Positions 1-64,000 are shown, numbered from the stretch's first letter. The stretch: DNA of 64,000 nucleotides from Paraspadella gotoi (GCA_051294375.1 CM119265.1:2911256-2975255); one strand, 5' to 3'. Numbers and translations: made by a program. Notes: generated by a model from the letters alone, not told the origin.

Positions 1-734
1 TTTTCAACTTGCATACGTTTTTCAACTTGCATACGTTTTTAAACTTGCATACGTTTTTAAACTTGCATCATTATCGTGCTCAATCACACACTTTCTTACC
101 CACACACAAAATTTAATCTCAATCTATCTATCCAATTATGATTAATTCGATAAATTATGGGTTAAAATTATTAAAAAGTTTCAAATAAAAGTGACTTTTG
201 TTTTTTCCATTTAAACTCATTTCCACTCGCACGATTCCATCTAAACTTTATATCCAGATTTAAGTTAATGTAACTTATATTTTTCCCATTTAAATTCATT
301 TCCACTCGCACGATTCCAGACTGACTGACGGACATCGTTTTTTTTTTTTTTNNNNNNNNNNNNNNNNNNNNNNNNNTCGGTCCCACCCATAATTCTTGTC
401 AGTAAATCATTTTATCATATCAGCACATCATATTATGATAAATTAAGCAAAAAAAAAAAAAAAAACGTTGTCCGTCAGTCAGTCTGGAATCGTGCGAGTG
501 GAAATGAATTTAAATGGGAAAAATATAAGTTACATTAACTTAAATCTGGATATAAAGTTTAGATGGAATCGTGCGAGTGGAAATGAGTTTAAATGGAAAA
601 AACAAAAGTCACTTTTATTTGAAACTTTTTAATAATTTTAACCCATAATTTATCGAATTAATCATAATTGGATAGATAGATTGAGATTAAATTTTGTGTG
701 TGGGTAAGAAAGTGTGTGATTGAGCACGATAATG

Positions 735-3448
735 ATGCAAGTTTAAAACGTATGCAAGTTAAAAACGTATGCAAGTGAAAAACGTATGCAAGTTGAAAAA
801 CGTATGCAAGTTGAAAAAAACTATGCAAGTTGAAAAAACGTATACAAGTGAAAAACGTATGCAGTTGAAAAAGAAAATGGATGCAAGTAGATGCAAGTGA
901 AAAAGAATGCGTGAAGATGCAAGTTGAAAAAATGCAAGTTGAAAAAAAATGCAAGTTGAAAAAAGAATGCAAGTTGAAAAAAGAATGCAAGTTGAAAAAA
1001 GAATGCAAGTTGAAAAAAGAATGCAAGTTGAAAAAAGAATGCAGTGAAAAAAGAATGCAATTGAAAAAAGAATGCAAGTGAAAAAAAGAATGCAAGTTGA
1101 AAAAGAATGCAAGTTTGCAAGTTGAAAAAAAGAATGCAAGTTGAAAAAGAATGCAAGTTGAAAAAAGAATGCAAGTTGAAAAAGAATGCAAGTTGAAAAA
1201 AGATGCAAGTTGAAAAAAGAATGCAAGTTGAAAAAAAGAATGGCAAGTTGAAAAAAGATGCAAGTTGAAAAAGAATGCAAGTTGAAAAAAGAATGCAAGT
1301 TGAAAAAAGAAGCAAGTTGAAAAAGAATGCAAGTTGAAAAAAGAATGCAAGTTGAAAAAAGAATGCAAGTTGAAAAAAGATGCAAGTTGAAAAGATGCAA
1401 GTTGAAAAAGAATGCAAGTTGAAAAAGATTGCAAGTTGAAAAAGATGCAAGTAAAAAGAATGCAAGTTGAAAAAGAATGCAAGTTGAAAAGAATGCAAGT
1501 TGAAAAAAGATTATGCAGTTGAAAGATTGCAAGTTGAAAAAAGAATGCAAGTTGAAAAATAAGGTTAAAATTTGCAAGTTGAAAAAAGAATGCAAGTTGA
1601 AAAAGAATGCAAGTTGAAAAGATTATGCAAGTTGAAAAAGAAGCAAGTTGAAAAAAGATGCAAGTGAAAAGATTTATGCAAGTTGAAAAAGATGAAGTTG
1701 AAAAGATGCAAGTTGAAAAAAGATATGCAAGTTGAAAAAAGATGCAAGTGAAAGATGCAAGTTGAAAAGATTGCAAGTTGAAAAGATGCAAGTTGAAAAG
1801 ATTGCAAGTTGAAAAGATGCAAGTTGAAAAAGATGCAAGTTGAAAAGATTTTGCAAGTTGAAAAGATTTTGCAAGTTGAAAAAGAATGCAAGTTGAAAAG
1901 AATGCAAGTTGAAAAAGAATGCAAGTGAAAAAAGATGCAAGTTGAAAAAGATTTTGCCAAGTTGAAAAAAGAATGCAAGTTTGAAAAGATTGCAAGTTGA
2001 AAAGATTTTGCAAGTTGAAAAGATTATGCAAGTGAAAAGATTTTGCAAGTTGAAAAGATTTTGCAGTTGAAAAGATTTTGCAAGTTGAAAAAGAATTGCA
2101 AGTTGAAAAAAATGCAAGTTGAAAAAGAATTTGCAAGTTGAAAAGATTTTGCAAGTTGAAAAGATTTGCAAGTGAAAAGATGCAAGTTGAAAAGATTTTG
2201 CAAGTTGAAAAGATGCAAGTTGAAAAGATTGCAAGTGAAAAATAAGAATGCAAGTTGAAAAAAGATTTTGCAAGTTGAAAAAGATTTATGCAAGTTGAAA
2301 AGAAGATTTTGCAGTTGAAAAAGATTTGCAAGTTGAAAAAGATTTATGCAAGTTTGAAAAAAGATTTGCAAGTTGAAAGATTGCAAGTTGAAAAGATGCA
2401 AAGTTGAAAAAGATTGCAAGTTGAAAAGATTTTGCAAGTTGAAAAGATATGCTTGAAAAATGCAAGTTGAAAAAGATTGCAAGTTTTGAAAAGATTGCAA
2501 GTTTGAAAAGATTTTGCAAGTTGAAAAGATTTTGCAGTTGAAAGATTGCAAGTTGAAAAGATTTTGCAAGTTGAAAAAGATTTTGCAAGTTGAAAAAAGA
2601 TGCAAGTTGAAAAAAGATTATGCAAGTTGAAAAAAGATTGCAAGTTGAAAAAGATGCAAGTGAAAAAAGATGCAAGTTGAAAAAGATTTGCAAGTTGAAA
2701 AGAATGCCAAGTGAAAAAAATGCAAGTTGAAAAAAGAATGCAAGTTGAAAAAAGATGCAAGTTGAAAAAAGATTATGCAAGTTGAAAAAAATTGGCAAGT
2801 TAAAAAAGAATCAAGTTGAAAAGATTGCAAGTTGAAAAAAGAATGCAAGTTGAAAAAAGAATGCAAGTTGAAAAAGAATGCAAGCAGAAAAAAAGAATGC
2901 AAGTTGAAAAAAGAATGCAAGTTGAAAAAATAGATATGCAAGTTGAAAAAAGAATCAGTAAAAAGAATTGCAAGTGAAAAAGAATGCAAGTGTAGATAAA
3001 AGTAATTGCCAATAATGTGAATGCAATAAAAAAGAATGCAAGTTGAAAAAAGAATGCAAGTTGAAAAAGTGGAAGTTGAAAAGCAAGTTGAAAAAATGAT
3101 ATTGCAAGTTGAAAAAAGATGCAAGTTAAAAGAATGCAAGTTTGAAAAAAGAATGCAATGTGTGAAAAAGAATGCAAGTTGAAAAAAATGCAATTGAAAA
3201 AAGTATGCAAGGTTGAAAAAAGAATGCAGTTGAAAAAGAATGCAAGTTGAAAAAAGAATTGCAAGTTGAATAAATAGTAATGCAAGTTGAAAAAAGAATG
3301 CAAGTTGAAAAAATGAATGCAAGTTGAAAAAAGTAATGCAAGTTGAAAAAAGAATGCAAGTTGAAAAAGAATGCAAGTTGAAAAAAGAATGCAAGTTGAA
3401 AAAAGAATGCAAGTTGAAAAAAGAATGCAAGTGAAAAAAGAATGCAAA
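735..3448. repeat. Satellite/minisatellite array, ~17-19 bp unit (TGCAAGTTGAAAAAAGAA)
   Basis: About 2.7 kb of degenerate tandem units. It explains all the F/Q/L/S/T/C-rich ORFs at 658-3502. The reverse complement of the unit is at 1-68. Confidence 0.95.
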
Positions 3449-4612
3449 GTTGACCGATGGACCGACAAAGTGAATTATAGAGTCGGAATCTGGAGAAAGC
3501 AAATCCGACTAATAACCAGTAAAAATTATGGCAGAAAAGATTTAAAATAACGATTTAGAAAGAAAAGTAAGAAACTCTCACCCTAAGAATTAAGAAATGC
3601 TCACCCTCGTGCAAAGTCTTGAAAAGCCGCTTGGTCGCTCCGTCCAAGTTCCGACCTCCAGCGACGCCTGAATGCGTCCACATCGTCGACCAGATCAGCG
3701 CAAAGAGGCGGTCGTTTTTGTGCGACCGAACAGAGTTGAGGAACCATTCGTAGAGCCAACGGTCCTGAGGCGAGAGAAATGACAATGATGATGACAACGA
3801 CTATCACAATGACGAGTATAGAATCGAAAGTTAGAGATAAAGGATGAAAAAGAAGGATAGTAAAAATGATATGAAGGGTTAGGTAGGTTAAAAAAGATAT
3901 GAATTGAAAAATTTGAAAGAGGATAGAGAGAAAAGAAATAAGTAAGGTTAGTAAGAAATAAAAATGTGCAAGTAGAATTTTAAAAAGGATTGATATTAAG
4001 TCTGAAAGGAAAGAAGATACAAATTCGAGAAGGTGAAAAAATTTTAAAATTAAAAAAGATTGAAAGTCATAAAAGGTAGTAGAAAATAAAAAAGTTGGCA
4101 GAGCAGGTAAAATTAAAAGATTAAAAGGTTTTAGAGCATTTCGAAAAATGTAAGTTACCAATTAACCTGCGTAAAATGAGAGTAGCACTTCTTCCTGCAC
4201 AAATAAATAGGAATGGGGTTAGAAGTTCAGATTGACAAAAAGTTAACAAAATCTAATAAAAGTAATTTAATAACTGACAAAAAAAAAACAACTGCCAGCA
4301 ATAAAAATAAAAATACAAGACCTGCAGCGCTTGCAGTAGCGTGGCTCTTCCTTCAAAGAGTCATCAACGGCCAAGAGGAAATGACGAAAGTAATGGTCGG
4401 TCGGTTGCTGATGAAATCCCTCGGTCAAATAATTGAAAGTGTGAATGTCGTGACTGTCCTCACCAAACAGGGTCCAGTAGCTGTGCAGGAGGGGAAGGGG
4501 ACATTGGGAATAATGTTCACAATAATCTTGATTAACATAAATAAATATTATTTTTAATATTTATTAATATTTATTATTATTTTTATTGTTATTGTTAAAA
4601 TTATTATTATTA

Positions 4613-4669
4613 AGACTCCTTTGTATTTCGAGTCTTCATCAGCATTTGAAATCACAAATATTAAAGTTT

Positions 4670-4716
<47 letters not shown>

Positions 4717-6016
4717 TGAGTAAAGGATAGTGGTCAGATGTGAGGACAGGTGAAAGTGAGGACAGGGAAGTAAGTAAGATTTGAAATTGGTGAAAAGAGA
4801 GAGAGAAACAGAGAGAGAGAGAAAAAAAAATTGATACATTTGACAATTTACAACAAAGATAAATTGAGAGAAAAAAACTAAACATACTAAAGATTAATAA
4901 ATTAATACATCAATAAATTAATTGTTTGTGATAGTTTGAAATTTGAAATTTTAATAGTGAAAGTTGAGAAAAATTAAATACAATTGAAACATTCTTTGAA
5001 ACATTATACCACTTCATTGATAGGGAAGCCAGGTACTCTGGGAGTGAATAAATGAGACTGTGAGAGAGTTTTGATTGAAAGCTTGCAGGGACCTGCTATG
5101 TCATTATCTTGTAAGAGTGAAGGAGCCTGTCCAAAGTCAGGGGCAAGATAGCTTATTTATTAAATGAATGGATAATTTTTATATTGGTTGTACCAATTTC
5201 ATAGAATAATAAGTGGAAGGATGAAGGATAGATATTAGATAAAGTAAAGGTAAGTGAAAAATAGGTAAGAAAGAGCTTAAATTGAGCTGCCCCCCCCCTC
5301 CGGACGGGCAAATGAAGAGCATTGCCGATTTTGTCGATTTATAGGCCTGTCATAGGCTGAGAGGTTATTGTGGAGGAGTGAGACAGGCTAGGATCTGACC
5401 TGATAAGCCTGCCGAGAGCCCTCCTCTCACCTGTCGGTGAGGTGGGGGGGTTGCCTGTTCTGGCCTGTTTGTGGACAGGAGACACAGACTCCTCTCCCTC
5501 CTCCTGCAGCTGTCGTTTTGGGCGGCGCTCGATGCGAGGAGAGTTGCAAGGAGTTGCTGCAGGTTCAGGAGTTGCTGCAGGTTCAGGAGTGGCATCGGAC
5601 GTCTATTGTCGGCTGAGAGGCCTGACCCTGACCCTGACCGCCTGACCCATTGAGTGGAGACAGGGGAATCACCGTGCGGCTGAGGTGGCGTTGGGTGCTC
5701 CACCACAGTTCTGATTAGCGAATCAAAGCTTGGAGGGAGTTCGAATTGTCCTCCATCACGGTTCAAATAGGGTTTGAGGGCATTGTTTTCTCTCAATATA
5801 TCTTTGTTGTACATTTTCAAATGTATTGATTTTTTTTTTCTCTCTCTCTCTCTCTTTCCCTCTCTCTGTTTCTCTCTCTCTCTTTTCACCAATTTAAAAT
5901 CTTAATTCCATCCCTGTCCTCACATCTGACCACTATCCTTTACTCAATTATTTGTTGGAAACAATTTCTTTTTCTCTCTTTCTTTCTTTCTTTCTTTCTT
6001 TCTTTTTTCTTTCTCT

Positions 6017-6060
<44 letters not shown>

Positions 6061-6145
6061 AAACTTTAATGTTTGTGAAATCGAATACTTATGATTTCAA
6101 ATGCTGATGAAGACTCGAAATCCAAAGGAGTCAAAACATGTACAA
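4613..6145. mobile_element. Penelope-like retroelement remnant with inverted terminal segments
   Basis: The minus strand at ~5710-5800 reads ILRENNALKPYLNRDGGQFELPPSFDSLI, resembling the C-terminus of PLE GIY-YIG endonucleases. Segments 4613-4750 and 5912-6132 are inverted copies ending in hammerhead-like CTGATGA-stem motifs. Confidence 0.6.
5075..5205 (+). repeat. Dispersed repeat family (GAAAGCTTGCAGGGACC...GGGGCAAGATAGCTTATTTATTAAATGAATGG)
   Basis: Further copies or fragments at ~30460-30510 (rc), 34430-34540, 44000-44100 (rc), 46840-46910, 47340-47455, 59320-59580 (rc) and 62990-63045. Confidence 0.8.
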
Positions 6146-6522
6146 TTGTACATTGATTAATAATAAAAACTTTGTTGTAAAAACGAAATTTTTTGTTATT
6201 TCCTTTGAATCTCACACTAACAACAAAAAAGAAAGGTTAACGACAATAACTTCAATTTCATAATTTTATCCAACTCAAATAAATTTCTCCTTTTTCTCAC
6301 CCACGTTGCGAAAAGTTTTTCCAAATAAAAGGATAATCGTCGAAAGGTAAGTGAACTTTGGATCCGTCCCAAGGTAAGTCCTTGAGTATTTCCCGGCGAG
6401 GAAGGGAATAAAGTTGACCAATGAGTTGTCGCCCACTTTGTTATAGCTGAGTGTCAAATTAGAAAGGTTGATTGATAGTTGCATGTACAAAATTGTACCT
6501 ACACAGATTTTTAAAAAAATAT

Positions 6523-7596
6523 AACAAGTTTAAGCAAACAATGTCGGGAATAAGCCAATCTGATGATAAATCACGGTAATTTTTTCTGACTTTCAATTTA
6601 AGATCATAACAATTCGTAACATAACAAATCATAACAGACTTTTTAATAAATCTATGAAAAAATCTATAAATCAATTGATTTATCAATAGCTACAACAATA
6701 CCAACCTGCATAATTTAGTCAACTTGCATAATTTGGTAATTTTGCATAATTTGGTCAACTTGCATAATTTATTCAACTTGCTTTATTTGCTCAACTGGCA
6801 AAATTTGGTCAACTGTCATAATTTGGTCAACTGTCATAATTTGGTTAACTCGCATAATTTGGTCAAATTGCTTAATTTGGTCAACTGGCATTCATAATTT
6901 GGTCAACTGGCATAATTTGGTCAACTGGCATAATTTGGTCAAGTGGCAAAATTTTGTCAACTGGCATAATTTTGTCAACTGGTATAATTTGGTCACTTCA
7001 ATAATTTGGTCAACTGGCATAATTTTTTCGACTGGCATAATTTAATCAATCAATCAATCAATCAGAGAGAGAAACTTTTAAAAATTCAAATAAACGTTTT
7101 TTTTGGTTTTCTAATTTAAACTCGTTTCCACTTTGACGATTCGAAACTTTATATCCAGCTTAATCACATACTTTCCTACCCACACACAAAATTCCATTTC
7201 AATTTATCTATCCAAATTTTAATAAATATAATTATTATGAGGAAATATAAGTAAAAATACTTTAAGTAAATATGACTTTTTTTTCATTTAAACTCATTTC
7301 CACTCCTCGATTCCATAGAAACTTTATATCGTGCTCAATCACACACTTTCCTACCCACACACAAAATTTCATTCCAATCCAACCATCCAATCACGAGTAA
7401 TTGGGGTTTAATGCTAAGGGGTGACGGACGGACGGACGGACATCATTTTTTTATTATTTTTTTTATTAATTTAGCATAATATGATGTTATGATGTGATAA
7501 AAATGATTTACCGTTAAGATTTAGGGGTGGGACGGACGGACCGACAAAGTGGATTATAGAGTCGGCATCTGCTGATAAGCAGATCTGACTAAAAAT
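6523..7596 (+). mobile_element. Helentron/HINE-like non-autonomous element with internal tandem repeats
   Basis: Begins AACAAG...ATGTCGG, then an 18-bp array (TGGTCAACTGGCATAATT) at 6705-7040, a duplicated internal block, (GACG)n, CCGACAAAG, and a 3' hairpin AGTCGGCATCTGCT-gata-AGCAGATCTGACT followed by an A run. Related pieces lie at 1-340, 377-735, 3452-3512, 9790-9927 (rc) and 12048-12430. Confidence 0.55.
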
Positions 7597-7848
7597 CTTA
7601 AAAGTCTAGTGATCTCGACAGACGTGCTATCAAAGAAAATTAATGAAAAAATCAGGAAAAAAATGAATGATTGATGCGATAACGAATTAATGATGTAATT
7701 TATTTTCCTTTCTTTTGTTATTTTGAAAAAACTTCTGCACTTTCAAATTTCAATTTCTTTCAAAATCTCACTCTATCCCTAAACTGAAACTGTCCTCACC
7801 TCTGATCACTGTCCTTTCCATCAATTCTTTGTTGGCTACTTTAACTTT

Positions 7849-7879
<31 letters not shown>

Positions 7880-7937
7880 TTTTTTTTTTCTCTCTCAAAG
7901 TTAGTATTAAATTCACAAATTGTCAAAACCTTGAAAA

Positions 7938-7988
7938 CCTTGCGCTGAAGAAGGTTCGAGTTTCAAGAACCGAAACATGTACGAAATT
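7938..7988 (+). ncRNA. Minimal type I hammerhead ribozyme motif
   Basis: CTGAAGA-a-GGTTC(loop)GAACC-GAAAC-AT-GTA: intact core, palindromic stem III (ACATGT), weak stem I. Confidence 0.6.
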
Positions 7989-8934
7989 ACTTAATCATCG
8001 TTGTAATAACAAATAAAAATGTTACTAAAAAATATACATAAAAAGTAGATTAAGGAAATAAATATAAATAACAGTAAAAATCTATAACAAATAATTTTCG
8101 TCTAACCGAGATCAGTACGAATGAATACTTGTTCTTTTAATGAATGAATATTTTTTTTATAAATTTTGTTTTAATTATTTATTAATTATTTAAAAGGGGT
8201 CATAATAATTTCATTTGTGACAATATAACTCAATTGATTCATATTTTGATAAGAAAAATCGACCAGGTTTAAATGATAAATTTTTTCTAAAACCCTCACC
8301 CCCTTTACCACTCTCACCCGAAATACTCGATCGGGTCCAAATAGCGAAATAGAAATTCCCTCGTTTCCGGAAAATTTCTGATGAGGTTGTTGCGAGAGAC
8401 AGAGTCGATTCCGATGAGGAAGACGTTGAAGGATTCGTTGCTACCGATGTCGGTCAGATGCCGACGCAGAGACCGACGTTTTACCGATGACTTCGCTTCG
8501 TCCACAAATCCGAAGACAGCAAAGTTTTTGACAACGGATTTTCCTGCGTGATTGCGACACCGAATGAAGGCGAAGTCGCCGGGAATTCGAGTCTTGGCGG
8601 GAAAGAAAAAAACTAAAGACATTGTTCGTTGAAACAAAAGTTTTTGGTTTTGAGTGATGTCTTTTGACAAGATTGAATGTTTGATTGGAATGACTAAATA
8701 ATTGATTGGAATGATAGATTTGATCGAATTAACTGAATGGATCGGATTTTTAAGATGTGTGGAAGATTCCTTGGGGGGGGTTTCTCAGTTTCAGATGAGA
8801 ACATTGTTTGAGCAGTGCTTAATCTCGACTTAATATTAACTCAATCCATATATCAAAAGATAAAAATAAAAATAACTTTATTAAGTATTCAATATCCAAT
8901 AATCATTTAAAGACGTGCATCAGAATGACAGAGA

Positions 8935-9055
8935 GCCGATACGCAGCAACAATAGCAGTAGAACCGTGATGCAGCAACAGAGCCGAGACGCAGCAACAGT
9001 AGCAGCAGAGCCGAGACGCAGCAACAGTAGCAGCAGAGCCGAGACGCAGCAACAG
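8935..9055. repeat. Short minisatellite (CAGAGCCGAGACGCAGCAACAGTAGCAG)
   Basis: 3-4 tandem units of about 28 bp. Confidence 0.8.
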
Positions 9056-10735
9056 CTCAAAGCTACATAAAAGCTTAAAATTAATTACCATATTCAAATA
9101 ATTTCACAAATATCATTTAATACCTGATGGTCTCAGAGGAATCTCCCAAAAATTAAGAATATACTCTCCTTTTATATACAAGGACAATTATTACAACCAA
9201 TGAGAGAAGAATTCACATTTTAAGAATAAGATCAAAACGTCTACTAGTTATTATTAACCAATGAGAGACGAGATATTCAAATTCAAGGTATAAAAATTTT
9301 AAAGTTTCTAATTGGTTGAATTTTATTAAAATTCAACCAATTAGAAACTTTAAACAGAACTATTGGAGTCATTCAAATAAACTTTAAATTCAGATATTTG
9401 AGCCATTAAAAAATAAAAGGTCAGGGGTCAATTCAGATAAAAATCATTATAAACTCTTTAACAAGATGGATGTAATTGGATTGATTTGATTGATTTGATT
9501 CAATTGGATTGAATTGGCTGGAATTCGATTGATTGGATTGAATTAGAAGGAATTGGATTGATTTGATTAAATTGGATTGATTTGATTGAATAGGATTAAT
9601 TTGGATGGAATTGTAATTATTGGATTGAATTGGATGAAATTGGATTGATTTGATTGGATTGGATGGAATTTGAATGATTTGATTGGATTGGATGGAATTT
9701 GATTGATTTGGTTTATTCTATTGGATGTGATTGATTTGATTGACTTGACTTGACTTGACAGGGCATTAAGCATGACACCTTCAGTCGTAACCTGGTGGCT
9801 CAAACATTTCAGATCAAATTAATTAATTTTTTAATGAAATTATTATTTTAGTTTATATAATTTGTATTAATTAATTAATTACCGCTAATGATCGTGGGCA
9901 GATCCGACATTGTTTGCTCAAACTTGTTTAAAGACTAACAATAAATAATTTAAAGCCTCACTCCTACCAAAATCGCTTTTTAACTCACCTTCTCGGTCGC
10001 GGTAAACTTGACCGGGTGAGACCATCTCCAAGCTTTGTCGCTCATCTCTTCGCGGATCAGCAGCTGCCACTCGCAAGTGGCCACACCCAATGAACGAATT
10101 TTGTTTTCGCTCAAAGAAACGGAATTTTGGATCGGATCAATTTCAATGTGTCGGGGGAATTTTAGGCAGTCCTTGCCGCGGCCCTTTCCTAAAATGAATT
10201 GAATTATTTGTATGAATTGAATGAATTGTATAAATTGAATGAATTGTATGAATTTAATGAACTAAATTAGTTGCATGATTTGTATGAATTGAATGATTTA
10301 AATGATTTGAATTAATTGTATGAATTGTATGAATTTAATGATTTTAATTAATTGTATGAATTGTATGAATCATATGAATTGTATTAATTTAATAATTATA
10401 ATGATTTGAATGTGATAAATGTTATGCCTTACCCTTATATCGGAGTTATTTTAGATGTCTTTTATTGTTCTGTTCTAAGTAGTTCTGATTAAGACTCACT
10501 ATTGAACTTTTTGCCCGTTCCAAATATTGGTTTTACGGGAATTTTCTGTAAAATAAAGTTTCTCTCTTTCTGCTTATTTGTCATGACTTTTTATTCTTGA
10601 ATTATCTCGAGATTCAGCAAAACAGTCAAAATTGGGGCGCGAGTCAAAAATAATTGTATGAATGGAATGAATTGAATGATTTTAATGAATTGAATTAATA
10701 GTATGAATTGGATAAGTTGTGCGAATTGTTTGAAG

Positions 10736-10962
10736 AGACAGTAATAATTGATATGTGTTAGTGACAGAACCGTTCAATATAAGCAGTCCCTGAACTTCGG
10801 ATCAGGCTGTAACACCGAGTTACAGGCGGGTTAAGCGCCCCGTCCCTCTTAACTGCTAGGCGGCCACCGGGCTAGAACCCCGGACCTTTTGGGTTGGGAG
10901 GCGAATGACTTGCCTCCGGCACCAATGGCCACTGATGAACGGTTGGTGGATTTTAATCCACC
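10736..10962 (-). mobile_element. tRNA(Gly-like)-derived SINE, family 1
   Basis: Minus strand CATTGGTG...TTCGCCTCCCA...AGGTCCGGGGTTCTAGCCC resembles tRNA-Gly with A/B boxes. Near-identical copies at 23486-23710 and 23906-24116. Confidence 0.7.
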
Positions 10963-12893
10963 ATATTAATAGAAATAATTGGTTGACTTTAATGAATTGA
11001 ATGAATAAATGAATGAATGAATGAATAAATAAATAAATCGGGGCAATGAATTTTAAAAAATTATTAAATGAATTATAAAACGAATTAAAGAAAGAATTAT
11101 TTAATGAGTAAATAAACAAAAAAATAAAATGTTCCTGATAAATGACTTGGCAGAGATTTTACAATACTGGTAATCTAACTTGATGCCATAACTAAAGAGT
11201 AAAGGAAATAAGAAAACTTACTCCAGGATTAAACTCACCCACGATATCGATTTCGCTCAAAGATCGATCGTAAGGATCGAAGGCTGGAATTTGACATCCT
11301 TCGGTGAAGACGACGAAGCCATCTTGAGTCGAGTTGCGGCTCAGCTTCACTTTACAGTTAAATTAAATTACAATAGCTATAATAATAATATTGTATCGGT
11401 CATACATGAAATACCCTCATTCACCTTGGATTCTTCTGGCGAGTTTTTTCCAGACGTCATTCTTTTCAATTCTCATGAGACCTGGCAAAGTAATTATTTG
11501 TAGAAGATTTAAATAATAAAATGTGATTTTCGAATACAAAAAACAAAAACAAAAACAAAAACAAGAGCTCACCCTCGAGTCCAAAGTTTTTTATGTTTCT
11601 CCGGATGTAACGCCTCGCAACGTCACCTCCTCCGATCCGCGAGGAAATTAAAAAAAAGAAGATCGTGGAAATGATCAAAGCGAAAAAGTAGAGCTGACAC
11701 CTGGTCTTCATGGTGTTCAATGTGTCAGGTGCGATGCCTGATGTGGCGAATCTGACATATTATTTCGTTCTTAAATTAGTGTCTGTTTGTTTGTAGAGAG
11801 TGATGCGAGTTGTTCATCTTTTCTTGCGTCAGTTTTTGTTGGTTTTTTGTTGTTGTTTTTTTTTTTTTTTGTGTCTCACTTTCAGAGGCGCAGATGTTTT
11901 AGTCTTTTAATAAGAAAAACAATCGAGTATATATTATGTTCTTAACAGGCGGTTTTGTAAACAGAACCGAGGCTGAAAAGTATTTATAAGTTTAATCGGT
12001 AAGTGGCGCTTGTAAAGGTTAAGTATATCCGAAGTAAAATAAATGATTAACAAGTTTGAGCAAACAATGTCGGATCTGCCCACGATCATTATCGGTAATT
12101 AATTAATACTTAATTAATTAAATAATTAGGCAATTAATTAATTTGATCCGAAATGTTTGTTTTTGACGATGAGAATAATGCCGATAACGATTGACTTGAT
12201 GGATTGACTGAATAATTAATTACTTGACCAATTGATTAATTAACTGATTAATTATTTGATTAATTAATACATCTTGCATTTACATTTCTTATAATAAAAA
12301 GAAAAAGAAGCATAATCAATTAGTGAAATAGGTTTTTGTTTTTCCCATTTAAACTCATTTCCACTCAAACGATTCCATCGCGAAACTTGATTTCCAGCTT
12401 AATCTCACACTTTCCTACCCACATAAAAAAAATTTCTCTTTTTGAAAGACATTGTTCGACATAGGGAAATTAATTTTTTTGTAAGACTTTGGAAGGCAAA
12501 GAAAACGGTATCGAATCCCACAGACGTTTTTGAAGTTTTAGCCGCCTCTCCCGACTTTCTTGCGGGAAGGATTGCCGGCAGATACAGAGGTTGGGAAAAT
12601 CTTGATCCAAGTTTCTGATAACTTTGGCGGTGGATTTTTTTACTTAACTTTATAATAAAAATGAATCATACAAAGATGTATATTTGTGCCTTATCTCTTT
12701 ACTTTAATGTACAAAGTATTGGTCAATAGAAAACTAAATGACTGATGTAAGACTACTTATTAATAATTATTTTTCATGTCCACAGGTAATCCACTTAGTA
12801 GCTAATCAAAATCCTTATTTCAAATAAAGTCTCAACTTTTGCTTCTTCTAAAATTTGAAACAGACATTGAAATATGTACTTCCTTTTTAAGTA

Positions 12894-13851
12894 CATGGTG
12901 ACAATTTTACAAGCGCCGGTAGAAATACGCTGTCATTTGCAAGCCAGTGGTTATTTCATTGATTTTAAAATTTAGTTGAGTAGAAAATACTAAAACTATT
13001 TATGTGTTAAAATTTTATATTGATCAGTTAAGACATGCCTTGACAATGAGTGGAGAAAGTTGGCTTGTAAAATCGAGTTTCATTTTCAAACTCACTTTTT
13101 TTAGATTTAATTTTTTTTTCTTACTTTCAGTAAGTTTTCTGAAGAAATTTGAAATAAAATAATATTAATTTTATTATCTTCTGAAAGCCCTTTCAAATAT
13201 AAAAAGTATGACGTACTTACAAATACTGTAGTATAAAATTTAACTGGCCCAGCTTTAATTTAATTAGGATACTCTAAAACAAGACATCTTTTTAAAAATC
13301 AATAGCTGGAGAGTAAATTTATGATATTTATCAAATTGTGATTGGCTATCTTAAATCCTTTTTTTCAGGCTCTTTCATGATACTTATATAAATAATAATT
13401 TTTATGTTATAATAATTTAAACAGGTCATATATTTTGAAAAAAGATTTAAAATTTTAAATAATTCACTTTTGACACTCTTAATTGAACCAGGGCTGGGCA
13501 GCTCACTTTTTATGTTAAAGCTTTTGTAAGTATATCATTCTCTTCATATTTTTAAGGGCTTTCTGAGGATATTAATATTGTTAATATTTTAATAAATACT
13601 TTGTTTAAAAAAGTGTTAAAAGTTTAAAAAAAAATTGAATTTAAAAACAGTGAGTTGGAAAGTGAAACCCGATTTTACAAGCCAACTTTCTCCACTCATT
13701 GTCAAGGCATATCTTAACTGATCAATATAAAATTTTAACACATAAATAGTTTTAGTATTTTCTACTCAACTAATTTTTAAAATCAATGAAATAACCACTG
13801 GTTTGCAAATGACAGCATATTTCTACCGGCGCTTGTAAAATTGTCACCATG
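12894..13851. mobile_element. MITE/foldback element with >200-bp TIRs and TA flanks
   Basis: CATGGTGACAATTTTACAAGCGCCGGTAG... at 12894 and its reverse complement ending 13851. TA on both sides suggests a Tc1/mariner-type TSD. Confidence 0.85.
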
Positions 13852-14030
13852 TAGTAACGTCAATTAAATCTAATCTAATTTTTCTCACGCAAGAATAATA
13901 ATGTAGAAAGAATTTGGTCAGAGCATTATCGAGGTAGATTAACTTTTATTTTAATAGACTTAAAAATCGAGAAAATAAATAAAAATCACAATAAGCAAAT
14001 GAGTTGCCATAAGAAGTTCACTGTATATGC

Positions 14031-15220
14031 CACGGTAGGGCCGAGAGGTTGTGAACAAAAAATTTGCTATCTCTGAAACCTATAAAATCTTAAAGTATAC
14101 CCATGAGACCTTTAATGTGGTAGGTCATTAAAATTTGATAAAAATGTTAATTTAAAAAAATTTTTATAAAAATTTTTAAGTAGTTTAGTGAATATGCTTA
14201 CAATTTTAATGTCTATACATCTATCATTATCTATAGAGCATAAGCTTTAATTTGAGACCTCTCCCAACTTTCTACGATTTTTTGTTATTGAAAATCATAA
14301 TTTAAAAAAAAATATTAATCAATCAGTTCTTTTAAACAGATTATTTCTTAAAAATAAAAGTACAAATATGTTCTCAAAATGCAGTTCTACTTATTAGGCC
14401 TTAAAACAAATTTCTAAAAAAAATTGATATAAAACTATTATAAAAAATAAATAATACAGATAATTAATTTTATTTTTAAAAAAATGTGATATTTAATTAA
14501 AACTTAATCTCAAATAAAATAACAGATAAATATTAACTGAGCACTTTAATTCAAAATCATATCCAGCCTTTAAAAGTAATTATATATTTTGTTACTTATC
14601 CAAAAAAAAATTTTTTTATAAAATTATATTATAAAAATAGCTCACTCAATATTTGATATATATTATTAATAAACAAATGTGTAAAAATATTAACAAACAT
14701 AATGCTTTAACTTTTAATACTTAATTAGAGTATATATAAATATTTTTTAATAAATTTTTTTAATTTTTAATTTTTTTTAAATTAAAATTATTATTAATTA
14801 AAAAACTTATTTTGAAGCCTAATAAGTAGAACTGCATTTTGAGAACATATTTGTATTTTTATTTTTTTTAAATAATCTGTTTAAAAGTACTAATTGTTTA
14901 ATCTTCTTGAAAATCTTTTAAAATTTTTTACTTATAAGTTATATTTCAATAACAAAAAGTAATAGAAAGTTGGGAGAGGTTATGCTTTGTAGATAATGAT
15001 AGATATATAGACATTCAAATTGTAAGCATATTCATTAAACTATTTAAAAATTTTTATAAAAAAAATAGAAAACCTTCAATTAGCATTTAAAAAAAATCCT
15101 GCCTTTATCGAATTTTACTGACCTACCACATTAAGTATCTCATGGGTATACTTTAAGATTTTATAGGTTTCAGAGATGGTACTCTTTTTGTTTCTTTCAC
15201 ATCCTCTCTGTCCTACCGTG
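14031..15220. mobile_element. MITE with long TIRs, CACGGTA termini and 5-bp TSD (Transib-like)
   Basis: Starts CACGGTAGG and ends CCTACCGTG. The arms are inverted-homologous over several hundred bp. Flanks are TATGC and TATGT. Confidence 0.75.
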
Positions 15221-15394
15221 TATGTAAATAGGAAGACAATTTTTTTTTCTTGGAGGGAATCAACGGGAAAATACGGACAGCCCTTGACGTCTACTGCATT
15301 TAAGTATCGAAACTCTTTGACCGTATAATGCAGCGCATGTAGATGCAGAAGCAGCGCATTTTTCGAGTTATTTCTTTGATACAGCGAGATGGCA

Positions 15395-18300
15395 TCAGAT
15401 ACAATAACAGTATTTTTTGAGTCTCTTGTCCGTGATACAGTGAGAAGAGTTTCCGTACCAATTGATTCTGCTGACATCGCCCTCCAGAGTCATCGGTGGA
15501 TTGGCCTTGGGATCAGCGGTCTCCCAAACACGGACCGTTCCTAAAAAGAGAGAGAGGAAGAAATTACAACATAATCCTTTAACCTTAAGGCTTCTCATTA
15601 TTTTTTTTACTTTTTGTCCTTTTCTTCTTTATTTTTATCCGGTTTTTTTCATTGAGTTTCTATTTATTTTTGATGTAAATACATAATTTACAATTCATAT
15701 TGTATTATGTTTATTTTTACAGAAAAGTGATTTACTTTACATACTTCTGCTATCATGTAATTAACTGGAAATACGAGTATGTAAATTACATTACATTGTA
15801 ATAAGAAAGTGGGTGTGATGACTGACAAAATACCTTGAGATTGTTTTTCCTTATTTTTCTTTATTTTTTCCTGATTATCCTTTTCTAAATTCCCCCCCTT
15901 TTTTCCTTCTTCTACTTTCCAAACCTTCCAACAAGGCCTTCCCCGGAATTGTCTCCACTACGACCATCAAATTCTTCGCAGCTAAAACTCGTTTCCCATA
16001 GATAAAGTGATCAGTCATCGGAGCGTTGGGTTGTTTGAGGAACTGAGTGAAATGTGTAAAATGAAATTAATAAAAATAAATAAAATAAACAATCTAAAAA
16101 CCTATAAAAGTTTTCATAAAGAGATGAGATGAAACTAAATAGATAACGAGAACAAAATGACATTTATTTTTAAATAAAATTTATTTTTAAATAAAATAAT
16201 TATCGAAAGCTCATCTAAAAAACTAATGATTTATACCTTGAGATAATGTTCAGAAGATTCAGTAGCGTAGGCGTCTTTGATTTGATTGAGAGAAAGGCGA
16301 GAGCAGAGATTTTTATGAGATTTGACATCTTTGTTTATCTAATTTAAAAATATAAATAATAAATTACTATCATATGAAAAACGCGTTTGGGTGAAAAATG
16401 AAAATGAAAAATGTTTTAAGCAGTATTAAACTATGTTATGATTATAAACTACATGCATACCTGGTCCACAAGGAACTTGGCCACCTTAACAACAACCGGA
16501 TGTTCGACCGACATCTCCTTGAGCTTTTGACAGGTGCAGAAGTGAGACTTGATGGTAGCGTCCTCGCAGGTGCGATTTTCAGGGACGCGATCGAAAAGCG
16601 AATAACGAAATCTGACGTCAGAGATGAAGGGAGAATTTGTCGTCGTCCTGGTTGAGTGGGCACAGTTTGTTAGGTGAGAGTTAAATTTCGATTATTTTAA
16701 TGTTGTATCACTGGGCTCGACTGAAACTATTTGAACTCAAATACTTGACTGTACCAAATCTATTGGATAGAAAAACCCCTAGCCAATTTTCAAAGACGCT
16801 GTCATCTTAATTGCGTCAATACTGAACTTATGCACTTAAGCATTGTACAGTGTATTTACAACTATTGTATTTTTTCTCTTTCCCCTGCCCATTTTTTTAT
16901 TTTTTTATCGTTTTTTTTATCGTTTTTTTGATCGTTTTTTTTATCGTTTTTTTTTCATCGTTTAGTGCTAATTTCCTCAATCATAGCAATAGGAAATTTC
17001 AAGATACTCCTTCCTTCATCAAAAATACCAAATGTTAAAAAATCCTTTCCCCACCTCAAGTTGTTTACCTGTTTATTCTTTTCCCGCCAAAATCCGCCAG
17101 ATCCAACAGAGTCTCGTAAAGATCAAAATGCGTCGTCAAACGTCGAGAATTTCTCTTCAAATTCTCCAACTTTTTTGCCAAATCTTTTTTACTTTCTCCT
17201 TTTTCTTCCTCTTGTTCTCCTCTTTGTTCTCCCTCTCCTCTTTCTTCTTCCAGTTCTCCTTCCTCTGTTCTGTTTACTTCTCGTCTCCTTCTCCGTCTCA
17301 TTTTCACTTCTTTATTTTCTTCTCTCCTTCCTTCTCTTCCTCTTCCTCCCAACCTCCTCAGCTTTTCCGGCAAAATCACGTACATCATTGGCAACCTCTC
17401 TTCAAACTTTCCGGCAAACGTCTCCCGAATGGCGCCGTGACGTGACCCGTGGTCGGAGAAGAAGAAGATGAAAGTGTCGCGGAGTAATCCCTCTGTAAAT
17501 TCCACATTGATAATCTCATTTGCATATTGGCATAACGGGGAAATATGTTCTGAAAATCATTTGTATATCTTCCTCAATGTGATTTATCTAACTCAAATGA
17601 TGTTTATAGTAATTTAGGATGATTTAATTAGCCTTTAGACTTTTCTTTGATGTTAACATCGGCTAGAAAAAAATTGGATTGTCATGTTGTGTCATTTTTG
17701 TTCTGATACATTTTTGTTTAATAATAAATAAAAAGTGCTAGAAAAGTTAAATAAGATACAACTTTCGGCAATACATACAATATTATGTATAACCAGCATA
17801 ACGTAGTGCAAAATTGTAAATACTTTCTAAAAAAATATGAAGAGAAGAAAAGTAAGTAAGAAACTTTCACCCTTAGAAATGCTCACCTTCGTGCAGAGTC
17901 TTGAAGAGCCGTTTGGTCGCTCCGTCCAGGTTCCGACCTCCGGCAACGCCCGTATGTGTCCACATGTTGGACCAGATGAGTGCAAAGAGGCGATCGTTTT
18001 TGTGTGACCGAACAGCATTGAGGAACCATTCGTAGAGCCAACGGTCCTGAGGTGAAAGAAATGATGACAAAAACGACCACAACAACGAGTATAAAATCAG
18101 AAGTTAGAGACAAAGAGACGAAAAAGTGAGAAGTTAAAGAAGGATAGTAAAAATGATATGAATGGTTAGGAAGGTTAGAAAGGTTAGATGTTAAAAAAGT
18201 GGGAAGGTAAAGAAGAATAGTAAAAATGATATAAATGGTTATGAAGGTTAGAAAAGATATGAATTGAAGAATTTTATAAAGGATATAAAGAAAAGATAAG

Positions 18301-21300
18301 AATTTAAAAATAGGTAAGGTTAGTAAGAAATAAAAATATGCAAGTAGAATTTTATAAAGGATTGATATTAAGTCTGAAAGGAAAGAAGATACGAATTAGA
18401 GAAGGTTCAAAAGTTAACAAGGTTATAAAAGGTAATAGAAAATAAAAGAAAAGTCGGCAGGGTGGGTTAATAAACCTAAGAAGTTAAAGATTTTAGATAA
18501 TTTATTAAAAATGTAAATAACAAATTCACCTGCGTAAAATGAGAGTAGCACTTCTTCCTGCAAAATTAAAAAGGAATAAAACTAATAAAAGTAATTTAAT
18601 AACTGAAAAAAACACACCTGCCAGCAAAAAAAAATAAGACCTGCAGCCCTTGCAGTAGCGAGGCTCTTCCTTCAAAAAGTCATCGACGGCCAAGAGGAAA
18701 TGACGAAAGTAATGGTCGGTTGGACGCTGATAAAATCCCTTGGACAAATAATTGAAAGTGTGAATATCGTGACTGTCCTCGCCGAACAGGGTCCAGTAGC
18801 TGTGCAGGGGGGGAACAAAGGGGAGAATGTTCACAAGAAACTTGATTAACGTAAATAAAGATCTGTGGATAAGGCGCTAAGTGGGCTGAAGATGACTATC
18901 CGTAACTTCTATAACCCCCTCTAGCAGACATGGAACGGGTCCTGGGCTTGGAACCAGGCTTGAGGGTTTGCCATGCCCCCAAGGTGGCTTACGGCCGTCC
19001 TCACTCTTCCCGCAGGGTAGGTACCGGGTTGGGATTGAACCAGGTACCTAATGGTCATGAGCTGTTGACTTTACTCAATGAGCCACCGGGTCACAACTGA
19101 AAGAGTCATGCTTATAGGCGGGGTGAACCTAGGCAATGCCCGACTACAGATCATTACTAAATTATTAATATTTGTTAATATTATTGTGGTTGTTAGTATT
19201 ATTATTATTAGGATTATCTCTCACCCTCGTTGCGAAAAGTTTTTCCAAATAAAAGGATAATCGTCGAAAGGTAGGTGAACTTTGGATCCGTGCCAAGGTA
19301 AGTCCTTGAGATATTTCCCGGCGAGGAAGGGAATAAAGTTGACCAATGTGTTGTCGCCCACTTTGTTGTAGCTGAGTGTCAAATTAGAAAGGTTGATAGT
19401 TGCATATACATTTACATGTACAGACGTACAATTTTTTAAAAATATAAAAAATATATATAAAAAGTAGATTAAGGAAATAAATATATATATCAGTAAAAAT
19501 CTATAACAAACAATTTTCGCCTCACCAAGTACAGATGAATACTTGTTCTTTTAATGAATGAATATTTTGTTATAAATTTTGTTTTAATACAAATTACTAA
19601 AAGTTGATGCAACAATTATTTAAAAAGGATCAGAATACTATAATTTGCGCCATTGGCTCTGCACTCAAAGTGACAATATAACTAAATTGATTTATGTAAT
19701 AACTATATTTCACTAGGAAGAGGCAGTGCAAGTACAAAAAAAAACAATATTTTTGCCAAATATTTCAACTTATTTTTTAAGTCATCATCAGTGGTAAAAA
19801 TTCTAGTTGAAGATTTTACCACTGATGATGACTTAAAAAATAAGTCATATATTTGGCAAAAATATTGTTTTTTATACTTGCACTCCCTCTCCATAATGAA
19901 ATACAATTATTACTTAAACTACTCACAGTGCATGTGATGACTTTTAAAGAATAAAATTGATTTATATTTTGATAAGAAAATTGACTAGGTTTAAGTGATA
20001 ATCTTTTTTAATAACCCTTACTTTGAGACTCTCACCCGAAATACTCAATTGGGTCCAAATAGCGAAATAGAAATTCCCTCGTTTCCGGAAAATTCCTGAC
20101 AAGGTTGTTACGAGAGACAGAGTCGATTCCGATGAGGAAGACGTTGAAGGATTCATTGGCCCCGATGTCGGTCAGATGCCGACGCAGAGACCGACGTTTT
20201 ACCAACGACTTTGCTTCATCCGCGAATCCGAACACGGCAAAGTTTTTGACCACGGATCTTCCCGCAAGGTCGCGACACCTAATGAGGGCGAAGTCGCCCG
20301 GAATTCGGGTCTTGGCGGGAAACAAAAAAAAAAACAAAAGACATCGATCGTTGAGACAAAAGTAATGGTTTTCTCTTATCTTATGTCTGCATGTTATTTT
20401 TGATTGGATTTGATTGAATGATTGATTAATTGATTGGAATTATTGAATTCATTGAATGGATTGGATTGTTTAGATGGATGGAATTGATTGATTGGATTAA
20501 ATTGGATGGAATTGGATTGATTTGATTGATTCGATTGATTTGACCGATTTGTCAAAAGGTAAGGTTTTTCAATGGAGGGCGGTAGGTTTGGTTCAAGCAT
20601 GCTGGTAAGGGTCAAGTGAAAGTTAGGAAGCAAAATGCAGCAGTTATATCTTGAAAAATATCATATTAGTGAATACTAATCTATAGTTATTTTTCTTTTT
20701 TTAACAACATAGTACCCCAGTGAGCTTAATTTGTATATAGTACTAGAGTACTAATGTTTCTTCTTAAAATTGATAAATTTGTACTTTAAAATTTTAACCT
20801 CTTATATACTTATTACTATGTATAAATATAGCTCACTGGTGCCCACTAATGTATAAAATTACAAAATAAATTCCCCAAAATATTTTTATTAGTTTTTATT
20901 TTCATGTTTTATGAGCTAAATATAAAAAAGCATAGGAATTAAAAATATGCATGCAACAGTATTACGAGGTGTTCCTATTCGTTTTAATATCCAGAGCAAC
21001 ATGCAATTTTATTATCTATATCTTTCTTACCAGTTTTTAATTAAGCCAACCGGATCAGTTTTTTTTTTATTTATTTATTCATTCACTTCGATCTAAAAAA
21101 ACAAAAGGATTAAGATAAAACGAAAATAAAATCAAACAAATAAAAACGAAAGGTGCAAACGAAATTAATCAACAAAAAATGAGGCAATTTAAATTAACGA
21201 TTTTTAAAGACGATCACAGAAATTTTATTAGGCAGTGATTTCTATCGAGGAATTCAGCAAAAAAACCACTTTTTGCAATATTTCTAGAATATTATCAACA

Positions 21301-24300
21301 TAATTGATTAAATTTGAACCCTAAGACAAAGTGGGCTGGACTACGGATTAATTAAAATCATCTGCTGCATTTTCTAAACAAGAATCAATATAATTTTTGC
21401 TACTTTTATTAAAAAAAATTATGTCCATTTTTGTCCATTTTGACTTTTGTCTTGAGATTTGAACGTCAAGATCATTGAAGAAAATTTTTTTACTCCGGAT
21501 TTTGGGTACTTCTTATCTTCTTTACCACTGAGTCTGTTCATTTGCTGTTGGTCATCCATTGTTTACCTATGAATTAATTTATAAATTGACTAGTCAAAAA
21601 TTTACATTTTTACATTTTATTACAATTTGTTAAACGAAAATACTTCAAAATGTCCACAAATCTAATCAAATATTCCCTTTCAATGGTGCTTCTGGTACCT
21701 AAAAAATTAGGGCAAAAAATTTAATAGTTATGCAGAAATTAAATTTTTAAATCAACTTTTAATTTGTGAGGATTTGTGAGGTGCGTTTTATTTGAACTAA
21801 ATCTCGGTTTTGACTTATTTTATAGTTTTAATAGATGAGAAATATACTAAGGTTAACAAATTAAAAAAAAACCGCATTCTTTTAATGTAATGGAAAGCGT
21901 CAGTAATTTTTTTCCTTTCAATCGACAGGTTTTTGCGGAAAAAATTTCCGCAAAAATCTGTCGATTTTTTAAATCTGCTAGGCAACCAAACTTTGAAAAA
22001 AATCATACGCTACCCAATATTTTTTTTCTTACAAATCATTTTAAAGATTTTTATACATCCAGTATGATATAAATGCAAAAAATGAGTGAGAATGAGAAAA
22101 AGATAAGAGAAGAGAGAGCATGGGTGAAAAAAAAGCTTCAGGGAGAGAGAGAAATAGTAAAAAGAAATTGATACATGGCGAAAAGGGGGAGAACGAAAAC
22201 AATTGAGAGAAAAGAAAAGATAAGAAAGAGGGAAGAAAGAGAATCAGAGAGGAGAGAAAAGCAGAGATAGAGAGGAAGAGAAATAAATGTAAAGGAAGAA
22301 AAAAAGGGATGACACAGAGAAATATGAGGACAGAAAGGGAGAGAAAGACAGAGAGAAGAGAGAAAAAGAAAGGGACAGAGAGAAGGTTCAAGAGAGAAAA
22401 AATAATGGAAAAAATGGAAAAAAAATTTTAAAATATAGCTTGCCGTTTTCTTGCCTAAGCTGTAGTATATCTCAAAAATTCAATAGATCTGACGAGCAAT
22501 TTAATCTTTAAAAGTTGCCCTTACCATGAAAAATCGTTTTAGTTTCATCTTAAGGTAAAAGAAATTATGTCTTACCGTATTTTGAAAGCATAGAAATTCA
22601 CCCAGTGAGTTCGATGTTATAAGGAAAAAATAACTATAGCCAACCGTTTTTTTAAATAAAGCGTGTTATATATTAATCAGTGGAAACAAAAGAAATAATA
22701 GTTATATAAGTTTCAATTTTATTGTTGAAAATACCCGAATAGAAATCACTGCCATTAACGATTAATAATTGTTAGTCTTACCCCCCCCCGTTGATTTCGC
22801 TCTAACCTTCTCAGTTGCATTAAACTCGACCGGGTGAGTCCAGCTCCACACGTCGTCACTCGTCTCTTCACGGATCAGCACCTGCCACTCGCAAGTGGCC
22901 ACGCCCAACGAGCGAATTTTTTTTTTGCTCAAAGAAACCGAATTTTCGATCGGATTGATATCAATGTGACGGGGGAATTTGAAGCAGTCCTTGCCGCGGC
23001 CCTTTCCTAAAATGAATTGAATTAATTGTATGAATTGTATTAATATAAATAATTGTCCGGCTTTAAGTTTAACGAATTATATGAATGCATGAATGAATGA
23101 ATAGATAAAAGGAAAATAAAAGAAAAGAAAATTATAAATTTTACCCAAGGATTAACTCACCCACAATATCAATCTGGCTCAAAGATCGATCGTAAGGATC
23201 GAAGGCTGGAATTTGACATCCTTCGGTGAAGACGACGAAACCATCATGAGTCGAGTTGCGGTTCAGCGTCACTTTTAGAGGCCAGTAAATTATAATAGCT
23301 ATACGTAGATTTTATTGGTCATACATGAAATACCTTCGTTTTTTCTGGCGAGTTTTTTCCACACGTCATTCTTTTCAAATCTCATGATACCTGGCAAAAT
23401 AATTATATACAAAAGTATATTAATCCAAAAAATTCTTTAAATAATAAAACATGATTTACGAAGACCAAAAAATGAAAAAATTAAGAGACAGTAATTATTG
23501 TTGTGTTAGTGACAGAACCGTTCAATATAAGCAGTCCTTGAGCTTCGGATCTGGCTGTAACACCGTGTTACAGGCGGATTAAGCGCCCCGTCCCTCTTAA
23601 CTGCTAGGCGACCACCGGGCTAGAACCCCGGAACTTTGGGTTGGGAGGCGAATGACTTGCCTCCGGCACCAATGGCCGCTGATGAACGGTTGGTGGATTT
23701 TAGTCCACCACACATCCCCCCCTCCAGTAGGGAGAAGTCTGTTGAGTCTCTTCAGTTAATTGTTGTTGTTGGTGGAAAGTTCGTCACCAAGTTGAGGCAT
23801 GGCGCCTGATGTGTTGTTGGTGGAAAGTGCATCGCCAGGTTGAGGCATGTCGCCTGAAAGTGTTGTTGTTGCTGTTGTGTTCGGAAGTCGGGCTCACCAA
23901 TGAAGCGACAGTAATTATTGTTATATGTTAGTGACAGAACCATTCAATATAAGCAGCCCCTGAGCTTTGGATCTGGCTGTAACACCGTGTTACAGGCATG
24001 TTAAGCGCCCCGTCCCTCTTAACTGCGAGGCGACCACCGGGCTAGAACCCCGGAACTTTGGATTTGGAGGCGAATGACTTGCCTCCGGCACCAATGGCCG
24101 CTGATGAACGGTTGGTAAAACAAACAAACAAACAAGAACAAAAATGAAAACAAAAACAAACTCACCCTCGAGTCCGTAGTTCCGTATGTTTCCCCGGATG
24201 TAACGCCTCGCCACGCCTCTTCCCATCCGCGAGGAAATTAAACAAAAGACGATCGTGGAGATGATCAAAGCGAAAAAGTAGAACTGCCACCTGGACGCCA

Positions 24301-24301
24301 T
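15395..24301 (-). CDS. DUF229-family protein (alkaline phosphatase superfamily), copy B, 14 exons
   Basis: GT-AG exons in continuous frame: 24166-24301, 23334-23390, 23161-23271, 22807-23006, 20036-20310, 19225-19371, 18641-18799, 18530-18557, 17887-18046, 17069-17492, ~16461-16647, ~16238-16338, ~15925-16042, 15395-~15540. Motifs: N-terminal TM, CQIPAFDP, IDSVSRNN, GYNKVGDNT, PFIWKNF, PTDHYFR, FFFSDHG, LTTHFDLYETL, NRTCEDA, RINWYGNSSHC..KYCYC. Confidence 0.9.
18937..19092 (-). mobile_element. tRNA-derived SINE, family 2
   Basis: Minus-strand A box TGGCTCATTGAG and B box GGTTCAATCC. A second copy is at 41991-42117. Confidence 0.65.
19725..19883. repeat. Near-perfect hairpin of two inverted hammerhead-like motifs
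   Basis: Arms of about 70 bp, each with CCA-CTGATGA-TGACTT(loop)AAGTY. The left arm (minus strand) continues GAAATATTTGG. Confidence 0.65.
20681..22639. mobile_element. Probable non-autonomous DNA transposon remnant
   Basis: Imperfect ~25-bp TIRs (CTATAGTTATTTTT... / ...AAAAAATAACTATAG). Absent from the equivalent intron of copy A. No TSD recognised. Confidence 0.4.
23486..24116 (-). mobile_element. Two tandem copies of SINE family 1 separated by a ~190-bp repetitive spacer
   Basis: 23486-23710 and 23906-24116 match 10736-10962. Confidence 0.75.
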
Positions 24302-24744
24302 CGCGTTCGACGTGGCGAATCTGGCTTATTATTTCGTTTATAATTTAGCGTCTGTCGATTTGTTATATTTGCTTGTAAAGAGAAAGACGAGTTGTTCATC
24401 TTTTCGCGAGTTTTTTTGGGTTTTTTTTTTTAGTATCTCACTTTCGTAGTTCTTAAGATAAACTTTGATTTCTAGAAGGTTTTTGTTGATTCTTCATGTT
24501 TTTCTCTTTTAATAAAATTAAAAAAATTGAATAAATATTCTGTTCTTAACAGTATGGAGTGTTTTTAACAATACTGCCGAAAAGTATTTATATGCTTAAT
24601 TGGTAAGTGTCGCTTGTAAAAGTTGTTATTAACTAAATCCGAAGTAAAATGAATTAAATGATTAAAAATAAAATTAAAAAAAAAAGGAACTAACGAAAGA
24701 CTCAAGAATGTATTAAACAAATTATATAAGGCAAGAATTTTCCA

Positions 24745-25711
24745 TCAGCAGTAACAGTAATTCAAGAGATTTTTTTCAGTGACGCAATGAGATGAGTTTC
24801 CGTATAAATTTATGCGAACCACGTCGCCTATGAGGGTTAGCGCTAAATCGGAAGCGGTGGCGGCGTCGGCGGCGGCGGCGGCGTGGCGGTTATTTTTGCC
24901 GTTCTCCCGCACGTGAACTGTGCCTGGAATAACAAAATAATTGAAATAAAAATCCTGTATGTAAACTAGTCATTTAGTAAAGTTTCGTTATTTTCTTCCC
25001 AAATTAGATGTACAGTAATTTGTTGGGGGGGAGGTTGATGTGGAAGTGACTCAATACACTGAATCGATCTTTACGATCTTTACATATTTTTTTATCAACC
25101 TGTACTGAAGTCAATTTGTCCGCAGAACACCCCAAAATATAGGCAATGTTTCAGAATTAAACATTTAAAAACTTTGGGGTAATATTAAATACATGATTTG
25201 TTAAAATGATTATTTAATATTTATGCTATGAAATGGATTTTGTAATATTTTTTATCATTTTTACAAACTTAATATTCTCATACGTTTTTCGTAGCATTTG
25301 TAAGTCAATCAATCAATCAATTCATCAATCCATCCATCAATAATTCTATAAATAATTCAATCAATTAATGTCAGCTTGACACCATTTTTTGTCCAGTTTG
25401 CGCTTTGATCAAAGGAGGCATTTCGTTGTCTTTCGAAACTGGCTTCTCTATGACGAGACGCGGGATTCAGCTCTCTCGTCTTTTTCATCTTTGTCTGTTT
25501 ACTGTTAATGTAAATCACTTTAGTAACCCCTAAAATTGTACAATATTTTTTTTGTGATTAAACTTTCTTTCGTTGTGTTTGGGTTATTTGAGATTAAAGA
25601 CGAAATGTTTTACATCAACGATTTTTATTTTTAAAGGTGCATACAAGTTTCGGCTTTCAATTCAAGCCTTCATCAGTGATTTGACAATTCACAATTTGAT
25701 CTTTTTTCTTT

Positions 25712-25757
<46 letters not shown>

Positions 25758-28700
25758 AAAGTCAATTTAAAAAAGATCAAATTGTGAATTGTCAAAGCCC
25801 TGATGAAGGCTTGAATGAAAGCCGAAACTTGTATTCCCCTTTAAAAATAAAAATCGATGATGTCAAAGATTTCGTCTTTAATCTCAAATATTTTTTTTAA
25901 TTTTTTTTTCTTCCGTCTACTTTTCCTTCCTACTAGGATGATTTGTCTCTTACTTTCTCTACTATGAGCATTTCCCTTTATTTTCTATAGAAATTTGCTC
26001 TTCTGTCTGCACTTCTGCACCCACAAGATCTTCACTTGCATTGATTTTTACATGTTTTGGTCTTAATAAACCAGAGGGCAGTACAAACAAGAGCATTTTT
26101 AAAAACAAAATAACAATATTTTTTTTCTGAAATAAAAGAACAGTCCCATTAAATTTGTTTTGTGTTTTTACCCTATTCTACTAGAGAGCTCTACAAAGAA
26201 GGAAGCTTTTTGTAAGACAAAGGAACATTCAAAATAAACTTTATCTGCACCCACTAGATCTTCACTTGCACCTGCTCTTTAACAAAATAATTTTTTTTTT
26301 TAAATTTAAAATCTTTTAAAAAAATTTTTTTGATATTTTTTCAAGTATTTTTTTCTTATTCTATTTTATTTTATTCTATTTCTTATTCTATGATTGATCA
26401 AAGCATTTTAATCATATATATTATATAATATATCAAAACAAAAATACTATTATTTTGATTTCTAAAATATTTTTGCAAGTAGCAAAATATTAATAGTGCT
26501 GCAGTAACAGTTCAGTTTAAACCCTTGAAAGTGATTTACATGTATTGGCGCAGTCACTGGTTTACTGTTGTTTCACTAACCTTCAAACAAAGCTCTCCCA
26601 GGAACAGTCTCGCTCACAACCACGAATGTTTTCGCGGCAAAAGTTTCTTTGTAATCGACCTCAGATGAATAAAAAAGTATAAAAGATCTAAAGTATTTAA
26701 AGAATTACAATATAATGCTAGGTACTATTGTAAATACCTTGGGATAACTTTCAGAAGATTCCTCTATGTAAGCGCTTTTTATTTCATGCAGCGAAAGTTG
26801 AGCGCAAATGTTTTTATGAAGTTCGAGATATTTGTTTAGCTTGAAACAGAACATAATAAACAATTTAACATCTATTACAAAAATTATTATTTTCATAAGG
26901 AGATTTACTGTGCTAAATGCAAAACATTTTTTTATGATTAGTGTTTAATATATATATGACGTTATGGCAACAGTCGGGTTGCCTGTGATGCCCATTGGGA
27001 TGGGGCATCTCACTGTTGGCTTTGGGGGCTTCAGACCCTCAGTGACGCCTCCAGTCACTGGCGCGGGTTACCCTAGGACGGTCTCGCTTTGCCAACGCAG
27101 AGGGAAGTCGTTAGGACTGTGGATGGAACACTACGCCTGGGATGGTGTGTTTCCCCTCTGAGCCAATGGATTTGGCTGAAGGATGATGGACGTGAGGCGG
27201 AGTGAAAATACCGCCACAACGTCATATATATTAATGCTACTTAACTTCATACTCTGTACCACGTTTACCTGTTTCACGATGAAGTGGGCCACTTTGACAA
27301 CCACCCTGTCATTCACAGACACCTCCTTCAACGACTGACAGGTGCAAAACAGAGGTTTAATGTTGGCGTCTTGGCAGGTACGATTCAGAGGAATTGGGTC
27401 AAAGAGCGAGTGGCGAAATTTGAATCCTTCAGTTCTAGAGCGAGAATAATCGTAATTAATTCATTATTTGAAAATAGTTAAAAAACTCCTCTCCTTGAGT
27501 TATCAAATTAATAAATATTAATCACAAATCAATCTTCAAAAACAAAATAAAAAATGTATACAAACATTTCTGAATGAGAATCGGCAAGTTCCAGGTTTTA
27601 CTCCGCTGTAACTTTTCTTAATAATTCTTATAACGCATTTCTCAAAGACGACATTAAATGAGATTTTTATAACCACAAAAGTATGAAACGCATCTTTCAA
27701 TCATCTACTATGTGCTGTATAAATTATGCCGCCTTCTTTTTTTTGGTCAGGTGATATTTTCAGACCGACCGAAAATTGACTTGTTGGTCGACGATTCCTC
27801 AGTCCTCACGGCCCAACTCATAAACTATATCAAGAAGAGAAACTAATCCCTTTTTAATAATGGTACTAGAGCAACAGCTCCAGCATAACTCACCCTCAAA
27901 AAACTCACCTTTTCTTCCTCCTCCTCCCGCCAAAATCGGCCAAATCTAATAAAGTTTCGTACAAATCAAAATGTGTTGTCAATCGCTTTGAGTTCCTCTT
28001 CAGATTCTTTATCTCCTCTTTATATTTTCCTCCTCCTCCTCCTCCTCCTCCTCCTCCTCTCAGCTTTTCCGGCAAAATGACGTACATCATCGGCAGATTG
28101 TCTTCGTATTTTCCGGCGCGCGTCTGTCTCATGGGACTGAAGCGAAACCCGTGGTCGGATAGAAAGAAGATGAAAGAGTCACGGAGGAATCCACCTGGAG
28201 AATTTTGAAGAGTTTAATCCAGGTTATGGAGATAGTTAAGTTATTAACTGTTATGTTTTAAGACAATCTTTCTTTTAATTCGGTTACTTGTGATTTACCC
28301 ATTCTTTTTTTTGCTTCGCTTGCTTGACCTTAAACCTAAATACACCATTTTTTGTTCTGTATGTACTAAATTATCTTGAAACCTCTCTCACTCTCACTCT
28401 CTCTCTCTCTGAAGAGAGATAACCATAACCCATGTACAATTGTGCATGTATTAATATGAAACAAAATGCAACTGTGTAACTATCAAACATCTACGCAATT
28501 CAGTTGACAAAACTAAGCTTTTAGAATTGAAAATCACCTTGTAGCCTTGCATCCATTTTCCAATATTAAGTATTAGTTACTCCGCGCACACTCTCCAATC
28601 TAAAACGCCATCCCCCCTTTCGCTCACCTTCGTGCAGAGTCTTGAAGAGCCGCTTGGTGGATCCGTCCAAATTCCGTCCGCTTGAAATGTCAGCATGAGT

Positions 28701-31700
28701 CCAGACGTTCGACCAAATCATCGCAAAGAGTCGATCGTCTCTGTGCGACTGAATCGCGTTGAGGAACCATTCGTACAACCAGCGATCCTGCAAGGACGAT
28801 AGCGAGATAAATATTATTTAATATATTAGAATTTAGATATATATTAAGTTAGATATACTACATCTCCGGTACATCGCATTTTTTTTAAGCTTTTTTCTCT
28901 TTCTCCAGATCTATCTACAGCATGATTTTTTTCAAGTGCACAGCTTTGTGACAACAATACTTGAGACCAATCAGTCAGTCAGGTTATCTTGGTAGAATTT
29001 TAAATTTAAAACGCGATTAAATTAGTATATTTCATATATTTTTTATTACTAAACTACCAGCTGAAAATATCAAAAAGTTGTTCTTAGAATTCCTATGAGC
29101 ATAATGAAAATTTTTACTATGAAATCCCAAATATAATCCCATAAAACGAACTTTAAGAAAAAAGAAAAAGTTGTGCATTTTAAAAAAAATCATTTTGAAA
29201 AATATATACTACACTAAGAATATACCTGCGTTTGGTGAGAAAAGCATCTTTTCCTAAAAGTTGTTTAAATTTAATTTTAATGCAAACTAAAGTTATATTT
29301 GGCCATCTCAACAGATAGATTCTGCAAAAGGCTTTGCCGTAACTATATGATTCTAATACTAATAGAGCTAATAATAATAATAATAATTATAATAATAATA
29401 ACTAACAACTAAAAAACAACATTGATAATCAACAACGAGAACTTAAAAACAACATTGATAATCAACTACAACTAAAAAACAACATTGATAATCAACAACG
29501 ACAACTAAAAAACAACATTGATAATCAACATTCAACAACGACAACTAAAAAACAACAATGATAATCAATAACGACAACTAAAAAACTGACCTACATTCAT
29601 CGCAGGTTTGTCTGCGACAATTCATGCATTCAGGGTTCCACTGGTGGGTGAATGAGTCAACCGCTAAGAGGAAGGGCCGAAGATAGTGGTCGGTCGGTCG
29701 GTCGCGAAAACCCGCGGCATCGTAGTTATTGAAGGTGTGGATATCAAGACTGTCTTCGCCAAAGAGTGTCCAGTACCTGATAATAAATTAATCGCAAGAT
29801 TAGAATAATTAAAAGTATAATTTAGTTGTTATGATAAATAAATGATTGAATAATTAGCTAAAAACTAAACTACAAATAAACATAATATTTTGCCAATGTA
29901 AAATAACAATAGTGATAGCGATAGAATAAAAATTTATCAAACTTCATAGAAAAACGACAATATGCAAATAAGATTGATTCACTAAATCTGATTTTAAACA
30001 ATCCACAAATTAATCTGCTACAATGCAATAGTAAATTATTTGCTTGATCAGAAAGTCAATGTTGAATTTTAGTTATTATAGAAAATTCAGCGGAATTTTA
30101 GTTAATACAGATAATTCAGCAACCATAACAATTTTAGTTAATATAATTAATTCAGCAACAATAAGACGATTATCGTGGATATGTTTAATACTTTTTTGGT
30201 CATGAGACCATCTGGAGAAGCGTGCACTTAACAAAGTCAAAGCCTTACCCTCTTTGAGAAAAGTTTTTCCAAACGAAGGGATAATTATCAAAAGGCCAGG
30301 ATGTTCTGTTTTTCTCTCTGGGTAAGTCTTCCAAGAATTTACCCGTGAGAAGAGGAAGTAAGTTAACTTGAGTGTTGACAGCAACTTTGTTGTAACTGTG
30401 GTTGAAGAAAAGAAAACGGGCAAATTTACTATATGAAACAACCAATTCAAAATTATCCATTCACTTAATTAATAAGCTATCTTGTCTCTTGATTTTGGAC
30501 AGGGTCAAGACCTCCATCTCTCTTAACCCTGCAAGGTATCAATCAAGACTCACTGACATCCTTACCAATGAGACGGTATAATATTTAATTGGTATTTAAA
30601 TCGACAACTTTCGATGAATCTAGATCGTTTCCTCACCCAAAATACTCGATCGGGTCCAAATAGCGAAATAGAAATTCCCTCGTTTCCGGGAAATTCCTGA
30701 CGAGGTTGTTGCGAGAGACGGAGTCGATTCCTATGAGGAAGACGTTGAAGGATTCGTCGGCCCCGATGTCGGTCAGATGCCGACGCAGAGACCGACGCAG
30801 AGACCGACGTTTGACCGACATCTTTGCTTCGTCCGCGAATCCGAAGACTGCGAAGTTTTGGACGACGGATTGTCCATCTCGATTCCAACATTGGACGAAG
30901 GCGAATTCCCCGGGAATCCGAACCTAAATATAAATAAATAATTAATTAATTATTTAAATAATTAAATAAAGAATTAAATAATCAAATAAATAAATAAATA
31001 ATAAAAGTAAAAAAATCAATTTAAAAAAACTTTATATACTTAATAAATAATAATAAAAAATTTCAGTAACATTATATTCCGAATTCTTTAATTATTATCT
31101 CATTAAACCAAACTCTTAAGGTCCTAAAAACGGCACTAGCGGTTCCTCTTTAAAAAAAATAAATCACCTTCTCTCCGGGCGTAAACTTGACCGGGTGAGT
31201 CCATCTCCACGAATCGTCGCTCTTATCTTCTCTGATCAGCAGCTGCCACTCGCAGGTTCGTAGGTCGAGTTTTCGAATCGTGACGTCGTCGAAAAAGATG
31301 GAATTTTGAATCGGATCGATGCTAATGTGACGAGGAAATTGAGAGCAATTGGTTCCACTGTGGTTGCCTGTGAAAATCACGCTGGTTGTGAGCTGGCTGT
31401 AAGTTAAGTCAGTTTGAAGACGGGCACAAGTTAGCGCCTGTTAGTGATACGTTTGTAACAAAATACAGTATGTACATAACTTACCCTGCCCAGTGATTTA
31501 TTTATTAAAGAGAAACAGTTTAGGTAAAGGTTAGTAAATATTTAATTGAAAAATTAAGTTTTATGTTGAGCCTTAAATTAATTTTGTCACCTTGAAATTG
31601 ATCCTGCACCAACGATGAGTCAAACGGATCGAAATATGGAATTCGACAACTTTGAGTGACGATTGCAAATCTCTTGTCTGTTGCATTTAACCACGATTTT

Positions 31701-32001
31701 GCGTTAAATAAAAAAAAAACTTTATCAATATTTAATTGCAATTATAAGTAGTATAGTAATAAATTTCAAGTTAAAACTAACCTAAGTTTTTTTTTCTGGG
31801 TTTAGGCCATAATCCCGGGCTCGAAAGAGAGATGAGACCTGTCAAAAAAAAACATGAAGAGAAGAGAAGAGAAGAGAAGAGAAGAGAAGAGAAGAACGAA
31901 CCTGAAATAGATGAGGGTCCATCATTCATATATGAGAGTAGAAAGAGCACAGAAAACACGACGATCGAAGCTAAAAACCAAAATCGCAGAAAACATTTCA
32001 T
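24745..32001 (-). CDS. DUF229-family protein, copy C (divergent paralog), 14 exons
   Basis: ATG 32001 (MKCFLRFWFLASIVVFSVLFLL). Exons near 31902-32001, 31781-31838, 31591-31677, 31168-31367, 30637-30923, 30248-30394, 29591-29776, 29226-29253, 28628-28787, 27909-28194, 27269-27430, 26738-26818, 26581-26659 and 24745-24923. It ends RINLYGNSSHCVTEKNLLNYCYC* and has the same exon structure as copy B. Confidence 0.88.
25585..25891. ncRNA. Inverted pair of minimal hammerhead ribozyme motifs flanking a (CT)n tract
   Basis: Plus strand 25800-25833: CTGATGA-a-GGCTT(gaatga)AAGCC-GAAAC-TT-GTA. The same motif is on the minus strand at 25642-25676. The inverted arms are about 115 bp. Confidence 0.7.
26957..27224. 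mobile_element. 268-bp TG...CA element (solo-LTR-like or MITE) inserted in (TA)n
   Basis: TGACGTTATGGC...GCCACAACGTCA terminal inverted repeats, GC-richer than its surroundings, TATA on both sides. Confidence 0.6.
29400..29585. repeat. ~30-33 bp minisatellite (ACAACTAAAAAACAACATTGATAATCA)
   Basis: 5-6 tandem units. Confidence 0.85.
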
Positions 32002-33321
32002 TTTATAACCACTGCTTGAATCTTAGGAATTGCGGTGAAAACGCTACAACTGCTGATAAACTTTACGCGCGTTTTTTGTCTTTATCCATCTGGTTTTCTA
32101 AGAATTTAATTATCATACTCACTCTTCTTTCTCTGAATTAATTCGACGGCTCAACGAAGTAACGATCAAAATTCATATAATCGCGAGTCAACCGAAATTT
32201 TCATGGGTTGTGTTTTGGTAAACACAGCTGATTTTGAACCCGCCCACGCATGATTTCGCCGGTGATTGGTTGAAACGTTCGGTCGAAAATGAGGATTCTT
32301 CTTCTGGAGGCGACATCTCTCTTTTCTCGACAATTTAAAACAAAAAACCATCGGTGTTTATAAAATTAAGTTAATTCTTGATTGTTATTTTATTTTAAAA
32401 AATTGGATACCGGCCATGATGTTCCTTTAACGAGTACATGGAAAAATTCACAATTCCACGGTTCTATCATCCCATGGGAACGATTCATTAATGCGATGAT
32501 AATGATTTTCTAATTACTAAGCTCATGAATTTTTGATAACTGACTAAAATTAAATTTGTAGTAAACCGTAATTATTAAATTTTCTACCAATATCTTAAAA
32601 AGAAACAAGCATTTATAAAAAAAAGATAATATTTCACAACAGTAAATCTTAATTCGACAAACTGACTTTGGCAGAACATGAAAGTGATCACCCAAAAATT
32701 GGAATTTTACTAATTTCAAAAATCACTCTGATCGATTTTAAGCTAAAAAATACATTTCAATAGATATATTCCGAGTGACAAAGGATGCAATCTCAAAAAC
32801 TAATTACGAAGTTGTAGCTCGCAGGACAAGTAAACATTTTTTTTTAAATTTAGCAGAAAAAAAATAACAATCCGATTTTTTTAATTTAGGCGACTTTCAG
32901 TTCACAGAGTCGTCTAAAAATGCTTTGAATATCAAACCTCGTAGAGAGCCGCTTCGGCTTTATTTTCCAAGAACGCCTCATTTTGTCCTAAATCCTGGAT
33001 TAATTTTTTTAGTTAAAGATTAAGTTAGGTTAGGGTTAAGGTTAGGGTTAGATTAGGTTAGGTTTGGGTTAAGGATTAGGTTAAGGATTAAGGATTAAGA
33101 TTAAAGATTTATTCAGATTTATTTAGATTTAAAATTTTATTTGTTTTTCTTTAATTTTTTTGCATTATTTGTTTGAAGTATGATTCCTAATAAAGCTTGT
33201 TTTATGTTAACAAATAATTTATTTTCTATCTCAAAAATTAAAATTAAAATTCTGGTAAAAATGAACAGAAACGGGGCACTCTTGGAAAAGAGAGCTGAAG
33301 CTTCTAAGCTATTTAAACTTC

Positions 33322-35493
33322 TCAAACGTCCATCTCGAGATACGAGGTGGGCGCGTAACCTTCCTCCAACGCTTCGTCGACGGTTCCGGCCACGCCCACT
33401 CGACGCACTCTCGTCCAACCGTCTCCTTCGTCCAACTCGACGATGTTCAACTCTTCTCCTTCTCGAAGATCGATGGTTTCCTCGTTGATCGACGTGAAAT
33501 CGTACAGGGCCCGGCACGCGCATAGCACGGGCAGAGGGAGGGACGAGTCGAGGGAAGGGCGATGGAGGAGAGGGTGGTCGTTGTGGGAGGGAGTGGTTGG
33601 GGAAGAAGGGGAGGAGGAGGGGGAGGAAAGGGGCCGGTCTGCTGGGGATTGAAGGAAGGAGGGAATGAGAGAAAGAAAAGGGAGGAATGAGTCGAAAAAA
33701 CAAATTAATACAAACATATGTGCATTTAAATAATACTTGTTGTACTGAAATATAATTCGTCTAGGCAATAAAATCCAAAATACGTTATATTTTTGGATAA
33801 AATCAATTTCAAAATATCATTTAGGGATGCAATTGAATCCAAAATATTATTTTTTATTTTTTATCATAACAATCAAGGTTTAAATAAATATATCATTCAT
33901 ATCGATTCAATCAATCTATGCAATCAATCGATGCAATCAATCTATGCAATCAATCCATGCAATCAATCCATGCAATCAATCTTGAAATCAATCAATCCCC
34001 TTCCCTCCTTTCTCTCACCAGTTCCGGCGAATCCGGCGCGCGTCTCCACGGCGCCGATCGCGTGAGCCGGAATTCTCGGCGGAGGCGCCGGCTTTGAGGA
34101 GGCGTTTCCGTCTCTGGAGGCGAGGCGGGGCCGAGGCGGAGGCGTGATTGAGATGGCGCGGGGTGACGTTGGGAGGGAGAGCGTTTTGACGGAGATGATG
34201 AGAGGGAAGGTCGGGCGAACGGCCGGGGGTTGAGGGGCGGGTCTGTTACGGGGGTGGGGTTAAAAATTAAAAAAAAAAACAAAAAAAAAATAAAAATATA
34301 TAAAAAAAACTAAAATAAAAGTAAGTAATATAAATTAACTTGTCGTTAAAACGCCGAAAAAGAATAAAATGATATATGAAAACCGAACGTCTGCCTCTTC
34401 ATTAAATCATATACATAGTGTAGTCATGATTGAAAGCTTGCAGGGACCTGATATATATATATGTCCAAAGTCAGGGGCAAGATAGCTTATTTATTAAATG
34501 AATGGATATTTTTTATATTGCTTGTACCAATATCACATAAAATGTGAAAAAATAAATGCTACGAACCTGTGAGGAACGAATCTTTCTCCATCTGGTCTAT
34601 GATTGATCTGTTCGTATTCTACGCCGTCGTCGTCGTCATCGTCGTTAAAAGTGTCGTCTGCTCCTTCGTCGCCTCCGTGTCCAGAATCCGTGACGTCGTA
34701 GGACACGCCCCCTTCCTCGTTTTCGTCCTCGTGAGACGCGTCGCCGTTGGTTACGACGCTGGCGCCGTCGCAGGGGCTGGCGGGCCGTTCCGGCAGGGGC
34801 CGCCGCCCCCACCGGAGGCTCCGCTGCCGTCGCTGCGGGAACCGCGGCTCCGGTCGGCGTCGCTGGCGCCGCCGCTGCGGCTGGAGAGGTCAGAGGTCGA
34901 GGATCTGGATGTGGGGGGGAGAGGGAGGGAGAGGAGAGAGGAAAAAAAGAGGGAGGGAGGGGAGGGAGGGGAGGGAGGGAGGAAGAGAAGAGAAGAGAAG
35001 AGAAAGAGAAGAGAAGAGAAGAGAAGGAGAGAAGAGAAGAGAGAAGGAAAGAGAGGGAGAAGAAGAAGAAAAGGGCAAAAGGAAAACAAGGAGGAAAAAA
35101 ATTAAAAGTCAGAGTCAGAGTCGAGAAGTCGAGTCGAAGTCGAGTCGAGTCGAGTCGAGTCGAGTCCGAGTCGAGTCGAGGTCCGAGTCGAGTCGAGTCG
35201 AGTCGAGTCGAAGTCGAAAGTCAAGGTCAAAAGTCAAGTCAAAACAATCATAACAAGTCATAACAAGTCAAAACAATTCAAAACAATTCAAAACAAGTCA
35301 TAACAAGTCAAAACAAGTCAAAACAAGTCAAAACAATTCAAAATAATTCAAAAGTCTAGTAAAATGACTAGTAAGTTGCATGACACAAGTTTAAACCATT
35401 AACAAATCCAGAAACATATCCAACTCACCTATTAGATCTAAAGATGTTCATAAGCGTATTTCTCCTCGCCTTCTTCTCGCTTCCCTTCTTCAC

Positions 35494-35525
<32 letters not shown>

Positions 35526-36394
35526 CTCCCTCCAGGCCCAACTCTTCGAAGGGGATGTCGTCCGGAGGTTCGAACCCGTTCCGCGACCGTCTCGACAACA
35601 CGTTCCAGTCCGCGATCGGATCGACAGAGTCCACGCCTGGAGGATATTGTTCTTTAGTTAACTAAATAATGTTAAGCGATAAATGTCAAGTATTTCTCAG
35701 AGATAACAACAACAAAAATTGTAAACTTATTGTACAGTTAGTTATTAGTTAAGTTAATAACATGAGACATTTAAAAAATGTTTATTAAACATGTCATAAT
35801 TTTTTTTCCAAATACAGAAATAAAAACAGAATTTTTCTTAATGGATTCAGTTAAAATCAGCAAAGAATATTAAAATTATTTTAAAGTTTAAATAATTAAA
35901 TAGTTTTTAAATATTTTTTTTCCCATATTTAAGCTACTTAACATTAAATATTTATCAATTGCCAATGAATACTGCTATTCCTAATGATAACTAACGATTT
36001 GATTTTTTTTATCATTATTTTACCATTTAATATTTTTACTACATACTTACTACATTCTTAATCCTCCTGTCACCCTTTCCTCTTTCCCCTACCTGACCCA
36101 ACCTCCCTTACCTCCTAACGCAGCCTCCATCGCCGCCTTGATACCCGGCAGAGCCGCCAGCTGCACACGCGCAGCAGCGCCCACCGCCGCCGCGAACCTC
36201 GCCACCCTGGCGCCGTCTACCTCGCGCAGAGTCTGAAACAGCGCCGGGACGTGCGTGGCGTAGTGATGGCGTTGTACCGCGTTGGCGGTGGAGAGGCGTT
36301 TGGCGTAGTCGGACTTAAACTCTTCGCAAGATTGACGTTTGGTGATCATGACGTTCTTGGTTCTTTCGAGCTCGGCTCTGATGGGGTTCAGGGA

Positions 36395-36433
<39 letters not shown>

Positions 36434-38854
36434 TAGGTCAGATCGAAAATTTTCCCAAATTTATCATATTCTCCGAAAAGGAGATTGTTAATAGTTAATA
36501 ATATTGAATATACATTATACATATTACGGTTAATAGTAGATCGTATGAGAGAGAGAGAGAGAGAGAGAGAGAGCGAAAAGCGACTTCTGAACTGAAGCAA
36601 TACTAAAGCTCATGGTTTTCTCTTTCTCTTCTCTTTCTCCTTTCTCTCTTCTTTTCTTTCCTAATAGTTTTCTCTTTCTCTTCTCTTTCTCCCTTCTTTC
36701 TTCTTTTCTTTCCTCTCTTTCTCTCTCTCTCATCTCCTCTCTTGTTTCCTATCTTCTTTCCCCCTCTCCCTCTCAACTTCATCCCTGGGAAAACAAAAGT
36801 GACCTTTGGCCTGATTGGCCACGAGATCGTGAGGAACCAACTTCCCTTTGGGGCCAAAGTTTTGTTTTTAGGAAAAACAGAATTGGTTTCTTTAAAAAGA
36901 TCGGATGTCAAGACTTCGATCGCGAGTTCGGGATGTAAGACGCCTGAGTTGACTGACTGACTGACGCTGAGTTGACTCTGACCTGATGATCTGGACGCTG
37001 AGTTGAATGACTGTTGACGCTGAGTTGACTGACTGACTGACGCTGAGTTGACTGACTTTAAACTACTCGATCGGATTTGAAATGTTTTACAAAAAGATGC
37101 ATCCTTAATTTTAAATTTTTATTTCATTTTGCAGTTAAGAAAATTTAAAATCGATGTACTCACAACCAGCTTTCATTATATTGTTAAATATTTTATAAAT
37201 AATTAATTTTAATATTTTTTTAAATTCATTTTAAATTTAGTTTTATATAGAAAAACAAGTATTTATTAAATTTTTCTTTCAAAAAAGAAAACTAAGAATA
37301 AAAATTAAAGAAATTTCGAGGTCAAGAAGGCAAATTGTAAGAACCCTAAAGTTTCTAATGTTCAAAACAATAGATAAGTCGAAGATAAATAGAAAAACAG
37401 TATTCGCAAAGGCCCCTACAACTAAGGCACGGTATTGCAAAAAAATTGGCCAAATATAGGAATCAATGTAAATCTTCAGGTTCTGACACATTCGGAAGAA
37501 CCATACATAATTACGCTACTTAGAAGTAACGCTTCCGTAGCGGCAATCTACAGAGGGACACGAGCTCACGTACACGACCAAAATATCAACAATCGATTAG
37601 TTTTATTCCTTTCAAAAAAAATGTTCATATTTAAAGTTACATCCTTTCCTAGTTAAAATTATTCGGTTTATACAAAAACTTTTAAATACGACAAAATATA
37701 CTGGTAGCAATCCTTAGTTTTGACTGCGTGAGTCTTTAAATATGTCCACAAAAGCTTTGAGTACATCGAATAAATTTTAAGATTTTCAAATTACTGCAAT
37801 ATGTAAATTACTCTAAAACTTAGGGAAAATTTGATCTCTTGTTTTCCGCCAAAGAATTACGACTAAAATATAAACAAAAATAACTTAAATTAAAAAAAAA
37901 CAAATATCAAGATATGGAATACAAATTGACAAATAGACAATGGAGACGTAAGTAGTGGAAAAACAAATAGAGTAGCTAAAATTGCAATTATTTTTTCCAT
38001 TTTTTGCGTCAGAGAAAATTCGCCTAAGTCGACTTTACATTTCGGTCGTTAATTAGCCAACGTTTACGGTTTCTATTTGAAATTGAAATCGAAAGGAATA
38101 GAATAGAATATAGAATAGCTATGGATTAGAAATAGAATGGAAGATAAATTTATGCAGAAATATTTTTTAGCATTTAGCAAAGAAAATCTCATCATGAAAT
38201 GAAAATCGTTTCATAAACTGAATTGATTCGCTTTTCTTCAATAACCTCCTTCCACAACAAAAATTTTAAACATTAAATATAATGAATTTAAAACAATCAA
38301 ACACATCAGCGCCGAAACTTACCTAGAAAGGTTGAGATCGGCGTCGGCCTTTTGATAATTCTCCGCGGCGACGCAGGATTGCTTGAAGGCGCGTTCGTAC
38401 TGCTTCTTCCCGCGCTCCAACTCCCCGAGCGACGCCTGGAGCTTTTTTTCGAAAGCGTCGGCCTCGGAGATTAATTTGCGTTTCTTTTGTCTGAAGGAAA
38501 AAAGAGGAAACTTTAAACAAAAACGGTACTAGTACGAAGAACTTTAGTTAATTTTATATCAGACTAAAACGGTTTCATGTCACTAATTTATACATTTAAA
38601 ATTACGAAATGTGCTTGTTTAAATTTCTGTCAATTTTTGGCAGCAAATAAATCATAAATTTGTTGTTAGTTTCTGTAAAGACTGAGAATAGAAAATATAA
38701 TTAAAACATTAAATAAAATAACAAATACTAGTATTACAATAACTGTAGGTTCCAAAGTTAATAAACTAACTAACTTTGCTTATCTTTATCGCCTTCTTGT
38801 CTCGACTTACTAAAAAAAAACTTTGTACATCTGGATATATATATATATATATTG

Positions 38855-38893
<39 letters not shown>

Positions 38894-41642
38894 ACGAACA
38901 AATAGTTTATGTTCTTCAATCCCATCACCAACATGAAAAACAACAATCAAAATATTTCAAGTACAAAAAAGAAGCGAAAGCGGGAGCCTCACTTAGTCGC
39001 CGCGAGTTTTACCGGCCCATAACATTCTCAGGGCTCGAACCCGGGACCATTGAGTCAACGATCAACGTCTCAAAAACACCCAAGTCGTCTTAAAAAACGC
39101 CGCCATTTTGAATTCTTTCGATAATATTCAAATAGAGGAGACGTGAGTCGCTCGACCCATTTGTCTTCTAAATTAAAAAGAACTTCGAGACTTCCGTTTT
39201 CGTCCACGGGAATGACGAAAGAAAAGTCAAACTCCTTGAAAGTCATCGTCTGCTCTGTCGATGTCGTCGTCGTCGTCTTCTTCTTCGTCGTCGTCTTCTT
39301 CGTCCCCTTTCCGCCAAGGAATTCTGTCGCCGATTTAACCGCTTTTTTCAAGATGGCGTCAGAGTCGTCGTTTTCATCGCAGTCGGAGATTCGGTCCGAA
39401 GAACTCGCACCCAAGGTGAGCAAAGAAGATTCGGGTCCGTCGTCGTAATCTTCATCATCGTTATCGTCGTCATAATCGTCGTCATAATCGTCGTCTTCGT
39501 TTTCATCTTTATCGTCGTTATCGTTGACGTCTTTCTCCAAACTTTTCCAAACTTCGGCAAAAACGACGGAGCTAACGTTCAGCATCAAAGCTTCCAGCAA
39601 AATCTTGCATTTCGTTTTGTCCGAATCAAAGCCTGTCAATTTCATGATGCGTAGCCTCGGGTACTTGATCGGCTCTGGGAACGGTCTCACCACGCGCTCT
39701 TCGAGAAGCCCATCGAATTTTATCGCGGGCTGTGGACGGAAAACGTAGCTAAGGATTTTCGGATTCTCGAGCTTTGAACCACACTTGTCGAGCCGTTTGA
39801 GGGTCTCTCGAGCGGCGTCGCCCATGACTCCGAAGAACTTGGACCTGAGTTTCTCTTCGATGTCGAGCAAATTGGTGAACTCGTTGACGGGATCGATGAG
39901 CAATGGATGCTGATTTTGGATGTGATGCGAGATTTTTTTTTTCTTTCCGAAAACGATTCTCAAGTTGTCCAGATTTTTGACGAGGAGGAGAAAATGACGA
40001 AAACATTTGAGCATCGTCCAAGGTCTATCGTTTACAGTGTCGCCATAAGCTTTGACGGCGAGCAATTCCAATATGTAGGCCTTGCCGTAGACGATTCCAT
40101 CGAACAGAACCGTCTGCGACCAGAATTTGGCCAACCGCGCCAGATCGGCAACGACGCTCGGTTGCTTCTTAAACCATTCTTTGCTCTGCCAAGAGAGAGT
40201 GAGGTGTTTGAAGGCCTCCTCCGGATCGGACGAATGCAGGGCCTCGTCGACGTCTTGGTTCCGCTGTTCCTCCGAAGGATCAGCCACGCCCTTGACGCTG
40301 TAGCGGACCGGGACGAGATCCAATGAAACTCCTTCGAAGAAAAAGTGAAGGAGAAACGAGGTCGATTTAAAGTCGGGAACTTTTAAATGAGTGGACCCAA
40401 TGAGAATGACCATCATTTGTTTGACGACGTCTTCGCGAAAAAGTTCTCGTCTTTCGTCCTCGTAGAAAATGACGGCGTCGACGTCGGCCTTTAATCGCGT
40501 CGAGGTGCGCTTGGAGAGTCCGCCCACGAATTCGTGACGGACGATTCGAAGATCCCGAGATCCATTTTGGATGAGGAGATCGACGACGCGCTGGAGGACC
40601 GCTTCGGCGTCCGCGACCCACTGAGGGGTCGGTTCTAAAGTCGCGGCGAAGCGTTTCAGAGGTTCTTCCGGTTTAATTTCTGTTTGTTCGTTCGTTTGAA
40701 TCGATTCGTTTTCCATCGTTTAGCGAATTAAAATATCCGTTGTGCGAAAAAACTTTTATCATAAGGTGCGTTTCGAATGATCATTAATATTCATTTTCAT
40801 TTAGTAAATTAAAAAAATCCTATAAGTAATCGAAACAACTTTATCATTCGATCAAATTAAAATATATGTAGTCGAAAGGATTAGAATTTTTAGATTTTAA
40901 GGCTATGTAGATTAAACATTAAATATAAAATCTCTTGGCGAGATAATTATATTTATTAACTAATTAAATCAAAGTTCGCTACGGTTATCACAAAACAAAA
41001 ATACCTGCTTAACTAATTCTCGGAAATTTCTTGCAGCCGGTTGAAGAATAAAAAACTGGTTTTATCATTCCGATTTGGTTTTGCAATTATATTTCATGTA
41101 AAGAACTTTTATTGACTCATTGAGAAAATCGAGAAAAATCCAGAAAAATCCAGAAATTGAGAAAATAATAAAACATAAATCTTCTGTGTTGTCTAAAGGA
41201 CTCGTTTGAGATTTTCCCCACGGATCCAGTTTCGTATAATCTCTGATTTTCTCATGGTTATCTAGTCGCGGGTACAGCTTTTTATATTTTAATTTATGAA
41301 ATAAGTGTAGTGAAGTGTGATGCTTTTAGGCGGGGTGAACCTATGCAATGCCCGACTACATAAGTAAAGGCAAATTCACTCAAAAGAGTTAAGACCGATT
41401 TTTTAATCACAATTGAATTTGTTTTATCAACACATTCGAATTTTAACAAAAATTAAAAATTTAAAAAAGAGAAAATCCACCAGTCTCTCTTCCTCACTCA
41501 TTTACTCATTCACTTATTTTTATTTAAACCCTGCGCGTATGTATATTTTTGGTCATATTTTATCTAATATATAATATTATGTATTCAAATATACTCAAGT
41601 GTCACCACATTCAACCAAGTCGCAATGACGGGCGCCCTCTCG

Positions 41643-41718
<76 letters not shown>

Positions 41719-44700
41719 CTGACTGAGCTTTTTGCTTGGAATTTTTAAGGCTACGTCCTCCGGCAACTGCTCCGACGGTCATGAGCAAAGACTCCAGCGT
41801 CATATTTACTCTTTTAGTGTTGTAAGACGGACTTACGTCTTTGGAGAGGGGGGGGAAAAGAAATTCGAGATATATTATTACTGAAAGTCTGAAAGTTTAC
41901 TGTCGGTGGAACAACAACGAGGTACCTGGTTTTCGAGAGAAAAAATCTACCAAGAATAAAATTTTAAATGTATTTATCATTTTATTGAATGGGTCCTGGG
42001 CTTGGAACCAGGCTTGAGGGTTTTCCACGCCCCCAAGGCGGTTTACGGCCGTCTTCAAACTTCCTGCAGAGTAAGTACCATTGGGGAGCGATCCCGGTAC
42101 CTAATGGTCATTAGCTGATATCATAATAGCATCAACGACAATGACAACAACAACAACAACGATCAACAGCAAACTGTCGCAACGATCGAATCCTGGTCAA
42201 TGGTCATTAGCTGCTATCATGAGGATTTCGTGGAGAAACTGAACCGCCTCATCCGCCTTTTTCAACCACTCTGGCGAGGGTTCTAAGGAGGCGGCGAACT
42301 TTTCGAGAAACTCGTTAATTTTTGACATTTTGTGGGGTATTTTTGTTGATGTTATTTTGTTATTTTTTTTTAATTTTCGAGCTTTAAAATAAGCTTGAAA
42401 CTCGTTGCAGTTATGCAAATGTATAGGAAAAAATTCTACGAAATTTGTAGACGAATTGATGAAAAAGATAGCCGACTCGAAAGCGAATGCGTAACGACAA
42501 AAATTCCTACTATCAAACGGAAAAGATTGTCTGAATTGAAAGAGTTCGTACTTCGCATATACACTTACCGTACATTGTACGTTAAACTGAGAAAGAAGTA
42601 TTGGCGCGAAAAAAAAAACGATCATGCCTCATCCTCATCCTCATCAAAACATTGATACGTAAGAGAAAAGAAATGAAGGACTCAAATTTTGTTTCATTTT
42701 GATTGGCGCGTTTTCGAAATTAGTTTCCAATTTTTTACATTTTTACATTTGAATCTTGGCAAAAAAAGTTACGCGAGGATAAACAAATTAGTAACCGGTT
42801 ATTATTTGTAATTTAGTCATTTATAGAATGAAAAGAGAACCTAAATCGTCCAGTCCTCACTGTAACATCGTAAACCAATGAACTCACCTCAAATCGGCCA
42901 CCACCGCCGCGACGTCGGCTGCAACTTCCTCGTTCAACTTTTCCGCGATGCTCTCATGTTTTTCCGCTTCGGTCGCCGTCGCAGTTTGCAGCGCCGCGAA
43001 AAGGGAAAAGTAGGTAAACTCGACATCGGCATCGCCTGGGGGAAAAAAACAAAGTAACAGTGAGGCTTTGTTAATTAATATTATAATATATCTATGATAT
43101 ATAAATAAGATATAATAACCATAATCAAAAGGGCACGTTTAAAAGAAAAAGTAATAATTATAATTATATCTGGTTTATTATTTATCGTTTGAATTTGTCT
43201 TAATTTATGAAATTCCGTCGGTTAATGCAATGATAAGTAAATCATGTTGTGAATATATCGATTTATTATTCTTTTTGTCATTTATTATTTTTTCAGTTTT
43301 AAAATTTCGATTACTTTAGATAATTCTCCATCAAGTTATCAATGTTTTAATCAATAAATTTCATATACCGAGAATAAATTTATACGTTAAATGCTTAGAG
43401 GGTAAAATGGTTACGACCCAATTTTTTTATCAGAATTTTAATTCACCGAAATAAAATTAAAAACTTTTTTTTCATTTTATTTTGTTTCCACTTTTCTCTT
43501 TATCACTTTCATCTACATCTTTTTTCCTCTCAATTATTTTCTTTATCACAATCTCATTCTCTCTTATTTTTGGCTCTCTCTCTCTCTCTCTCTCTCTCGT
43601 GCTTCTCTTTTCTTCTCTCTCTCTCTCTTCTCTCTCTCTCTTCTCTTTATCCCATCTCTCCCATCAACAAGCCTAGAATCTATGAACCCATTTTCCGTTG
43701 TTTTAACTTGGGTTTCGCGCTCTCTCCTTCTGGCCAACGCCTCTCTCTCTCTCTCTCTCTCTCTGATAGTTCGACACCCATTTCTCCACTGAAGTTATTC
43801 AATTTTTTTTCTTTATTGATTTTGTGATTCTGTCATTTTGTGATGTTATTCAGTGATAAAAAAAACTCGGAACTAAGATTGATGACCGCGTGAAAACTTT
43901 TAAGAAGACGACGACGACGACGACGACGACGACGAACAAAATCGCTGATTTTTCTTAAATTCAACTGATTTTCTCATTTAAAATTATCATGAAATTGGGA
44001 CAGCCAATATAACTAACAATTATCCATTCATTAAATAAATAAGCTATCTTGTTCATTGTTCAATGTTCATTGTTCAATGTTCAAGACTTTGGACAGGCTA
44101 TAGTCGGCCTCCTTCTCTATTATCAACTCCCAAAGAACCGAACAATAAATGAAGTTTTAAAATGATTTAAGAACTGTTTCAAATGTACAAGTCTTAGATC
44201 TTATTTAGTATTTTTAAGTATTATTTATCATATCTTTGTAAACTACATATTTCTTAATACAAATAAGAATTCATTAAATCCATTCGTTAATTTCCTGTTA
44301 AAATTGATAATAAATCTTCATTCTTCAATAAGACCTCTAAAGTTCTATTTTCTCAATTTTCAATCTGAATTTCTTTGTAAATTAATTTACGTTTCATTCA
44401 AATTCGTGACTTTGCATCTTTTTCCTCAATTTAAGTTGATCAATAGGATTTTGCTTTTTAAATTTAAATTAAAAGTTTTAATGGATGCGCCGTTTTCTTA
44501 AATTGAGGTTTCTCGTTTGTATATATATACGGTATATTAGTCAAAAAGGAAATATTATTATGTAATAGAGAATAAAAAGAGATATTAAGATGGACGATGT
44601 ATTAAGGGACGTGGCTTGTACGAATGTACGAATCTGAGAAAGAAAACTTTTTTCTTCCGAAGAAAAAAAGTGAAGTTCCCGCCAGATTTCATCTTCACAA

Positions 44701-44738
44701 ATCACATCGGCGAGATCGTGCGGCATATGGGGTGTGAA

Positions 44739-44823
<85 letters not shown>

Positions 44824-45792
44824 AGAAGAGAGAAGAGCAGAGAGAGAGAGAGAGAGAGCGAGATGTGAAATGCGTTTGTTTTCGCGATATTGAGTCCAGA
44901 CTTTGATTTTTGAAGGCAAAAAACTTGAGTAGTTTCGTCTGGGGATTATCATCATCATCATCATAATCATCATCATCGTAGTCGTGATTGTCGTCGTTGT
45001 CTTCGTCGTCAAATTAGTGATATAATCAATTAATCATGAATGTACTCATCATCATTATCTTTATCATTATCATTAATCTTTCTCGCGTTTTTCCTCACGA
45101 AGATTAAATCAAATTCAGTGAGTGAAAACGAGTGAAGCTTCGGATCACTGGGGAGGCTTCACTTTACGATACCAGCATCGCACGATTCACAACTCACATC
45201 GCACGATTCACTACTCACTTCACTCTTGATACGATGATGTGATATATAAAAAAAATTATTGATAATTGAGCTATAATACAATTGCTTCTGTAAACAAAGA
45301 AAATGAATTATTTTTTAGGTTTATGTACGTATTTAACTAGCTTTCGGAGATTTTTATTTAAAAAAGTTATATTTTAAGAAGCGATGGGTTGAGGAATGAG
45401 AAATGTCAACTATAAACAAATTTAAGTTTTAATAGTATTTTTCAAAAATTACGCGAAAAACGCCTCTTTTTTATCGTTGGATTGTAAAACTTTCCATATT
45501 TAGTGTTTTTCAGAACTCGAGGGCTCGCGATAAAACAAAGTCATAAAATGAGAAAAAAAATTTGGAGGAAACAATTTTGAAGATTTACATATAAAAGATC
45601 ATTATTAAAGGATAAATGATATTGGAAGAATAGAAAATACCTAAATTACAAGGAATAAACGGAAAAAGTGAACTGTGCAAGTGGTCACTCTAAAAATGAG
45701 AAAAGTTACGAAACAGGTCAAAGATATTTCTCACTCTCTCTGTCTCTGTCTTTTTTTTCTCCCCTTTTCCCTCCCACTTAATCTCATTCTTT

Positions 45793-45829
<37 letters not shown>

Positions 45830-45939
45830 TCTTTTTTCTTTTCTCTCTCTCTCTCTCTCTTCTCTTCCTTCATTTTTCTCCTCCTATTCTCTTGTTTATC
45901 CTGGGATATTAGATAAGAGTCCAGGCGGGTGAGATTAAG

Positions 45940-45981
<42 letters not shown>

Positions 45982-46404
45982 GTGTCTGGCTCTTGTCTCC
46001 TAACGACGTATCTCCTTAAGGCATCTTTCTTTTGGCATCTCCCAATCGGCATCTGCTCTGGCATCTGTCGCTACACGAAGTTCGCAGTTGGAGGTCAAAA
46101 GTGATCACAGTGATCACAGTGATCACAGTACAGTAAAACACAATACTATATTACTAATACCTTAGGGAGGTGTCCTTTTATACAATTGTTTATACAATAT
46201 TTTATACTTCATTGATTGATGAATCTGGGCGCAAACACTATTTAAATCGTACTTTTCAATTTTGTTGTCCTTTTTTTTTCTCTCTTTAATCGCAAACAAA
46301 ATGTCAATTGTTCATTTGTCTTTTTTTTTCTCGGAACCAAAATCGAATGTCTGGTTTAAGTCTCTCGTCAGACGAGATCGACATGTGAATAGTGATTCGA
46401 TTAT

Positions 46405-46488
<84 letters not shown>

Positions 46489-47785
46489 TCCTCGGTGGCC
46501 TGAGGGTTTTTCTAAAAACCCCGACTGGGATCGAGACCTGGATCTGGACCCGAACCCGGGACCCGCACCCGGCGCACCCCGAAATCGGCGTCGACCTTGG
46601 CCGCGCCCCGAGTCCTGACCTCGAAATGAGACTTTTACCGCCTCTCATTTTACCATTTCTGGGACACCAGGGGGAAGAAGAAGGGGGGGAGGAGGAAGAG
46701 GAGGAGGAGGAGGAAAAGATTCGCCCTAGATTGGAGTGAATCTGGAGGCTGATCTTCCCGCGGAATTTCAAAAGTCGCGCAACTTAAAACGAATCACACC
46801 TTTAATAATCGGGTCATATTCATTCGGAGAGATACATTCGGAGGCCTTAAACCACCAAAGCCTGTCCAAAGTTAGGGGCAGGATAGCTTATTTATTAAAT
46901 GAATGGATAATTTCGACGTGTCGATAAAGGCTTTAAAAATGTTGTTCTTTTTTTTTGGGGTTACTTCGTCTGTCTTTTTAATGACCTTTTAATAATTTTC
47001 ATTTTTAATTTTTATTTTCTACTGTGACCCTTTAATAGTTCATAGTTTATAGTTCATAGTAGTATAGTATATGAAATTGGTACAACCAATATAAAAATTA
47101 AAAAAAATAAAAATATACGTAGTTCTTAAACTCACAGGAAAAACCGCTTGATTAAATGCTCAGTAACCCGTTTTACAACAATTACAATGAATTAGATAAT
47201 TTCATAACACAAAAGTTGTCGCCAACTGAGCTTTTTTGGGATCCGAGATTATTTTTTCTTTACATAACATTACATTACATTACAGACAATACTGTCAGAG
47301 TCAAACTTGTCTGTGAGTCTTAATTCAATTTTCAGGGTCTTTTTATGTTATTATCTTGTGAGAGGGATGGAGGCCCTAAACCCAACATGGCCTGTCCAAA
47401 GTAAGGGGCAAGATACCGTAATGAATAAATAATTTTTATATTGGTTGTATCAATTTAATTTACAATTCATTTACATTAAATTACTCTTTAATCTCTCTTC
47501 TTAATCTACCCAGAAATTTGACTTAGACTAAGCGACAGAAGTCCAAGCAACCCTCACCCCAAAACCTCACCTCCCCCCCAATTTATACTCACCCTTCTTC
47601 TTCGGCTGGAACGCCTTCACCAACTTCCTCAACCCCTTGGCGTGCTCCAGCTCCAGCTCCGCCCTCTGACGAACGAATTGGCCGAATCGCTCGCTGAATT
47701 CGATCCCTCGCTCCGTCGCGCGGACGAAGTTGTCCAGTTGATCCTTGGAGACGCGGATGCAGGTCGAAGCCTCCGTCAAGTACAT
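33322..47785 (-). CDS. F-BAR and SH3 domain protein, CIP4/FBP17/Toca-1 family
   Basis: Exons 47593-47785 ([49 protein letters not shown]), 42888-43035, 38323-38490, 36112-36377, 35429-35636 ([12 protein letters not shown]), 34567-34904, 34019-34242 and 33322-33641 (SH3: ALYDF...[11 protein letters not shown]...EGYAPTSY). A 1-nt frame deficit lies in exon 6. The start codon is uncertain. Confidence 0.88.
35105..35352. repeat. (GTCGA)n followed by (AAAACAAGTC)n simple repeats
   Basis: Directly visible tandem units. Confidence 0.85.
39070..40716 (-). CDS. OAS: 2'-5'-oligoadenylate synthetase-like nucleotidyltransferase, intronless, 548 aa
   Basis: [21 protein letters not shown] (hG[GS]...DxD), a third Asp in [42 protein letters not shown] and [14 protein letters not shown]. 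These parallel the OAS1 motifs GGSSGKGT..SDADLVVF, LIRLVKHW, YALELLTVYAW and PVILDPADPTGNL. Confidence 0.88.
   Translation of the reverse strand: MENESIQTNEQTEIKPEEPLKRFAATLEPTPQWVADAEAVLQRVVDLLIQNGSRDLRIVRHEFVGGLSKRTSTRLKADVDAVIFYEDERRELFREDVVKQMMVILIGSTHLKVPDFKSTSFLLHFFFEGVSLDLVPVRYSVKGVADPSEEQRNQDVDEALHSSDPEEAFKHLTLSWQSKEWFKKQPSVVADLARLAKFWSQTVLFDGIVYGKAYILELLAVKAYGDTVNDRPWTMLKCFRHFLLLVKNLDNLRIVFGKKKKISHHIQNQHPLLIDPVNEFTNLLDIEEKLRSKFFGVMGDAARETLKRLDKCGSKLENPKILSYVFRPQPAIKFDGLLEERVVRPFPEPIKYPRLRIMKLTGFDSDKTKCKILLEALMLNVSSVVFAEVWKSLEKDVNDNDDKDENEDDDYDDDYDDDNDDEDYDDGPESSLLTLGASSSDRISDCDENDDSDAILKKAVKSATEFLGGKGTKKTTTKKKTTTTTSTEQTMTFKEFDFSFVIPVDENGSLEVLFNLEDKWVERLTSPLFEYYRKNSKWRRFLRRLGCF
41720..42328 (-). 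pseudogene. Decayed OAS-like paralog (N-terminal and C-terminal remnants, SINE between)
   Basis: ATG 42328 gives [37 protein letters not shown], against [29 protein letters not shown] in the intact gene. 41740-41820 gives [13 protein letters not shown], against [13 protein letters not shown]. Confidence 0.65.
41991..42117 (-). mobile_element. SINE family 2 copy
   Basis: Matches 18937-19065. Confidence 0.7.
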
Positions 47786-48798
47786 CGTCAATTCGGGGGG
47801 AGAGGGCGTTTCAACGAAGGTTCTGAAGGGGGTGGTTGCGATGTTGATAGGGAGTTGGCGATTTTAAATGGAGGCTAACGAAGGTTTTGCGGTTTCGAGT
47901 TAAAGAGAGAAAAAGTGAGTCATTAATCCTCCTCGTTGTCGTTGTTGTTGTTACGTTCCATCGCACAAATTATTTCTTATCGTCGCATTTTTGATATTAC
48001 TTAGAATTTCGGGTCGGGCTCTTGTTGTAGTTGTTGTTGTCGTTGTAGTAGTTGCCCTTTTTTTTTAGTTCCGCTGCCTCGAGGCTTCGATATTTGATTT
48101 ATTCTTTCAATATTTTATCGCTCAGAAAAATATTTTCTCGGCGTTCCAGGAATATTTCAGTTTTGCTCGTAAATATTTGAAGGAGTTCTTGGAAGTTTTT
48201 GAGAAAAAAAAGTTCTTGGTCAGTGGCAGCCGTGGCAGTGGCAGTGTCACTCTTACGCAGTGGCAATCGTCGCAGTGGCAGTGTCACTCTTACGCAGTGG
48301 CAATCAACCTGGAATAAAATGTGTTACGATTTTTTAGTTCGAATTTTGTAAATTTGTGAATCCGTTAATTTGTGAATATGTAAATCTGTAGATATGTATA
48401 TTTGCATCCGCAAATTAACATATTTGTAAATGCATAAATCTTTGAATGTGTTTCTTCAAATCTGTAAATTTGTAAGTTTGTAAATCTATAAATCTGTAAA
48501 TTGTGATTCCGTGAATCATTAAATGAGAAGTCTCCGCTCTCAGCGAGTCACGTCTTGTCGTGAACGGACGTTGACTCCGTTCATCCATTACCGATTAAAA
48601 TTTTTGAGAGAGAGAGAGAGAGAGAGAATATCGATCAATTTACCAAAGAAGATTATATATACCAAGTATTATCCGCATCGAAAGAAAAATAAGGATTTTA
48701 TTGCCAAAAATCGATTCCCACCGAAATAAAAAAAAGATGTGACAAATTTCTTATCGATTGAATGTCAACTTTTGCCAACGAAAGTCTTCGTAGTCGTC

Positions 48799-48885
<87 letters not shown>

Positions 48886-50578
48886 CCTGAAAGAGATTGA
48901 AAAGTTAAAAAGCAAACAGACACACAACTTAAAAAACTCATTTATGCGTGACTTCTCATTAGAGCGAGAGATGTAATTTGAGTAAATAGAGAAGAAAGCG
49001 AAAGAGAAGAGAGAAGAGAAAAAAAAGAGAAAAAAAAAGAGAATTGTGAAGAGAGAAAAGAAAGAGAAAAAGAAAAGAGAAAAAGAAAAAAGAAAAATAA
49101 GGGAAAGAGAAAAGGAAGGGAAAGAGAAAGAGAAAAAGAAAAAAAAGAAAGAGAAAAAGAAAAGAAAGAGAAAAAGAAAAGANNNNNNNNNNNNNNNNNN
49201 NNNNNNNNNNNNNNNNNNNNNNNNNNNNNNNNNNNNNNNNNNNNNNNNNNNNNNNNNNNNNNNNNNNNNNNNNNNNNNNNNNNNNNNNNNNNNNNNNNNN
49301 NNNNNNNNNNNNNNNNNNNNNNNNNNNNNNNNNNNNNNNNNNNNNNNNNNNNNNNNNNNNNNNNNNNNNNNNNNNNNNNNNNNNNNNNNNNNNAGAAAAA
49401 GAAAAGAAAGAGAAAAAGAAAAGAAAGAAAAAAGGGAAAAGAAAGAGAAAAAGAAAAGAAAGAGAATGAGGCGAGAGAATCAAGTTGAAAAACCGGGGGA
49501 GACCGGAAAAGAGATTTTTTTTCTTTTTTTTTCTTTTTTTTCTTTTTCTTTTTTCAATTATACTTTTCACACATATTTTTTCTCGCCGTTTTAGGCCTTA
49601 TCTTTTCAGAAGCGCTCCATTTCATCTTAAATTCGGAATTAAATTAATTTTTATGTTTAAATTAAGGATAAGAAACGGATTAAGTATCGGGTTAATTATC
49701 AGGTTAAGGATTAGAGTTAGAGATTAGTTCATTGATTAAGTTTAAATTAAATGATTAAGTATTAAATTTAGTAATAGATTAAAATTAGATATTAAAAGTA
49801 ACTTTAAAAATAAAGGAACTGAAATTAGTCGGTTTTGGAAAAGAGAGTCTCGTTTTGTCTTTAGTAATTTTTTTTTTTCGATTGGGAAAGAGTCGACTTG
49901 ATCGGGAAAAAAATATTGAGTAGAGTCGCCAGCGAAATGTCACAATCGACAACGAAATATCACTGTCAGTGACGACAAATCAGTTGCTGAAGTACAATGT
50001 CAATGTTTGTGACAAAATGGCGGTTGTTCTTATCAATGGCAATGGCTGTTTATCAGAGTCGGCGACGAAATGAATATCATTCTTTATGATGGATTTCCGC
50101 TGTTTATGATAAAAATTTAAGTTTTTTTGAAAACGGCTTAAATTATGTTTTATATTCATTTGCTTAAAATTTAAGCTAAATATGCGAAAACCATAAATAT
50201 TTTAAATTTGAAAAAAAATGTTATTTCTGCTCTTAACCAAAAAATAAAAAATAAATAAATAAAAACTGTCGTCGCCTTAAAGATTAACTTCTTGATTTCC
50301 TTAATTCCCTTAAGAGACTCCGCCATTTAAGGAAAAAAAAACAGTCCCCCAAAACAAAAAAACATAGAAAACAGAAAAAGAAGCCGGTTTTCTTATTTTC
50401 TTTTTTTTTTTTTTTTTTTTGGGCAAAGTCCGCCCTCTTTCACACGGATGACAAATTTCACCGACAATTTTTTACTCTTTTTTCTTCTTTCTTTCTTAAT
50501 CTTAGCCATTCTAGATTGAGAGAGAGAGAGAGAGCGCAATAAGACGCCGTTTTGACAATACTTACTAAGAGAGAGAGA

Positions 50579-50625
<47 letters not shown>

Positions 50626-50924
50626 GAGAAGAGAGATATTAATAAAGTTTATGAGGGAGACGGAAGAAAGCGATAAGATAAAAAGATCGAGTTTCTAAAA
50701 GTCAGTATCTTGTTTGATGCTTCGTCTGCTTTTATTATTTCTTCGTTTTTTTTTTTTGTTTTTTTTTAGTAAAAAAATTGTTCATGATATCAGTAGATTT
50801 GTAGATTTTGTAATTGTGGTTTTTTGGTTTTTTTTTTTTTTTTTTTTTCAATTTAATTTTTTCTCTCTTTTCATACTGAAGTTTCAGGGCGAGATTCAAA
50901 AAATGGGAAAACATTAACAGTTCA

Positions 50925-50958
<34 letters not shown>

Positions 50959-51049
50959 CCTTTTAATTCTTTTTTTCCTCACTCTCTCTCTCTCTCTCTA
51001 TCTCTCTTCCCCTCCACTAAACTCACTCTTGTTTCGAATTCACGGTGAG

Positions 51050-51480
51050 AAAAATCTCACGCCGTCTCTAAAATCCTTGAAATTTCATTGGTTTTAAAAT
51101 ATTTTGCAGTTCCCGATTGGTCGGCTCCTCATTTCGCGTCCCAACGTCATCAATTTCAATCTTAATCGTTCCGAGCTTCCAATTGGTCGGTTAGATCCGA
51201 GAACAATTCTTTCCGATTAGTCAGATCAAGACACCCCGAACTCCCATTGGTTCAAATTTTGTTCTCGTCGCGGATGCTCGATTCCCATTGGCCGAATTCG
51301 AGAGAATCTCTCTCGCGACGTGATCGGAGAAAAAGTTGACTCGCGGCTTCGAGGTTCCGCTTCTGTGGATTCGAACGCGACCGTCGAATAGGATGGTCGC
51401 CGCCACACCGAGGAATCTTTTATTTGGGGACAACAGATGGCTCGAACGGGTCTTGGGGGTGACGAGAGATTTTCGAACGG
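51050..51480. promoter_or_regulatory. CpG-rich putative promoter with clustered CCAAT boxes
   Basis: At least five ATTGG/CCAAT motifs and a TCTCGCGA motif, upstream of the F-BAR gene. Inference only. Confidence 0.35.
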
Positions 51481-52280
51481 TCACAGATGGTTATTTTTTC
51501 GGGGCGATAGATGGTCGTTTGTGATTTTGGTTGGTGGCGGTAACGTTCGGGCGTAAGACCGTATAGGGATAGATTGACGAAAAGGTTCCAGAGTTTTGAA
51601 TATGCTCTGTATGGTGATCAGTGATTACTCTCTCTCTCTCTCTCTCTCTCTCTCTNNNNNNNNNNNNNNNNNNNNNNNNNNNNNNNNNNNNNNNNNNNNN
51701 NNNNNNNNNNNNNNNNNNNNNNNNNNNNNNNNNNNNNNNNNNNNNNNNNNNNNNNNNNNNNNNNNNNNNNNNNNNNNNNNNNNNNNNNNNNNNNNNNNNN
51801 NNNNNNNNNNNNNNNNNNNNNNNNNNNNNNNNNNNNNNNNNNNNNNNNNNGCTTCGCAGGGCGAGACGAGCCAATGAATGGGGCAACACGTGGAACCAGA
51901 CAGAAACGAGATTAGCGGAATAACATCGAGGGATTCTAATCTAATTTTAATCTAGAGAAGAAAAAAATTAAAATAGTTAGTCACTTTTTAGTAGACGTAT
52001 TAAAAATAATTATATTAAATTTTATATACATTTTGGGGGAGAGTTTTGTGTCGTCATTGTTATTTTATTTCACAAGAGGTTTGAATTTTTTTGGCTGTGA
52101 GCCTCACCTATTCACAAATCACGGAATGTAAAGAGAGAGAAAGTGTGTGTGTGTGTTAGTGTGTGAGAATGGGAAAGAGAGAGTGAGAGACGGAGACATG
52201 AGTCACGTTCACACAAAAGGAAATGAGGGCTCGAGTCCTCAAAATCAAGAGATTATCAAGAGAAATCATCTCGAATGGAA

Positions 52281-52397
<117 letters not shown>

Positions 52398-52687
52398 CTT
52401 TTCGCTTTATGTTTCTTTTGTAACGAAAATTTTTCTTCAAATAAACAAATGTTTTATCAAACATTTCCTGTTTTTTTTTTTTCGGAAAAAAACGAAAACA
52501 AATACAAGATTTTTTTTGTTTAACGAATTTCTGTGATTGGTTTTTAAAAATCTGACAGGAAACAGATGTGAAGCCGGTGAGAGGTGAACGTTTTCCACGG
52601 TTGTTTGTTTGAAAGTTAAAAAGTATTTTTTTACTAATTATTTTTCTTTTATTTGCAGTCGATTGGTACTTCAATTTAGCTGACATT

Positions 52688-52749
<62 letters not shown>

Positions 52750-52816
52750 ATTTGTTTTCTTGCATCCTTATACTTGGGTCAGCCTTTCCAAAAACACCGG
52801 CTGAAACTAAGACCAC

Positions 52817-54814
52817 CCCGAACCCGGACCCGCCCCGGCGCACCCGAAATCGCGTCGACTGGCCGCGACCCGAGTCCTGACCTCGAAATGAGACTTTTTA
52901 CCGCCTCTCATTTTTACCATTTTCTGGGACACCAGGGGAGAAGAAGGGGGGAGGAGGAAGAGGAAGAGGAGAGGAAAGATTCGCCCTAGATTGGAGTGAA
53001 TCTGGAGGCGATCTTCCCGCGGAATTCAAAGTCGCGCAACTTAAAACGAATCACCACCTTTAATAATCGGGTCATATTGTTCATCGGAGAGATTACATTC
53101 GGAGGCCTTAAACCACCAAAGCCTGTCCAAAGTAGGGCAAGGATAGCTTATTTATTAATGAATGGATAATTTCGACGGTCTGATAAAGGCTTTAAAATGT
53201 GTTCTTTTTTTTGGGGTTACTTCGTCTGTCTTTTTAATGACCTTTAATAATTTTCATTTTTAATTTTTATTTCTACTGTGACCCTTTAATAGTTCATAGT
53301 TATAGTTCATGAGTAGTATGAGTATATGAAATTGGTACACACAATATAAAATATTAAAAAAAATAAAAATATACGTAGTTCTTAAAACTCACAGGAAAAA
53401 CCGCTTGATTAAATGCTACGTAACCCGTTTTTACAACAATTACAATGAATTAATATTTCATAACACAAAGAGTTGTGCCAACTGAGCTTTTTTTGGATCA
53501 CGCGATTATTTTTTTCTTTAGCATAACATTACTTACATTACATGACATACTGTCAGGAGTCAACTTGCTGTGAGTCTTAATTCAATTTTCAGGGATCTTT
53601 TTTATGTATTATCTTGTGAGAGGGATGAGAGCCCTAAACCCACATGCTGTCCAAAGTAAGGGGCAAGATACCGTTAATGAGATAAATAATTTTTATATTG
53701 GTTGTATCAATTTAATTTACATATCATTTACATTAAATTACTCTTATAATCTCTCTCTTAATCTACCCAGCAAATTTGACTTAGACTAGCGACAGAAGTC
53801 AAGCAACCCTCACCCCAAACCTCACCTCCCCAATTATACTCACCCTTCTTCTTCGTGCTGGAACGCCTTCACCAACTTCCCTCAACCCCTTGGCGTGCTC
53901 CAGCTCAGCTCCGCCCTCTGACGACGAATTGGCCGAATCGCTCGCTGAATTCGATCCCTCGCTCGCGTCGCGCGGACGAAGTGTCCAGTGATCCTTGGAG
54001 AGCGGATGCAGGTCGAAGCTCGTCAGTACATCGTCAATTCGGGGAGAGAGGCGTTTCAACGAAGGTTCTGAGGGGTGGTTGCGATGTGATAGGAGTTGGC
54101 GATTTAAACTGGAGGCTAACGAAGGTTTTGCGGTTCGAGTTAAAGAGAGAAAAGTGAGTCATTAATCCCCTCGTTGTCGTTGTTGTTGTTACGTTCATCG
54201 CACAAATTATTTCTTATCGTCGCATTTTGATATTACTTAGAATTTCGGGTCGGGCTCTGTTGTAGTTTGTTGTTGTCGTTGTAGTAGTTGCCCTTTTTTT
54301 TTAGTTCCGCTGCCTCGAGGCTTCGATATTTGATTTATTCTTTCAATATTTTATCGCTCAGAAAATATTTTCTAGGCGTTCCAGGAATATTTCAGTTTTG
54401 CTCGTAAATATTTGAAGGAGTTCTTGGAAGTTTTTGAGAAAAAAAAAGTTCTTGGTCAGTGGAGCCGTGCAGTGGCGTGTCACTCTTACGCAGTGGCAAT
54501 CGTCGCAGTGGCAGTGTCACTCTTACGCAGTGGCAATCAACCTGATAAATGTGTTACGATTTTTTCAGTTCGAATTTTGTAATTTGTGAATCCGTTAATT
54601 TGTGAATATGTATCTAAATATGTATATTTGCATCCGCAAATTAACATATTGTAAATGCATAAATCTTTGAATGTGTTTCTTCAATCTGTAAATTTGTAAG
54701 TTGTAATCTATAAATCTTAATTGTGATCCGTGAATCATTAAATGGAAGTCTCGCTCTCAGCGAAGTCACGTCTTGTCGTTCATCCATTACGATTAAAATT
54801 TTGAGAGAGAGAGA

Positions 54815-54865
<51 letters not shown>

Positions 54866-55262
54866 GAGAGAGAGATGGTTTCCCGTGATTCTGTGTGTTG
54901 GGGTTTTTTCTGCGGCGTGTTAGTTTAGTTGAATCTGGGAGATAAAGATAGAGGAAGAGAGAGGAGATAGAGGAAGAGAGAGAGATAGAGAAGATGAGGA
55001 GAGAGAGGAAAGAGAGAGAGAGGAGGAGAGGAGAGAAGAGAGAGAGAGAGAGAGAGAGGAGAGAAGAGAGAAATATCGATCATTACACAAAGAAGATTAT
55101 GATATACCAGTATTATCCGCATCGAAAGAAAAATGAAGGATTTTATTGCCAAAATCGATTCCCACGAAATAAAAAAAAGATGTACAAATTTCTTATCGAT
55201 TGAATGTCAACTTTGCCAACGAAAGTCTTCGTAGTCGTTCGTCATCTCTCTCTCTCTCTCAT

Positions 55263-55310
<48 letters not shown>

Positions 55311-56975
55311 ATCTCTCTCTCTCTCTCTCTCTTCTAACCGAAAGGAGATTGAAAAGTTAAAAGCAAACAGACACACAACTTAAAAACTCATTTATGCGTG
55401 ACTTCTCCATTAGAGCAGAGAGATGTAATTTTGAGTAAATAGAGAGAAAGCGAAAGAGAAAGAGAAGAGAAAAAAAAGAGAAAAAAAAAGAGAATTGTGA
55501 AGAGAGAAAAAAAGAGAAAAGAAAAGAGAAAAGAAAAAGAAAAATAAGGGAAGAGAAAAGAGGGAAGGAAAGAAAAGAAAAAAGAAAAAAAAGAAAGAGA
55601 AAAAAGAAAAGAAGAGAAAAGAGAAAGAAAGAGAAAAAGAAAGAAAGAGAAAAGAAAGAAGAGAAGAAAAAGAAAGAAAAAGAAAAGGAAGAAAAGAAAA
55701 GAAGAAAAAAGAAAGAAAGAGAAAGAAAGAAAAAAAGAAAGAAGAGAAAAGAAAAGAAAGAGAAAAAGAAAAGAAAGAGAAAAAGAAAAGAAAGAAAAAA
55801 AGAAAAGAAAGAGAAAAGAAAGAAAGAGAAAAAGAAAAGAAGAGAAAAAAAAGAAAGAAAAAAGGGAAAAGAAGAGAAAAAGAAAGAAAGAATGAGGCAG
55901 AGAATCAAGTTGAAAAACCGGGGGAGACCGGAAAAGGATTTTTTTTCTTTTTTTTTCTTTTTTTCTCTTTTTCTTTTTCAATTTACTTTCACACAATTTT
56001 ATTTTTTCTCGCCGTTTAGCCTATCTTTCAGAAGCGCTCCATTTCATCTAAATGGAATTAAATTAATTTTTATGTTTAAATTAAGGATAAGAAACGGATT
56101 AAGTACGGTTAATTATCAGGTTTAAGGATTAGTTAGAGATTAGTTCATTGATTAAGTTTAAATTAAATGATTAAGTATTAAAATTTAGTAATAAAAAAAT
56201 TAGATATTAAAAGTACTTTAAAAAATAAAGGAACTGAAATAGTCCGGTTTTGGAAAAGAGAGTCTCGGTTTTGTCTTAGTAATTTTTTTTTTTCGATTGG
56301 AGAGAGTCGACTTGATCGGGAAAAAAAATATTGAGTAGAGTCGCCAGCGAAATGTCACAATCGACAAACGAAATATCACTGTCAGTGACGAAATCAGTTG
56401 CTGAGTACAATGTCAATGTTGTTGACAAATGGCGGTTGTTCTTACAATGCAATGGCTGTTTATCAGATCGGCGACGAAATGAATATCATTCTTTATGATG
56501 GATTTCGCTTGTTTATGATAAAAATTTAAGTTTTTTGAAAACGGCTTAAATTATGTTTTATATTCATTTGCTTAAATTTAAGCTAATATGCGAAAACCAT
56601 AAATATATTTTAAATTTGAAAAAAATGTTATTTCTGTGCTCTAACCAAAAATAAAAATAAATAAATAAAAACTGTCGGTCGCCTTAAAAGATTAACTCTT
56701 GAATTCCTTAATTCCCTAAGAGACTCCGCATTTAAGGAAAAAAAAACAGTCCCCCAAAAACAAAAAACATAGAAAACAGAAAAAGAGCCGGTTTCTTATT
56801 TTCTTTTTTTTTTTTTTTTTTGTGGCAAAGTCCGCCCTCTTTCACACGGATGACAAATTTCACCGACAATTTTTTACTCTTTTTTCCTTCTTTCTTTCTT
56901 AATCTTAGCCATTCTAAGATTGGAGAGAGAGAGAGGAGAGCGCAATAAGACGCCGTTTTGACAATAACTACTAAG

Positions 56976-57043
<68 letters not shown>

Positions 57044-58031
57044 TATTAATAAAGTTTATGAGGGAGACGGAAGGAAAGCGATAAGATAAAAAGATCGAGT
57101 TTCTAAAGTCAGTATCTTGTTTGATGCTTCGTCTGCTTTTATTATTTCTTCGTTTTTTTTTTTTGTTTTTTTTAGTAAAAAAATTGTTCATGATATCAGT
57201 AGATTTGTAGATTTTGTAATTGTGGTTTTTGGGTTTTTTTTTTTTTTTTTTTTTTCAATTTAATTTTTTCTCTCTTTTCATACTGAAGTTTCAGGGCGAG
57301 GATTCAAAAAAATGGGAAAACATTAAACAGTTCATTCTCTCTCGTCTCTCTCTCTCTCTCTCTCTCTCTCCTTTTAATTCTTTTCTTCCTCCTCTCTCTC
57401 TCTCTCTCTATCTTCTTCCCCTCCACTAAAACTCACTCTTGTTTCGAATCACGGTGAGAAAAATCTCACGCCGTCTCTAAAATCCTGAAATTTCATTGGT
57501 TTTAAAAATATTTTGCCAGTCCCGATTGGTCGGCTCCTCATTTCGCGTCCAACGTCATCAATTTCAATCTTAATCGTTCCGAGCTTCCAATTGTCGGTTA
57601 GATCCGAGAAACAATTCTTCCGATTAGTCAGATCAAGACCCCCGAACTCCATTGGTTCAAATTTTGTTCTCGTCGCGATGCTCGATTCCCATTGGCCGAA
57701 TTCGAGAGAATCTCTCTCGCGACGTGATCGGAGAAAAAGTTGACTCGCGGCTTCGAGGTCTCCGCTTCTGTGGATTCAACGCGACGTCGAATAGGATGGT
57801 CGCCGCCACACCGACGGAATCTTTTATTTGGGGACAACAGATGGCTCGAACGGGTCTTGGGGTGACGAGAGATTTTCGAACGGTCACAGATGTTATTTTT
57901 TCGGGGCGATAGATGGTCGTTTGTGATTTTGGTTGGTGGCGGTAAACGTTCGGGCGTAAGACCGTATAGGGATAGATTGACGAAAAGGGTTCCAGAGTTT
58001 TGAATATGCTCTGTATGTGATCAGTGATTAA

Positions 58032-58065
<34 letters not shown>

Positions 58066-58519
58066 GATGTCCAGAAACTAAAAAACAAAAAAAGCCTCAG
58101 GGTTTTCAGCAGATCTCTCTTTTCGTAGACAGTTGACTCGAGTGGCTTCGCAGGGCGAGACGAGCCAATGAATGGGGCAACACGTGGAACCAGACAGAAA
58201 CGAGATTAGCGAATAACATCGAGGGATTCTAATCTAATTTTAATCTAGAGAAGAAAAAAATTAAAATAGTTAGTCACTTTTAGTAGACGTATTAAAAATA
58301 ATTATATTAATTTTATATACATTTTGGGGGAGAGTTTTTGTGTCGTCATTGTTATTTTATTCACAGAGGTTTGAATTTTTTGGCTGTGAGCCTCACCTAT
58401 TCACAAATCACGGAAGAGAGAGTGAGAGAACGGAGACATGAGTCAGTTCACACAAAAGGAAATGAGGGCTCGAGTCCTCAAAATCAAGAGATTATCAAGA
58501 GAAATCATCTCGAATGGAA

Positions 58520-58593
<74 letters not shown>

Positions 58594-58899
58594 ATCTTTT
58601 CGCTTTAGTTTTTTGTAACGAAAATTTTTCTTCAAATAAACAAATGTTTTATCAAACATTTCCTGTTTTTTTTTTTTCGGAAAAAAACGAAAACAAATAC
58701 AAGATTTTTTTTTGTTTAACGAATTTCTGTGATTGGTTTTTTAAAAATCTGACAGGAAACAGATGTGAAGCCGGTGAGAGGTGAACGTTTTCCACGGTTG
58801 TTTGTTTGAAAGTTAAAAAGTATTTTTTTACTAATTATTTTCTTTTATTTGCAGTCGATTGGTACTTCAATTTAGCTGACATTTCTCTCTTCTTTCTTC

Positions 58900-58943
<44 letters not shown>

Positions 58944-59010
58944 ATTTGTTTTCTTGCATCCTTATACTTGGGTCAGCCTTTCCAAAACACCGGCTGAAAC
59001 TAAGACCACC
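52817..59010 (+). repeat. Noisy tandem duplicate of ~46549-52816 (probable assembly/gap-fill artefact)
   Basis: Collinear copy with abundant 1-nt indels, including a frameshifted copy of the first F-BAR coding exon at ~53840-54030. Confidence 0.85.
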
Positions 59011-59019
59011 AAACATCTG

Positions 59020-59083
<64 letters not shown>

Positions 59084-59384
59084 ANNNNNNNNNNNNNNNN
59101 NNNNNNNNNTCTCTCTCTCTCTCTCTCTCAGTGAGTCAAATCTCTGAGTCAGGGATCGAATCCTCCGGATTAAAAGTTCTTCCTCGAATAAATCATCGAT
59201 CACTTACCCGAACTTACCCGCAGCGAATATTTCCTCTTCCTCAGTCCCCTTCTTACCTGCTCTTTAAAAGCGCATGTAGGTCCGTCGGTCCTTTTGTCCA
59301 ATACCTTTTGTCCAATACCAATATAGAATTATTCATTCATTTAACAAACAAGCTATCTTGCCCCTTAGTGGGTTTAGGCCTCTA

Positions 59385-59537
59385 TCCCTCTTAAGGCCTC
59401 CATCCCTCTTAAGGCCTCCATCCCTCTTTAGGCCTCCATCCCTCTTAAGGCCTCCATCCCTCTTTAGGCCTCCATCCCTCTTAAGGTCTCCATCCCTCTT
59501 AAGGCCCTCATCCCTCTTTAGGCCTCCATCCCTCTTA
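59385..59537. repeat. 21-bp minisatellite (AGGCCTCCATCCCTCTTA)
   Basis: About 7 units inside a copy of the dispersed repeat family. Confidence 0.85.
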
Positions 59538-61174
59538 CAAGATAATAAAATAGCAGGACCTTGCCAGCTTTCAATCAAGACTCTCCTAGACTAGTCTAGC
59601 TTATTCACATTTAACTGCAAGAATACCCAATTATTAAATTGGTATTTTATTTTGATAAATTATTATGACATTAGTAGAATCAATATAAAAATTAACCAAT
59701 GAGCAGGCCTCAGGAATTTTTTTTTTTTTTTTTTTTTGTTCAAATTGCCTTTCTTTTTATGTTTTCCTTCTTGCAAAACAGGAAAATCAGCGAAAATATA
59801 TTTGTGAAGTTCGGTTTTACTTTTTAACGCTTAATTTTCTAGGTTATTTACTCTCTCCTTTGTTTCCTTTAAAACCTTTAAACATTTTTTTGTCTCAGTT
59901 TCTCATTTTCATGTTTAGTTTCTTGAATCTTCAAAAAAAAACTTTGTTATTCTCAATTTCTCTTTTTTGTTCGACATTTGAAGAAAAAATAATCTTAAAA
60001 AAAAGAAAGAAAAAAGAAAATAGGAAAGATTTCGATCGAATTCACGCGCAATGTTTTATCAAATCAAATGCACGCACGATTTTTTTAGCACGCATCTCAC
60101 ATCGAAAGAGTGCACGAGTAAAATTTAAATTTAAACTTTGAAATTCAAGAAATTTGGGGGTTTTTTAAAAATTTGTTTAATTTTTTTAAAATTTTCTTTA
60201 ATTTTTTAATTTTTTTTTTTCTAGGAGAGAGCGCGTTTTCACAAATGTTTTTTTGCCCCGNNNNNNNNNNAGTTCGTAGAACCAAGTGTTAATTAATTCT
60301 CAGGCTTTATCTTCAGTTCTCTCGTGTTCAAACATAAATTCAATCCTTTAAAATATTATTCAACATTTCCCATTCAACATCTCACCAGTATTTGGTCAAA
60401 CATCAAGATCTCTCTTTCTCTCTCACTCAGTGAACCACAAGAGTTTTGGGTCTGATCATTTACTTTTGGACACATAGTGAGACTCATCGAAAGTTTGATG
60501 CAATTTTTTGAGATAAAAAAAACATTTTTAGCCTTTGACGATAGGGACACCCAAAGCTGATTAACAAAGACTTGAAGTTTAATCGAGAAATTCTATTTCG
60601 ATTCGTGTTGGCGTTTGTCTTTTGTTAAATTCGAATCGAGAGGCTCAAAAGACTACGAGATCCATCTCGAGGAAGAGAAAAATGTCGAATTCGCGATTGT
60701 CTTTTGTCTAAATGTAAAAAGCGTTCCTTATTGGGTTATTTTCCTCTTAAATAGCTTTCTTTTTCTAATATCATTAAGACTTGACTGACTCATGACATTT
60801 TTTAAAACGTGAACATCTCACCAGGTCGACTGTGGATGTCGCGCCACATCGACTCATAATTTTTTAAATAATATTTTAGACATAGTATTAAATTTTTCTT
60901 TATCAGCGCTGAGGAAATCTTGTATTGTAAAGTCGAAACATGTCCTGATGAAATAAACCATCGTTGTTGATAAAGAAATTCTTTTTCTCATCCAAATAAG
61001 ATTTTAAAAAGGCAAAAAAATTGCATCAGGCAGGACGATTAAATTTTTTAAAGATTTGTTTAATAGTTTCTGTTAGCACTTAACAGAATAATATGATATT
61101 ATCAACAAAACAATGATACAGGTTACCAAAATAACAATGGCCTTTAATTTAAATATTAGTACAAAAGCCACTCG

Positions 61175-63321
<2,147 letters not shown>

Positions 63322-63589
63322 GATGGGCGTGGCTTTGAAAGAGCAAAACGACGTCAAAGGCTTTGGCGTTGCGGACCAGATGGTCGAGTTTCGTCCGCAA
63401 ATTCGTGAAACGCAAAATCGCGAAGACGACGACGATGACGACGACGACGACGACGAAATCGACGATATGATTTTCATTTGTGATGTGATGTTTTACTACA
63501 GAAATCCTATTCGAAGATTTATGAACTATTTTTTTGAATTTTTTAAAGTCTCTCAGAAACGCATCACTTCATGAGAAGGATCGAGATTG

Positions 63590-63641
<52 letters not shown>

Positions 63642-64000
63642 TTCTTTCCCTCTCGCTCTCTCTCGCTCTCTCCCCCCTCTCTCTCTCTCTCTCTCTCTCT
63701 GCTCCGATCTTTCGAGATGGATTATATCAACGAACCCATGTTTCTTCTCGATCACCGTCGATAACCTATGAGGCCCTCGAAAATTAGATCGAGCATAGCG
63801 CTAAGGACGGTACGGGGCCCCGATAATAAAGCGGAGCTGGGAGTGGGGGAGTGAGGAGGCGTGGCTTGGCGTCAAATCTCAATTTGACGAGATTTAAACT
63901 TAACATTAAAACGAAAAAAAAACGATTCAAAAATAGTTTTTGAAAATCACTTTTCAAAAAAAAGCGAGGGATTATTTTTTTATGGCTAAGCCAAAACCGA

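Follow-up and report, generated by a model that had tools for sequence, protein, structure and literature searches.

The window analysed here, a stretch of 64,000 nucleotides, carries on its minus strand a single-exon open reading frame of 548 amino acids (39070..40716), which an ORF scan, Pfam, HMMER and a predicted model together mark as a tailed nucleotidyltransferase of the OAS superfamily. The frame agrees with the first-pass annotation and has no internal stops, and its GC content is higher than that of its flanks. It lies within a 4397-nt intron (38491..42887, minus strand) of a second gene transcribed in the same direction. In the junction test, the join 42888/38490 was the single one of the four junctions tried that has GT..AG ends, with GTGAGT at the 5′ end (42887) and a pyrimidine tract followed by CAG at the 3′ end (38491). 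It leaves the F-BAR-like frame continuous between the host coding exons upstream (42888..43035) and downstream (38323..38490) of the intron, both on the minus strand. These canonical ends and the in-frame exon join support, as a predicted gene structure, the nesting that had been claimed for the ORF. Because other exons of the host match FCH (E 7e-12) and SH3 (E 1e-07), we regard the host gene as CIP4/FBP17-like. Such nesting in an intron is ordinary.

The neighbouring genes modelled within the first 60 kb of the window are rich in introns, in agreement with the earlier description, with at least six coding exons in the host and about eight ORF pieces in each DUF229 copy. The DUF229 copies form a tandem array of about five multi-exon genes to the left of the host (3500-32000, minus strand), and their exons are 74-90% identical. 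A head-to-tail repeat of about 6 kb (46549-52817 versus 52817-59010, 88-94% identity) contains a second copy of the host FCH exon (53780-54158), which is frameshifted. This repeat is likely an uncollapsed or noisy assembly duplicate, and possibly a real tandem duplication. A diverged 2.7 kb minisatellite with strong strand skew occupies positions 730-3453, and the long open frames found there are repeats and not genes. The gene content suggests that the source organism is an invertebrate animal.

The description of the ORF as intronless holds for its coding region, and a 5′ UTR intron is still conceivable. Since the ORF lies on the same strand as the host and within its transcription unit, it might also serve the host gene as an alternative last exon, which would produce an F-BAR-OAS fusion sensing RNA at curved membranes. 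We consider such a fusion highly unlikely: an in-frame stop is located two codons 5′ of the ATG, no acceptor with at least 11 pyrimidines in 15 is found within 384 nt 5′ of the ATG, the splice would halve the F-BAR domain, and the close relatives of the ORF product are stand-alone proteins with the same start. Instead, the nested gene is likely transcribed as its own unit from inside the host intron. Neither AATAAA nor ATTAAA occurs between the ORF stop and the host splice acceptor. On the minus strand of the intron there are 12 Inr-like hexamers, and for this reason none was taken as a promoter. An Rfam search of the host intron returned a (TA)n artefact only. About 30 nt past the ORF stop, a tRNA B-box-like sequence, GGTTCGAGCCC (39030-39050, minus strand), could be a SINE fragment; Rfam gave no match at this place.

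The core of the ORF product (residues 15-325; 39742..40674, minus strand) consists of a pol-beta NTase lobe followed directly by an OAS1_C lobe, as delimited by the VIA-align alignment to 4rwn and by the OAS1_C match. The first-pass annotation had called the product an OAS-like enzyme and had named three Pfam families for comparison by HMMER. The first, OAS1_C (PF10421), matched the query above the Pfam cut-off (E 2.1e-07, 31.2 bits versus 19.9) and was also found in 90 of the 118 alignment members. The second, NTP_transf_2 (PF01909), gave no match to the query at E≤1 and matched five of the 118 family members; consequently, the NTase lobe was established through its motif and predicted fold instead. 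The third, Mab-21 (PF03281), had no match in the query at E≤1 and none in the 118 members at E≤0.001, and the DZF Pfam domains matched neither the query nor the alignment members. DZF proteins (NF45/NF90), inactive members of the OAS fold, have lost the catalytic acids. In the ESM Atlas, OAS clusters came first, at 0.97, and DZF clusters lower.

The AlphaFold model of the query has a pLDDT of 83 and a pTM of 0.85, with pLDDT above 90 in the core. Its best structural match in VIA-align is porcine OAS1 4rwn (Z 23.9, rmsd 3.3, 284 residues aligned), and the top three matches are all OAS1 (Z 23.9-23.6), followed by CdnC (Z 22.7) and poly(A) polymerase (Z 21.8). Because CdnC lies within about one Z unit of OAS1, the fold alone does not fix the product. 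A family profile built from 118 sequences drawn from HMMER matches, the query included, recognised human OAS2 and pig and human OAS1 at E values of 1e-61 to 1e-35, and then E. coli CdnC at 3e-26.

Members of the pol-beta superfamily carry the motif hG[GS]x9-13Dh[DE]h, together with a third carboxylate on the following strand. The signature claimed for the ORF is indeed intact. Alignments place it at residues 64-80 (40477..40527, minus strand) in the form hG[GS]..DhD, with V64-G65-G66 and D78-V79-D80, and the third aspartate, D133 (40318..40320, minus strand), aligns with human D148 and is Asp in 95 of 106 relatives. Residues D78, D80 and D133 thus correspond in the alignment to D75, D77 and D148 of human OAS1, and the query and 83 of the 94 relatives spanning the site retain the whole triad. 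The second position of the signature is Ser in 64 and Gly in 24 of these 94 relatives; as the latter mostly belong to the query's own subclade, Gly66 does not indicate decay. Residues K69, R194, K197, W199 and E217 are also conserved in the query and the family. The OAS1_C match, a fold closest to OAS1 and the intact D78/D80/D133 bear out the earlier assignment, and on sequence and predicted structure the ORF product is a nucleotidyltransferase of the OAS superfamily whose active site is intact.

To our knowledge, no characterised member exists among the unnamed tailed OAS proteins, such as TRY80898.1 (Tigriopus californicus), PIK53188.1 (Apostichopus japonicus) and CAJ1370787.1 (Effrenium voratum). 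These proteins belong to the query's clade and share its core-plus-tail organisation at 430-490 aa. They differ from it in that the 64-aa acidic insert and the basic amphipathic last helix belong to the query, and in that the T. californicus protein has a CaaX-like end. An HMMER search with residues 1-389 returned 224 representatives at E≤0.001 (best E 4.6e-44, 37% identity), and among the matches listed (150 of 224) the best identity to any relative is about 35-37%; word-based protein searches returned two relatives, and a search with the F-BAR exon of the host yielded no match. Most full-length relatives are 430-490 aa long and have a conserved domain of about 125 aa past the OAS unit. A source label is available for five of the 22 clusters examined, and all five are eukaryotic. 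The labelled tail-bearers are T. californicus, A. japonicus, E. voratum and the EukProt model Tk06734, which we take to be from a second copepod, and among labelled relatives, those nearest to the enzyme are from copepods.

Phylogenetic placement was examined with IQ-TREE on 32 rows hand-picked from the 99 of a FastTree run and rooted with two plasmid CdnC proteins; the rows chosen favour relatives of the query and include no vertebrate OAS or cGLR. The 25 tail-bearing rows formed one clade (96/91), apart from five tail-less units that include Amphiura. Within it, the query was paired with P0003 (98/98) in a group of 12 rows with copepod proteins (88/89, below the starred level). The tail-less echinoderm OAS units (P0032) fell outside the query's clade, and a topology joining the query to the tail-less units was rejected (p-AU 0.025). 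Overall, these sequences place the query in what is apparently an undescribed tailed variant of OAS, found in copepods, a sea cucumber, a dinoflagellate and many unnamed proteins. The dinoflagellate cluster (P0013, E. voratum) forms a tailed-OAS subgroup among animal sequences in the tree, a position that could reflect ancient inheritance or transfer.

The tail of the query is an unnamed C-terminal domain (residues 326-516; 39169..39741, minus strand), delimited by a tail profile and models, with the element order beta-beta-alpha-alpha-beta-beta and split by an acidic loop. This loop is a low-complexity insert (residues 394-457; 39346..39537, minus strand) with 31 D/E in 64 aa that is predicted to be disordered, and it is not present at that place in the 29 relatives of alignment A1. 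A first tail profile, built from 29 relatives, matched 72 of 152 proteins, 43 of which were outside the training set; many of the non-matching proteins are fragments, and 13 proteins of at least 400 aa had no match. The query's own tail was not matched by this profile at E<1e-3. A second profile, built from 55 tails with the query left out, was used with shuffle controls and with the composition correction off. It scored residues 326-548 of the query at 17.1 bits versus a shuffle maximum of 6.5 (none of 500 as high) and residues 451-525 at 15.2 bits versus 5.7. The model of a relative's tail (pLDDT 91) has two strands, two helices and two strands, and the query model shows the same element order, with the 64-aa acidic loop separating the two helices. 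Two relatives of about 975 aa (P0058 and P0097) contain two complete core-plus-tail units in tandem, indicating that the tail duplicates along with the enzyme.

Pfam analysis of 46 tails found no family common to more than one member and no Dynein_light or ubiquitin match, and a ubiquitin match was also absent from the query. The tail had no match to PDB sequences under E 0.29, no Foldseek match at E≤0.001 and no significant match in the ESM Atlas. The lack of matches in these four resources does not show a new fold. When the tail was compared with 48,161 chains in VIA-align, the top seven matches were dynein-complex or light-chain-like proteins (Z 5.9-4.1). About 80 residues were aligned with dynein light chains at rmsd 3.4-4.8 and 4-13% identity (best Z 5.9, rmsd 4.1, 81 aligned), and these Z values lie below the 7-8 typical of unrelated best matches and within the range of common arrangements. 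The resemblance of the modelled tail to an LC8-type dynein light chain is therefore treated as a lead only. A homodimer prediction for a relative's tail (P0125, residues 137-267) scored 0.00, with the alignment unused and the fold uncertain. No description of the tail was found in the literature covered, which comprised titles, the starts of abstracts and parts of open texts, with subscription papers outside this coverage.

At its end, the protein is predicted to form a basic amphipathic helix (39073..39138, minus strand), with Cys second from the end. The helix spans residues 527-544 in a low-confidence part of the model (pLDDT about 55), and its hydrophobic moment of 0.89 is the second highest of any 11-mer in the protein. 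These properties of the model make it a possible membrane anchor. CaaX-like C-terminal tetrapeptides are present in three relatives of at least 400 aa (P0075, P0102 and P0114, of the copepod subgroup), a possible convergence with human OAS1 p46, for which the CaaX anchor is reported to be required to reach viral replication membranes (PMC10683996).

The first-pass annotation had proposed that the gene was retroposed or otherwise acquired. Our results do not support this origin: no poly(A) tract or flanking repeat was found, codon use is host-like, and the eukaryotic relatives are far closer than CdnC (best E 4.6e-44 versus 2e-4). Specifically, no A-run of at least 8 occurs in the 579-nt 3′ flank of the ORF, and no repeat of at least 13 nt is common to both flanks, although such traces can be lost in old retrogenes. 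The codon use of the ORF correlates with that of the host exons (r 0.55), whereas the controls, from shifted frames, the antisense strand and intron DNA, gave 0.17, -0.03, 0.27 and -0.15.

The OAS superfamily is reported to branch inside CD-NTase clade C (PMC10732462). The CdnC enzymes of CBASS (6p80, 6u7b) approach the query in fold, and plasmid cyclases (L001, L002) have weak sequence similarity to it (25% identity, E 2e-4). In contrast to these systems, the query has no operon and no HORMA, Trip13 or NucC neighbours, and is found in a spliceosomal intron, surrounded by animal genes with several exons; its similarity to CdnC is far weaker than that to eukaryotic relatives, and CdnC has no tail. 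If the gene were a bacterial or viral CD-NTase gained recently by horizontal transfer, this would agree with the absence of introns, with the matches of plasmid CBASS cyclases at E 2e-4 and 2e-2, and with a topology tying the query to the two CdnC rows, which was not formally rejected (p-AU 0.057). However, the query nests among eukaryotic OAS-like proteins with the CdnC rows as outgroup, every labelled cluster is eukaryotic, and the codon use is that of the host. Likewise, no relatives emerged when viral, metagenome and prokaryote contigs were scanned for patterns and phages were searched by tblastn, approaches that detect close relatives only. We regard such an acquisition as very improbable.

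A different origin is suggested by a paralogue remnant in the same intron (42197..42328), located upstream of the ORF on the same strand at a distance of 1.5 kb. It consists of 43 codons that match the first helices of the OAS core, followed by a stop, and was supported by tblastn (40% over 35 aa, E 6e-4), tblastx (E 1.4e-6) and shuffling (alignment score 76 versus 27±4, none of 2000 shuffles as high). The sequence past its stop had appeared by eye to be a later part of the gene. This extension was rejected, as 551 of 2000 and 464 of 2000 shuffles equalled it and the family profile gave no match. A 15-bp direct repeat (42213-42199 and 42117-42103, minus strand) brackets a short (GTT)n-rich insert exactly at the stop of the remnant, and the two may mark the event that broke it. 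Farther upstream (42568-42590, minus strand), 240 nt before the ATG of the remnant, lie an Inr-like TCAGTT and, 22 nt beyond it, a strong donor, ACG|GTAAGT; the pair may represent a non-coding first exon of the remnant or of the intact gene, and may also be due to chance. The origin of the gene is best accounted for by local duplication and decay within a multi-copy family, although an old retroposition is conceivable.

The remnant raises the question of whether the ORF is itself a young or dying copy, either retrocopy or duplicate, that is silent or drifting catalytically like its neighbour. A decayed paralogue 1.5 kb away, the absence of a canonical poly(A) signal, the long acidic insert and several departures from the family consensus would be consistent with this. 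Nevertheless, the frame is open over 1647 nt and the catalytic and core residues are all kept at about 35% identity to the nearest relative, which together with the host-like codon use and the absence of a poly(A) tract and target-site repeat makes a dying copy improbable. Sequencing data point the same way. One of three sequencing runs (run X1) contains the ORF sequence, and its contigs showed no substitutions over 40139-40591, 39452-39866 and 38958-39125. The one change is a 12-base in-frame gap in the contig matching 39452-39866, which probably represents length variation in the acidic tract. As this run also covers non-coding intron DNA, at the same depth (3.98 versus 4.1), it looks like DNA. 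In other contigs of the run, the match is confined to the two motifs that are conserved best (about 85-93% identity); these contigs hint at further paralogues or at another organism in the run.

We then considered what the enzyme might respond to and what it might make. By alignment, K179 and K183 of the query occupy the positions of R195 and K199 of human OAS1, where the substitutions R195E and K199E are reported to reduce activity to 3% and 0.4% (PMC3961380). In 75 of 109 relatives, Val occupies the R195 position; a signature of RNA sensing therefore does not extend to the whole family. The acceptor residues of pig OAS1 are given as S186, T187, T190 and Q193 (PMC6307210), and none of the four is identical in the query, which has H171, L172, S175 and S178. 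Nor do H171 and W176 follow the family consensus: 69 of 109 relatives have Ser at the former position, and 73 of 109 have Glu at the latter. In sponges, loss of T187/T190 is linked in the same source to 3′-5′ products. Judged by these residues, the acceptor pocket is unlike that of vertebrate OAS1, and the product may be other than pure 2-5A.

These observations leave room for an OAS-family enzyme that is active but does not sense RNA. Such an enzyme would make mixed 2′-5′/3′-5′ nucleotides or short nucleotides of other kinds, either constitutively or when the tail receives a protein cue, much as a protein partner switches on the related bacterial CdnC, and its role would lie in stress or regulation and not in antiviral defence. 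The divergent acceptor pocket and the mostly non-basic R195 position in the family are in keeping with this possibility, as are the near-equal closeness of the CdnC fold and the proposal that ancestral OAS were dsRNA-independent makers of 2-5A and 3-5A (PMC6307210). However, both critical basic residues are kept in the query, and paralogue birth and death and the high divergence from any relative would fit immune genes. We consider a non-sensing enzyme a real but rather unlikely possibility.

The reading we prefer, with a probability of about 0.55, is that the locus encodes an intact, tailed OAS-superfamily enzyme, expressed from its own transcript within the host intron, that would respond to dsRNA by making short adenylate messengers and would serve in antiviral defence without RNase L; its function and expression we infer. 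In this mechanism, RNA would bind a basic face that includes K179 and K183, and ATP would then be joined into short oligomers, with a linkage or base choice that is probably looser than in vertebrate OAS1, given the differences in the acceptor-pocket residues. The tail would bind partners or promote assembly, from the position that ubiquitin-like domains occupy in vertebrate OASL, and the last helix would tether the enzyme to membranes in the way that prenylation tethers OAS1 p46. The gene itself would most likely have reached the intron by duplication within a multi-copy family, and not as a fresh retrocopy. Because RNase L is confined to jawed vertebrates (PMC10400998), in agreement with the vertebrate restriction stated in the first-pass annotation, any output would be RNase L-independent.

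The query shares with vertebrate OAS1 and OAS2 (OASa; 4rwn, 4ig8, 9h1z) the two-lobed fold, the catalytic triad, the lysines equivalent to K66 and K213, and basic residues at the R195, K199 and R210 positions. It differs from them in its sequence (about 20% identity), in Gly for Ser in the GS motif, in the acceptor pocket, in a non-ubiquitin-like tail of about 125 aa and in its single coding exon, and RNase L is not expected in an invertebrate. Compared with the OASa group of jawed vertebrates (OAS1-3/OASL), it lacks the ubiquitin-like tail, and its relatives are invertebrate and protist. With the non-vertebrate OAS, both OASb (PMC10400998) and the sponge, cnidarian, mollusc and springtail enzymes (PMC6307210), it has in common the lack of RNase L, a patchy distribution and gene birth and death, whereas no conserved C-terminal domain is described in the parts of those two papers covered here.

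The earlier suggestion of a new system was overstated. OAS without RNase L are documented in four sponges and eight other invertebrates, including cnidarians, molluscs and a springtail (PMC6307210), and OASb is patchily distributed across unikonts (PMC10400998); when two vertebrate OASb were assayed in yeast in that study, neither was coupled to RNase L. OAS-like proteins are reported from 8 of 12 eukaryotic supergroups (PMC10732462). A sponge OAS is described as dsRNA-independent (PMC6307210), Nematostella OAS1 is listed among poly(I:C)-responsive genes (PMC8476169), and 2-5A binds ABCF proteins in Drosophila lysate, with no antiviral role shown there (bioRxiv 10.1101/2023.03.21.532770). The gene is a real, intact and nested OAS-family member of the tailed variant, and is not a new system by itself. 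The role of OAS in animals without RNase L is presented as an open question (PMC10400998; bioRxiv 10.1101/2023.03.21.532770), and the present gene does not answer it.

The tail does provide a concrete handle on this question: distant eukaryotes have retained it in the place that vertebrate OASL gives to ubiquitin-like domains, and the proteins that bind it could point to the effector that is missing. With its altered acceptor pocket, the enzyme is also one whose product merits identification. In a broader proposal, which we put forward as doubtful, tailed OAS would be a distinct, unrecognised branch in arthropods, echinoderms and dinoflagellates, whose messenger would not be the vertebrate 2-5A. 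The tail, possibly a repurposed dynein-light-chain-like module, would couple RNA sensing to an RNase L-independent effector, and membrane anchors would have been gained repeatedly, as CaaX boxes and as amphipathic helices.
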